Shown here: positions 1 through 64,000 of the stretch, one piece after another
How positions within the stretch are numbered: the stretch's first letter is position 1
Layout: every line of letters begins with the position of its first letter
Assembly (NCBI GenBank): GCA_030704615.1
Contig: CM060734.1
Span: forward strand, 19,220,001 to 19,284,000
DNA from: Takakia lepidozioides
Lineage: Eukaryota > Plantae > Bryophyta
Length of the DNA: 64,000 bases
Direction of reading: 5' to 3'
Made by a program: the position numbers and the translations under genes
Notes under the pieces: model-generated
What the model saw: only the letters and a program-made list of their open reading frames with translations
Database searches by the model: none
Told to the model about the DNA's origin: nothing

Positions 1-68
1 ATGGTGATTTAAGCTTAGAAGCTTGAATCTTTCCTTTCTTCTGCAACCATAGAACCAAATCCCCCGTC

Positions 69-2610
69 TTAAAAGTCTTTAAAAGTCTTGCCTTCATCAA
101 ACTGTTCCTTTCGCTTCATCTGAATTCTGGTCATATTATCAGCTGCATCAGCACGTACTTCTTCCACATGGTATAATTCATGTTTCCTGACCTTGATGGA
201 GTCTTGCAATTCCATTCTCTTTCCCCACTCCGTTCTCATGGTAGGTAACAGGAATTCCACTGGAAGTAAGGCTTCCATACCATAAACCAATTGGAATGGT
301 GTATACTTAGTGGTGACTTTATATGAAGTCCTGTATGACCACAAAGCTGTCAGCAGCTTTGTATCCCAATCCGTTCTGTTTGCATTGACTATCTTAGCCA
401 AGATAGTACATAGTATTTTGTTGGTAGCCTCTGCCTGCCCATTACCCTGTGGGTAATATGTTGTACTCTTTCTATGCACAATCATAAACTCTTTAGTCAA
501 CAACTCAATGGTCTCATTCATGAAGTGACTTCCCTGATCACTGATAAATTCTAAGGGACAGCCAAATCGTGTAAGTATGTTCTCGTACAGGAACCTTGCT
601 GTGGACTTGGCTGTGTTGTCCCTCAAAGCTTTAGCTTCCACCCACTTTGTAGTATAATCAGTGGCTGTAATTATGTACCTGTTTCGTGTATTCTTGGATG
701 GTGGGTTAATTGGTCCAACAAAGTCTAGTCCCCATTTCTGAAATGGTTCCGTAGGCATTGTAGGATGCAAGGCCATCCTTCCAGATCTCTGCAAAGGTCC
801 TAGCCTCTGACATTCATCACACTTCTGACAATACTCGTGTACATCTTTGAACAAAGTAGGCCACCAGTATCCTACGAGTAGTATCTTTCTACTGGTAGTC
901 TCTTCTCCAAAATGACCTCCAGCCACTCCTTTATGAACTTCCGCCAAAACTTTATTTACTTCATGGTGGTACAAGCATCGTTTTAGTACTCCATCAGGTC
1001 CTAACTTATACATTCTGCTTCCTACCATAGTATAAGGTAAAGCTTTGATAGCGATTCTCTTCCTCTGCTCCTTACCATAACTAGGTGGGCACTGACCATG
1101 AGCAAGGTAGTATCTGATTGGCCACTGCCAATCTAACCAGTCATCTGCACTTCCCTGCACCTCCACTGCAAAGAGACTCGCATCTGGTAATTGATCATCT
1201 ATTCCTGTGGCTGGTTCTCCTGTTGACAATCGTGACAAATGATCCGCCACAAGATGCAGTCTCCCAGGCTTGTAAACAACCTCGAACTCAAACTCGTGCA
1301 AGATTATCAACCATCTTGCTATTCTTCCGCTTATCAGAGGTTTGTTTACCAGGTATATCAGAGCCTGGTGATCCACATAGAACATAAACTTCTTGCCCAA
1401 CAGGTAATGCCTGAATTTCTTCACTGCATAGATCATTGCCAATGCTTCTCTTTCCGTTGTGCTATAGTTCCTCTCAGCACTGTTCATCAACCGGCTAGCA
1501 TAGTACACAGGTGAATCTATATTCCCTGTAACATTCTGGGCTAACACCGCTCCCAACGCTTCTCCTGATGCATCGCAGTGAACATGGAATACTACATGCC
1601 AGTGAGGGTTAATCAGCACAGGTGTAGTTGTTACTGACAGTGTAAGTTCCTCAAATGCCTGTTGACATTCAGCTGTCCAGGCAAACACTGCATCTTTTTT
1701 CAGTAGTTTTCTCAATGGTGCTGCTATTTGTGCATACCTTTTGACAAATCTCCTGTAATAACTGGTTTGCCCAAGGAATCTCCGTAGACTTTTAACATTC
1801 ACTGGTGGTGGAGAGGCTTTAATGGACTCTGTCTTTCTGGGATCCACAAGGAGTCCCTTCTTACACACAATGTGTCCCAGAAGCACCCCTGAGTTCACAC
1901 AGAAAGTACACTTCTCTGGATTCAGGCCCAGACCTCTCATCCTGCATCTGGCCAAACATAACTCCAATTTATGCAAGTGCTCACTCTTAGAGCTGTACAC
2001 ACTGAAATCATCCAGATACTCATGAAAAGATTCACTTATCACTCTCTGAAAAGGGCATGACTTTGTATGCATAAGCCCCCCAGTCTGTGATGAAAGCTGT
2101 TTTCCCTTGGTCTTCTTTTGTCACTTGCACTTGATTATAACCACTGAAGCCATCCATGAATGAGTACATCTCATGGCCTGCCACAGTGTCTAATACTGCT
2201 TCTGTGAATTGCAAAGGGAAAGGATCTTTCTTCGTACAAGCATTCAGCTTCTTATAGTTCACACATACTCTTAGTTTGCCATTCTTCTTGGGAACTATAA
2301 CAATGGGTGACAACCAAGTTGTATACTCTATTGGGTATATAAACTTAGCCTCAGCCAACTTCTTTATCTCTTCTCCAACCTTCTGTGCGTAGTTGGGATT
2401 CATTCTATACCTCGCCTGCTTGATTGGTACTGACCCTGGTTCCAGTTCAATCTTATGCTGACAGACTTCAGGTGGTATCCCTTTTAGATCCTCATAGCTC
2501 CAAGCAAATACATCTCTGTATTTGATGAACAAGCTTTTAGCTTCTTCGAAGAATTCCGGCTCCAAATCAGCTCCTACTTTCACCATCCTCGGTTCCTCTT
2601 TAGTTCCCAC
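69..2610 (-). pseudogene. Gypsy pol: RT, RNase H, integrase (frameshifted at ~2050)
   Basis: WLSPIVIVPKKNGKLRVCV; DGFSGYNQ; YLDDF; HCDAS and NYSTTEREALA (RNase H); H..H/CDECQR zinc finger; WGLDFVGP, SDQGSHF, GNGQAE (integrase). Confidence 0.95.
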
Positions 2611-2674
2611 ATTTACTTCCTCACCTGCTCATCAGCTGTGATTGTCCAACCAGTCACCACTTCATCCTGTAAGC

Positions 2675-3316
2675 TCACAGTGGTGGTTCTTCTAGGATTT
2701 CTATTTCTCCTTCTCTTTCTTCATAGAAATGTGATGGGTAAATGCTGGTTTCCTCTTCAGTTGGTGTTGCTGTCACTACACCACAGCAGATACCTCTCAA
2801 ACAACTTAGGCTTTCCAGCCGCATCTCTGCAACCTGCTCCCACTCTGGGTGTGCAGCAAATAGGGTAGCTTCCTGCTCCTCATCCAGTCCTCCTTTCCAG
2901 TCATACTCTCTGACTCCTCGAGGTCTTCTTGTAGCAGGTAATCTACTAGATTTCTTTGTGGTAATTTGTATCTCGTGTATCCCATTATGCACGGTTAGTA
3001 ACTGAGAATTCCAGTCATGGAATACCCTGGCCTGTTTCAGCCACGGACGTCCCAATAATAAGGAGTAAGCCTCCATGACTTCATCCATTTTTAATACAGT
3101 TACTGTGATCATAAAGATCATTTTCTGTATCTGTATCTTAACTCCTCTTATTAATCCCAATGGCTGTACACTTCTTTGATCTGCCATTGTTACTGTAAAT
3201 GGGGCTGGTTTCATGTTACTTAGACCAAGCTTCTTCCTTAATTGGTCTGTCATGATATTCACTCCAGAACCACCATCTATCAGTACATCAGTTAGTTCTG
3301 TGCTTCCAATTCTCAT
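2675..3316 (-). pseudogene. Retrotransposon aspartic protease region
   Basis: VLIDGGSGVNIM and YSLLLGRPWL motifs; out of frame with both gag and RT. Confidence 0.9.
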
Positions 3317-5835
3317 TGGATTACTGGCATAGAATCATCAAAGTCCATGACTGTTTCTCGCCCTTCCGGCTTCACATTATAACTGGTCACCTTGCTATTC
3401 AGGTCTGTGTTTCCTGTCTCTTGGGCAATTCGATTGATTGCTTGATACAGCCTGTGCCTACAATAAGGTGCCACAGCTAATAGCTGTCCAATGGTAATTT
3501 CTGCTTTGGTCTGGCATATTACTTCAGCCAAAGTCTCTTCATTACTTTGCATGTCTGCATCTTCTTTTTTCCTTTCTTCCTCACTCCCTTCTTTTTCTCC
3601 ATCCGAATCAGAGGAATCTGCCACAGGAATATCAGTACTCTTTTGCATTTCCCTTATAGTATCTGCCACTTCCTTGTGCAGTTCCTTCTCATCTTTCCAA
3701 GTCTCTTCATCTTCAGGCATATCATTGCCACTTCCATTCTCATCTTCTTCCTCTTCTACTGGAGGTATTAGTTTGGCTTTACTTCTTGTTACTATCATTG
3801 TACTTACTTCTGGTACAACACATGGCCTAACCATGTGAGCTGCCACCACTGGGCCCTCATTCACAGGAGCTCTCATCTCATTCTGGTGTCTTATCCAGAA
3901 TGAACAGGCTGCCTTGCGATGTCCTGGCTGATTACAATAGTAACATAGCTCTTCACCATTGGGTCCTCGCCCTTGGTCTGTTCTTGGATTATTTCTATAA
4001 TCCTGATTCCCGGGCTGGTAATTCCCCCTTGGATTACCCTGATAGTTGCCTCTGGAATTTCCTTGGTAATTCCCTCTTGAATTACCTCTCCCTTCCATGC
4101 CATTGTTATAACCACCAGACCTACCATAGTGGTCCTGATCATTGTTTCTTCTTGGCTGGGGCTGCACCTGATGCACCCTTACTTGCCTAGGTTCTCTTGC
4201 AGCTGTCCTTCTGTTGTAGTAACAATTCTCAGTAGAATGGTTATCCATTTTACAGATAGTACAGTGTTTCTCTTTCATGTGGCATTCTGTGGTGGTATGG
4301 CCTTCATTCTGGCACTTTGCACACCATACACCCTTCCTCCAATGTGTTGCAGCCTCTGTGGCATACTTCTTCAAGATTTCTTCCAATTTTTTTTCATAGT
4401 TATCCCTCTTCAACTTCTCCTTTCTCTTACTCTTTCTTTTTAGTTCTTGCTCTTCTTCTTCATCTGACTCATCCTCAGAGTCCTCATCTTCTTTTTTCTC
4501 TCTCCTGAGCATTCCCAATTGCTCAATTCTGTTCGCAGTTTCAAATGCCTCCTCCACTGTATTATGGGGTAACATATCCACTTTCTTTTGCAACTCTGGT
4601 CTTAGTCCACTCACAAACCAAGTCTTCTGTAAACCGGGCGCTGGTACTGCAGCCAGCTTTTCATCATCAATTCCATCTTTTCCATATACTCTTCAACAGT
4701 TTCATGCTTCTTCTGCTTCAGCTGTTGTAAACTTCCATACACTTCATCCTCAGTTTTACTGTCCTGAACCTATTTCAAAATGTTGTATTCAAGCCATTCC
4801 AGGTTAGGAAATGATTATCAGGGAATCTTGCATACCATTCACTTGCTTTCTTGATAAGTGAACAAGGAAACAGTCTCATCTTGGCATCATCGCCATTCTC
4901 ATTGTTCACTATACACATGTGCTCAAATTGGCTAATGTGTACATCGGGATCCCTTTTTCCTGAATATATTGGAAAGGGTGGTTTTGCCCGTGTTGGTTGT
5001 AACGCCATCTGTGGCCCTACCTTCTGCCCACTGACAGGTGCTGGCACCCTTGCTGGTGCTGGTCCTTCAGGACCTGTTGTTTGTGGTGGATCTTCCACCA
5101 AGTGGTGGCCTTGAGCACTCCCTGCTTCTGGCCCCACGATATTCACAGTATTCCCAGCTTCAGTTGCACTACTTCCCACACTCCCTGTCCCCCCAGAGCC
5201 AGATCCAGGCAGCCCGCCTGATCCCCCTGAGCCGACACCTTCGTTGGCCTGTGATCCAAGTGCTCCACTTGATCCAGGTCCAACGGGTTGGGATGTCCTG
5301 GTTGTAGTCTCAACCTCAGCTGTTGGGTCTACTTCTTCATATTCTTCCTCTTCTAATTTCTTCTCTCTGTTTTCATCCTCCAAGTTCTGCCCTTGGGTTT
5401 CTTCTTCACTCATGTAACTCAACTGTAATGGTGTTGGAGAGTCTGAACTCTCCGTTGGCTCTGCCACATCCTCTCTCCTTCTTCACCTTCTGCTTCAGAA
5501 ACTGGAGTTCCTGCTTTTGGTGTTCCATGCCAACTCTTATCAAAGATTTCTGTCAAGTCTTTTATCCAAGGATGTACCTCAGATCTTTCACCTCGTGATT
5601 GATCTTCTTCCTGTACCAATTCCCTTAATCTTTCTTGCAAAGAAACAGAAGGAGTGGCATCCAACTCTAGTTCTTCCGGTATAGGTGATGTACTCTTTGA
5701 TCTTAATGGTGTGAGAGGTCCAGATGATTCCCCTATGTCTATTCCTCTCTCCCAAAGATATGGATAATTAGCTTTCAGATAGCTTTCTCTTTTTGCTGAA
5801 TATCTCTGTCGTCTAGCTTCTCTTTCATCACTCAT
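3313..5835 (-). pseudogene. gag of family A copy 1, split over ORFs 5419-5835, 4775-5467 and 3313-4614
   Basis: Retrotrans_gag-like FPCSLIKKASEWY; three CCHC knuckles (CAKCQNEGHTTTEC, CTICKMDNHSTENC, CYYCNQPGHRKAAC). The first two ORFs are fused in frame in copy 2. Confidence 0.88.
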
Positions 5836-5856
5836 GTCCCATGTCTTTCATTTCTT

Positions 5857-6552
5857 TTAATGTGGCAATAACCAAAACTCTCTTCTGTAATATCTCTCGT
5901 ATATGCCTGGGTTTCTTTCAAGCTTCAATGTACCCTTGGCTATACTTGAAGTCTCCGTTACCATATAACCATATGGCAAACAAGTCTGAAAAGCTGTTCT
6001 TGGTGTGAGTTTGATCCACAAAATATCCTTTGGAATCCAATTCTTTACCAGTACAAGCTCTTCATGCATATGAGTATAAACATTCACCTTTCTTTCTTCC
6101 CAGCCTTCAAACTCTACTCGTTTAATGGATAGCAATGCTATCACATAAACCAATGTTGGTAACCAACGTGCTCTTCCTCTACAGGCTACCTGATAAATCT
6201 TTATCACTCCTTTCTCCAGACCCCATTCTGGATCAGCATCATGCACTCGCTTAAGAATATTTTCTTTACAACCGTCTGGCAATTCCAAGAACCTTTGAAA
6301 GAATTGTTTGGACAATCTTTCTTCCTTCGTTCCACAGGGAATTTGATTCACTTCAAATTCTTTAATGGTCCAACCACCATGATCCCACCAGATGCCTGTC
6401 ACATCTGGTTGTTCATGTCTCAGGTCCCCAGTATGGTCGCCAAATGTCACGCGGCTTTGACTCACCCATCCCTTCGCTATTCGAGGCGGAAACTCCAAGA
6501 TAGAAGAGTTGGAAATCTCTAAGTACTCAGCCCGCGCAGAACAATCAGTCAT
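5857..6552 (-). CDS. Extra ORF upstream of gag, 231 aa, unknown function (copy 1)
   Basis: Open and of identical length in both element copies; C-terminal two thirds nearly identical. Confidence 0.7.
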   Translation of the reverse strand: MTDCSARAEYLEISNSSILEFPPRIAKGWVSQSRVTFGDHTGDLRHEQPDVTGIWWDHGGWTIKEFEVNQIPCGTKEERLSKQFFQRFLELPDGCKENILKRVHDADPEWGLEKGVIKIYQVACRGRARWLPTLVYVIALLSIKRVEFEGWEERKVNVYTHMHEELVLVKNWIPKDILWIKLTPRTAFQTCLPYGYMVTETSSIAKGTLKLERNPGIYERYYRREFWLLPH

Positions 6553-7071
6553 GACCTACAGCTAGTGTATCATGGGGGTGTTTCCTATTTGTTTCCCTTT
6601 TGGTATTCATGTTAGCTATCTTACCATTGATAATTAAGTATCAGTTTGCTTCATCAATCTATTGGATTCCATCAACTCATCCATTCATTTCACAGCTTCA
6701 CTCAGATCTCTCTACACAGTGTGATTGTATCGTAAAAGTATCCGATTATGATTTATCAGGTATCAAGCCGAAGCCATTGTGTCTCTAATCTGCTCTACAA
6801 TATCATTACAGCCTTGCATATATCAAGCATCTACTCATCATCTCTCTATCTTCACTTCCGTTCTTCATCTCGCCCGATCCCCTCTCCTCCAGACCAAGAA
6901 GTCCTCCTCCGAATGATATCCCTCAATTCCCCGTTTTTCCCTTTATCTTCCTATCCGTGGTTCTAACCGTTTCCCTCACTAACCGTCGTCTGTGAACTAA
7001 CATGTTCCCTTCGCAGGTGTTGTTCCCCACAGTCGTTCCCTGTCCTACTCTTCGTTCCCTATGATCGTGAC

Positions 7072-7322
7072 AGCTGTGTCAAGCTGTGACTGGCTGTGTG
7101 AAACTGTGACGGGCTGTGACTGGCTGTGCGACTGTGTTTGGCTGTGCCGGGCTGTGTCGGCTGTGACGACTGTGTCGGCTGTGACGACTGTGTCGGCTGT
7201 GACGACTGTGTCTGCTCTGACGACTGTGACGGGCTGTGTTGGCTGTGTCGGCTGTGACGACTGTGACGGGCTGTGTTGGCTGTGTCGGCTGTGATGACTG
7301 TGACGACTGTGACGGGCTGTGT
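7072..7322. repeat. 9-bp-based tandem array (GGCTGTGAC/GACTGTGTC) near the 5' end of family A copy 1
   Basis: Directly visible repeated ggctgtgac/ctgtgtc units. Confidence 0.95.
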
Positions 7323-7444
7323 AACCCCCCTCTACAGTGCGCTGTTGTCACCCCTAAGGCTCCTGTTGGTCTCAGTCTGTGCAAAAATTAAGGGTACCCT
7401 ACAGATCCCGTATAAGTGTCTAAGTCCCCGACAATCCTCTAATA

Positions 7445-9430
7445 GCCCCTCATTCACAGGAGCTCTCATCTCATTCTGGTGTCTGATCCAGAATGGACAG
7501 GCTGCCTTGCGATATCCGGCCTGATTACAATAGTAACACAGTTCTTCCCCATTAGGTCCTCGTCCTTGGTCTGTTCTAGGATTGTTTCTGTAATCCTGAT
7601 TCCCTGGCTGGTAATTCCCCCTTGGATTACCCTGATAGTTGCCTCTGGAATTTCCTTGGTAATTCCTTCTTGGATTACCTCTCCCTTCCATGCCATTGTT
7701 ATAACCACCAGACCTACCATAGTGGTCCTGATCACTGTTTCTTCTTGGCTGGGGCTGCACTTGATGCACCCTTACTTGCCTAGGTTCTCTTGCTGCTGTC
7801 CTTCTGTTGTAGTAACAATTCTCAGTAGAATGGTTATCCATTTTATAGATAGTACAGTGTTTCTCCTTCATGTGGCATTCTGTGGTGGTATGGCCTTCAT
7901 TCTGGCACTTTGCACACCAAACACCCTTCCTCCAATGTGTTGCAGCCTCTGTGGCATACTTCTTCAAGATTTATTCTAATTTTTTCTCTTAGCTATCCCT
8001 CTTCAACTTTTCTTTCCTCTTACTCTTCCTCTTAAGCTCTTGCTCTTCTTCCTCATCTGACTCATCCTCAGAGTCCTCATCATCCATTTTCTCTCTCATG
8101 AGCATTCCCAATTGTTCAATTCTGTTCGCTGTTTCAAATGCCTCCTCCACTGTATTATGGGGTAACATATCCATTTTCTTTTGCAACTCTGGTCTTAGTC
8201 CACTCACAAACCAAGTCTTCTGTAAACCTGGTGCTGGAACAACAGTCAGTTTTTTCATCATCAATTCCATCTTTTCCATATACTCCTCAACAGTTTCATG
8301 CTTATTTTGCTTTAACTGTTGTAAACTTTCATACACTCATCCTTTGTTTTACTTGTCCTGAACCTATTTCGGAATGTTGTATTCAAGCCATTCCAGGTTA
8401 GGAAATGATTATCAGGGAATCTTGCATACCATTCACTTGCTTTCTTTATAAGTGAACAAGGAAACAGTCTCATCTTGGCATCATCGCCATTCTCATTGTT
8501 CACAATACACATGTGCTCAAATTGGCTAATGTATACATCAGGATCCCCTTTTCCTGAATATATTGGAAAAGGTGGTTTTGCCCGTGTTGGTTGTAACGTC
8601 ATTTGTGGTGCTACCCCCTGCCCACTGACAGGTGTTGGCCCCCTTGCTGGTGCTGGTCCTTGAGGACCTGTTGTAGTTGTGATGGTACTTCCACCAAGTG
8701 CTGGCCCCTGAGCACTCCCTGCTACTAGCCCCACTATATTCACAGTATTCCCAGCTTCAGTTGCACTACTTCCCACACTCCCTGTCCCCCCAGAGCCAGA
8801 TCCAGGCTGCCCGCCTGATCCCCCTAAGCCGACACCTTCGTTGGCCTGTGATCCAAGTGCTCCACTTGATCCAGGTCCAACGGGTTGGGATGTCCTGGTT
8901 GTAGTCTCAACCTCAGCTGTTGGGTCTACTTCTTCATACTCTTCCTCTTCCAATTTCTTCTCTTCATCTTCCAAGTTCTGCCCTTGGGTTTCTTTTTCTT
9001 CACTCATGTAACTCAATTGCAATGGTGTTGGAGAGTCTGAACTCTCCGTTGGTTCTGCCACATCCTCTCCTCCTTCTTCGTCTTCCGTCTCAGAAACTGG
9101 AGTTCCTGCTTTTGGTGTTCCATGCCAACTCTTATCAAAGATTTCTATCAAATCTTTTATCCAGGGATGTACCTCAGATCTTTCACCTCGTGGTTGATCT
9201 TCATCATGTACCAATTCCCTTAATCTTTCTTGCAAAGAAAAAGAAGGAGTGGCATCCAACTCTAGTTCTTCCGGTATGGGTGATGTACTCTCTGATCTTA
9301 ATGGTGTGAGAGGTCCAGATGATTCCCCTATGTCTATTCCTCTCTCCCAAAGATATGGATAATTAGCTTTCAGATAACTTTCTTTTTTTGCTGAATATCT
9401 CTGGAGTCTAGCTTCTCTTTCATCACTCCT
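7445..9430 (-). pseudogene. gag of family A copy 2 (frameshift and stop; truncated by nested insertion)
   Basis: ORFs 8312-9259, 7989-8336 and 7332-7967 match the gag of copy 1. Confidence 0.88.
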
Positions 9431-9450
9431 GTCCCATGTCTTTCATTTCT

Positions 9451-10146
9451 TTAATGTGACAATAACCAAAACTCTCTTCTGTAGTATCTCTCGTATATGC
9501 CTGGGTTTCTTTCAAGCTTCAATGCACCCTTGGCTATACTAGAAGTCTCCGTTACCATATAACCATATGGCAAACAAGTCTGGAAAGCTGTTCTTGGTGT
9601 GAGTTTGATCCACAAAATATCCTTTGGAATCCAATTCTTTACCAGAACAAGCTCCTCATGCATATGAGTATAAACATTCACCTTCATTTCCTCCAAGCCT
9701 TCAAACTCTACTCGCTTAATGGATAGCAATGCTATCACATAAACCAGTGTTGGTAACCAACGTGCTCTTCCTCTACAGGCCACCTGATAAATCTTTATCA
9801 CTCCTTTCTCCAGACCCCACTCAGGGTCAGCATCATGCACTCTTTTAAGAATGTTTTCTTTACAACCGTCTGGCAATTCCAAGAACCTCTGAAAGAATTG
9901 TTTGGACAATCTTTCCTTCTCAGTTTCACAGGGAATTTGATTCACATCAAATTCTTTAATTCTCCGACCACCATGATCCCACCAGATGCCTGTCACATCT
10001 GGTTGTTCATGACCCAGTTCCCCAGTATGGTCGCCAAATGTCGAGCGGCTTTGACTCACCCATCCCTTCGCTATCCGAGGTGGAAACTCCAGGATATAAG
10101 AGTTGGATATCTCTAAGCGCTCAGCCTGCTCAGAACAATCAATCAT
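9451..10146 (-). CDS. Extra ORF upstream of gag, 231 aa (copy 2)
   Basis: Intact paralogue of 5857-6552. Confidence 0.7.
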   Translation of the reverse strand: MIDCSEQAERLEISNSYILEFPPRIAKGWVSQSRSTFGDHTGELGHEQPDVTGIWWDHGGRRIKEFDVNQIPCETEKERLSKQFFQRFLELPDGCKENILKRVHDADPEWGLEKGVIKIYQVACRGRARWLPTLVYVIALLSIKRVEFEGLEEMKVNVYTHMHEELVLVKNWIPKDILWIKLTPRTAFQTCLPYGYMVTETSSIAKGALKLERNPGIYERYYRREFWLLSH

Positions 10147-10661
10147 GACCTACAGCTAGTGAATCATGGTTGTGCTTCCTGTTTGTATTCCTTCGTGCCT
10201 TCATGTTCTCAATTTATCTTACTGTGGATACTCAAGCATCAGATTGCTTCAGTATCTACCAAGTTCCAATCAATCATTCATTCATTCCACAGCTTCTCTC
10301 ATGTCTCTCTACACAATATGATTGTATCGTTTAAGTATCAGATTAAGATTAATCAGGTATTAGACCAATGCCATGGTGTCCCTATTCTACCCTACTGTAT
10401 GTTTCTACAGCTTGCATCAATTAAGCCTCAATCAAGTCATCATCTCCTCTTCACTGTTTCGCTCTCCATTTTGTCTCCTCCTCCCCTCACCAAGTCGCGC
10501 TCATCCCAGAAGTGATCCCCTTCCTACTGCCGCCCTCCTAATCTACCCGCAAGCTGTTCTAACCACCTAATTAACTAACCGTCACCCCTGAAGTAACACG
10601 TTCCCTCTGCAGATGTCGTTCCCTCACAGTCGTTCCCTGTCAATGATAACTGTTCCCCATG

Positions 10662-10838
10662 TACTGTGACAGACTGTGTCAAGCTGTGCCGAGCTGTGAC
10701 TGGTTGTGTAAAGCAGTGTCGGGTTGTGACTGGCTGTGCGAAGCTGTGGCGGACTGTGTAAAGCTGTGTCGGACTGTGACGGCTGTGACTGGCTGTGCGA
10801 AGCTGTGTCAGGTTGTGTGGAGCTGTGTCGGGCTGTGT
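10662..10838. repeat. Degenerate 9-bp GCTGTG-type tandem array of family A copy 2
   Basis: Same position and motif as 7072-7322. Confidence 0.9.
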
Positions 10839-11929
10839 AACCCCCCTAAAGCCTGCTGTTGCCACCCCTAAGGCTTCTGTTGGTCTCAGTCTGCGCAAAA
10901 ATTAAGGGTACCCCATAGAACCCGTAAAAGCGTCTAAGTCCCAAGCAGCCCTCTAACACACCCCGAGTTGTGCCCAGGCCAGTTCCAAAGGAACAATGGT
11001 GGCCGGGGGTGAGGTGGAGCAGCCCAGAGAGGACGAGGTGGCCAGGCACGAGGTGCAGGCCAAGGGCAAGCTCAACATAGCCAAGGACGCGGAGGTCAGG
11101 GTGGTGACCAAGGCATGGCCAACCGGCTTCAACAGCTGGAGCAGAGGCTCGCTGCCATGGCCACAGCTCAGGTGGTACCGGCTCCAAGGCCGGATGGTCC
11201 ACCTCCTGCTCCTGAGGGAGGAGACATGGGAGGCATGGGAATCATGTGCGGGGCAACACTACCACTAGTGAGGGATGCCACTACCACTACCACTATGGGT
11301 GGGGCACCACTACCACTAGTGTCGGGCAGCACTACCACTACCACTATGAGCGGGGCAGCACTACCACTAGTGCAAGTGGAGTCAGCTGCGGCAATGACTT
11401 GAGGAGCGGCACGAGTTCCTGAGCCACGGGGTGCGAAGGTGGAGTTGGATCCATAGCGTGGGGAGGCAAGCCGTCAGGCCAGGCTTCCTCAGTCATTCAC
11501 ATTGGCGGAGACAGTGTCGACGCCGTCCATGGCACCTAGTTCTCGCCCGACTGTTACCGAGGCGGAGGTTACTATGCCATTGGGGAGAGCTACACGGGCA
11601 TCACCACTACCTAGTGTTGTCAAGGCTATGACAGCTAGTGTGCTGCTGGGGGCGGCCACAGCTGTGTGCCAGGCTCTATTGTTCTCGGCTACCATGATTG
11701 CGATGCCGGGGGTAAGACCAGCTGAGGTGTTCAGGCTGGCAGTTACACTCTGTGAGAGTGGGGAGGTTACTTCATCTTCTACGGAGATAGTGGGAGGTGT
11801 AGTGCCGGAGAGATCCCTCGGATGTGAGGGTCAAGACTGCCACGGCGGCGCAAGCTGCAGCTACCAGGTTGATGAAGCTGCCAGCTAGGCTAGCCATTGA
11901 GCGCGCCATGGTGACACCTGGAGTTGTCA

Positions 11930-12320
11930 TGTTAGACAACCAGGATGACATTTTCTGTTTGAGTGGACCGGCAAGCAAGAGGTACCGCTGCGAGTCTTGT
12001 TGGACTCTGGAGCTCAGCCATTGATGCTGGGCAGAGCTGCTATTGCAGGCTTGGGCCTACGGAGGCGGATATAGAGCCATGCCCTTTCTAGATACAGACA
12101 TCTCTGGGGGGATCAGAGCAGGCTCGGGGCATGATACGGCATGAGTTGACTATCAGACTACAGCCGGATCATCCTACAGATGGCTCAGTGATGAGAGCCA
12201 AGGCCATTGTGACAGACGCGGTCTCGTACGATGTCCTTGTTGGTAGGGCAGTGTTGTACCCCATGGGCTTCACCCTGGATTTTTGGGAGGAGTCAGCTTC
12301 CTATAGGCCTGGATGGTAGT
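11930..12320 (+). pseudogene. Aspartic protease of family B (frameshifted)
   Basis: VPLRVLLDSGAQPLMLGR at ~11982-12035; YDVLVGRAVLYPMGFTLDFWEE. Confidence 0.85.
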
Positions 12321-12699
12321 CAGGGGAGGGCCGGCGTATGCAGCTCCCCATGACATTCATAGGAGGAGTTGCGGTTGCCCAGCGAGGCAAGATGCCAACA
12401 CTGGCAGCATTCACAGCTGCAGTGACTTGGCCTGGAGAGTTGTTGGATGGCAACACTCATTCACAGGATGTGTCACCTCCGGGAGAGCACGATGACATGT
12501 ATGGTATGGCGGAGTTGCCTGCCATGGTTGCTCACACTCCATTGTGGGGCTCGAGCAAGGATTTGCAGCGGGTTGCTGATTGTCGTGTGCAACAAGCCTG
12601 GGTAGAGGCTTTTGTACCGTCAGGAGAGGAGGACAGTGCAGGGATTGCACCAGGACCACCTCAGTTGTCACCATTGGACACCACACCGATCGTGTGGCA

Positions 12700-13589
12700 G
12701 TGTCCGAATGAAGGCATTTGCCTTCTGGACTTGTTTGGCGGGATCAGCACCGGGTTGGCTGCTGTTCTACAGGCAGGGTGTACGAGTACGACGTTACTTG
12801 TATGTGGAGAGGGTTGAGAGCGCACGACGCGTCTCACTCCGTCATGTTGCTCAGTTGGTGCAGCAGTACCCTGAGTTGTTGCCGGTGTCTACAGTTCGTG
12901 GATATAAGCAGGCCTTGCCAGCAGACATCTCTATGCTGGGGGCGCAGGATTTGGAGCGGGTTGGCTCCATTGATTTGGTAGTGGCAGGTTGGCCCTGCCA
13001 AGGGCATTCATCAGCCGGGCATGGCAATGGATTGCGAGACTTGAGCTCGGGTCTGTTTTGGGAGATGGTGCAAGTTTTGCAGCTTCAACAGGCTGTATCT
13101 CCAGTATACATCTTGGAGAATGTGCCACTGATGGGCGATTCTCGGGCCAGGGTGATGGCCAGTGTGCATCAACTCTGGTCATGGCTTGGGTCAGCAGTGT
13201 TGCTGGATGTAGCTGCAGTGGGGTCACGGGCTCATCGTCCACGGCTATGGTGGATTAACTTGATGCCACCCGCACTGCTCAAGCGTGCATTTGATGGGAT
13301 GCAGCGGCCAGCACACCTCACAGTTGATAGCATCTTGGACACGGGGAGGCAGTCTCAGGGTGTGAGACACGATGACCGTCCGCCTTTGGCAGTGGTCAAC
13401 AAGGTGGGTCGACCACAAGCAACACTACCTACACTGGTCAGCTTCCCAGGATCACATGCTTTCCAAGATAGTGGACCTGGCCTCCTGTGGGATGCTCAGT
13501 TGCAGCAGTTAGTGGAGTCTAATGCCGACGAGCGAGAGCGGGCTATGGGTATTTCCACTTGGACCACGGCGTTGCTTTCTTTTTCTGAG
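12700..13589 (+). pseudogene. C5 cytosine DNA methyltransferase domain inside retrotransposon pol (1-nt frameshift at ~12778; motif X deleted)
   Basis: Motif I LLDLFGG (12722-12742), II YLYVE, III ADI, IV IDLVVAGWPCQG (Cys at 12996-12998), VI YILENV (13116-13124), VIII AHRPRLWW (13236-13244), IX ERERAMG. Confidence 0.93.
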
Positions 13590-15839
13590 CCGCTTGAGAG
13601 CGCACAGATTGAAATTACATCCAGGGAAGTGCAAGTTCTTCCACAACCAGATTGAGTATCTGGGCCACATAATATATCCTGGAGGATTGGGGGTGCAACA
13701 GACTAAGGTAGAGGCCATCGCACAGATTCCACGTCCCATGGATGTGAGCCGAGTTCGAGCTTTCATGGGGTTGGCAAACTACTATAGATGGTTTGTCAAG
13801 GGATTTAGTGCTATTGCAAAGGCTCTAACAAAGTTGACCAAGGTAGACCAGGAGTGGCAGTGGGAAGATGAGCAAGAGCGAGCTTTTCAGGAGCTCAAGA
13901 CGAGGTTGACCTCGGCGCCGATCTTGAGACGACCTATCGGGGGCGTCCCTTTCAGGTGCATACAGATTGGAGCATGCTGGGGCTTGGAGCGGTGCTCACA
14001 CAGGTGGATGATGAGGGAAGAGAGTTTGTAGTGGCTTATGCTAGCCGCTCAAACAACGCTGCAAAGTCTAAGTATAGCTCATATGAGGGGGAGTGCTTAG
14101 CTGTAGTGTGGGCCATGACACACTTCAGGTGCTATCTATACGACAATCTCTTCACCCTTGTCAAGGATCACCAGCCACTCAAGTGGTTGATGGAGTCAGA
14201 CAAGCTTACGGGGAAGCTAGCACGGTGGGCACTTATACTCCAAGAGTATGACTTCCAGGTTGTGCATCGACCGGGTTTGGTCAATAGGGATGCAGATGGA
14301 TTGAGTCGCAATCCATGCACGAGCCAGCAGGATGACACCGGAGCTCGGTGGCATGGTGAGACGGACGAGGAGATGGTGCCGGGATGGCATGCATTTGCCT
14401 TTTTGTGTATCTTGGCATCAGGAGGTCAGATTGGACCTACAACAGGGATGACTGTAGATGGAGTGTCTGAGGACCCTGAGGCTAGTGATGAGCTAGGTGG
14501 TGCCAGAAATATACATGAGAATTCGGTTGTGTTGGACTACCTCCGCACTGGAGACACAGCAGCTAGTGTGACTGCCAATGAGAGGGATCGGATCCTGCAA
14601 CGAGCCAAGAGGTTCAAGTGGGAGGGGATACACCTGCTTCGAGTGTGGGAGGATGGTCGGGTGAGGATCGTGCCTCACCCAACACAACGTGCACGGTTAG
14701 TGCGGCATGCCCATGAGGAGTTGGAACATTTTGGAGTGCGACGCACTCATAGTTTACTGCAGAGGCAGTATTGGTGGCGTGGTATGCACACAGAGGTGCA
14801 ATAGTTTGTGGCTAGGTGCATGGTGTGTGACAAGGTGCGTGCTTCATTCAACGCCTCTACATCACAATTGCATCCATTACCCATCATGGGATTGGGCTAC
14901 AGGTGGAGTCTTGACTTCGCAGGGCCATTGCCACTAACGATGCGTCACCACAGATATGTGTTGGTGATGGTGGAGCACTTCTCCAAGTGGATTGAGTTGG
15001 TTCCATTGCCTGACAAGGCTAGTGAGGGGGCTGCGTATGCATTCCTGGATCGTGTGCTTAGCCGATTTGGTGCTCCAGCTGAGGTACTCACGGACCAATG
15101 AAGAGAGTTCTTGGGGGAGTTTCAGGCTTTGTGTGATAAAGCCTTAATAGACCACCGTACAACTTCTCGAGATCATCCCGAGGCTGATGGCTTAGGAGAG
15201 AGAGTGGTTCAGATAGTGAAGAGGGGTTTGCGCAAGTATGGCTTGCGAAAATGACACCTAGGAGATTGAGATCTTCAGGTACCTTGGCTAGCCATGGGCT
15301 ATAGGTTTAGCAAGCAAGCATCAATTGCCTCCTTCTCACCATATTTCCTTCTCTTTGGCCGAGAGCCAGATTTGTCTGCGTCTATTCGCAGGGAGGCTGC
15401 AGTAGTCCTCAACCTTGATGATCCGGATGTGTGGACACAAGCATGTGCCCAGGGGGTAGAGTTGTTCCAGAGAGTCATGTCTATGGCTTTTGAGAATCTT
15501 GCTATTGCCCAACACCAAGACACATTGAGGTATGCCACTATACATGGAGGGGGATATCGGCCAGGTGTTCGGCGTTTCCACCCTGGGGACTATATGTATC
15601 TGCAGCAGACAACGCCTACGACCTTGGATGTCACAGCAAGACGTGTGATTCTAAAGATCAGGGAGGTGTTGCCTTCAGGAGTGTTGATTCTGGAGGGTCG
15701 AGATAGCATGGTATGGAAGGACCATGTGCGTAATTGTGCGCTATGTTACCTTCCACATGTGGATGGGAGGATAGATCCCAACCTTGCAGTGGTACATGCA
15801 GGATTGCGTTGCATGCTATGTGGGCATGCTGGGTATTGA
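13590..15839 (+). pseudogene. Family B pol: RT C-terminal part, RNase H, integrase (stops and frameshifts)
   Basis: KLHPGKCKFF..IEYLGH; HTDWS, YSSYEGECLA, DHQPLKWL; HAHEELEHFG..CMVC; WSLDFAGP, VLTDQ; stops at 14802, 15099, ~15252 and ~15267. Confidence 0.93.
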
Positions 15840-16183
15840 CTCCTATGAGCTTGGCCTCCCATGTCTTGTGAGCTGCCACTAGTCATATCCACTGCCACTA
15901 TCCCAAGCAGTGTGGACATAACCAATCTCCATCAAGAACCCTCTCAAGAGGTGGTGTCAAGCATCCCATGTGCCAACCTCTTAAGCATCGATCACACACC
16001 AGTATAATTCACAGGTTGCAAGACGGCGACTAACGATGGGGCAACTCTTGTACCCGGCCTCTTGATCTATTGAGTTTGAGTGTAGTAGGGACAGTGGTGG
16101 AGGACTTAGTGAGGCTATAGCCACTATCACATCTTGTGGCTACCTGGACTTAGAGGGACCTAAGCGCCAGCTAGGGGGGCGAT

Positions 16184-16722
16184 TGTGATGGACTAGTGGC
16201 AGCCTAGCGATGGACTAGTAGTAGCTAGTGTCAGCCTAGTGGTGGACTAGTGGCTGCACTAGTGGTGGACTAGTGGTTGTACTAGTGGCAGGACTAGCGG
16301 TGCACTAGTGGTAAACTAGTGATAGACTAATGTTTGGTGTGCACATGTGTTGTGTGGTTTTGGACAGCGATGTAGTTGTGTAGCGATATGTATGCGCACA
16401 ACAGCTGTCAAGTTATTTTACCACTAGTGTGAAGTTAGCTAGAAAATAGCTAGCTTTCATATATTGACATTTGGGATTGATCCAAGTGTCAATCCAGGGG
16501 CCAATACATGTTTGGGCACCTGGCGTGGTTATCTTCACGGCAGATCGCGGTGGGCTCATCTTTCTCGAGTTGAGCCTCACCACGTCTAGCTATGGCGCCG
16601 TAGTGTGGATTCCCCATGGCGTGGGGTGCAGTTGGCTCGACTTTATATTTGAGTGATGTTTTCATGTGCAAGTGTGTGGGTTTGAGAGAGCTTGTATGCT
16701 TGTATCATTCCTTTCCTTATCA
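16184..16722 (+). repeat. 3' LTR of family B containing an ACTAGT-rich array
   Basis: TG(TGATG)...TTATCA after the PPT; 16406-16722 aligns with 59185-59511. Confidence 0.8.
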
Positions 16723-16723
16723 T

Positions 16724-16910
16724 TGTGATGGACTAGTGGCTGCACTAGTGGTGGCTAGTGGCAGCCTAGTGTTGGACTAGTGGTTGCACTAGTGGCAGGA
16801 CTAGCGGTGCACTAGTGGTAAACTAGTGATAGACTAGTGTTTGGTGTGCACATGTGTTGTGTGGTTTTGGACAACAATGTAGTTGTGTAGCGATATGTAT
16901 GTGCACGACA
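16724..16910 (+). repeat. Second copy of the LTR 5' part (ACTAGT array)
   Basis: Direct repeat of ~16184-16402. Confidence 0.85.
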
Positions 16911-16917
16911 AACCGGT

Positions 16918-17017
16918 CCGAGACTGGAGGACAATGATAGACATAGAAAGACAGTCCTGTCGAAGGGCCGAGACTCGAGGACGATGATAGACATAGATAA
17001 ACAGTCCTGTCGAAGGG
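16918..17017. repeat. 2 x 50-bp tandem repeat
   Basis: ccgagact.gaggac.atgatagacataga...cagtcctgtcgaaggg occurs twice. Confidence 0.9.
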
Positions 17018-17506
17018 CTGATGCATTGGAGCCGAACTGTTCGAATGAATTGGCTTCTATAGAGACTATGTTCAGTATTGGTTTGCGTCGAAGACTATGG
17101 TTTTGGGTCCTATGGGATGGTGATGGTTGATAAGTGCCCATAGCCAGGGATCTCAATGGCTATACAAATTTGGTTTGGTGATGCTCAAATAAATTACTCT
17201 AGACATTTTGGGATGTATCTCGACGGGATGTCTTTCTATCTTACTATGTTCTAATCATAGATCGGGAGATCTCCCTTGCCTCAGTGGAGATGTCGAACTT
17301 GGGACAACAGTCATAATTCTCCTGTACTTCTGGAGTGACAATGTTTGGCAATTTTTTGTAGGCTAATATTAAAAAAATGAAACAACTGTGATTGACAGGA
17401 GGTCTCCCGTGCTGCCCGTGAAACTATAGAAAACTAGGATTTCAACTCATATTGCCATGACCAACATATTCTCACCATCGAGCAAGAGGAACACTTTGCT
17501 CAAGTA

Positions 17507-18965
17507 TTGGCCGAGATCCAGGTGGGTGATATAACTCAGGTTCAATTAGCTAAGTTACATGCTTTGATTCAAAGAAACTTGTCTGTGTTCAGTAAAGGAT
17601 CTCATGATCTTGGTCGGACCAGTATCTTGAATCATGAGATTGTCACTGATGGGAATCCAGTCAAACAATATGCCTACCGCGAGTCCGTTCGTGAGAGAGC
17701 AATGGTTCAGGAAGAAATTAAGAAAATGTTGAATGTTGGTGTCATTCGCCCTTCTGTGTCACCTTGGGCTAGTCCTATTGTGTTGGTCGCCAAAAAGGAT
17801 GGTTCCACCAGGTTTTGTGTTGACTTCAGACGGCTCAATTCCATGACTAAAAAGGATGTTAATCCTTTGCCTAGAATTAACGAGACCTTGGATCAGCTTA
17901 GTGAGCCACCATTTTCTCTTCCCTTGACCTAGCTTCTGGCTTTTGGCAAGTCCCTTTGACAGAAGCATCTAAAGAGAAAACGGCCTTTACATGCAGATAT
18001 GGCATGTATCAATACGAAACCATGCCATTTAATCTCTGTAACGCCACAACAACATTCCAAAGGCTTATGGATGTGGTGCTTGGCAATCTGAGATGGGAAT
18101 GTGCGTTAGTCTACATTGATGACATAAATGTTTATTCTGCTAATTTCGATTCTCACCTCATTGACCTGCAGCGCGTTTTGTGTCGTCTGAGAGCTGCAGG
18201 CCTCAAGGTTAAGGCCAAAAAGTGCGATTTCTGCATGGCAGAACTTAAATTTCTTGGTCACATCCTCAATGGGGAAGGCATCAAACTTGATGTTAGCAAA
18301 ATCCAGGCAGTATGGGACTTCCCTCTTCCTCGTGACAAACATTGTGTCCGGGCCTTTCTTGGTCTTGCCTCCTATTATAGACGCTTTATCTTACATTTTG
18401 CTAACATGGCCGGTCCCTTGTTCAGACTTCTATGCAAGGATGTTCGCTTTCATTGGGGCATACCTGAGACCAAGGCCTTTGAACAGCTGAAGATAGCCCT
18501 CACAACTGCTCCAGTGCTGGTTTTTCCAGACTTCTCCCTTCCCTTTCTTTTACAAACAGATGCGAGTGACATGGCTATTTCTGCAATTCTTAGCCAAGTT
18601 CGGGATGGTAGATAACATGTCGTGGCTTACACATCTAGGCGACTTGATAAACATGAAAAAAATTATAGTATCACTGACAAGGAGGGGTTAGCTGTCATTT
18701 TTGGGGTGAAACACTTCAGGCAGTACCTGCATGGTTGTTATTTCACAGTGGAGACCGATCATCTCCCTCTCAAGGCCCTTAAAACTCCTCGTGAATTATC
18801 TGGCAAGCTTGCTAGATGGTCGTTGCTTCTACAAGGTTTTGAATATGATATAGTTTACAAGAAGGGGAAAGAAAACGGCAATGCTGATGCACTTACCAGG
18901 GGCGAGACCAAGACCCTTGTTCCTTACACGACTCTGGATGATTTGGCTCGCATGCAGCATCCTGA
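17507..18965 (+). pseudogene. Ty3/Gypsy pol fragment (RT and RNase H), third family
   Basis: SPWASPIVLVAKKDGSTRFCVDFRRLN; VYIDD; LQTDAS; NYSITDKEGLA; frameshift at ~17900 and stop at 18613. Confidence 0.93.
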
Positions 18966-19317
18966 TCGTTCGTTGCCTGATTTACACCTACATGCATCTT
19001 TTTTCCACCACCCGCACGACCATCTTTCATGCACTGTGGATATAGGCTCACAACGACAGATAATACCTGTACTTGTGTATGAAACATGGAGTCCACTTCC
19101 GGATGATACCTCTGTTCCGATGTAGGCTACAATTGACAGAGTACACCTCCGTTACTATGTATGAAAAAGGGTTCCCATTGTTGGGCGATACCTCTATACC
19201 GATGTAGGCTGTGACGGGCATACTATACATCTATTGGTGTATGCAACAGGGATTATATTTTTAGGTGATGGGCTTCATCATGCTCAGTTTGCTCGTTCGC
19301 AGCGTACTAGACTACTA

Positions 19318-21215
19318 CTAGATATTTTCATTCTTTTTGTCTGCGTCGTTCGCAGCGTACATATTTTCTTTCACTTTCTGTGCCTCCATCTTTCCAATAC
19401 GTTTGCAGCTTGACTTGGAGGTATTCTTATGAGGACGCATCGTCCACAAAACGTTGTTCGTGTGAATCCAGGTTGGTGGATCAGAAGGGTTGAACTCCCA
19501 AACTTTACTCCAACAATTTCTATATCTCTCCACATCGTCGGTTGTACTACCTTTAGGTCTCCACCACTCCACATGGACCTTGCGATACTGAGGACTCGAC
19601 TTGTCCCGAATGACCTCTGAAATTGCCACACCCATCTAGACTGGATATGTCTCAGTGTCTGCTGGCCGAACAAGAACGAAATTTCCAACCTCAACGTCCT
19701 GAAGGGGTTCATTGGCTCCTTAGGCTTTTGGCTCCTTGGTCCACAATATGGATCCATCTGATTCACATCCTCTTCCTCTTCCGCCTCTTCATCATTTTCA
19801 ACCCTAATCCCATCTCTTTCATGAGTTTCCTTCCAACAGGTCGAAGGCCAGAACCCTTCCTGAAGCTTGTCATTGGGAGGTGCAAAGATTTGTCAAGTTC
19901 TACTAGAATATCCTTCCAGTATTCATCAAAGTTCTTCATGATGGCTCCATAGTTGCTGTCCAGCTCCATTCCACGTTTCCAAAATTCACGATACTTAGAT
20001 ATACCATTTAGAATATGGACATTTTTCTCAGACTCCCCTTCACTCTTACCTTCCCAAATAGGCTTAAGCAGAACAGGGTCTGGGTCCCCCTTTGGGAGAA
20101 GGGGAGACCTCCCGTCCTCCGCCACCTTCCACATTTTCACAGCCAGTCAGCGTCGGTACCCGATTTCTTGTATTTCATCACTGGCCATCTCTCACCATCT
20201 ACATAAAATAAAAAAATATGCATATCTGTCTGTCCGATCAGCCGGTCGTTCCCGTCAATTATATACCCGTCCACATACTTCTTGAAATCTAGAACCTCTT
20301 GTATCAACTAAGGAATGAATGAGAGCTTTTGAGACTCCATAAACAGGTGCATGAGATCCGCCATGATATAGATATTATTCTGTTCCAGCTTCTTCGAGAG
20401 ATAACTAAAGTATGCATCAATGTCCTCGTGGGTATGACCTACCATCAAGAATCCAAGCTGGATCTCTTCAAAAACCCCTCTCGATGTCAGAAGCGACAGA
20501 AATACCAACATCCATCGATTCTTGTTGTCCTTTACGCAGTTGTCCATTTGTAGATAGAGTTGACGTGGTGATGGGTTTGGTCTATCTTGTCCTTCAACAG
20601 TAAAGGGCTTGAGAGCTCTTTCACACCTCAATTTTCCCCTCATCAGGGTTTCAAAAAAGGAGTTTTGCATTGGTGAATCGAAAAAAATTCTTGTTTCATG
20701 GCAAGGTGCTTTCTCAAGTTGTCGAAGACAACGAGCCAACGAGCCGATCGTAAAGTTGGGATCATTCGACAAGAATTCGTTGGAGAACTGAGCATAGGCA
20801 CCATCACCATGTCCGTGGGTCACCATGCCTGTCAGTGATATCGGCAGCTGCCCTAGATCAGATATCATCTTGTTTGTTACCTGTAACCTTGGCAACGCAG
20901 TCTTTGAATGGTCCATCTTATCGTGAATAATACAGAGAAATTCCGACCCCATCATCGTTGACTCATTCCTCCAACTGTGATAGAGCCTTCGACACGACTC
21001 TTGATGCTTCAGGTGTCTCTCCAGTTTTTTCTTATGTTTTTTCTGCTCCTCAGTTCGGTTGACTGATTTGTGGATTAAGTCTTTAAAGATCTTGCAATCC
21101 GTGCACTTCGCAAACTTACCACCTGCCTTCCAAATCTCCACGTTCGCAAAGATCTTTGTTTTAATCCGGCTAATGGCCGACTTCGACGACGATTTAAGAC
21201 CTAGAAGTCTGTTCG
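19318..21215 (-). mobile_element. Sola-like DDE DNA-transposon transposase remnant, copy 1
   Basis: FAKCTDC; IIHDKMD; LYLQMDNCVKDNKNR; FLMVGHTHEDIDA; fragmented C-terminal ORFs. Family assigned from motif recall; termini not found. Confidence 0.72.
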
Positions 21216-21397
21216 CCTAAAACCACAGCAAACTGGACATAAATAAAAAGAAAACGTGTCCATTACAAGAAATGATGCCATGAATGAGGACGGGAGGTCT
21301 CCTGTCCTCTTTGGTATGACTCTTACCTAGAAGTCTGTTCGCCTGAAACAACAGCAAACTGGACATAAATAAAAAGAAAAAGTGTCCATTAAAAGAC
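21198..21397. repeat. ~72-bp direct repeat, two copies about 127 bp apart
   Basis: acctagaagtctgttcgcct...ggacataaataaaaagaaaa..gtgtccatta occurs twice. Confidence 0.85.
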
Positions 21398-24100
21398 ATG
21401 ATGCTATGAGACTTTTGTCACAATACATCTAGCACAATGAAATATCAAACAGAAATGTAACATCAGAAATTAATGTATCTCATTCGATTGTTTATTCACT
21501 TCATTCCAATTCATATCAACGGGTAGGACCTTCAGAACATCTTGTTGTCCTCCTCCAATACCCTTCGTGTTGTCTGCTGACCAGAGTCTTGTGAACTCGT
21601 CTGAGCAGACTTGTGTGTAGTCTCTTGGGCAGAGTATTGTGGAGTCTGTTGGAAGGGATTCTCAGCCGCAGGAGCAGACTCATGGGCAGTCTTGCGGGTA
21701 CTCTGTTGGGCGTGGGAGGAGTCATCTGCAGTCTCCGGGGCAATGTCGTTGGCAGACTCCGGAATAATGCCATCTGCACCCAATATCCACTGCACTGGAC
21801 AGTGGACCTTGCCATTTGAAGTCATTATTTCAGATGATGTTGTCGGTACGCTCGGCAGACCGACGGGGCAGAACATCGGCAGACTCAGACTCACTGGAGG
21901 AACTGATAGGTATAGTCTGCCGGGACTTTCTAGTCTGGCGCGCATCGGGCGGGACTCCCATGTAGGCCCGCAATGCTTGCATCCCGAGCAGAGCTTGCCT
22001 GACGCGCTTCGGACGGACCCCCCCTACAAGACTGACATGTTTTGCATCGTGAGCAGACCTTGCCGCTTTCGCTCCCGCTTTTTTTTTTGCCCCATCATTG
22101 AGTTTTCAGTTGCGGGGATGCACAGGCACTTCCTCCAGACTGCACAGTTGCATCCTTCCGCACTTCTCCCTTTTTGTTGGGCCCTCTGCCTTTCTCTGTT
22201 GTGTTGTATAGGCGAGGAAGCCTGCGCGAAGGGCAGACCCGACTGGATTGATTTTGTGCATGGCACGCGTTTGAAGAAGCTGCGAAGATATTGGTACTCC
22301 CCAAAGGAGTACGATCACAAAATAGTGGAAGCACGTATTGATCTCTGTGTAGCCAAGGAGGAGAACCCAGAATGGAAGAAGGATAGGCTCAGGTGTCCTT
22401 TCTGTGAGGAAGCCATAAAGGACAAAATCCAGTTGAACCGCCATTGTGTGGACATAGGTTGCAAGGGCACCATTCTACCGAATTTCAAGTCGTGGCCCAT
22501 ACCGGTATCGCACAAAGCTAACGAAGCAACAAACATATGGGTATCCAGGCCGACAACTATTGGCTGTCGAACCCGACTCTTTTACAAGAAGACCCATACT
22601 GCAGATGTGAGATAGTTCAGGAGTCTCAGGCTAACACAGCCCAGCAGACACAATTGACAGACTGACGATAACTCTGCCCAAGACACACATAACAGTTAAT
22701 GGCTGGATATGGAATCTGCAATGTTTTTATACCCCCTCATGTGCATATGCTCCGGCGATTTTCGCTATCATCTTGCCCATGGTTACCGTTCCAGACTGAG
22801 GAGGTGATCTGACAGACGGATGCGGCTACCTCAACATGAATAATTATAAAATTGAACGACACCATATCCCAAATATAAACTAAGGTCGTCTTTAGGCAGG
22901 CTTGTAATCGGTCCGCCCATTGGAATAAACCCTATCAACACATTGGCCATTTTGCAATGACCGGACAGAGGCCAAACCAAGTGGGCAAAACGCATTACAT
23001 GTACAATGAAATCGCAAAAACGGCCCCGCCAGCAACAAAAAAATGATGAAAATAGTGGAAGCATATGCACGATGGTGGCTGTAGGGCTCCGACTCCTCTC
23101 CTGCCCTTCCATATCATGACAAAATGTCACGAAAACACAAAGACACGAACACTGTGCCAGGCAACGCCTACAGCGGGCACGCACCGCAGTTTCGTATAAC
23201 AAAGACCGACATCCTGATGGCCATGGCGAGATAAGGCCCTAAATTTGGAGGGCTGCGATGGGATTCGTCCTGGACGGCCCAGATCTTGCGCGAGGGCGGA
23301 CTACCGGGAGCGGACCTGCCGCAACGGACTAGCCCCAACGGACTAGCTGCAGCGAACAGGCCGCAGCGGAGCGGCCGTGGACGGACCCCGGGCAGGGCAG
23401 CCGCGGCTTGTGCAACCGCGACAGCAGTGGTAGGCGGGTGGGCGCGGGTGGGATGTGGGGGGGGTCGTCGAGACGACGGGCCCACCGTCCTTCTCGCACG
23501 CTTGCATTCATGACCCTATTATTGTAAAATGAGAGGCGAAAAATAACCTCTTTCAGTGCTCTCCTGATACCCGTCATAAAAACCTATTTACTATATGTGT
23601 GTTTAGAAAACAACGAGCCTGATTTTTCATGCCATGCGGGTTCGAACATGGGATCGGGATGGGTGTGGCCACAGAAACCCAAAGCAGCTGTGGACTGTTG
23701 TGGTGCTGTGCCCGTGCACCGGTAGTTTGAATGGATGACAACATATGTTCATCCTTCCCGCGTAAGGTGCAGGGTTTATAGGAATTAGGGCTTATAGCTA
23801 CAACCAACGGTCTGTTCCTTTAATGCCATTGGTCTGACCAAAAGCAGTTCTGATGACCGGTTTAAAGCCAATGACAGTGCGCCACGTCAGGTTTGTTGGC
23901 GAGAAAATATACAACGGTTGCTAGGGCAGCGTGACTGCGAAGCTGCGCTTTCCTATCCGTGCGAAGCTGTGTGCGATCGTTGTGCAGGCCGATAACTGCT
24001 CCCACCGTCACATAATCGGAGCTTGTCATCGTCTCCTGCTTGTCTATCGGTCCTAGAGGTGGGAGACAAACCTCTTGCTTCTCTCCCAGGTGGTGACAAA

Positions 24101-33339
<9,239 letters not shown>

Positions 33340-36107
33340 TGAGGAGGAAAGTGACTTCCAGACCTCCATACTGGGAAGGTGGCATTCAAATTGAATCAAG
33401 CAACTTGGGGAAGCGTTGAATGCTCCTTAAATGGAGGGTTTTCGTGCAAGATAAAGTTGCAATTGGTGAGGCATCCAGGCCATGCAGAACAACAACACCG
33501 GCGATTGAATTATGTAGTCAAAGAGTCAGTTTTGTATCCTTCTCAAATACGCCATGGATGGCCATCTCAATCATAATTAGAAGACCAGTTGAGGATTTTT
33601 GTTAAGTCAGTGCTTGTAAGACCTGACCAAAATGCCAGCTAGAACAGTCATGGAATTATCATCACAGTGCAATGGGTTCTGTGGTCTGACCTCCTGTAGC
33701 ACAAGCCCGGACAGTTATTGGACAGCTATTCAACAGCAAAACAATTTTTTGGAAGTGGCAGTATGCATTTGAATAGAGATATTTTATGGATTTATCATTT
33801 TGAACTTGGTCAGTTTTTGACAATTCATTGCTTCCTTCCACAACTCCTTGATTAGCATTTGCTGTAAAATCTTATGGGTGACACGGAGAATGTTCTCATC
33901 CATTAGGTCTACAGGTGAGACTGACGAAGTCATGTACCCTCTGCATACAGAGCACCAACCTCGGTGGTTGCTCTGTGCATAGTAGTCATCACCCTTGTTG
34001 GACACCTACATGTCGGTGTGTGCTCCGGTTCAGCGGTGTTCAGTCCGGAGGTGCATCCAGGCTTTTGGGATGTGCTACTCCAGGTAAGTATGACAATGAC
34101 AATCTGATATCTCTTCTGGGTTCTCACAGTCTGCTACGAATGGGAAGATAAAGGCAAGAAAATGATGGCAGCGATGATTGCTATGCTTGCATCCCTAAGA
34201 AGACCATGGGCTATCTATATATATGGAATGGAAGGGGGGTCCACAGGAATGTAAGTACAGGGGGTTTTGGAAGGTGAGCAGCTTGTCCAGCCCTTCCTCT
34301 GGGGTCCACTATCCCATATGGTTGGGACATGGTGGGCACGTGGGCGACTCTGAGGGTTTATATAGAATATACACCACCAAGCAGGTTTGGGGATTGAGGC
34401 CGCATTCCCCTAGTTTGATGAGCCGGCTTTCCGTCGAAAATAAGCCGCGTTGTAGGTGTGGCAAGAGTGGCAGAAGTGTAAACAGACACTGCAAGAAAGG
34501 GCAGTGAGAAGGGCAGACATTCTTCCTGCGGGCCCTTGGCAACAGCATTCCTCTGGACCTTTGATTCTTCCCATCTCTCTTTCCCCATTCCCTGGGACGT
34601 TTAGTTATTCTGGGGCCTGAAGAGAGTAGAGGCTGAGGTTACAATTTGTGTTGCCTCATCCGTTTGCTTCTTCACTGCTCACAAGCTGTTGGCATTCCCA
34701 TTCCAGGTTTTTACATCGTCTTACCTGCATTGGCCTACGGAGCTTTCGTCTTCACGGTGTCTGGTCCCTCTTTCCCACAATTCTTTGTCTATGTCGCCTT
34801 CATTCCTTTTCCCCAGGAGTTTCATACTATATTCTTCTGGGCTGGGTTAATTTTCTTCTTACAGCCTCCGTTCACATAAAGGTTGTTGGCCTGCCTTGTT
34901 AGACAATCCATTTTCAAAAGATCGTACTGGGAGATATTCTTTCGTCTGTGTCTGTGCATTCTCCTTCCGTATGTCCCTCTTACCACAGCATCCTCGTCCA
35001 TTCTAACTCAGGGAGAATGCGTGTCAAATCTTAAGACCTTGGGGCTGCTGGAGGAAACTCATTTTCTTCTCCAGAGTTCCACAGCAGGAACTTGTTGCTG
35101 CGTTGACAAGTCGACTGAGTGGGGAGGGAGGAGTTGGCTAACAGAGGGATACCTCAGGTCTAAGTCCTTATTGATTGAACGTCTAAAAAACTTCTCTCCC
35201 AAGGAGAATTTTTTGTGTATATGTGATTTTTCTAATTTCTAATCTCCGCTGTGGGTATGGTTTCATGTTGGCTGGCCTGGGGATTGTATGTGAAAGCATT
35301 GCTATGTTCTCACGCAACATCATATATCAGTAAGGTAGTTTTGTAGCTGGAGCAACGTGGACGCTTCATGGCTTATATGGAAGGGGGTTAATTTTCCCCC
35401 TCCTCTATAAAGGGCCTGAATTGTGAGTTGTCGCCCCTTTTAAGGGGAAAAAAAAGAGAGCAAAGAAATCTCTATCACTGACTGCGCTTCATCTACAGAA
35501 CTAACAATTTGGCAGTGCGTGGCATGGGAGATGCATGGAGCTGTTGATGTGGAGGTACTTCGAAGTCAACGTGATGTCGTAAAGTGTGGTACATGCTTCC
35601 TTCCAAACATTCAACTCTTCCTCCCATTTTGCCTTGTCATCAGCGCTCTGGTCGATGTGCTCCCTGCAGTTTCCGAGCTCACATTCGGCAAAGGTATCAC
35701 ACCTCCGCTGCCTGCATCCGTTGTCAATATCTGCATTGTCCTCCACTGCAAAGCCATTGCTGCATCCTCCTCTAATATGTCACCTTCCGCGCTCATGTGC
35801 GTCACCATCCCGTCATCCACGTAATAAGTAGGCCCGCCTTCACACAAACTGCTACACAAAGTGTCTGTTCACGATCGATTGTAAGCGGCAGCGTCCCTTG
35901 TGCTTCGCAAGTGTGCTCAATAGACAAGTTGAACAAATCGGTAGAAACGGAGTTGCTGTGTTATCATTCCATATCTCTTACATTTTCGCTAATCCCGAGC
36001 TGATCCGCAACAGATGTAGAGTACATGTTTGGCTTTCCAGAATTGGGGTACTTACGACCCCTTCCATATGTAGCGTTTCTCCACGTACAGCTTGTTTTTA
36101 ATACATA

Positions 36108-36635
36108 CTAGGGTAGCCTATGCTGTTGGCCCAAGCGTCCAATGTCATCTATGTCCAAGTGCAATCCCCTATGTATCCAGAGACCCCACTGTTTGGGAGA
36201 TCTAGGGTAGCCTGTGCCAGTGGCCTATGTGTGAAGAATCGAAATCTAAGCCCCCCACTGTATCCAAGTGCGTGTCCCATATAAAGGCCCAGGTGCGACC
36301 TCCAGTGTCCAATGTCACCAATGTCACCTAAGTCCAAGTGCAATCCCAAAACCCACTTTGCTATTTTTCGCGAATTTCCAGCGACCAAAAGTACTTGCGA
36401 TTCCAAATCTCCCACGTGAAGGGCCAATCATTGCTCCAGAAAAGCCCACTTTGCTATTTTTCCCGAATTTCCAGCGACCAAAAGTACTTGAAATTCCACA
36501 TCTCCCACACACCGCAGGTCCAAAATCATGAGACCAAGCCCGTGCACCCCTTCTCGTCGAGGGCAAAACAAAACAAAACACCCCTTCTCGTCGAGGGAAA
36601 ACAAAACAAAACAAGCGTCTCGCTTCATATATTGA
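36108..36635 (-). mobile_element. Non-autonomous Helitron-like element
   Basis: Minus strand reads A|TC...CTAG|T with an imperfect subterminal hairpin and a (GTTTT)n tract near the 5' end; related copy at 44209-45030. Confidence 0.75.
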
Positions 36636-37316
36636 TTGGGCTGTGTGCGACTAGGCCCAACAAAAATGACATGTCTATATACCGTGGGAAGAAACTTATT
36701 TACTCAAAAGAATTTCGATTTCGTGAGAATATTTACAATATATTCTACATTTTGTAGAATATATTCTGTGTTAAGATTTGACCAGTGTTGGACTGGTATA
36801 TAGGTGAAGGACTGGTATATGCATTGGTATTATATACCAGACCAGTCTGGTATCATTTTGGAGAATACTTGGTCATATACTAGACCAGGCTGGTATCCGT
36901 TTTTTCGTACCAGCCACAGTAACAGTACTCTCCTGCCTGTCTTCCTAGGGAGTCAGTGGGGGGGGGGAGAGCCCGGGAGTGTTCAAGACCGGATTAGGCT
37001 GATCAGGTTCACACTATGAACTGTTGGGAAGGAGATGTGGAGACGAGGAAACGAGAGGTCTAAGAGAGACGAAGGGACGGTTAAACAGTCTCTTACTCTC
37101 TCAATCTCTCACCACAAACTGCGGAGCTACATCACACACCCCTCCCATCAATTTTTCCTTATATTTATCTGGCGGCCCTTCATTTGTCTTTTGGTACACA
37201 TGGTCATAAATGTAAATACATATATGTGCTCAGCAGCGCAGGTCACACTAGTCACAAATGATATCACCACATTATGACTTTGATTGTAAAATATAATGAT
37301 CCCTTGCTAGTTCTAT

Positions 37317-37468
37317 GAGTGAGATGATGGCAAAGGCCCAGTGGAAAATACCAGGGTGACTTGATCAGCTAGAGAAGTATCCTGGGCGAGTGAGACAATG
37401 GCAAAGGCCCAGTGGAAAATACCAGGGTGACTTGATCAGCTAGAGAAGTATCCCGGGCGAGTGAGACA
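37317..37468. repeat. 71-bp tandem duplication (2.1 copies)
   Basis: Units start at 37317, 37388 and 37459. Confidence 0.95.
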
Positions 37469-39615
37469 GTTGGACACATGAAATATTGCTTCAGTGTGAT
37501 GTTGCCCTGCACACGATCTTGGGGGGGCACCTACCCTATGGTAGATTTGTAGACAGCAGAGCTGGCCAAGGGACTACAATACAATGAGAGTAAGAGTGAG
37601 TCTGGTTGAGGAAAGGCGTCCAAAACTGCAGAAAGATCTGCCTCTTGACAAGGGTAAACTGGATCTGTGATTTGACTGAGTGCGGCTGGTATGTTGGAGG
37701 CAGGAGCAAACAGAAGAGCAAGAAATCTTGAAATTGACAGCCAGCTAGTCAGTTCGAGTGACATACCGGTGTATTGCTGTAGCAAGTCCGAAGCAAAGGC
37801 ATTTAACATATGGGGCAATCTATTAGAATACTGCTGTATGTGCAATAATCCTCCGACATTGTCCAGCATCCTGGAGCCATTCTTCACATACCAAAGGCCT
37901 CATGCAAAAGTCTTTGATGGACAGAGCTACTCACTATGAAAATTCTGCACTGCACCTTATTGCTGGACAGTGGCAGAAGTTCCGGACCTTCAAAGTCACA
38001 TGGCGTACATTGCTGTTGTTGTTCCCAAGCAAGAGAGTCAAATCCAAGTGACTGATATATGGCTTGCAGGGTGCTGGATAGGAAATCCCTTTCACTTATG
38101 AGCACGTTTGTGCATGATTCTGAATGAAAGACCAAATTCAGCTTCATGCCACTGCATTTACCATGCAGAGGTACTGTCCTGAACCAGATGTATCAAAAGT
38201 GAGTGCATAAATACCTACAACTGAGGCCTCTTCAAAATCATAATCTAATCCACATCTGCTCTTAAGCTTTCAGCCTGAAAAAAATGATGTTTCATCTCAA
38301 GCACTGAAACATTTCTAGCATACACTATACTCAGGCCACCTGAGAGCACTTTTTAGCCTGTTGGAGCCAGTCATCTGGGCAGATGCTTTGGCTAACCTCC
38401 TCTGAAGTGCAAACCGCACATCATGTGCTGGCCATCTAGCGAGACAAATTTTTTGTTTATGCCAGCCTGCTTCCCCTGCTGCCGCCCCTTGACTACCCTT
38501 GGCTTCGGAGCACTTGAAGCTGCAGAAAGGTGATAGCATTACAAAAGTGAGTATAGAATGAGGTCCAGCTTGGTTACATACTCAAAATCATTACTGGAGG
38601 GGTTTAGCTGTGGGGCTTGGGGCTCCTAGGCACAGAGTAAGACATTCATGCCATCCCACGCTTTGCTCTACAGCTATTCAGGAAAGACATCTAGTAAGGC
38701 CATTCCATTGTTCGGAAATGTCCTTCAGATATAATAAACTCTGGAGCTAACTGTGGACATACCTTGTAGCCTCTGCTTGTAATCATGACAGGTGTGCTTG
38801 CTGGGAGTTGATCTAGCCAAACATTGGGGTCTCCCATTTGCACAACCAGCATTCGGCTTTCGCCACTGACAGGTAACTGACGTGCCAACTCTACTTGAAG
38901 GAATGGGATGTTTCGAGCCCACCACCTTTGAAAGCGAACACTGCAATGACAATTGTTCACTACCTTCTGTCCCATCCTGCCAATCTTGCCTGAAATTTTT
39001 TCGCCTTCGACTTTGGACCCTTTCTGACCTCTTTCCCTTGATCCCCACTCTACCCTTTCCAGCAGTCTCCAGCATAGTCATTTCCCCCTGCCTGTATTGA
39101 ACACTTAATATCTGAGATGGGTTGGGTGCTGATGATATACATGGCCTAAGCGAACAGGAAAATTAACGACTGATTCAGCTGCCCAGAACTCCCGTGTATC
39201 TGTGGTTGTCCTCCCCATCTTTTCAAACCCAAGAAAGCTGCAGGCTAAGGCGTCCACAGAGCAGAAACTAACGGGAAGGGACTCGTTCCTATGCTTGCCA
39301 GTTCCCATCCCCTTCACTAATAGGCTATTTGGATGCAGTAGCTGGGACTCATAAGCCCAGCATTTGGCTCCTGCCATAGCCATGGTTGTCCGCTGCCTTT
39401 TGAAAGCTCTTCTGGCTGTGTCATGCTCTACTTCTACCGACATGTCCAGACATATTTTCTTCTCCTCGGTAGAAAGTCCCCCTCTTTTTTTGTAGTGCTG
39501 TGCTGCACTGAATGGGGATCCCAAGTACTCTAACTCATTCCTTGCTGTACTTTCGGGTGATTCAGGACAGCTCTTGATTGCAGTATGGAGAGCTGCCCTT
39601 GGTCTTACTCCTGAC

Positions 39616-42600
39616 TTATGGGAAGAAACTCCTGTCTCTGGTGCGTTTCCTGCACCTCTTGTTCTCCTCAAACACAAGAGTGGTGCAAGCACCTTTTTGA
39701 AGTTCCACTATGTCAGAGATCATGGCAGTTACATTTGGCAGAAGTGAGCCAGCTCCACAGTTTCCCATGGCATGATAATACCTAGCTGATGCTGGTCCAT
39801 CTAGAAAGAGAGTGGATCTCTGAGGATGCTGAACTCTGCCATGAGAAAGTGGAATCAGTAATTGAGCCTGATTTCCAGGGGGAAAAGACTCTGGCTCACC
39901 ACCAGATACAGCCTCTTCCGTGGAACATTGCACGGGTTTAAATACTCTGGCCTTCATCTTCCATCTGCTCTGTCGATTTGTTGCCCACTCTCCTCCAGGC
40001 CTGTATGTGATTGACTTACTGCCCACAGCAAACCCCGGTGTAGCAGAGACTGAGAAAGCTCTCATTTTTGTCCTCGTGCCTTGTGTCCTGCATATGTGCT
40101 GTTCTTCCATCTTTGCTACAGGAAGTGGAAACTGCAAATCAGTCCACACTTGCTCTGCCTTAATTACAAACAAAGGCATATGGTTTGGGACTAGAAAATG
40201 AGCAGTGGGGTCCAAGGATTGCTTGGTGGCCCCTTGACAAAGCACAAGGCTAGAAGCAAGACCACCCTCTCTAATGTCAGGCAGTTGGACCTTAAAAGGC
40301 ATACAGGTAGGCATTGTACTAAAGACAAAGCTGCTGTCATTTAGTGTCCCAGATTGCTTGGACACCCCTACCCAAGGCAGCAGAACATCGGACCCTGCAG
40401 GCTTCACAGACATGCCTGCAGAGTGCCTTCCAATCACAGAGTACTTCCTGTCCGACATGAGTTCCCCAACTTCAGAGTGATGGTGGCTTACAGGTTGTAC
40501 CAAACCTCGAGAAGTCTGGATAGTCAAGTCATCATGCGTATTATGGTCTGATTCGATCAACATCTCTTCTCTCTCTTTCATTGGTCCCCCCACTGTCACC
40601 TGCATTACATCATGTTTTAGAAAAGTTTTTTGAACCACTCCGTGCGGGATTCAAATACCACCCCCGAGATTTTTAAACCTCATCTCATAGAAACCATTGT
40701 GAGAGTTCCATTTCTGTCACTGGCACATGTAGCAGCAGCAAAGGCAGGAACAAATGGCTGAGAGAATGGGCTGTGACCCGACACTCATACAAGCCAGTAT
40801 CAGTGATAGGGCCTTGGCTCATGATCCCAAACAAAAAACAACTGCAGACATACTAACATTGCCTATTACCAAAAGTGCTTAAGACAAAGAACCAACAACA
40901 ACACAAAGGCAGCTAGCATAAGCTCCTGTGGCAAGAGAGAGATGAGAGCGTAAGACCATTTCTAAATCCACCAAAGAGAGATTGTTGTTCACATAATGTA
41001 GTTCTAAAATGTTACATTGCTGCTACTTACCAGGCACGGCAATGAACTGTTGCCAGATACAGAAATATTGGCATCCCCCCCAGCTGAGTTTACTTGAACT
41101 TGAGAGCCGTCAGCCTGAAGGGTAGGCAGCCTGCTAAACTTGCTAAGCTTCCCTATTTCTGAGTCATCCTTTCCCAATTTCAAACAGGGAGACTGGTTTG
41201 TGTTCCATGATTGCTCTGACTTTCGCTTCTTCCTGCCTTTATCAAAATGTGACTCCACAGAGCGCTGGCTCTGTGAGATGCCATCAGGTTGGACTTCAGC
41301 ATCCTCCTCATTTTCACAATTCCGAGCAGAACCCCCTTCTTCCACTTCTGGGGGGTCAAGAAGGCTGGGATCTGAGGTCACTAGATTAAGCACTTCACTC
41401 ACTGAATCATAATAGTGGACCCCCTTGACTGACGAGCCCTTTGAGAAGCCCTGCACACTTGGACACACAAACACCAGTAAGCTCTTCGGCCGAAATGAGC
41501 TCCGGCTCCCAATTTCCTCAGAATGCCACTTCCTGGCTAATAGGCGTGGCCACACAGCTTCCCAAAACAAATCATTAGCACGAGCTTTGCTGATGCGAAA
41601 GTCTCCAGTGAGGAATTTCACAAGCTCCTCCTTGGATAAGGTGGAGCAAGCCTTCCCAACAGGAATTTCTGTCCTCCCCCCAGCCCCGTGGCCACCCCGC
41701 GAAGGGTCTACATGGACAGATGTTAGGTCCATCTTGGGTGCACCTATCCCCACACACTCCACCAGGAGCTCCAATCCTGCTACAGCCTTGAGTTGCGCCA
41801 CAAAGTCCTCTAGTGGGACCTCCCCATTGTTGAATGCATTTATAGCCTGCCAACAAAAGCCATGGCAAACCCCCACTTTCAAAACCCAGATGATGTAGGT
41901 GCTGTCAACAAACTGCTTCTTGAGCAGCTAGTAGTGCTGAGGCATGTTATGAATTGTGATCTTTGTCAATGCAATTACTTTTGGTCACTTCAACTCGAAT
42001 TACAGACATGATTGCTTCAGCTAAGCAAGCCTGAAGGTTTGGTTTCCCCAATGAAGTGCTTCACATCACTGGGTTCCCCTGGAAGCCCCAAACACATACA
42101 ATGTTGCACAATGAAGTCGAATGTTTCTTACCACCAGAAGTTGGGGCCTTGCGGACTCTGGTAGTCTAGAAAGCATCCGCACCAACAGCTCCTGCTGCCG
42201 CCAACTAGACAAAATACGTGCCCCATGAACACTCCGCCTGCTCTGAGAATTTTTGGAGGATGACCACCTCAGATATGTAGAGGTTCCATAAAATTGGCCA
42301 TAGTAATAATGCAATATGTCCTTCATCTCCTTGTCTCCTACAAATCTTTTTACAACAGATAAATCTTTGCCAAACAGATGAAGCCCTAGTACAAATGCAG
42401 CCACTTCTTTGTCAGTCCATGAGGCAGGTCGGCCGCCAGGCACAGTCCAGCTGTGAGCACCTGTTCCTCCCTGTTGCCATGCCTCATCAAATTCCATATG
42501 CTGCCTAATTGAGTGTGCCCCTCTGCTACCTTTGCGGCCCTTTTCTACTTGCATTCTCTTTGTCACTTTCCCCACTCGCGCCCATCGATTTCCTCTCCTC

Positions 42601-43226
42601 TTTCTGTTCCTACCTCCACGAATTCCATCACCTAGTGACATACCTTTACAGCCTTTAACGTCCAATTCGGTAAATCTAACACTCATTGAGGTGGGCAGTT
42701 TGATTTCTGGACTTTCCAAAGCAAGGCTTGTATCAAATGAACTTCCTGATGGCTGTCTATCTAAGTCTAAACCGTCTCTATTTGGCACCTGCGGACCCCA
42801 CTCAGATTCGCTGAGGTCCTTTACAACCTCAGTCGAGATCATGGAATTGTCCACAGGCTTTAATTCCTCCTCCCGGCCCAATCTAGAATCCACTTCTTCC
42901 CGCTTGGTTCTCTCTCGAGGAGGCTCCCCACCGAGCTGTCGCTTTGTTGAAGCCAAAAATGAAAGGCGAGGAATGCACATCACGGGCACCACTGGTAGGC
43001 CATTCGCATACAGTCGCTCCATATCTACATCTACGATTTCCCTGCGAAATTGTTGCCTGTAATCAGAATGCCTGGTCTGACAATTATATCCTGGAGTCCC
43101 TGTGAAAGAAGGAACAGTTGCCTGATGCTTACGTCCGATCTGAGGCCATACGCGTGGACAGCCAGACATCACCGCTGAGCTGGATGAACCCCAGTGCGAA
43201 CGACCCTTTGGGAAAACGGTCTCCAT
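39616..43226 (-). CDS. Plant SANT-domain protein (ELM2-like motif, SANT, conserved FWEAVWPRLL domain). Exons: 43226-42132, 41846-41031, 40599-39616. C-terminus possibly frameshifted.
   Basis: IGRKHQATVP; WTDKEVAAFVLGLHLFGKDL..YYYGQFY; LTGDFRISKARANDLFWEAVWPRLLARKWHSE; GT-AG introns in phase. Confidence 0.85.
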
Positions 43227-44208
43227 GTTGTGTCTTCCCGGTCAGGCCTGGCGCACCAGGTCCCTACCTTCGTCCTTATGCATTGAATCCATTCTTAGTT
43301 TACTGCTCCAAAGCTATACAAGTTCGCAATTATCACCAGATTTTGAGGGATATCGCTCTAAGTTTCCATGCGAGCGATCTAAGCTCCCAACCCCATTGCT
43401 AGAGCCGAATTTAATGAGGCATCTATCGTTCCAACCTCAATCCAGGTGTTGTTGACTGTTTCACGTTTCACTCACGTCTCTAACATTATACATGTACTTC
43501 GAAAAACCCCTTCAACGTGCAGATAATTGCTTCTAGTGTGGGACCCCAAAACAGTTTTGTGCGCGGAGACTGTGATGGCGCGATTGAGCTCCTTCCAGCA
43601 CATCCTGGGCAATGCGGGGTGTGGAATTGCGCTTCCACTTGGGAAATGCAAAGATCCCTCTGGGAGCTATATGAGCCTTGAGCCACAGCTGCTGGTCCAG
43701 ATCCCAACACAGATTGTCAGCTGACGTTCACACCACTCCGCGTTTCCCACAGACGTCACCACCACTGACTCCGCTCCTGAATTTCTTTGCAGTAGCCAAA
43801 AACCTCAGACTCAATTCTCGCAAACGACAATTCACAGATCCCTACTTTCTCTACATCCAAATCCACGAACCCATCTCCTAAAATCCTACAACCACCACGC
43901 CACCTCTCACACAAACAGAAACAAACCTCCCAGCTCCTCCCCCGCAATCCACGATCCCCTCCAGCAGAACCCACGATCCTGATCACCACATCCCTCCTCC
44001 GTCACTCTACCGATTGCCAACCCCCAAGCACGAGGAGCCCAGCCGCCAGAGGTCAGACATGCCACAGACATGCAGCCGTCATAAAGTTGTAGGAAACCGA
44101 GGGGGCCAGGCCGGCCATCCCCGCTGTCATTTATGCTGGTATGTATCCTATACTAATTTATGTGCACATATGCGTACATATTTGTACTTATGTATAGTTA
44201 TTGCTTTA

Positions 44209-45030
44209 CTAGGGTAGCCTGTGCCGTTGGCCCAAGTGTCCAAGTGCAATCCTGTATGTATCCAAGTGGGCTCCTGTGTCCATGCCCAAATGCGACCTCT
44301 AGGGTAGCATGTGCCGTTGGCCCAAGTGTCCAGTGTCATCCAAGTCCAAGTGCAATCTCCTATGTCGAGGCCCAAATGCAACCTCTAGGTAGCCTGTGCC
44401 CTTGGCCCAAGTGTCATCTAAGTCCAAGTGCAATCCCCTATGTATCTAGAGACCCTCATGTTTGGGAGATCTAGGCCTAGGGTAGCATGCGCCATTGGCC
44501 CATGTGTTAATAATTGAAATCTAAGTCCAAGTGCAATCCCCTATGTATTAAGTAGCGTCTTCTATGTCCATGTGCGAAGAATTGAAATCTAAGCCCAAGT
44601 GCAATTTCTTATGTATCCAAGTGGGTCTTCTATGTCGAGGCCCAAGTCTATTCATGCATTCAAGTGCATCTCCCATGTACATGCCCAAGTGTCTAGTGTC
44701 ATCTAAGTCCAAGTGCAATCCCATATCTCATCATTTTTTTTATTTTCAAAGTGCCTACAACCAGATTTGAACAGGAGACCTTTCCCTTGTGTCTCTCCTG
44801 TCGAGGCTCAACCATTCTCCTAGGAATGCCCACTTTGCCATTTTTTCTATTTTTTGTGAATTTCCAGCGACCAAAAGTACTTGGAATTCCACATCTCCCA
44901 CACCGTAGGTCCAAAAATCATGAGACCATGCACCCCGTCGAGGGCTTTCCAACGGTACCAAGCATCAGGGCTAGGGCCTTGCGGTTTGGGACATCTCAGC
45001 GTGACAAAACAAAACAAATGTCTTGCTTGA
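44209..45030 (-). mobile_element. Non-autonomous Helitron-like element with reiterated 3' ends
   Basis: ctagggtagc.tgtgcc module repeated at ~44209, 44299, 44385 and 44477; same 5' end as the 36108-36635 copy apart from a short deletion. Confidence 0.75.
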
Positions 45031-45515
45031 TGGGTTGTATTTGTTTTCAGTTGATACTTTGCTATTTGATAAACTTGTACTTCAAAGATGGCTTTGGAAT
45101 GATACCAGAATTGATATCTCACACCAGCTGGTATTGTGGTCATGATACTCATAGCAGTACCTGACATCCACCATTATATAGACCAGACTCGTATGAAAGT
45201 TTTGTGACACGCCTAGTACCAGGACCAGACTGGTATGTCCTAAACCTGATACCAGAACAGCACTGGATTTGACTCTCTTTTTTCACATATTTGGGTTTGT
45301 TGGGCATGCTGTTTGATTGGTGCGCAGGGTCATGTACAATCTGCTGAGAATGCTATGTATGTATCGAAGGCACCATCACTTAAGAAAGGAAGTTTCGTAA
45401 AAGGGATTCAGTGTATTCCAGTTTTTGAAGATTCACCGTCTTTACATCAAGAGGAAAATCATGAGCTAACAAGCTACGAAAATCAAGACAGGGTCCACCA
45501 AATCTGGATGCAAAA

Positions 45516-48500
45516 TCACATTGTTGCATGGATGTCCTTCGAAAAATCTATGTTGGTGCTTGATCTTTCTTTGTTGGGGTCAAAACTCTTGAGCATTTGG
45601 TGTGATAAGACATCGTGGACATGCGCTTGCTTGATGCGCTTGGCTTTGATCCAAGCGGGTTCCTGCCATCCATCCAACCGGAGCTCACCTCAGTCCCGCC
45701 AGAAAGTATGCTCCATGGCAAGGGAACACAAGCTTGTCATAAGGTAACATTGCTGTTACAGCGGTGGTGCGGAATGGGTGGATAGTTGCAAGAGAGAGAG
45801 GGGGAGGTTGTAAGGTAATAGAAAGAAAGGAGTGCAGGCCAAACAGAAGATTGTAGGAAAAGGAAGGTGGTGAATGAGAGGAGACCAGACTGGAGGAGAC
45901 GAACCTCAGGTACAAACCAAGAAAAGCCAAATTTGGCCAGCAGCAGCAGATGTTCCAGTATCAAGATTGCAGCAAGCCCTGGTTCCATCTTCCAACGCTT
46001 CGCATCATCATACAAGCACACTAGCAGTGCGCAGTTGGTTATAATTGCCACCACCCCTAGATTCTGCACACATTCAGAGTATCATACCTTAAGATCCGCA
46101 AAAGAAAAGTTTTCCTTCTTTGTGAAATACAAATGCTAGCATTGTGTAATCTTCAAACCCAATCAAGTACCCACTCAGCAAGACAGACAGCTGAAGAGAA
46201 AGAGCAAGGGAAATGCATGTGCTTGCACCAACCTGGAAAATTGCAAGCCAAGCACCGATTGTGGCAGCTGTATGGGGGACAGGCCGTCGCATCGTAACCA
46301 AAAGTTTCAAGGAGTCAGACCGTATCTCCACCAAATTATTCTGTCTCCCCATTTGAACCCACTATCTCAATCTCTATTTTCCATTCCCCATGTCTTTGAA
46401 ACACAGACACAGATTTTGGCAGACTTTCAACTAAAAAAGAACAGCTATGTCAAACCAAAGACTTTTCCAGTCCAGATGTCTCTACCAACTCCTATATTCC
46501 ATGTGTTTCATGCCTCCCAAGATTCAGCTGTATAGGAGAGAGGTTGCGTAAGTTACAATCATACTCCACTTCACCAGTGCCAAAGCTGTCAGTATTCTAC
46601 TTTCCATATTGCAACTTCGAAAGTGTAAGCTGGTTGAATATCAGTGGAGCAGTCTAAAATGCATCTGTCTTGTTCATGCCAATATTGAGAGGAAAAAGAT
46701 TTCTCACAATGAGAGCGAATGCTGCGACAAGGGGGAATGCGCTAGCAAACATGGTAACCATGCCGAATTGCACTGCCAGTTCCAGAAAGTCTGCTTCCAC
46801 CACACACCCAAATGCCAAAGATGTTTCTAATGAAACTCAAAGAGCTTATGGGATAAAAGAGAGCAGAACACAAAAAAAGGTAATGTCCCTGGCAACAAGT
46901 CAAACAATAAGAAATAACTTCAGATGCCCACAGCCGAAGTGGCTAGCCATGCAAGTAATCTGCCAGGCATTTCGTATCCTCAAAGCTGAAAGCCTCTAAA
47001 AAGAGTGGGAAACAGAAAAAGAAACAAACAAACTTCATAGCTTCCACAGAAAGAGTCTTACCATCAAAAAGACCATCCTCAAGTTCGCTGGTGATGCTGG
47101 CCTTATATGCGGGCTTCAGATACTCCTTTTCCACCCATGAAGCTTGTGATTCACTCACCTTCTCTCTATCTGTCTTCTTGTGCTCTTGATCCGCCCTGGT
47201 TAGCAAAACGTACAAGGCACTGACACTTCATCAGAATCAGCAGCTCTATATGCCTGGAGATCATGACTACCCCCTAAAAACCTGCTTCCACTATAACACA
47301 TTTAGGAGAGGTGACATGATTAGGAGGAGAATTTTACTGGAATGCTTTATACTTGGCGTAGCGGTATGTCAGATATGGCACCAAGTTCTGGGCAACATTG
47401 CTGATTAACTGCACAGGTGGAAACAATTGTCAGGTCAAGAACCCTTTTCTGCCCAAATCCAAGACAAATGAAGTCATGTGTGAGCATGCAGCCACTTATC
47501 CATAGAAAACTCAAACAAAAAGGTCCTACTTATCGCAACCCACTTTTGAAGATTCTGGAGCAGAACATCACCTGAGACACTATCAAACGTTGTGCCAGCA
47601 TCTGGCGGACCTCATCGAAGTCCTGATGGAAAAAAGCTTGATAAAATAGGCCTATGTACGACTGCATGAAGTAGATTCCAAAGACCTGCCAAATACAGAA
47701 GTTTCCTTCAACACTTGCTGTGTTTACTTTTCAGGGAAAAAGTCTAGGGCGAAATATAGACTTTGTTTATGTCCTCTTAATATTTGAAGTCAAGAAATGC
47801 AGGAGATGTGAAGATTGTAGACTAATTAATTCTATATGTATTTTCATAAACTTTTGCCTGCTACTATGTCCAAAGGCCAAGTCCACCATATTGACATAGC
47901 CCAAGCAAATGCATTCAACACGTTCTTGGTCTTGGGAAGGAGGGTTAACGTGTAGGACATTTATGGCAGCTGAGAGTGCATCTGCAAAACCCCTCTAAGT
48001 AATTCTTTATCGTCCATTGCGCAAGACTGCTAGTTCAGCCTGCACTAAGATATGCACAAATCTGGTAAAACAGGACTCTTAGTTACCTTGTAGATAATGC
48101 TATCAGCAGCTGCCTCATAACTGTAATTTTGCGTCTTTGTAAGCTTGAGTGCAACTTGTCCCCCCTTTTTTGTGAAGTATTGAATTGACATTATGTATAT
48201 TCCTGTGAGCGTGAACCTGAAGATATGGAGAAAGGCAAAGCCTTCATCTTAGTCCTCTGTAGAAAACGAACCAAAGACATGAAAAGATTACATAGATGGA
48301 TATGGAGACTTACTTAAGAATGCTGTAAGAAGCAATGCGATTTAGGTGAGCATATAGGAGCTCAAATGGAAGCTGTAGACACAGGATAGCACTGATCACA
48401 ATAGCATTGTTTCTTAGAGATATGAGCCGGCTCAACCATTCCTCTTTTTCCAGCACTCGGTTCTCCTGCTTTGACACATTAGCTTGCACCAACTGTGTTT

Positions 48501-51403
48501 CACTCAATATGCCTCTGAACAAAGAATCCTGTTGCTCCGGGCTTGGGGATTTAACTCCAGCTAGTCCCTTATCATGCTCATTGCTTATCCCCCATCTACA
48601 CAAAGACATCAAATCAACACCTCCAGTTTCTTGTACACTTGTTTGTACTTCTGTCAGATTATAAATTTACTCCACAGGCAACCAGTCTTTTCCTTATCTG
48701 TTTCACCCCATCACCTCTCTCCTGCTCCAAATCCCCTAAGGATCTACAATATTTGGTGCTGCCTTCCTACTTTCATGTGCAAAATATAATTTTTGACACC
48801 AAAACTGAAAACACTTCACCATACACCTATGTATTATATACCTCAGAGGATCCAAAACATGAAGGTTACAATGCTCATTGGAAGATCATTCAACAAGATT
48901 ACAGCAATGTGTAATATGCACTCAAATTTGGTGCCTCAGGTAGTGTTGAGGTGCATACCTGGTCAATATTTCGGCATTAGACCGTCGCCAAAACTGCAGG
49001 AAAAGTACTGCCCAGACCACAACCACCATGGAGTACATAGTGGGCACTGCTGGCTCCCATTTTCTGCAAGTGTCCATGTCTCAACATCAACAAGAGCACA
49101 ACATTACAGAACCAGTGAATTGCCATGCCATACTCAAGATTCACGGTGTTTTGAATGCTGCTGTCTGCACTTCTCAGCTACTTAAACGGTGGGAAATAAG
49201 AAAGAGGAATGAAAAACTGGATGTACCCCATGTCTTTCTTATAGAAATAAATGCCCAAGATAGCTGGGAACAGAAGCCAGCGTGTGTACATTCCCAAAAA
49301 AGCAAAATAGATGGCCACCTGTGACAGGCACAACAATTAGAGTCAGTAATGTTCAATACAAAATCCCAGTTGCCTCATTCACTCTGTAGCTCCACAAAGG
49401 ACCATGAGATTCATACTCCCAAAAACTCAGACAACTACAACTCCAGTTCTGCAGTTGATTGACACACGAAAATTGCAATGTTACCTTTGGACCAAAGTAA
49501 GCGTATATAGCATCAAGAGGCTGAGAAGTAAACCCTATCCAGTTAAAGGACCAGTGCTCCAGTAGCCATTTGCGTTGTTGCTCTTCTGCACAACCAGAAA
49601 AACACAACAATCCATCAACAATCAGAAACCCCTTGCAGGAAAATTTTCAGCACAAAATTTTACAAACAGCTAGAACTATGGGAAATTCTCTTTGTGTGCA
49701 GGCAATTGTGTCTACTGCAGCACAGAAGCCGAGGAAAGAGGAGGAAAATACTGAAGACTGAAGGAGGAGGAGGAGGAGGTTGGGAGCTTTACGGTGGAGG
49801 GGGAACACTTCCTTGACGACTCCTGCTTCCTTCAACTGCTTCATCAAAGACTGTCCTAATTTCACTTCCAAATCTCCTTTTCCCGGAACTAGCAATTTTA
49901 TTCCCGTGTCACTGTGACCTTCCTGACATCATGTCATCCATCCAAATGGTGGTGATTTTGGTAACCTTTTGTATATTTGGTAGCTAATGTTAGCGGCGTG
50001 ATTGAATCCAAGAGTTCAAAAGTTTGAACAAAATCTTTAAGATTCTCGAATTTATAAAAACCCATCAAGCATGGAAAAGCGCAGGCACATCGTTTGTCAG
50101 TGGTTTCAACCGGACCATAACAATTTTCACGAAAGAAGTAGAAAAGGGGAGTTGTTGAAGTCTATTACATGGTAGAAATATAACAGTACAGGTATGACCA
50201 GCTTCCAGTTGTGGTACTAGAATGCAACATATTACAACCATAAATAGGATCCCAGCCTCAGAAGAAATTTAGTTCTAGGATGGTGCATAAAAGTGCTGAG
50301 TATACACAACTCACCGCAGTGTTGATCAAAGTCATGAGACACTGATGGCGTTCTGTCCAACTGAAGAGAGCGTCTCCCATAGGCTGGCGAGTAAATGCAT
50401 CACTTCGCTCCCAATCAAATACAACGTTGAGTCCTGCAGGCATCACAAAAGTTTAAATGCAACTAGATTCTTTTGGAAAGCTTAAACCCATGTTGAACAC
50501 AGATTTGTCAGCCAGCAATATCAAAAACAAATTCCCTTGTGCTCATACAAAGGTTAAGCAATACATTTACAATACAGTATAAACTGTGCAGCTCATTTAT
50601 TGGAGGTTCTTGGTGCTGATTTTTCCCAGGTGGGAACAAACACAGCAGCATCTCTCACTAATATACTAAGCAAGTGCATCAGGATGGCCTCTGATTAGGT
50701 GAGGATGCCGACCGATGTGAGTGGGTTTCCTGATCTTCAGTTTCTCTGCAGCACGACCAATCACTTCAAGAGGTGCTCCAACCTGTACATTCAGATCCAG
50801 CCCAAGCTTTCTGATGTGACTATATCTTCTCTCTCTTCTATGACCAAACCGTCTACTTGACATTGCTATGCAACATATGAAGTTGTAATGGTCCACCTAT
50901 ACTGCATGACAGTACATACAATGTTGTTTCTAATTCTGGAAATGCATTCCTGTACCTTAAGAAAGAGGTGTGAATCAAGCCCATCAACTTTTTTTACGAT
51001 CAGGCCTACTGCTGTTAATGTTTGGCATAGGTAGTCCACTGCATCCTGATCTGATGACTGGTCGAGTTCCTGCCAAATTGTTGAATTCAGTAACCGACTG
51101 TGCAACACCCAAGAGTTACTGATGACGCACCACAAAAACTAAAAGTGGATCTATAGGAAATATAACAAATCTTTGAAGTAAACTAGCAAGCACTGGCTTG
51201 TAAACGCACAACTGACCAGGGGCTTTGCAGCCACTACTACCTCAAAAAAGATTAACATGATTGCCTGGGAATGCAGCAAAGTTTACTGAAGGAATACTCA
51301 CTGGTGTGTTATGCTTAGGTGCATTACACACAATTACTATTTCATACGGAGGCTCGGGGGACTTTCTTGCAGTTGGATCATGTTCTCGTTTTGACTCCTC
51401 CAT
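45516..51403 (-). CDS. TMEM16: Anoctamin/TMEM16-like protein, about 17 exons
   Basis: [13 protein letters not shown]|[15 protein letters not shown]; FLQFWRR; [15 protein letters not shown]; [22 protein letters not shown]; AIITNCALL; ATG at 51403, TGA at 45516-45518. Confidence 0.93.
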
Positions 51404-52625
51404 TCCTTGGCACTCGACTTTCTGGCTCTGCCGCTTGAGTAGCCAGTACTATAGACAGAAACAGCATGCGGCAGTCAATATCAATAGGTATTGAAGGATT
51501 TGTCTGAAATTGCACTCGTATATTTGACAGGATGCAATAAAGAGTGTCATCATCATTTTCTCTCTTTCCTGCTCCCTCCCTCCTCAGTCCATGTTATACA
51601 CAGGTGTTACGCTTGGACCAAAAGTGATCATAGACTCCACTCCTCAAATTATCGAATACAATAGATTCTAAACATCATCCCTCGCCATAGTTGTATATGA
51701 CCGTGGCTCAAGTAACTATCTGGGCAGCGATTACCAGTACTAGATGTGCCATGAAGCATCACTGTAGAAGTGCTCGAACCTTCCTGGTACAATGTGAATG
51801 CGACAAGCTACCTGACATTCCAATTTCTTGCAAGGCTGAAAATTGGCTGTCTTTTGCTTGAGGTACCTATTGACTTCGGCATTTTAGTGGCAGTCTGGAC
51901 TCTGCTAATCCACTATATCACTAACCTCATCAACTTCTTAATAAGTCGAAGACAACCCTCAGAATTGAAGACAATCTCAAGCTCGAAAGCTAGCCCAATG
52001 CAAACACGAGGGGTGAGCACTAAAGTATCATCTTCCATACCTTTGTGCAACTGCGGCTTGCTTTCTGTGCTGCAACCGCTACAAGGAGTAAAGGCCGAAA
52101 AACGTGCCGAAAAAAGGGATAGGAAGAAGAGTGGGATTGAACACGACCCACAGAAAATGTCGCAGTTATAGTATGAAGGTCTAGCAAACAGGCGAGCCCA
52201 AGGTGATTGGAAGACTGCAAGCCAGCAGCTTGCGCCATAGCTGAGTCTCCCAAGCCAAGTGTCCCACCCATTCTCCACGTGTCTTCCGCCACATGGACAA
52301 GCCAATTCTCGCCGCGTTGCACAGACGAAGGACAGGTGGCACCGACCCTTTTGCCAACTATAACCCAAGGATCACAGACAAGAAGACCCCAAATGAAAGA
52401 AAGCCCAGGCTCCAGACCAAGTCCTTTTGGTGCATGAGTAAACCCTAAACAATGTTTCATCCCCACTCTCACAGTGGTGTCATCTACTTAGCTTTCTCTA
52501 AGGGGGGTTGGTGTCATATGAGTACAGTGTGAGCAGGATTGGCCATGGCTGAGATTCTTTCAATCGGACGGCTCAAAAAGAGAAGGAAGCTTACAAATCG
52601 AGTCTCCGCAGAACCTTACACTTAA

Positions 52626-53432
52626 CCCTTAAAGGACGAGCTATTTTTTGGTGGGCCCACTAAAAAAGAGTATATACACTTATGGATGGGGGTGTAACTT
52701 CTTACCCCCAATGATCCAGGGGGATGAACCTTACACTTATGTGCATATCTACTATGTACACATCCTGTAAAAAATGTAGGCGAATTGACCATCGCATTTG
52801 GGAGATTATAACAAAATAATATGCCCCAATTTGTAAGTGTATTCAAAAATTGCATGCAAAAAATTGTTTGACCATAAAATTACAGTATCGAGTTGAATCT
52901 TCCTAGACAAAGGCCCTCCATAATCTGATTATATGGCACCTAAACCACTGCCTCCCACAAAAATCAGACCAAAAATCCAAAAATTCAGATAGGCTGCTTT
53001 GTATGTGAAATCTAGGGGGGTAAATTGTCTTGTTTTGGCTTCTTTCACAATTACACCCATGAGATGATATTTGTTTTCCAATTCCTCTGGTAAGTAAGTG
53101 CCCAGTAACATTTCATAGTGCCCTGTCCAAAAATTTTGGGATTATGATAAATTTTCAGCCATAGATGTTATTTTGAAGATTGCCCATTTGGCTGCCACGT
53201 AGGCAGGTCAATGGTGCTCTAACACTGGATTTTCTGACCCCTTGGCACTTTGAAAAATTCTAGGGAGCATAGCCTTTATGATTATTTGGCGCTGTAAATT
53301 CCCACACATGCTCCTCTCTGACATCCACAATTTATCTTTAGAGTTCACTTCCATCCACTATCATCCACTATCAAACTGGAGCGTGGCAAAAAACTGACGC
53401 GACCTGATTCGGGTCGCGTCGTCCTTTAGGGG
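52626..53432. mobile_element. piggyBac-like MITE
   Basis: TTAA TSD (52622-52625 and 53433-53436); TIRs cccttaaaggacga / tcgtcctttagggg (13/14 match); no coding capacity. Confidence 0.8.
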
Positions 53433-54189
53433 TTAAGGTGCCCCATTGCATGCGTCCACTCCCCACTCACTAGAACTTTATTAATACTTAAGCATATGCA
53501 CATTACTTTGAACAGAGGTATACCTAACATCCAGCTTGATATTTCATCCCTAGAAAATGCTTGGGACTCGAGTCCACGTATACATCTTTTGAACCCTAAT
53601 GATAGGATCCGAAAACAAACCACGCTTAAACTCTTCAAGCAATACAATAAATCAACAATTTTGCAACTCACATATGCAAATGGCACCACGCTCATTAACC
53701 CACGTGCATTCCATCTGCGGTACCCTAAACCACCGACGCGCTCCCAATATATCCATTTGACCCACCTTCAAACACTCCTATGCTATCCCACACCCGCATG
53801 CCTACAAATTATAATAAGTCGCCTCACCACGCAATATACAAATGGTAACGCAATATCACCAACAACCCACTACTCAGTACTTATCACACATCCATAACCA
53901 TCAAGTTGCGGAACTGCAACCCTTAGACAACCGCTTCATCAGCCCACCCAGAAGTATACCAAACTTACATATTTATTTAACTGAATGTGATCCAAATAAA
54001 GATGTTATGTCAATCCACCCTCACATCTACACAAACAATATGTCGTGCGCATACGTATCGCTACACAACTACATCGCTGTCCAAACCACACCACACATAT
54101 ATGCACAATAAAGTAGTCTGCCACAATAGATAAGAAAGCTAAAAGACACATTGTTCACACAAGAAACAACATGAATCCAACAACATCAC

Positions 54190-56260
54190 TCTTTAAAAAA
54201 ACCGGAATACGTGCATTTCGGAAGTCCCGATCAACTCTTCATTTCCATCTAGAATAAAGCCTTTGACGAACTTCTTAAAGTCGGGTACCTCATGAATAAG
54301 TTGTGGAATAAACTGCAGATCTTAAGAGATCATGAATGACCTCATCAAATCCGGAAGAATGTAGGTGTTCCGTTCCTTTAGCTTCTTCGATAGGTAGCTG
54401 AAGAAACCATCAATATCTTCCTGAGTGTGGCCGACCCTGAGAAACCCCAGCTGGATCTCCTCAAAAACACCTTTGGCAGTAAGGAGGGAAAGGAAAGCAA
54501 GCATCCATCTATTCTTGTTATCCTTCGCGGAGTTGTCCATTTGTAGATAGAGTCATCTCGGAAGCCAACGAGCACCCCTTTTGTCTTGTGGCGTGCAAGG
54601 TTTCAAAGCATCCAAACATCTCAATTTACCTCTCATGAGCGTTTCAAGGAAATCATTCTGAAGTGCATAATAAAAAATGTTCCTGGACTCTCGACAGGTT
54701 GGCTTCTCAAGCCGGCGAAGACAACGAGCCAAAGAACCAATCGTAAAGTTTGAATTTCCCTTCCAGAACTCGAGAGAGAGAACTGACCGTATGCTCCATC
54801 CCCGTGTCCATGTGTGACCATTCCCATTAGCGAGACAGGCAACTGACCCAGTCTCGAGATCATCTTGTTGGGTGTCTGTAGCCTCGGAATAGCTGTTTTC
54901 CTATGATCCATCTTATCGTGAATAATACAGAGAAACTCCTCCGGAATCATAACTGACTCATTCCTCCAGCTATGGCACAATCTTCTGCATGACTCCTGGT
55001 GCCTCAAATGTTTATCAAGCGCTCGTTTATGTGCGACCTGTTCCGTATTCCTCTTGATAGACTTTTTGATCAAGTCCTTCAACATCTCACATTCCGTGCA
55101 CTTTGCAAATGTGGTTCCAGTTTTTCAGACCTCCACGTTCGGAAATATTTTATTCCTGATACGGCTAACAGCAGGCTGCGAGATTGGTTTCAATCCAAAT
55201 ACTCTGTTCGTCTGAACCCCAAAATGTCAGACACTAAACATCCACTGGCCAGTGGAGGTTTGGGAAACATACATGCCGGAAAGAAAATGAAAATATTTGA
55301 AGTGTTCAAGGAAGAAAACAAATTTGAGTGAGGTAAAAAAATAATGCAGAATTATTACCTCATGGGACTCCTCTCGTATTCTCTTCCAGTTCATTTCCGG
55401 TGGTAAGACCCTCAAAGTATCCTGCCTTCCATCCCCAATGCACCTTGTCTTATGAGGCATGAGGTCCGAATTTCCGTTAATAATGGACATGATGGTCCCC
55501 TCTGCCTCGATGGTCTGTGGTCATGGCCGCTTCACGCCACGGTTCCCATGAAGAGATGACAGCCAACCCTCTTTACTCAACTTTTTGTACTCTATGTAGG
55601 TGAACCTACCAATTCCATGAATTGTCCACCATGCTTTCTCACAAACATCAACACCCTCAATGGTTACGTAAGCCCTCCGCGACGTTCCTTCCAGCACGTG
55701 AAGTCCTTTAGAAACATTTAGTCCATGTTCTCTCCTCTCATCAAATGTGGACCCCCAAAATGCAGTGCGGATAGCCAATGTTTTCCTCCAATCGAAATAT
55801 TGGCAGCACTGAAGTATGCAGCAATTTTTGCTACTAACAGATCGGACTTCCTCCATAGTAACATTTCTCTTGCATTTTTTGAAGTCATGTGCTGTGGCAA
55901 CCAACTTCTTCCTGGTGAAATGGCCTGCACGCCGATTTCTTCACACCAGTCTCATGATCGTCATTTTGAGTATCGTCAGAAGATCGGATAAAATTCTCCA
56001 AATCAACACACAGCAGACGCCTGTTCTCCAAAAGTTTGTTTTTGTCAACGGCCATTTTACAAGTGACATCAGACAACCAGATCCTCCAGATAATATTCTG
56101 GTCACAAGAACCCCAACATCGTCCTCTCCAAGCTTGTCATTGAGAATTACTTCGTCCGGTATGCAAGTTTGAATTCGACCTTCGAACAGGGCACTACCAT
56201 CATCTCCAAGGAGCAAACACTACAAGTTTCTCCAGCTGTTCCTTCCCAATCCTTCACCGG
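54190..56260 (-). mobile_element. Sola-like DDE transposase remnant, copy 2 (intron at ~55200-55356; stops and frameshifts)
   Basis: CC...CC; VCEKAWWTIHGI..HGN; FAKCTEC; IIHDKMD; MDNSAKDNKNR; VGHTQEDIDG; paralogous to 20308-21141. Confidence 0.75.
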
Positions 56261-58504
56261 AATCCTCCGAATTTTCTTTGTTCCCAGGAAAATCAGTGTC
56301 ATGGAGGAAATCTTCAATGCTACAATTCTCCTGCGTGACAGACGGAGTACCCCTATCCAGGCTACACTCTCCAACGGTATCTTTTTTGTTGGTGAACACC
56401 TGATACATCCCAAACAATTGGTGTCCCAATGGCCTCCTTCAAGGTTTCAACATCCATATGTGGATAAGGCAGATGATGGGATCCGACTGCGTCATCACAA
56501 GAGGTTAAGATCACGAAGATGGTAGAGGACGTCAATTTGTGTCCATGGCAAGTTCCCACTCCGGAGATATTGAGGCAATCTCGTGAGGCAACAACGCATG
56601 TAGATCATGGAAGTGACAGGAACACTTTTTGACCAATCTCGAACCCCATGATGAATGAGTAACAGTGTCGTGACTGGCCAGTGGAGGTCTTACAGAGGAA
56701 AGATAATGACATAGGCACTCAGAGCATGTGTTGTAAATGGAGAATGAAAGAAATATCAAAAGAAATATAATTTGTAAGAAAATAAAATATCAGAATATCC
56801 CACATGGTACGAACTAACATGTTCTTAAGGGACCCTGTGGGAAAACACGGTGAGGTGCAATGAGGGCAACAACCCCTGGGCGATCGGCAGAGAGGTCTAC
56901 TAGAGCCAGAGCGGAAGAAGAAGATGCAAATGAGAGGCCTGTGGGGAGAAATGGGTATGGTGTGCAGCCGGACCTTATATATTGATGTTTGTTTCCTAAT
57001 GTGTCCAATGGGAAGGTTGGTTTCATTGTCTCCCGGATCGATGACAACCACCGTTGATAAGCGAGAGTTTGCGAATCGAACGGTTCTTGCGGATTCGTGC
57101 AAACGTTGTCGTTAATTGAGTGCAGAAGAATAACCGCCGAAATATGCATGAATGTTTGCGTACTTGTCAAAGTTAAAAGATGGCATTGAATAGACATACA
57201 ACTGGATGAATGTTTGGTACCGTCGATAGGTGCGGCATAAAAGCCGTGCGGCTCTGACTTGCAGCAGACATTGTTGTCACCGTGAAAGATGTTGAACTCG
57301 TAAAACAGGCAATGCGGAGTATTTATGGAAGGCGGCCCACTGCCGTAATGAAAGATAGATTCTGCCTTCGGAACAATCATTAACATTCCCATCTTTTTTT
57401 GAAATTCTGGTATACGTGCTTGTGTATTAGAAGATGAAGGGGGATCGAGGATGCTTCTCCTGGATCGAGGTGTGGTAGCATTTATCACCGCCACATTAAT
57501 TAAAGCGGCCATGATATTGAAACGCCGCTAAGGTGAACGTGAGGGACGAAGAGTTTGGAAAGTGCCAAGACGGAGTTATCATCCTACGTAGAGTTGCAGT
57601 ACAAAAAATCTTTCATCCCTTCTCATTAATGTCAATATTTCATTCGTCTGACCATTCGTTTTTTCATTCGTCATTTCATTAGTCTGTTCATATCTCGTCA
57701 TCACATAGCTCCATGTATGGATGGACAGATTTTGAAACGGATGAATTCCATGACTTGATGATTGGATGGATGTGGCACAACATCCATTTGAAGCGCCATT
57801 CGCCGTGGTGGCTGTTTGATTTCAATTGACGCGAACAGTTCAGATTTTTCGCGAAAACGGCATATAAGCCGACCGCGCGTTCATTGCACTCTTTCACTCA
57901 TGTTTTGTGTACACGGAAGCCCTGCCAAAATCCTTGCAGAGAGCATGGAGCGTGAAAGGATAGACCTTTAAGTAGAGAGTGGACAGTGGAGATTAGTGAG
58001 AGTGGGTGAGCGAAGCTGAGAGCAGAGAGACAACATAGAGACAACGGAGAGTGGGGAAACTGCAGCAGGGAGCGCAGAAACAACTGAAAGCGGATAGCGG
58101 AGGCAGCGGAGAGAGAGCAGCGGAGAGCAGGGGGGGTGGAGCACCTCACCGAAATGGCTGAAAGCAGCAGGTAAAAGTGATACAAAACTGATCCTTTTCC
58201 AGTTTTTTTGTCATGGATTTGGACTCTTGCCCAGAACCCCCGCTGTCATTTGGATTTGTTTTTTTGTGCCCTTTTGAGCCCTTGAGGTTTGGAGAGGATA
58301 GGATGAAGGATTGTGGGTTTTTGTCAGGGACGAACCACTCTGCGTTAGCAGCAAAAAATCTCCCTGTCGGGACCTTGTTGCAAATTTGATAGAGCACAAC
58401 CGCTCTGTGCTTCCATATAAATGCAGTCCCAAATCCTAACAATTGGGTGAAGTATTCCACGGACCCTATCTGGTTTTTTGTGCTCTGTCATGAAGAGAAC
58501 AGCT

Positions 58505-58880
58505 GCAAATTCGCATGTTTGCTTCCTTTCCTGTTTGCATGTCCTGTTTCCTGATTGTTGTTTGCATGTTTGCTTTCCTGTTTCCTGTTTGCATGTCTGC
58601 TTTTCTGTGTGTTGTCCTATTTGCTCTTTCCTGTTTCTCGTCTATTTGTTTGCTTTGCTGTTTGTTTACTTTGCTGTTGGTTTGGTCTGCTGTTTGTTTG
58701 CTTGCTTTCCTGCTTGTTTGTTTACCGGCTTGTTTGATTTGTTTTTGTCAATTGGTGGTGTTGTGTTTGTGCTAGTCGTCTCGTTTGCTGGTGGTTTCGT
58801 TTTGCAGGTGAATTCATGGTTTGTGTTGAGGGTTTGGTTTTGTCTGCTGTTGGTTTTGTGTTTTCTGGTTTTGGGTTTTT
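58505..58880. repeat. GT-rich low-complexity tract (tgtttgc / ttcctgtttgcatgt units)
   Basis: Directly visible. Confidence 0.8.
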
Positions 58881-59179
58881 GGCGGGTTGCAAATGACGGA
58901 TTAGGGTTTCAGCAAGCTTTTATAATCCTAATTTTAATTGTCATCCAGTTTTGCCAAATATTCACCGGCTTTTTTGCCAACCCAAATCCACCGTAGCCTA
59001 CTCTACTCGTAGGTCACCGTAGACCTTTTCGCTGACAGTATTCATAGAGCCACATAAACTTCATGAGAAGCACAGAGTGGAGGTACCTGTGAATGTGTGC
59101 ACCAGAGGCAGAAAAAGGGATGCCATGACCCCAGGAAAAACATTGAGAATATCCGACCACAGTGCTGTAAGAGGAGTTA

Positions 59180-59511
59180 TGATGTGTCAAGTTATTTTAC
59201 CACTAGTGTGAAACTAGCTAGGAAATAGCTAGCTTTTACATATTGACATTTGGGATTGGCCCAAGTGTCAATCCAGGGGTCAAGGCAGATTTAGGCCCTG
59301 GAGTGGTTATCTTCACGGCAAGCGCGGGAGGCTCATCTTTCTCGAGTTGAGCCTCACCGCGCCTAGCTATGGCGCCGTAGTGTGGATTCCCCATGGCGTG
59401 GGGTGCACTTGGCTTGACTTGTATTTGAGTGATGAGGTTATATATGCATGAGTTTATGCTTCAGCTTTGTGAGCTCGCATGAGCTGAAGCTTGTATTCTT
59501 CTTCTTTATCA
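59180..59511 (+). repeat. 5' LTR of family B
   Basis: TGAT...ATCA termini; similarity to the 3' LTR stops exactly at ttatca. Confidence 0.82.
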
Positions 59512-59523
59512 CTCGAGAAAGAT
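59512..59523 (+). promoter_or_regulatory. Putative self-priming primer-binding site
   Basis: ctcgagaaagat is the exact reverse complement of atctttctcgag (59335-59346) inside the LTR; no TGG tRNA-type PBS. Confidence 0.7.
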
Positions 59524-61042
59524 CAGCTCGTATCTATGAGTGCTAGATACGAGTTAGTTGTAGCACTTGTGGTTTTTGCTTGAGATTGAGAGAAACCAAG
59601 TTGTTATGCAAGGAGCACCATGGAGCTCTTGGTTGTTAGAAGCGGAGGCGATGTGGGTTATGAGGTGGTAGACCTTGGCATTCGATCTTCAGCTTCAGAG
59701 ATGAAAGCACCATGCTGCAGGTAATTTCAGAGCACCTTGATGGTTTCAGATTGTGTACATGCATGAGCAAGCACGATTGGGAAGAGGACCAGTCAAGAGC
59801 AGGTTATAGTGGCTTTGGTGGCAAAGCTGAGAACTGGACTTGGGAATGCGAGCTTTCATTGTGTGAAGGATTGCAAGACCAAGCGAAAGGGCTGATTTTG
59901 CTTGGGGCAAATCAGTGCACTTTGTGGAGTATGGTGAGATTGGGTTTCAATCTCGAGCTTCAGCATTGAGAGGGCTCTTGTCATGGCAAGAGCAGGGCTG
60001 GAACAGGAGCTAAGAGGTGCGGCAAGGCCATGGAATGTGCACCTAGGGTTTCAGAGCTTGGAAGAAGAGTTCTTGCACCACAAGAGAAGTGTCTTGTGGC
60101 TGGAAATGTAAGCCTTAGGGTTTCAGGAGCTTGGCAAAGGCTATGGAGTGCTTAGTTTTGTCATAGAGAGCATCAAGGAGCCAAGGAGCCAAGATAGGGG
60201 GCTGATATCTCTTGTGTGAAGAGGTTGCATGTGTGGAGCATGTATTCAGCTCATTGAAGCTTCCATCTTCAAGCTTGGAGGGCAAGCAAGGAAGAGGGAA
60301 GGGCTGACTTCCCTTATGTGAGGGCAATGTATGTGTGGAGCATGCTGTCAGCCTGGTGAAGGCTTGCACTTTTAGGTGTGGGAGTGCAAGGAAGGAAGGA
60401 AGGGGCTGGTTTCCCTGTAGGGCATGTAGAGCATGCTTTCAGCCTGCTGAAGCTTGTATTTTCAGGTTTGTGGATGCAAGAAATGAAGCAAAGGAGCTGA
60501 TTCTCTTATGGTGAGAGTGGGGCATGTGTGGAGCATGCCTTCAGCCCATTGAGGCTCTTGTTTTCAAGCCTTAGAGAGCTAGAACGGAAGGTCTAGGGCT
60601 GGTTTCCACTTGGAGTGAAAGAAAAGCACTTGTAGGGCCTATGTGAGTTGGGGTTTCAACTTCAAGCTTGAAGGGAGCGCAACTCTTGAAGCAACAGGTG
60701 TAGAGGGCTGGAATAGGCTCTAAGACAGATGTTATGGCCAATGAGAGTGCTTGAATGAGTGCTCACAAGGGCTGGAACCAGCAGGGCTTGGTTGTTTGCC
60801 ATTGAGTTTAGTGGCGTGTTTGGGGAGGCTAAGTGAGAAAAAAGGCTTGGTTTGTGGCAACCACCTCATGGCTTAGGGCTACTATGGTGGTGTGTGGGAG
60901 CCGAAAGAGCAAGGATACCTTGCTGATTTCCTCACAGCCACCATAGCTCGGTGGAAAGAAGCCTAGAGTCCAAGAGACACAAACCCTAGCTTGGCGTGGC
61001 TAAACCCCTTGGAGAAATGGCTAAACTGCCAGAGCGGCCATG

Positions 61043-62092
61043 TGTGGGGCTGTGACAGGCTGTGGCAAGCTGTGACAGGCTGTGACGGGCTGTGACAGGC
61101 TGTGGCAAGCTGTGACAGGCTGTGATGGGCTGTGATAGGCTGTGCCCTGTGCCCTGTGGGGCTGTGACGGGCTGTGTCAGGCTGTGACGGGCTGTGTCAG
61201 GCTGTGACAGGCTGTGCCCAGTGGCCTTTTGGGGCTGTGACAGGCTGTGCCCTGAGGCCTGTGGGGCTGTGACGGGCTGTGACAGGCTGTGCCCATGGCC
61301 TTTGGGGCTGTGATGGGCTGTGAGGGGCTGTGACAGGCCGTGCCTGAGGCCTTTGAGGCTGTGATGGGCTGTGATGGGCTGTGACAGGCTATGCCTTGTG
61401 CCCTGTGGGGCTGTGCGGGGCTGTGACAGGCTGTGCCCTGAGGCCTGTGGGGCTGTGACGGGCTGTGACAGGCTGTGCCCATGGCCTTTGGGGCTGTGAT
61501 GGGCTGTGAGGGCTGTGATAGGCCGTGCCTGAGGCCTTTGCGGCTGTGAGGGGCTGTGAGGGGCTGTGACAGGCCGTGCCCGAGGCCTTTGAGGCTGTGA
61601 CGTGCTGTGAGGGGCTGTGACAGGCCGTGCCCATGGCCTTTGGGGCTGTGACGGGCTGTGAGGGGCTGTGACAGGCCGTGCCTGAGGCCTTTGAGGCTGT
61701 GACGGGCTGTGAGGGGCTGTGACAGGCCGTGCCCATGGCCTTTGGGCTGTGACGGGCTGTGAGGGGCTGTGACAGGCCGCGCCTGAGGCCTTTGGGGCTG
61801 TGACGGGCTGTGAGGGGCTGTGACAGGCCGTGCCTGAGGCCTTTGGGGCTGTGATGGGCTGTGACAGGCCGTGCCTGAGGCCTTTGAGGCTGTGACGGGC
61901 TGTGAGGGGCCGTGACAGGCCGTGCCCATGGCCTTTGGGGCTGTGACAGGCCGCGCCTGAGGCCTTTGGGGCTGTGACGGGCTGTGAGGGGCTGTGACAG
62001 GCTGTGCCTGAGGCCTTTGAGGCTGTGACGAGCTGTGAGGGGCTGTGACAGGCTGTGCCCAGTGGCCTGTGGGACTGTGACGGCTGTGACCA
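61043..62092. repeat. ~1-kb minisatellite of GGCTGTGAC 9-mers with a higher-order ~37-46-bp period
   Basis: Directly visible. Confidence 0.96.
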
Positions 62093-62994
62093 GTGAGCTG
62101 TGTGGGCCTGTGCTGGTCTGTGGTGGCCCGTGTTGACCTGTGGACGGCCTGTGCTGACTCGTGGAGGCACTGGTGGACTGCCTAAGGACTGGCATGTGGT
62201 CTGGAAGGCCGAATTTTGAAGCTCGTGGAGGGCGGTTTGAGGAGTATCTTCATGATATTCCCATGGTCATGCAAGTGAGGGAAGAGAGGAGAGGAAGAGT
62301 GTTGGGATGAGGGCCTGGGGTTAGGCATTGCTTTAGCTTCTCTTCCTCGTAGTTTCCCCCCTCTCATTAGGCCAAGACCTTTCCGTAGGTGGAGGCAAGA
62401 GTCAGTCCGAGTTTGGGCTGGGGTGTCCTTGCAGGAGCAACACCGTGGAGTTGTTTTTGGTGTGGGGGAGTTGTCGTTCTGATTTCTTGTGTTTGGATCC
62501 CCTCCATACCTGCATGCTTGACTGTGCGCCATGCTAGTTTTGTGTGGGCGCTTGTTTTTATAGGTATTGGTCCGGATTTGATCACCGGCCAGTCCTAGAG
62601 CATGCTGTCGATGGTGAGGCTGGGGTGATGACCAGCCAGACCATCATTGTTTCTCTTGTGGTGAGGTTGGAGGTGATGACCAGCCAACCATAGGAGTGCT
62701 TGCGGTGGATGCAGGTACAGGTGTAGGCTATGTTAGGAACTTAGTATTCCAAACCATAAGCCGCAACAGGTTCTCTACCCGGTTACCTTGTGGAGAGGGG
62801 GTTAGGGACATGTTCATGCTGGGGATAGTGCCGGTTCGAGCACTAGCGATACTAGTGGGTACACGAGACGAGGTGTGCGGTTTAGGCCACCTTCACCTCC
62901 TGTGTCTTCTACGGAAGGTTCTGATTCGGATTGTGAATCAGGAGGACTCATACCGGCGGTGCAAGTTGTTTCTTTGCCATTGTTGTGGGACACA

Positions 62995-64000
62995 ATGGAG
63001 GAGATGTATGGAGCTACCAAGGGGCCACGAAGGTACTCTGGGGCGGTGGGCACCATCGAGTTGGATGATTTTATCCAAGAGTTTGATAGTTGGTGTGATT
63101 TGCAGCAAATGCGCAATCCACAACTATTTACGCCTTTCATGGCATGGAAGGGGCTGTTTCAGCACCTTGAGGGGCCGCCTATGGATGATTACCATGAGTT
63201 CAGGCGGGGGCATGAGGTTGAGATCGAGGAGTGGAGGATGTACTGGTCACCCGACTATGTCTCCATCACTAGGGGCACTAGAGCCACGAGGGCAGTGGCT
63301 ACACCTGCCGCTGCACCGGCAGCTTCAGCAAGCAGCAGTGGGACTGGTGGTACAGTAGCTACGACGTCCACCCAAGCCACTACCGCACCAGCACTAGCAC
63401 CCGTGCCTGCCTTCAACCCTGTTGTGGAGTTCTTCGAAGAGTTGAGAGGGAACTACCAAGGGGTGAGGACAGAGAAGTTGCGGAGCTTGCAAGAGTTCCA
63501 ACGGAAGCCGACCGAGAGCTTGAGGGAGGCTTTCACTCGCATGAGGCGCTTGATAAATGTAACCCAAGGGGTTACGGAAGCTCAGGCAGTCCAATTCTGG
63601 TATGTGATATTGGACAAGGAGCTGAGGAGAAGGGTGCGGGATGCAACTCTCCTACAAGCGGCCCAACCCACCTTAGCAAGTGGTGCTCCTAGCCAACCAC
63701 CACCTCAACGTGCTCAAGGCAACAAGGGGGCTCAGGTGAAGCTCAGGGAAGGGCAGAGAGGACCTCAGATGCAGGGGTCTCTCCCTTCATTTGCTGGCCA
63801 ACAACGGGCGGATGTGGTGTGCTGGACATGTGGAGGACCCCATGTCAAGAAGGATTGTCCAGAGGGAGGCAAAGGGCCGGCACATGCACAGCCTGCACAG
63901 TTACAGTGTGGGCATTGTGGCAAACACGGGCATGGAGAGGCTCAGTGTTATGGTTTGCATCCTGAGTTGCGCCCAGGCCAGTTCCAAGGGAACAATGGTG
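62995..64000 (+). CDS. gag of family B (open to window end)
   Basis: IELDDFIQEFDSWCD; LQEFQRKPTESLREAFTRM; knuckles CWTCGGPHVKKDC and CGHCGKHGHGEAQC. Confidence 0.88.
   Translation, partial: MEEMYGATKGPRRYSGAVGTIELDDFIQEFDSWCDLQQMRNPQLFTPFMAWKGLFQHLEGPPMDDYHEFRRGHEVEIEEWRMYWSPDYVSITRGTRATRAVATPAAAPAASASSSGTGGTVATTSTQATTAPALAPVPAFNPVVEFFEELRGNYQGVRTEKLRSLQEFQRKPTESLREAFTRMRRLINVTQGVTEAQAVQFWYVILDKELRRRVRDATLLQAAQPTLASGAPSQPPPQRAQGNKGAQVKLREGQRGPQMQGSLPSFAGQQRADVVCWTCGGPHVKKDCPEGGKGPAHAQPAQLQCGHCGKHGHGEAQCYGLHPELRPGQFQGNNG

Follow-up and report, generated by a model that had tools for sequence, protein, structure and literature searches.

A dead split-repeat Ty3/Gypsy retroelement with a DNMT3-like methyltransferase domain in Takakia lepidozioides, and its relatives in liverworts and Sphagnum

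The window analysed here is a stretch of 64,000 nucleotides from the bryophyte Takakia lepidozioides (assembly GCA_030704615.1, contig CM060734.1, positions 19,220,001 to 19,284,000 of the forward strand), and it contains parts of two members of one retroelement family. The first member, copy 1, has a C5 cytosine DNA methyltransferase (DNMT) domain located between the aspartic protease (PR) and the reverse transcriptase (RT), and RNase H (RH), integrase (IN), a PHD finger and a set of split terminal repeats lie downstream. Of the second member, copy 2, the 5' part is included. The features are as follows, in window positions.

10,959..11,900, plus strand: C-terminal remnant of the gag of copy 1 (tblastn to the Marchantia relative P0125; 43-bp overlap with the gag of copy 2)
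11,900..12,320, plus strand: aspartic protease, with LLDSGA at 11,997-12,014; frameshifts and stops present
12,700..13,589, plus strand: C5 cytosine methyltransferase of DNMT3-like type, with motifs I-IX but missing motif X; frameshifted at about 12,776-12,785
12,725-12,742, frame 2: motif I, LDLFGG
12,798-12,818, frame 3: motif II
12,921-12,938, frame 3: motif III
12,993-13,001, frame 3: motif IV, PCQ
13,107-13,124, frame 3: motif VI, ILENV
13,227-13,253, frame 3: motif VIII, RAHRPR
13,530-13,550, frame 3: motif IX, ERERAMG
13,589..13,590, plus strand: deletion joint, about 1.07 kb lost (tblastx to L001, L003, L004, L008, L016, L019, L029 and L040)
13,591..14,310, plus strand: end of RT, and RNase H (PF00078 below cut-off; PF17917, E 4.2e-35; frameshift near 13,940)
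14,690..15,800, plus strand: integrase, zinc finger and core (PF17921, E 1.7e-9; tblastn)
15,810..16,008, plus strand: PHD finger, its distal part (about 15,833-16,008) inverted (minus-strand match to the PHD of P0169, P0174 and P0212)
16,173..16,182, plus strand: polypurine tract adjoining repeat B1, from the sequence
16,183..16,403, plus strand: repeat B1, with CA end; 93% identical to B2 over 180 bp
16,404..16,405, plus strand: 2-nt spacer of the internal CA-NN-TG junction
16,406..16,722, plus strand: repeat A2, with TG start; 90% identical to 59,185-59,434; self-priming complement at 16,558-16,569
16,723..16,910, plus strand: repeat B2, its CA end being the 3' end of the element; read depth drops about 200-fold beyond 16,982
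59,185..59,511, plus strand: repeat A1, with TG start, the 5' end of copy 2
59,512..59,523, plus strand: predicted primer-binding site of copy 2, able to pair at all 12 positions with 59,335-59,346 in A1; none of 40 controls equal
62,995..64,000, plus strand: gag start of copy 2, open to the window end; 54% identical to residues 1-357 of P0125

An earlier note on this DNA had claimed that motifs I, II, III, IV, VI, VIII and IX lie in order between the protease and RT, with one frameshift. Three-frame translation and the motif coordinates bore out both points, with the frameshift located between motifs I and II. The Pfam search for DNA_methylase (PF00145) that the note had proposed gave a match at E 2.2e-10 and 40.9 bits, above the cut-off of 22 bits. 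These results confirmed that the ordered motifs I-IX in the window are real and far exceed chance. The identification as a C5 cytosine methyltransferase held, with motifs I-IX in the window and motif X, deleted in the window copy, kept in P0020 and in the family loci covering it.

Copy 1 was found to be damaged at several places. Comparison with eight loci showed that the deletion of about 1.07 kb removed motif X, the linker that carries a conserved stop in the relatives, and the N-terminal two thirds of RT, and four stops were found in 13,947-15,830. Contigs ending at 13,589 were observed in runs X5 and X6 (two each), and contigs differing from the window at the DNMT frameshift were observed in runs X1 (13), X2 (9) and X5 (2). 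As there are contigs that differ from the window at the frameshift or leave it at 13,589, the lesions of copy 1 are not common to the whole family. Opposite-strand joints at the PHD inversion were present in all four runs. At 10,958/10,959 the gag of copy 1 gives way to an inverted Gypsy element, whose LTR begins with a minus-strand TG at 10,958; a deletion within gag was therefore rejected in favour of interruption by another element, and with this element inserted in gag the 5' part of copy 1 falls to the left of the window. Since motif X and most of RT are missing, copy 1 is dead and cannot be active.

The inverted element (69-10,958, minus strand), inserted into the gag of copy 1, is free of DNMT, and its LTR and gag are tandemly duplicated (3,854-7,212 and 7,447-10,829, 89%). 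A fragment of a third Gypsy family, with RT and RNase H, lies directly behind copy 1 at 17,438-19,125.

The second family member claimed by the earlier note was recovered at 59,185, its repeat A being 90% identical over 253 bp and its gag overlap 91% identical over 43 bp; its DNMT position lies beyond the window end at 64,000. The leader of copy 2 contains a long CTGTG-based satellite (61,023-62,134), and similar repeats occur in the inverted Gypsy element, within its LTR. The description of the element as an LTR retrotransposon did not hold in the conventional sense, as two full direct flanking LTRs are absent and the repeats are split in the order A-coding-B-A-B. This layout is complete in L032, L040, L047, L050, L054 and L072, and also in L057 with a short B2. 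The 5' repeats start with TG in all 23 cases and B ends in CA, the B1/A2 joint in the family is CA-NN-TG with a variable two-base spacer, and a polypurine tract precedes B1 at the same place in 21 of the 22 loci with a PHD finger. Target duplications of 4 bp were found in five of the seven loci with both ends, and were absent in the other two, L047 and L072. Six loci stop after a single B, and the one of these short forms with both ends present, L016, also has a 4-bp duplication. Such split-repeat ends escape finders that look for two LTRs.

To place copy 1 in its family, relatives were collected from sequence databases and metagenomes. The sequence search returned 179 homologues similar in length to the window DNMT and 56 longer ones. 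Among the matches listed (120 of the 179 of similar length), the named relatives came from Marchantia polymorpha, M. paleacea, Calypogeia fissa, Riccia sorocarpa and Sphagnum, and were about 59-68% identical; a scan of IMG/VR gave 14 pattern matches and no relative. DNMT, RT, RH and IN are included in a single ORF in P0160, P0174, P0192, P0193 and P0212, and the full-length relatives P0192, P0193 and P0212 contain PR-DNMT-RT-RH-IN(-PHD) in one ORF. The order gag-PR-DNMT-RT-RH-IN-PHD was kept, as far as the contigs reach, in the best 80 of 307 confirmed metagenome loci (71 distinct at 99% identity). A one-off insertion, for which the earlier note had expected other copies to lack the domain, was not what the relatives displayed, as DNMT was found at this position in Sphagnum and in three genera of liverworts.

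In run X1, 62,362 contigs were placed on window positions 10,400-17,200, and their summed depth, which is not a copy number, reached 0.5-1.1 million across DNMT and 0.7-1.2 million across RT-IN, compared with about 1,300 beyond the end of the element and 47-82 for the longer single contigs listed. As the depth over DNMT is like that over RT-IN, we infer that the family is very abundant and carries DNMT throughout.

In the dN/dS comparison suggested in the earlier note, Ka/Ks was as low for DNMT as for RT and integrase, and the three ran in parallel across all Ks bins. The median Ka/Ks by Ks bin was 0.58/0.38/0.26/0.11 for DNMT, 0.57/0.35/0.25/0.03 for RT (the last bin being one pair) and 0.58/0.32/0.28/0.09 for IN, based on 78/81 stretches with stop codons masked and on pairs that are not independent; the DNMT value of 0.11 at Ks 1-2 came from 45 pairs. 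These values show that DNMT is under purifying selection like RT and integrase. Among the loci covering each residue, the catalytic Cys was kept in 72 of 73, the Asn of ENV in 78 of 78 and the Asp of motif X in 67 of 68, so the motif that the window copy has lost, and that the earlier note had asked about in the family consensus, is present in the family. A stop-free DNMT stretch was found in just 8 of 78 loci, and most copies are therefore dead. Taken with the homologues and the domain order in the 80 loci, the Ka/Ks values support the claim of a family-wide, retroelement-borne DNMT in land plants.

In a tree of element domains only, the window DNMT was placed in a clade of 19 rows (SH-aLRT 99) with Calypogeia, Marchantia and Sphagnum. 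Ks between the window DNMT and the Sphagnum-type loci was above 2.3, and G+C was 47% in the window versus 39-41% in two Sphagnum-type loci. In a second subfamily, comprising most of L041-L080, the Pro-Cys of the catalytic motif is replaced by Glu-Cys (35 of 73 loci have the Glu), and motif X reads 'GRGMD'.

The closest relatives of the window copy belong to the clade with 'GQAMD' at motif X, in which an in-frame stop followed by CAR (CAA or CAG) was found after DNMT, with RT resuming in the same frame, in 22 of 29 loci; the remaining seven were frameshifted, interrupted or cut before the stop site. The stop lies 100-148 codons past the start of motif X in this clade. In 18 Sphagnum-type loci it is TAG or TAA followed by CAACC, and in L028, L030, L033 and L039 it is TAG-CAR-YYA, which is a readthrough signal of plant viruses. 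Proteins of Marchantia, Calypogeia and Sphagnum, and also P0020, a relative at 83-85% identity with motif X present, reach their C-terminus 98-100 residues after motif X begins (98 in P0020). The corresponding region is deleted in the window copy, for which the stop is predicted from these relatives. The GRGMD subfamily and several deeper members have no shared stop before RT, and the DNMT-RT frame is continuous in that subfamily and in P0160, P0192, P0193 and P0212. As the stop-CAR is conserved with RT in frame, the main product is likely Gag-PR-DNMT, with RT-RH-IN-PHD likely made by readthrough. The earlier note had treated DNMT as part of a Pol polyprotein; in the clade of the window RT follows in the same frame, but behind a conserved stop that closes the Gag-PR-DNMT frame.

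We compared the DNMT domain with known methyltransferases by profile and by predicted fold. A profile of 16 relatives had DNMT3A, DNMT3C and DNMT3B as its best PDB matches (E 2.5e-14 to 1e-10), followed by M.HaeIII (1.7e-6) and 4onj (2.3e-6), which we take to be a DRM enzyme; the single window protein matched DNMT3A weakly (E 0.003). The AlphaFold model of the intact relative P0001 (pLDDT 87.7) had DNMT3A as its top Foldseek match (E 1.6e-18), and VIA-align ranked DNMT3B (Z 28.3, rmsd 2.6, 278 aligned) and DNMT3A (27.3) above M.MpeI (24.7) and DNMT1 (19.3). The motif order is canonical and not rearranged as in DRM. By profile and fold rank, the element DNMT thus appears closer to DNMT3 than to the other families compared, and the DNMT3-like label given in the earlier note is supported by DNMT3A, DNMT3B and DNMT3C ranking first. 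Cellular DNMT3 enzymes (animal DNMT3A/B and moss DNMT3) are its best matches in sequence and fold and share the canonical motif order, whereas the element DNMT is about 20-25% identical to them, lacks PWWP and ADD domains, is intronless and lies inside a retroelement.

Domains of this kind are prone to misannotation as host or bacterial genes. The family member P0429 is filed as 'uncultured Leptolyngbya sp.', and many JGI members are named 'site-specific DNA-cytosine methylase'; these labels probably reflect plant or algal DNA in metagenome bins.

The closest described element is KnitGypsy-Dnmt3 of Klebsormidium nitens (de Mendoza et al. 2018, PMC5890265), which, according to the accessible text of that paper, has an unrearranged Dnmt3 with conserved catalytic residues in a Gypsy coding region, evidence of purifying selection, and DIRS-like A-coding-B-A-B repeats combined with Gypsy domains. 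Dnmt3 inside a Gypsy coding region with PR, RT, RH and DDE IN was likewise found in the relatives of copy 1. The likeness is by description, as no named Klebsormidium sequence was among the homologues found. The two differ in that the DNMT of KnitGypsy-Dnmt3 is in the same ORF as RT, whereas the clade of the window has an in-frame stop between them, and self-priming, the CA-NN-TG junction and the 4-bp duplications were found only here when compared with the accessible text (PMC5890265). The epigenetic system encoded by a transposable element that the earlier note envisaged is not a new one, the element being of the same kind as the charophyte element published in that paper (PMC5890265).

Other known elements share fewer features. 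SymbioDIRS-Dnmt3 of Symbiodinium also has Dnmt3 in a retroelement Pol and A-coding-B-A-B repeats, but it has a tyrosine recombinase where a DDE integrase is found here, and its capture is described as unrelated (PMC5890265). Assignment to DIRS/Ngaro was rejected, as rve and H2C2 integrase domains were found in full-length relatives and no recombinase family matched in 15 proteins. Tf1/Sushi and the plant Tcn1 chromoviruses, the latter found in mosses and club-mosses, are Ty3/Gypsy elements without a tRNA primer and with predicted self-priming, as here, but, as described by Neumann et al. (2019, PMC6317226), they have a chromodomain and LTRs of the conventional kind, in contrast to the PHD finger, DNMT and split repeats of the present family. 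Troyka (Kojima 2025, PMC12440569) shares the point of being an unusual LTR-type element filed near Gypsy, and was rejected for its CG..CG ends, 3-bp duplications, ordinary LTR pair and, in the accessible description, occurrence in animals only. Gypsy-7a_cRei of Chlamydomonas has a PHD finger, yet its description, as far as accessible, includes neither DNMT nor split repeats.

In addition, related Gypsy-PHD polyproteins with DNMT between RNase H and integrase, instead of between protease and RT, were found (P0169, P0171, P0173, P0195 and P0198). Three of them, P0173, P0195 and P0198, come from Hariotina reticulata, a chlorophyte, and the accessible text of the 2018 paper does not mention this lineage (PMC5890265). 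The DNMTs at this site form a separate clade (SH-aLRT 99) with long branches, which may reflect either relocation or a second capture.

The ends of the elements carry a candidate priming signal. In five of eight elements, the bases right behind the 5' A repeat could pair exactly, over 12-16 nt and at offset 0, with a stretch halfway along A, and none of 40 controls did as well. A self-priming match of at least 12 of 14 was found in 11 of 23 5' repeats, the other 12 being below this, and a TATA box was located upstream of the best self-match in 16 of the 23; at the corresponding place in copy 2 of the window none was seen. Two pairs among these loci, L029/L032 and L046/L047, probably represent one insertion each. 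Three subfamilies have three different self-priming sequences, and no tRNA genes were found in the 64-kb window. The self-complementarity is a predicted self-priming signature of the Tf1 type.

In the standard scheme of reverse transcription, the minus strand starts at the end of A and the plus strand at the start of B, and the cDNA should therefore carry B-NN-A at both ends. The integrated form would then be a permutation in which A2/B2 marks where the cDNA ends were joined, and CA-NN-TG where the element was opened. In such a route the RNA would start in the central part of A, about 30 nt downstream of the TATA box, and would prime itself as Tf1 does; reverse transcription would yield a linear cDNA with B-NN-A at both ends; these ends would be joined, forming the A2/B2 joint, and integrase would open the internal CA-NN-TG beside the primer-binding site. 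A symmetric circle predicts the isomer A-B-A-coding-B half the time, but B was not found before the 5' A repeat in any of the 23 5' ends, so the end-joining step would need an asymmetry.

This missing isomer, together with the A-B-A-B layout shared with DIRS, would fit a second route, in which the 3' end of the RNA is the template for B2, as has been suggested for split-repeat elements of the DIRS/Ngaro group, and B2 does not arise by joining of cDNA ends. We regard copying from the RNA as a serious but clearly less probable option, because A stops where the primer-binding site lies and B1 follows directly on the polypurine tract, which makes A2/B2 exactly the expected joint of cDNA ends, and because the family has a DDE integrase and 4-bp duplications while a tyrosine recombinase was not found.

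We read copy 1 as a dead copy of an abundant split-repeat Ty3/Gypsy family of the KnitGypsy-Dnmt3 kind, whose active members would make Gag-protease-DNMT3, express the remainder by readthrough and methylate their own cDNA, and we put the probability of this reading at about 0.62. The DNMT would be packed in the particle at Gag-like amounts and would methylate the new cDNA, and the inserted copy would then arrive with the mark of host repeats already on it. We favour the element's own cDNA as the substrate, given the conserved catalytic residues and the expected packing of the enzyme alongside Gag. Methylation of cDNA has also been proposed for DIRS elements (de Mendoza et al. 2018, PMC5890265).

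The base composition gave no sign of self-methylation in CG and CHG depletion. No extra CG loss was found in the element, the observed/expected CG being 0.56 in DNMT and 0.49 in RT-IN versus 0.26 and 0.50 in the DNMT-free Gypsy elements of the window. This result would suit a domain retained as a binder of nucleic acid or chromatin (for RNA packaging, handling of cDNA ends or, with the PHD finger, target choice) with little or no methylation, as would the production of DNMT with Gag and not with integrase in the clade of the window. The algal homologue points the same way, as the KnitGypsy-Dnmt3 domain did not methylate yeast DNA, a result that its authors call inconclusive (PMC5890265). A mere binding role nevertheless seems unlikely, as conservation among the loci extends to the SAM-binding motif, the catalytic Cys, ENV and motif X alike, and the related SymbioDIRS-Dnmt3 domains are described as methylating CG in yeast (PMC5890265).

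Equally improbable in our view is an active DNMT that acts mainly on host chromatin, at the insertion site or genome-wide, for example by silencing rivals or resetting the neighbourhood of new copies. High family abundance and the PHD finger of the integrase would bring DNMT to chromatin, and DNMT3 is reported to carry out de novo CHH methylation in moss (PMC10952607); against this, DNMT is on the Gag side of the stop in the clade of the window, without a constitutive fusion to integrase-PHD, and the methylome of Klebsormidium is described as ordinary and plant-like (PMC5890265). That the domain is a one-off captured fragment of a host gene, or a passenger, in copy 1 is hardly conceivable even though copy 1 is broken at several places, being refuted by the contig depth of DNMT, which is like that of RT-IN, by the locus order, with its shared position in liverworts and Sphagnum, and by Ka/Ks values like those of RT and IN, with introns absent.

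For the preferred reading, a family that would methylate its own cDNA, what was already known is the kind of element, a retroelement-borne Dnmt3 described in a charophyte and in dinoflagellates (PMC5890265). New here are a further host lineage among land plants, a likely readthrough stop, the predicted self-priming signature and the permuted ends, whose TG..CA termini and 4-bp target duplications would suit insertion of end-joined cDNA opened at an internal site. A 2019 opinion article (PMC6338049) states, in its accessible part, that land plants such as tracheophytes lack DNA methylases encoded by transposons. We found no report of a retroelement DNMT in a land plant in the literature within reach, with subscription journals, Repbase Reports, theses and the main 2018 supplement lying largely outside it; the accessible parts of 10.1101/2021.11.30.470311, PMC12344493, PMC10952607 and PMC11982613 report none, and PMC12344493 merely repeats 'streptophytes and dinoflagellates'. 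More tentatively, and we would not lean towards it at present, there may be one lineage of integrase-bearing retroelements that spans green plants from algae to land plants, is self-primed, end-joined and opened at CA-NN-TG in a replication route new for LTR elements, makes DNMT3 in Gag-like amounts at a leaky stop, delivers pre-methylated copies and writes part of the host methylome.

The family is abundant in bryophytes, including the model Marchantia polymorpha, for which mutants exist, and its members there make the role of the element DNMT, a question left by de Mendoza et al., testable genetically. The stop between DNMT and RT and the permuted ends are concrete, testable steps of expression and integration.

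Several other features were noted in the window. Two DUF7869 frames (20,378-21,224 and 54,368-55,219), 68% alike, probably belong to a DNA transposon family, and a lone 3' end of repeat B lies inside the second DUF7869 region at 54,041-54,119 on the minus strand (85% over 80 bp, with CA end). A SANT gene with DUF7650/DUF7952 was identified by Pfam at 39,100-43,241. In a quick tree of 104 rows, none known to be a fern, lycophyte or hornwort, this gene paired with Calypogeia (SH-aLRT 99) on two long branches, beside Cryptomeria and an unnamed row, a placement that by itself points to a probable liverwort affinity; its exon 1 gave a single unnamed match, and the top phmmer matches were mostly representatives from angiosperms at 55-59%. 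A LINE-like fragment (24,881-26,103) and chaperonin-60-like exons (27,000-29,800) were recognised by eye.

Follow-up and report, generated by a model that had tools for sequence, protein, structure and literature searches.

A SANT1-4-family gene between hAT-type ends in the moss Takakia lepidozioides: a candidate for whole-gene transport

The unit described here lies between two genes that an earlier note on this DNA had named as its neighbours and that our searches recovered: a Cpn60/HSP60 gene on the forward strand (27140-33328), with a glycine-methionine-rich C-terminus and a stop codon at about 33328, and an anoctamin gene on the reverse strand, whose last two exons (45677-45516 and about 46069-45899) occupy 45516-46069. 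Within the window (the whole 64-kb stretch of Takakia lepidozioides DNA that was analysed), the interval between them holds a stretch of 8.5 kb that is made of two short arms and 8.1 kb of non-transposon DNA. On the downstream side of anoctamin, 243 nt separate its stop codon from the insertion site, and on the downstream side of HSP60 the corresponding distance is 3.4 kb. The interior carries a gene of the SANT1-4 family on the reverse strand (about 43226-38725), which is oriented in tandem behind anoctamin and is convergent with HSP60.

The SANT gene encodes a DUF7952 (SANT) domain followed by a DUF7650 domain and is spread over several exon-like frames of the reverse strand: 43226-42066 contains DUF7952/Myb-SANT, 41882-41004 contains the end of DUF7952 together with DUF7650, 40638-39616 and 39692-39105 are open frames, and about 39141-38725 encodes a conserved C-terminal block. 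The open frames, all on one strand, measure 386, 292, 340, and 195 codons, and the Pfam matches have E-values of 1.5e-34 (DUF7952) and 1.2e-34 (DUF7650). Homology searches, which were done exon by exon, support an intron at approximately 42137-41850. The intron-containing SANT gene with an upstream region that had been claimed for this interior is thus present, with at least one homology-supported intron and some 1 kb of upstream DNA. The latter (43227-44206, reverse strand) precedes the start codon, is unlike the arms, and probably corresponds to the 5' UTR and the promoter. The 1.8 kb or so that follow the stop codon (36931-38724, reverse strand) probably comprise the 3' UTR and other DNA, and include a 71-bp tandem duplication at 37317-37468.

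Homologues of the exons encoding DUF7952 and DUF7650 are found across land plants. All the homologues listed have the same two Pfam families, and one of them is named 'like AT2G47820'. By its domains, we identify the gene as a homologue of Arabidopsis SANT1-4 (AT1G09050, AT1G09040, AT2G47820, and AT1G55050; PMC12902250), which are subunits of the HDA6/HDA19 histone deacetylase complex, a role known for Arabidopsis only (PMC11694752, PMC12902250). In the protein collection searched, all relatives of the 386-aa exon are distant (P0001, 52%; the gymnosperm protein P0002, 35%), and P0002 used as a query returned seed-plant matches only. A tree of the DUF7650 exon places the gene as sister to a homologue on L001, a distantly related contig that probably comes from another moss, with 98% support. 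The branch of the Takakia gene is shorter than that of the L001 homologue (0.57 versus 1.22), and therefore the gene does not have the look of decay; it appears to be near-complete or complete, and intact.

The 8.5-kb stretch is delimited by the octamer GATTTGAC, which occurs in direct orientation at 36775-36782 (left) and at 45266-45273 (right). These two copies form a target-site duplication (TSD) of exactly 8 bases, because the adjoining bases differ. Just inside them lie terminal inverted repeats (TIRs) that start with CAGTG, at 36783-36799 on the forward strand and at 45249-45265 on the reverse strand; 14 of 17 positions are identical between the 5' TIR and the reverse complement of the 3' one. 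Both the perfect TSD and the CAGTG-type TIRs had been reported in the earlier note, and both were found exactly as reported. Metagenome moss DNA contains 16-mers that are near-identical to the 5' TIR (L005, position 6362; L009, position 6459). This is the sole pair of the window in which perfect 8-bp direct repeats adjoin inverted repeats that match at 14/17 or better (spacing of 300-20000 bp), and 200 first-order Markov simulations of the window produced a mean of 0.025 pairs per window by chance. An 8-bp TSD and short inverted ends are typical of hAT-type cut-and-paste transposons. The TIRs of these transposons start with the consensus 5'-YARNG, to which both CAGTG termini conform. The usual hAT target consensus is nTnnnnAn: GATTTGAC has the A at position 7, but A rather than T at position 2, and fits at one of the two positions.

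The 5' arm (36783-36930, forward strand, approximately 148 bp) contains its TIR, five CTGGTAT/ATACCAG motifs, and two copies of the palindrome ACCAGNCTGGTAT (36841 and 36884, 43 bp apart), and the 3' arm (45032-45265, forward strand, 234 bp) contains four such motifs and two palindrome units (45182 and 45224). The heptamer occurs 17 times in the 64 kb, including five copies in 36793-36890 and four in 45102-45249. When up to one mismatch is allowed, ACCAGNCTGGTAT gives six matches against 0.38 expected; they represent four sites, two of which are matched on both strands, and within the window they are confined to the two arms. Both arms have, in this way, the common subterminal repeats that are a feature of hAT elements. 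The motif clusters claimed earlier stand for the arms themselves (36783-36920 and 45031-45265) but not for 44130-44208, which has a single CTGGTAT at 44136 and no significant similarity to the arms or to related elements.

Other elements with such arms, which it had been proposed to look for, do exist: a scan for two spaced palindromes revealed related arm sequence in the moss DNA of 17 metagenome contigs. For this reason the arms are, on sequence grounds, members of a real repeat family of mosses. The related contigs contain tandem 42-45-bp units around ACCAGNCTGGTAT, with CAGTGTTGG...CCAACACTG boundaries and with termini of the form CAGTG(T/C)TG. The alignment score against them is 57 for the 5' arm (shuffled controls: 26±4) and 82 for the 3' arm (shuffled controls: 33±6; z-score of about 8). 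The likeness of the 5' arm to the related elements stops at about 36930, and the terminus-like tail found there (about 36918-36930) belongs to the repeat unit of the family. The two arms were also considered as the 5' and 3' halves of a single relative, in collinear order. This hypothesis was dropped: owing to the repetitive and palindromic structure of the family, both arms align to the same arrays, and on both strands. The contig whose ORFs gave Pfam matches (L006) encodes plant NB-ARC/LRR domains.

In agreement with an earlier claim, the interior lacks a transposase: no transposase domain was identified by Pfam in the 26 interior ORFs of both strands, and the domains of hAT transposases (BED finger, DDE core, and hAT dimerisation) were absent from the tested ORFs of the window. 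The large ORFs of the 17 metagenome loci that were tested for an autonomous partner contain no hAT domain, and the 849-aa ORF of L018 yielded nothing in an Atlas look-up. An Rfam search of 33000-47000 gave no matches. The metagenome loci contain no relative bounded by an 8-bp TSD, and the assignment to the hAT superfamily is therefore based on the single copy described here. From its sequence, and by the usual annotation criteria (TSD, CAGTG termini, and common subterminal motifs), 36783-45265 is classed as a non-autonomous hAT-like element. It also has the feature that defines Pack-TYPE elements, i.e., a non-autonomous TIR element whose interior matches the exons of a host gene.

We consider it likely, with some room for doubt, that a non-autonomous hAT-like element, of the Pack type or composite, moved the whole gene. 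The gene probably travelled with the ends into the interval between HSP60 and anoctamin, the evidence for this journey being the TSD. The term Pack-type implies the capture of a copy (transduplication). The data would be explained just as well if the only copy had been relocated, or if two neighbouring elements had formed a composite. The palindrome units would be the probable binding places of a transposase, and a hAT transposase supplied in trans would have recognised both outer ends. The whole unit would have been inserted at GATTTGAC, duplicating its 8 bases. Two routes could have brought in the cargo, and the literature (PMC8903248, section 9; PMC3260210) describes both of them for hAT and Pack-TYPE elements. 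Two insertions of the same family around the gene may have lost their inner ends and been remobilised as one, as proposed for Pack-TYPE elements and macrotransposons, or the repair that follows excision may have copied foreign DNA into a short element. In either case, a whole gene for a chromatin regulator would have been set in tandem after anoctamin and convergent with HSP60.

The ends may also have arrived before the gene. A short element of about 380 bp, made only of the arms, would have been inserted and would have produced the TSD, and the 8.1 kb with the SANT gene and the inner copy of a repeat that we call R would have entered later in situ, either as filler DNA at the repair of a double-strand break after abortive excision or by nested insertion, the gene having never travelled with the ends. 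The combined length of the arms (148 + 234 bp) fits the size of the related moss units, which span 336-427 bp, the edges of the cargo fall inside arm sequence and not at inner termini, and filler DNA is common inside Ds-like elements (PMC3260210). However, filler DNA of 8 kb would be very long, the boundaries of the cargo lack a TSD, TIRs, or microhomology, and no second mobile element able to carry the gene is visible, so that we regard a late entry of the cargo as unlikely. The repeat R, of which the earlier note made no mention, is present in two copies (0.5-0.8 kb) that are 70-80% identical and have the same orientation. The inner copy (44207-45031, forward strand) adjoins the start of the 3' arm inside the element, and the outer copy (36106-36628, forward strand) ends 147 nt before the insertion site. 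These 147 nt, which follow the outer copy, do not resemble the arms, and neither does the DNA that precedes each of the two copies; the flanks also differ from one another. On these grounds, and since the related moss elements lack R, it was rejected as a member of the arm family.

This arrangement of R, in which one copy sits near the 5' end on its outer side and the other adjoins the 3' arm on its inner side, is among the arguments for an alternative (two-element) transposition or a linked rearrangement comparable to those of Ac/Ds pairs. In that case each end would stem from a separate element in the vicinity, and the DNA of the region, with a SANT gene already in place or close by, would have been turned around or rearranged, without import from a distance. 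Events of this sort have been documented for pairs of hAT elements (PMC9910405, PMC3429523). Another argument is that 38031-38046 (reverse strand) is a perfect 16-nt inverted copy of the 3' junction (45264-45279), i.e., of the last two TIR bases, the TSD, and six flank bases, with an extension to 24 nt if two gaps are allowed; a search of the window with that 66-nt query is expected to give approximately 0.0015 such matches. Both oddities, the placement of R and this copy of the junction, also weigh against the main reading. Another site that looks like the junction, at 37669, was rejected because it scores at background level. Yet the similarity near 38031 ends after 24 nt, with no adjoining arm-like sequence, the copies of R are old, as their identity indicates, with unrelated flanks, and the TSD copies are direct and at the outer ends, as in a simple insertion. 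We thus find a two-element origin quite improbable. A further possibility is that the SANT gene is resident and that two short elements of one family were inserted independently on its two sides, the matching 8-mers being coincidental. The segment 36829-36930 aligns directly to the terminal 3' arm, including the terminus-like tail (score of 53; null of 28±6), which would allow the 5' arm to be a complete mini-element whose inner end has decayed; besides, local insertions of the same family and orientation are frequent (PMC8903248). But this tail is a general feature of the repeat unit of the family, a search of the 3' arm and of the DNA preceding it detected no inner 5' terminus, and the putative inner ends are flanked neither by GATTTGAC nor by any other matching 8-mer. 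Moreover, for two given 8-mers the odds of a chance identity are one in about 65,000. We regard a resident gene flanked by two separate insertions as highly improbable.

The comparison with other mosses bears on the position of the gene. No SANT gene was found downstream of the last anoctamin exon at the moss loci L020 (within 8.2 kb) and L021 (within 3.3 kb), and HSP60, which was sought downstream of anoctamin at the same two loci, is absent. The 14.5 kb downstream of the SANT locus L024 (the L001 contig) contain neither HSP60 nor arm motifs. None of these outgroup loci therefore shows the SANT gene at this position. However, since HSP60 is also missing next to anoctamin in the relatives, the lack of synteny may result from general rearrangement and not from insertion. 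The untranslated regions of the moss anoctamin loci have diverged too far to be aligned as DNA.

Gene capture by hAT elements has been described as rare, and the known cases are usually fragments. A gene that is complete and apparently functional, and that lies with its introns and flanking DNA between ends of the hAT type, would illustrate clearly, in a natural bryophyte setting, the way in which cut-and-paste elements move or copy entire genes. The pairing is notable in that the Arabidopsis members of the cargo family work in a histone deacetylase complex with a domesticated transposase. One may go further and suppose that the only functional copy of this histone-deacetylase-complex SANT gene in the moss, with its own promoter, resides inside a recognisable hAT-type element and could move again. 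We find this unlikely; if true, a regulator of chromatin silencing would itself be transposon-borne, and whole-gene relocation by cut-and-paste transposition would have a natural case. With a single locus at hand, we present it as a good candidate for whole-gene transport rather than as a demonstrated case.

The element resembles the Pack-hAT class of Pack-TYPE elements (Gisby & Catoni 2022, PMC8903248) in being a non-autonomous TIR element without transposase, with a genic interior and conserved termini, and its truncated arms fit the model of Catoni et al. 2019, where neighbouring insertions of the same family are remobilised minus their inner TIRs. The Pack elements described so far differ from it in that their exon fragments are short, tens to hundreds of bp in length, and in that they occur in multi-copy clusters, whereas here an apparently whole 4.5-kb gene, with introns and flanks, is found in a single known copy in a moss host. 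In maize, Ac/Ds ends with 8-bp TSDs can mobilise many kb of intervening DNA (PMC3260210, PMC9910405). The compound Ds-l4, of 7.3 kb, contains trapped sequence, and gene capture is rare in hAT elements (PMC3260210). Our element is like these compound Ds and macrotransposons in having hAT ends and an 8-bp TSD around many kb of unrelated DNA, but the maize cases involve trapped retrotransposons, gene fragments, or genetic stocks, and the present one a conserved single gene in a wild moss. Another parallel comes from Dothideomycete fungi, in which histone H3 was captured by a hAT element (PMC6710886), so that there, too, a hAT element carries a housekeeping, chromatin-related coding sequence. The fungal carrier is a complete autonomous hAT, and it is the captured gene that was amplified to hundreds of copies, which RIP then inactivated; here, the carrier is non-autonomous and the gene looks intact.

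The observation of a bounded element at 36783-45265 is solid. It is flanked by exact copies of GATTTGAC at 36775-36782 and 45266-45273, and the target-site duplication is exactly 8 bp because the two copies have different neighbouring bases on either side. Directly inside lie the terminal inverted repeats: the 5' one (36783-36799) starts with CAGTG, as does the reverse complement of the 3' one (45249-45265), and the two match at 14 of 17 positions. The perfect 8-bp duplication and the CAGTG-type termini described in the earlier note are both borne out. We scanned the whole window for perfect 8-mer direct repeats 300-20000 bp apart that enclose inverted repeats matching at 14/17 or better, and the ends of the element were the sole pair with this geometry, against a mean of 0.025 pairs per window expected from 200 first-order Markov simulations. 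Across a genome of thousands of windows, this geometry alone would be expected to occur occasionally by chance. Beyond it, the motifs shared by the arms make the case for an element convincing. CTGGTAT/ATACCAG occurs 17 times in the 64 kb, with 9 of these within 36793-36890 and 45102-45249, where the clustering reported earlier holds; it does not hold at 44130-44208, which contains one CTGGTAT only and does not significantly resemble either arm or any related element. The palindrome ACCAGNCTGGTAT (at most one mismatch) is confined within the window to the two arms, at a spacing of 42-43 bp inside each. It gives six matches at four sites, two of which are also matched on the opposite strand; 0.38 matches are expected, and no shuffle reached six.

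The arms belong to a real repeat family. A scan of metagenome DNA for pairs of spaced ACCAGNCTGGTAT palindromes returned 17 contigs. One of them, L006, is plant DNA, since it contains NB-ARC and LRR exons. The related contigs carry tandem arrays of 42-45-bp units, each opening with the same palindrome as the arms of the window, and in several of them the units are bounded by CAGTGTTGG and its complement. At L005:6362 and L009:6459 there is a 16-mer one base off the 5' terminus of the window's element. When aligned to the 427-bp unit of L009, the 5' arm scores 57 (shuffled 26±4) and the 3' arm 82 (shuffled 33±6). Because of the family's palindromic, internally repetitive make-up, both arms also align to the same arrays on both strands, and we therefore do not claim them as collinear halves of one relative. 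Neither a clean copy with an 8-bp duplication nor a transposase ORF was found in the metagenome loci of this family. Three of these moss contigs, L009 (1496-2030), L005, and L006, share a unit of 336-427 bp, with CAGTGTTGG/CCAACACTG as its boundaries, in the same flanking sequence; in L009, an inverted copy of the right end of the unit plus flank follows 87 nt after it, and the unit may thus belong to a larger foldback-like element. In another moss contig, an 849-codon open frame (L018:7987-10533, minus strand) without a Pfam or Atlas match is 1.7 kb away from one of the family's palindrome arrays.

The cargo includes a minus-strand gene, which we searched exon by exon. Its first open frame (43226-42066, 386 codons) encodes DUF7952, a Myb/SANT-type domain (E = 1.5e-34), and the second (41882-41004) encodes the end of DUF7952 and DUF7650 (E = 1.2e-34), with an intron placed at ~42137-41850 by homology to full-length plant proteins. 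Later frames of 340 and 195 codons follow on the same strand. A conserved C-terminal block (39141-38896), shared with the homologue on the distantly related contig L001, is followed by open frame up to the stop codon at 38725. The long open frames suggest that the full reading frame is intact. The element also includes ~1 kb of DNA before the start codon, in agreement with the earlier description of an intron-containing SANT gene and its upstream region, and 1.8 kb after the stop, where there is a 71-bp tandem duplication. The gene falls in the 'SANT domain-containing protein' group of land plants, of which AT2G47820 is a member. The Arabidopsis members, SANT1-4, are subunits of HDA6/HDA19 deacetylase complexes, alongside MBD proteins and a protein derived from Harbinger (PMC12902250, PMC11694752). 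In a quick tree of the DUF7650 exon, the gene of the window is sister to the L001 homologue with 98% support, and its shorter terminal branch (0.57 vs 1.22) makes it look unlike a decaying duplicate.

The HSP60/Cpn60 gene (plus strand) ends at ~33328 and the last anoctamin exon (minus strand) at 45516, and therefore the insertion lies 3.4 kb past the HSP60 stop and 243 nt past that of anoctamin, probably in or just beyond the anoctamin 3' UTR. The SANT gene follows anoctamin in tandem and converges with HSP60. In outgroups we did not find it at this position. The closest available anoctamin loci, L020 and L021, are 91% identical to each other and ~78-84% identical to the exons of the window, and neither has SANT or HSP60 in the 3-8 kb beyond the last anoctamin exon. 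In these mosses HSP60 is not beside anoctamin, and no alignment to the window is obtained with their untranslated DNA. At L001/L024, the sole related SANT locus compared, there is no HSP60 in the 14.5 kb beyond the gene.

The window holds other repeats. A diverged (66%) 0.5-kb inverted repeat (25729-26208 vs 27034-26553) lies just upstream of the first HSP60 exon, and the ORFs beside it (24908-26103) have no Pfam match. Two 3.4-kb direct copies with 89% identity (3854-7212 and 7447-10829), ~235 nt apart, represent either a tandem duplication or a pair of long repeats. At 54322-55904 (minus strand) lies a transposon-like gene encoding a DUF7869 domain (8.3e-24); a second copy of it, with 68% identity, is found at a distance of 34 kb (20378-21224). 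Finally, a long degenerate tandem array of ~50-bp units, 70-80% identical, spans 61041-62122, with short related stretches at 7.1 kb (7073-7321) and 10.7 kb.

Same-family ends that are correctly inverted and enclosed by an exact duplication are what a single insertion event normally leaves. On this basis, the whole 8.5 kb probably moved as one unit, with transposase that would have been supplied in trans. The 8-bp duplication, the CAGTG termini, and the subterminal repeats are the grounds for assigning the element to hAT; a transposase domain, the defining feature, was not found in the 26 interior ORFs tested on both strands, as the earlier note had it. The cargo may have been acquired as in Pack-TYPE elements or macrotransposons, by joint remobilisation of two neighbouring same-family insertions whose inner ends had been deleted or mutated (PMC8903248 section 9; PMC3260210). 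In keeping with this route, each arm breaks off within family sequence and has no recognisable inner terminus. Alternatively, a short element may have been filled during repair.

A less likely reading is that the locus had a more complex history, shaped by local rearrangement. Inside the cargo, ~680 nt past the SANT stop codon, the 3' junction (45264-45279) recurs as a perfect inverted copy of 16 nt at 38031-38046 (minus strand), comprising two bases of the inverted repeat, the duplication, and six flank bases, and extending to 24 nt with two gaps. Its score as a hit to the 66-nt junction query is 34, where the background is ~25; ~0.0015 such matches are expected, and a chance origin is unlikely. 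It could be a rearrangement scar, but no arm-like sequence was found adjoining it. Another possible scar is R, an unclassified repeat that the earlier note does not mention; it has degenerate internal repeats of ~90 bp, a box of ~93 bp that is duplicated, and a tail resembling (CAAAA)n. Its inner copy (44207-45031) ends exactly where the 3' arm begins, and its outer copy (36106-36628) ends 147 nt before the insertion site, outside the element. The copies share 70-80% identity and one orientation; their flanks are unrelated to each other.

Pack-hAT elements, compound Ds-like elements, and macrotransposons are already known, and a fungal hAT is known to carry histone H3 (PMC6710886). What is unusual here, relative to these systems, is that the element holds a gene that is whole and seemingly functional, together with its flanking DNA, and does so in a moss.

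Follow-up and report, generated by a model that had tools for sequence, protein, structure and literature searches.

The locus analysed here, a 64,000-nt stretch of the Takakia lepidozioides genome (GenBank GCA_030704615.1, contig CM060734.1, positions 19,220,001–19,284,000; hereafter the window), raises the question of how a repeated LTR-type element primes its reverse transcription and where the ends of its inserted copies come from. A 327-bp repeat bounded by TG and CA (repeat A1, 59185–59511, plus strand) forms the 5′ terminal repeat of the right-hand of two copies of one family, and upstream of 59185 the depth in run X1 drops from about 10^6 to about 127. The terminal CA (59510–59511) is adjoined, with a gap of 0 nt, by a primer binding site (PBS, 59512–59523, plus strand) that is the exact reverse complement (12/12) of 59335–59346 within the repeat. 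This complementarity was the core of a sequence-only reading that had proposed tRNA-independent self-priming, and it is confirmed: a 12-nt complement arose in 1 of 20,000 dinucleotide shuffles of the 327-nt repeat. According to the methods of PMC6317226, a self-primed element carries its PBS 0–5 nt after the 5′ repeat, with complementarity to the repeat over at least 10 nt, and the right-hand copy has the Tf1-like features of both position and complementarity. The segment 59335–59346 (plus strand) is thus the predicted self-primer, that is, the first 12 nt of the RNA, with 59331 as an alternative start.

The public data used to follow this match comprised contigs of four runs, two of them of one sample, in which depths are not copy numbers; they indicate that the family is highly repeated in its genome. 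Over 59331–59347 the primer:PBS match reaches 16 of 17 positions, with the sole mismatch at 59524, where ~71% of X1 depth (264,826/370,528) carries a G that removes the mismatch, so that the match spans the entire 59331–59347. Neither primer nor PBS shows a variant of ≥3% among the variants listed from the public-run contigs. The start of the PBS differs from TGG, no tRNA genes were found in the 64-kb window by ARAGORN, and 59100–59800 has no match in Rfam. Directly 3′ of the PBS lies a hairpin (59525–59555, plus strand; z −3.7) whose stem shows a double change, from A-T to G-C, at 59536 (66% of X1 depth) and 59544 (70%); in the sole X6 contig, only the 59544 change is present. Of the two flanking hairpins previously pointed out, this one is real, but the perfection of the other (59458–59490) is peculiar to the window copy: it needs GAA at 59486–59488, where 97–99% of X1 depth has other letters. 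Repeat A is covered ~2.5–3.7 times as deeply as the internal region in runs X5 and X8, which weakly hints at solo A-B remnants. A generic scan for CA followed by a PBS over the loci gave many AT-rich chance matches and was left unused.

The repeat at 59185–59511 was rejected as an ordinary LTR, as it corresponds to repeat A of an element with the order A-coding-B-A-B, which in the window was pieced together from two copies. The right-hand copy contributes A1, the PBS and a gag-like ORF (62806–63999, plus strand; no Pfam match) that runs off the window. The second, broken copy (10959–16167, plus strand), interrupted by a minus-strand Gypsy element (69–10950), comprises the end of gag, a protease-like region, a C5 DNA methyltransferase (DNMT), the C-terminal part of the reverse transcriptase (RT), RNase H (RH) and integrase (IN). 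Its DNMT (12606–13652, PF00145) lies between the protease-like region and RH-IN, the N-terminal part of its RT is deleted, and it bears frameshifts and stops. This left copy continues, all on the plus strand, with a polypurine tract (PPT, 16168–16183) directly before repeat B1 (TG...CA, 220 bp, 16184–16403), then repeat A2 (16406–16722) and repeat B2 (16724–16910), which ends in GACA and closes the copy on its 3′ side. The B|A joint, CA-GC-TG (16400–16409), is a palindrome of 8 bp here and of 10 bp, GACAGCTGTC, in relatives, and is a candidate integrase attachment site, whereas the A2|B2 joint, CA-T-TG (16721–16725), is a candidate scar of LTR-LTR end joining. The CTAG(G)n motif of the PPT recurs in the related loci L063, L012, L082, L067 and L076.

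Repeats A1 and A2 are identical in 273 of 332 alignment columns. They belong to separate insertions 42.8 kb apart, and the earlier view of 16406–16722 as the other LTR of the same element was rejected for this reason. The description of the element as DNMT-bearing holds for the family by homology, but the methyltransferase itself is not seen in the right-hand copy, which is cut off by the window edge within gag; the two copies are linked by the shared repeat and by a 43-nt overlap at 91%, and gag homologues are present in 47 of 82 DNMT loci. Both joints were also recovered in loose ends of public-run contigs, CA-T-TG in six X1 contigs, indicating that the A-coding-B-A-B order is a trait of the family.

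Relatives were collected with a DNMT profile search, from which the best 80 of 174 confirmed metagenome loci and one genome-collection contig were taken. Among the fetched loci, 74 form one family, with L067, L076 and L082 being distinct, and L063 and L048 are whole A-coding-B-A-B elements. The long uninterrupted ORFs of L082 and L067 encode gag-PR-DNMT and, after a stop, RT-RH-integrase-PHD. Their integrases match rve and H2C2; the long ORFs gave no match to a tyrosine recombinase, and both elements have a PHD finger instead of a chromodomain, for which no match was found in the two. The best match in a PDB search was Ty3. Homologues of DNMT and pol are named from liverworts, Sphagnum, Closterium and Klebsormidium, and by this homology the lineage extends to liverworts and mosses. 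Protein P0167 of K. nitens, with DNMT, RT, RH and IN, is 39% identical to the left copy in the DNMT and 49% in RH-IN.

Several side observations concern these relatives. The PHD finger at the integrase C-terminus (residues 990–1034 of L082 pol; likewise in L067) is common across homologues and possibly represents a chromatin reader paired with the DNMT. A single in-frame stop separates DNMT from RT in four divergent relatives (L082, 3488–3492; L067, 5082–5086; L076, 4660–4664; L001, 4508–4512), which suggests stop-codon readthrough, with more DNMT than RT and integrase being made. L082 (1–9285) is a complete eukaryotic-type retrotransposon on a circular contig (127-bp end overlap) within a genome record assigned to a cyanobacterium, and probably is a mis-binned algal element. 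Among viral contigs, a single weak DNMT match (L081) yielded nothing useful, a junction-motif match (L083) was dismissed as chance in phage-like DNA, and the hairpin motif described below had no matches.

Primer and matching PBS differ from family to family: ATCTTTCTCGAG in the window, ATCTTTGTCAAG in L082, ATTCTTGTCAAG in L067 and ATAGTTCTTTGAG in the moss type. In an alignment of nine sequences from four families, 8 of the 12 primer:PBS pairs have changed on both sides, and the covariation of PBS and repeat across copies, put forward with the initial proposal as a check, was thus found. In the same alignment, 96.3% of the cells of the primer:PBS helix are paired, against 36–48% in slid controls, a value flattered by the hand-picking of the six moss-type rows from 19 anchored copies, which leaves the between-family changes unaffected. 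The moss-type copies are decayed, with 5–13 of 13 Watson-Crick pairs over the 19 anchored copies, and 5 of 24 could not be anchored. L082 and L067 have exact 12-nt matches that likewise begin with AT after C. Five loci without the primer or PBS region (L001, L013, L068, L076 and L079) went unscored, L076 giving the PPT and B|A joint only. Because the 12-nt match covaries with the repeat across four families, abuts the terminal CA and lacks a TGG start, tRNA-independent self-priming is well supported, and we consider priming from the element's own RNA highly likely on this comparative evidence, with the RNA start being a predicted one. The start at the primer is pointed to by TATA spacing in relatives only: a TATA or TATA-like box begins at −29 from the first A of the primer in L082, L067 and the moss-type family, and the window has only a weak TATA-like TTATCT at 59307 (−28). 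Three single-cell RNA runs labelled with the species of X6 gave 0 mapped reads, which says nothing for or against expression or the start. What counts against this start is that complementarity to the PBS reaches beyond 12 nt (16 in most window-family copies, 15 in L067 and ~16–20 in the moss type), which would fit an RNA start at least 4 nt further upstream. The half of A upstream of the primer (59185–59334, plus strand) is predicted to be U3-like, with a putative promoter role; it contains three strong hairpins in a row (z −4.5), and similar inverted repeats occur in L082.

The primer had also been described as the 12-nt loop of an 8-bp hairpin. The stem (59328–59355) is real and extends, with one bulge, to 59322–59362 on the plus strand (z −5.8, 0 of 200 shuffles), straddling the predicted RNA start, but three additional pairs are predicted within the loop, which reduces the unpaired stretch from the stated 12 nt to 4. 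Retention of the hairpin in A2 (at about 16547–16584) stands as far as the fold is concerned: the exact stem has changed, with GA>TG at its first two positions, a change also seen in 7% of X1 depth, and the bulge has moved with the fold kept. A hairpin spanning the predicted start is found in every family that was folded. When the RNA starts at the primer, the predicted primer:PBS pairing is 0.70 in the window and 0.91, 0.82, 0.99, 0.52 and 0.96 in the other five sequences. Adding 20 nt of upstream sequence abolishes it (0.0) in the window, L082 and L065; it is still 0.99 in L063, 0.99 in L007 and 0.71 in L067, partly because the PBS of these three extends into the arm; in folds from the start of A, it is 0.0 in 4 of 6 sequences. 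Given the loss of predicted pairing in the window, L082 and L065, the hairpin would compete with priming rather than present the primer, acting as a likely, though not uniform, primer lock. Its likeliest role, to which these folds lend a fair probability, would be to hide the 3′ primer copy in A2, since only transcripts of A2 or read-through RNA should include the upstream arm; it may instead serve in termination or act at the DNA level, the minus strand of the hairpin region folding equally well.

Three other readings of the primer region were weighed. The RNA could start upstream of the primer, with the loop of a leader hairpin nucleating the pairing with the PBS and two cuts releasing the primer, as the sequence-only reading had envisaged. 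In the window family, 11 of 12 primer bases do lie within the loop closed by the 8-bp stem, which is kept in two subfamilies through the bulge shift; but in the two algal-like relatives, L082 and L067, and in the moss-type L065, the primer sits mostly in the 3′ arm of a hairpin with a loop of 3–4 nt, and the loss of predicted pairing with the hairpin intact in the window copy, together with the TATA-like box at −29 in three related families, leaves this loop-presented primer unsupported and unlikely. Loop palindromes drive retroviral dimerisation, and the CTCGAG in the loop region of the window copy might be such a kissing signal, with the PBS match as a by-product. We rejected this idea as the least probable of all, given that the loop palindrome is not conserved (none in L082, L067 and L065) and that the PBS match is kept through double changes. 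Scarcely more credible is priming by a tRNA or tRNA fragment, with the complement inside A masking the PBS for regulation: there is no TGG at the start of the PBS, and 8 of its 12 positions vary among families together with the repeat, which would not be expected of pairing with a conserved tRNA. Self-priming from the 5′ end of the RNA thus remains the preferred reading.

Further pairings are predicted around the primer duplex. The segment following the predicted cut (59346–59353, plus strand) pairs with 59411–59418 (8 bp, 2 G-U), and the partner motif GCTTGAC with a pairing of 7–9 bp is also found in L082, L067, L063 and L007, with one change in L065. A U5-like stem has its 5′ arm at 59430–59437 (plus strand) and pairs with 59504–59511 beside the PBS; the position of this partner is not conserved in relatives. 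Both flanking duplexes of the Tf1 'pretzel' are possible in the window copy (8 bp each) and weak or G-U-rich in relatives, where conservation is instead seen for another duplex, immediately 3′ of the primer. It is doubtful that this lineage has the third Tf1 duplex.

The ends of the element pose the larger problem. As the PPT lies directly before B and the PBS directly after A, LTR-type reverse transcription, an established mechanism (PMC7175516), should give B+A at both ends. Only the A-coding-B-A-B and A-coding-B forms were seen, that is, no element with two full end LTRs. Inserted copies end with the start of A and the last end of B, flanked by 4-bp duplications. Of the 10 loci that retain both ends, 7 have an exact duplication; in the remaining three, it matches in 3 of 4 bases (two loci) or in none (one locus). 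The distinct 3′ ends comprise 14 of the PPT-B-flank type versus 5–6 of the B-A-B or B-A type, and B was found upstream of A in 0 of 21 distinct A-PBS copies. The B|A palindrome, GACA-GC-TGTC or a close variant, is present in all five families seen (window, L007, L012, L063, L067, L076 and L082). The A|B joint is variable: GT in L012, AT in L063, T in the window, a 22-nt insert ending in PPT letters in L048, and 9 nt of the PBS plus PPT-like letters in L069/L072. These joints, from four moss-type loci and the window family, look like joined cDNA ends.

We propose the following model. Transcription would start at about 59335 inside A, so that the upstream arm of the hairpin would be absent and the 5′ 12 nt could pair with the PBS; RNase H, a domain present in the left copy and in L082 and L067, would cut behind position 59346, the way it does in Tf1. 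Transcripts of the 3′ copy, A2, would include the upstream arm, which would sequester the primer sequence. Given the positions of PPT and PBS, ordinary LTR-type reverse transcription would then yield a linear [B A]-internal-[B A] DNA, the ends of which would be joined to produce the variable A|B joint. Finally, the DDE integrase would cut the fixed palindrome inside the repeat, GACA^GC^TGTC, and insert A-internal-B-A-B, a staggered cut after each CA leaving recessed CA ends ready for strand transfer. The A-internal-B copies could result if both palindromes are cut, if 1-LTR circles are used or if B1 and B2 recombine later. Taken as a whole, a self-primed Gypsy-DNMT element with a hairpin lock on its 3′ primer, end joining and inner-palindrome integration appears reasonably probable to us. 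Integration through the inner palindrome after end joining is plausible, with chances around even or marginally better, its steps being deduced from the ends and joints. It counts against the model that the RT-defined ends still carry TG and CA. Moreover, a symmetric cut of a circle should also give A-B-A-internal-B copies, and the lack of B upstream of A in the 21 copies means that the choice of palindrome would have to be biased, contrary to a simple circle model.

Self-priming could also be right and the split order arise by another route, either an RT jump from the end of A to the start of B or splint ligation. Splint ligation on a B1-A2 template has been proposed for tyrosine-recombinase elements. 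Such a route would explain why A-internal-B-A-B occurs and A-B-A-internal-B never does (0/21), and the traces of PBS and PPT left at the joint could stem equally from RT jumping end to end or from ligation. However, a cut at the B|A palindrome would still be needed for the observed left end and its 4-bp duplication, and the long ORFs of L082 and L067 have no tyrosine recombinase match; we hold this route to be a rather improbable alternative, although the one to be taken most seriously. End joining followed by a cut at the inner palindrome is retained as the preferred account.

The window contains further repeats. On the minus strand, an 80-bp piece (54041–54119) resembles the 3′ end of repeat B and ends in GACA; it adjoins a broken DUF7869-like ORF region (54368–55219, 68% like 20378–21224), and no partner A end sharing a 4-bp duplication with it was detected. 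Tandem arrays of the 10-bp GCTGTGAC type (7057–7324, 10647–10852 and 61023–62159) are common to the 5′ leader of the element and the unrelated minus-strand Gypsy at 69–10950, which itself contains a 3.4-kb tandem duplication (3854–7212 and 7447–10829, 89%). A cluster of short repeats with CCAAGTGTCA-type units is present in two copies (36108–36564 and 44207–44945).

The split-repeat order, missed by the sequence-only reading, is a more unusual feature than the priming. Self-priming alone is a modest extension, now to the Gypsy-Dnmt3 lineage; of greater consequence is the discrepancy between the ends that PBS and PPT predict for reverse transcription and those found in the genome. It seems to us an evenly balanced proposition that a streptophyte lineage has moved the attachment site of its DDE integrase to a palindrome within the LTR, primes itself, integrates only via a circle or concatemer, and tells the 5′ from the 3′ primer copy by a hairpin spanning the RNA start. 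If true, the 2-LTR circle would be a normal integration precursor and not a dead end, which bears on the old question of whether such circles can be true precursors of integration. Split-repeat elements are likely missed by standard LTR finders, even though the window family is highly repeated.

The closest described relative is KnitGypsy-Dnmt3 of Klebsormidium nitens, for which a figure legend in PMC5890265 notes DIRS-like repeats with Gypsy domains without giving a mechanism; the DIRS element in the same paper has the order A-coding-B-A-B. The window element shares with KnitGypsy-Dnmt3 a C5 DNMT among Gypsy pol domains and the DIRS-like repeat order, and it fits the Gypsy-Dnmt3 lineage, the DNMT having been compared by pairwise similarity to K. 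nitens P0167. It differs in that the intact relatives analysed here have a stop codon separating DNMT from RT and carry a PHD finger at the C-terminus. In the accessible part of the KnitGypsy-Dnmt3 account, neither priming nor integration is explained, and PBS, PPT and target duplication are not mentioned; our search of largely open-access literature found no mechanism for split-repeat Gypsy elements or for priming or integration in Gypsy-Dnmt3; with the present model, the unexplained legend remark becomes testable.

In its priming, the lineage resembles Tf1, which according to the sections available primes with the first 11 bases of its RNA, cut by RNase H within a three-duplex structure (PMC7175516, PMC10085805); self-priming has been predicted for 12% of plant elements in the dataset of PMC6317226. 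As in Tf1/Tf2, Tj1 and the Tf1/sushi group including plant Tcn1, for which the portions of the reports at hand place the PBS directly after the CA with complementarity to 11–13 nt of the repeat (PMC7175516, PMC10085805, PMC4600332, PMC6317226), the element carries its PBS directly after the CA, and as in the Tf1/sushi group there are further stems beside the primer duplex. Unlike that group as described there, it carries a DNMT, its split repeats take the place of two LTRs and a PHD finger stands in for the chromodomain, and unlike in Tf1, the third 'pretzel' duplex is not consistently found. The priming thus appears Tf1-like, but the PHD finger and split repeats would set the lineage apart from Tf1/sushi. 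In repeat order it is like PAT, Ngaro and VIPER (A1-coding-B1-A2-B2), which use a tyrosine recombinase according to the relevant section of PMC6681497, whereas the lineage described here has an rve integrase, a PPT, a PBS and 4-bp target duplications. In its putative integration, it recalls foamy virus, the integrase of which cleaves palindromic 2-LTR junctions (PMC1180852), and HIV-1: a palindromic CA-nn-TG joint is cut by a retroviral-type integrase, as would be the case here (PMC1180852, PMC1905944, PMC4372172). In the foamy virus and HIV-1 work, as far as these sources cover it, the palindrome is a ligated LTR-LTR joint and a side route, whereas the palindrome of the present lineage lies within the repeat, is templated and marks the ends of the copies checked.
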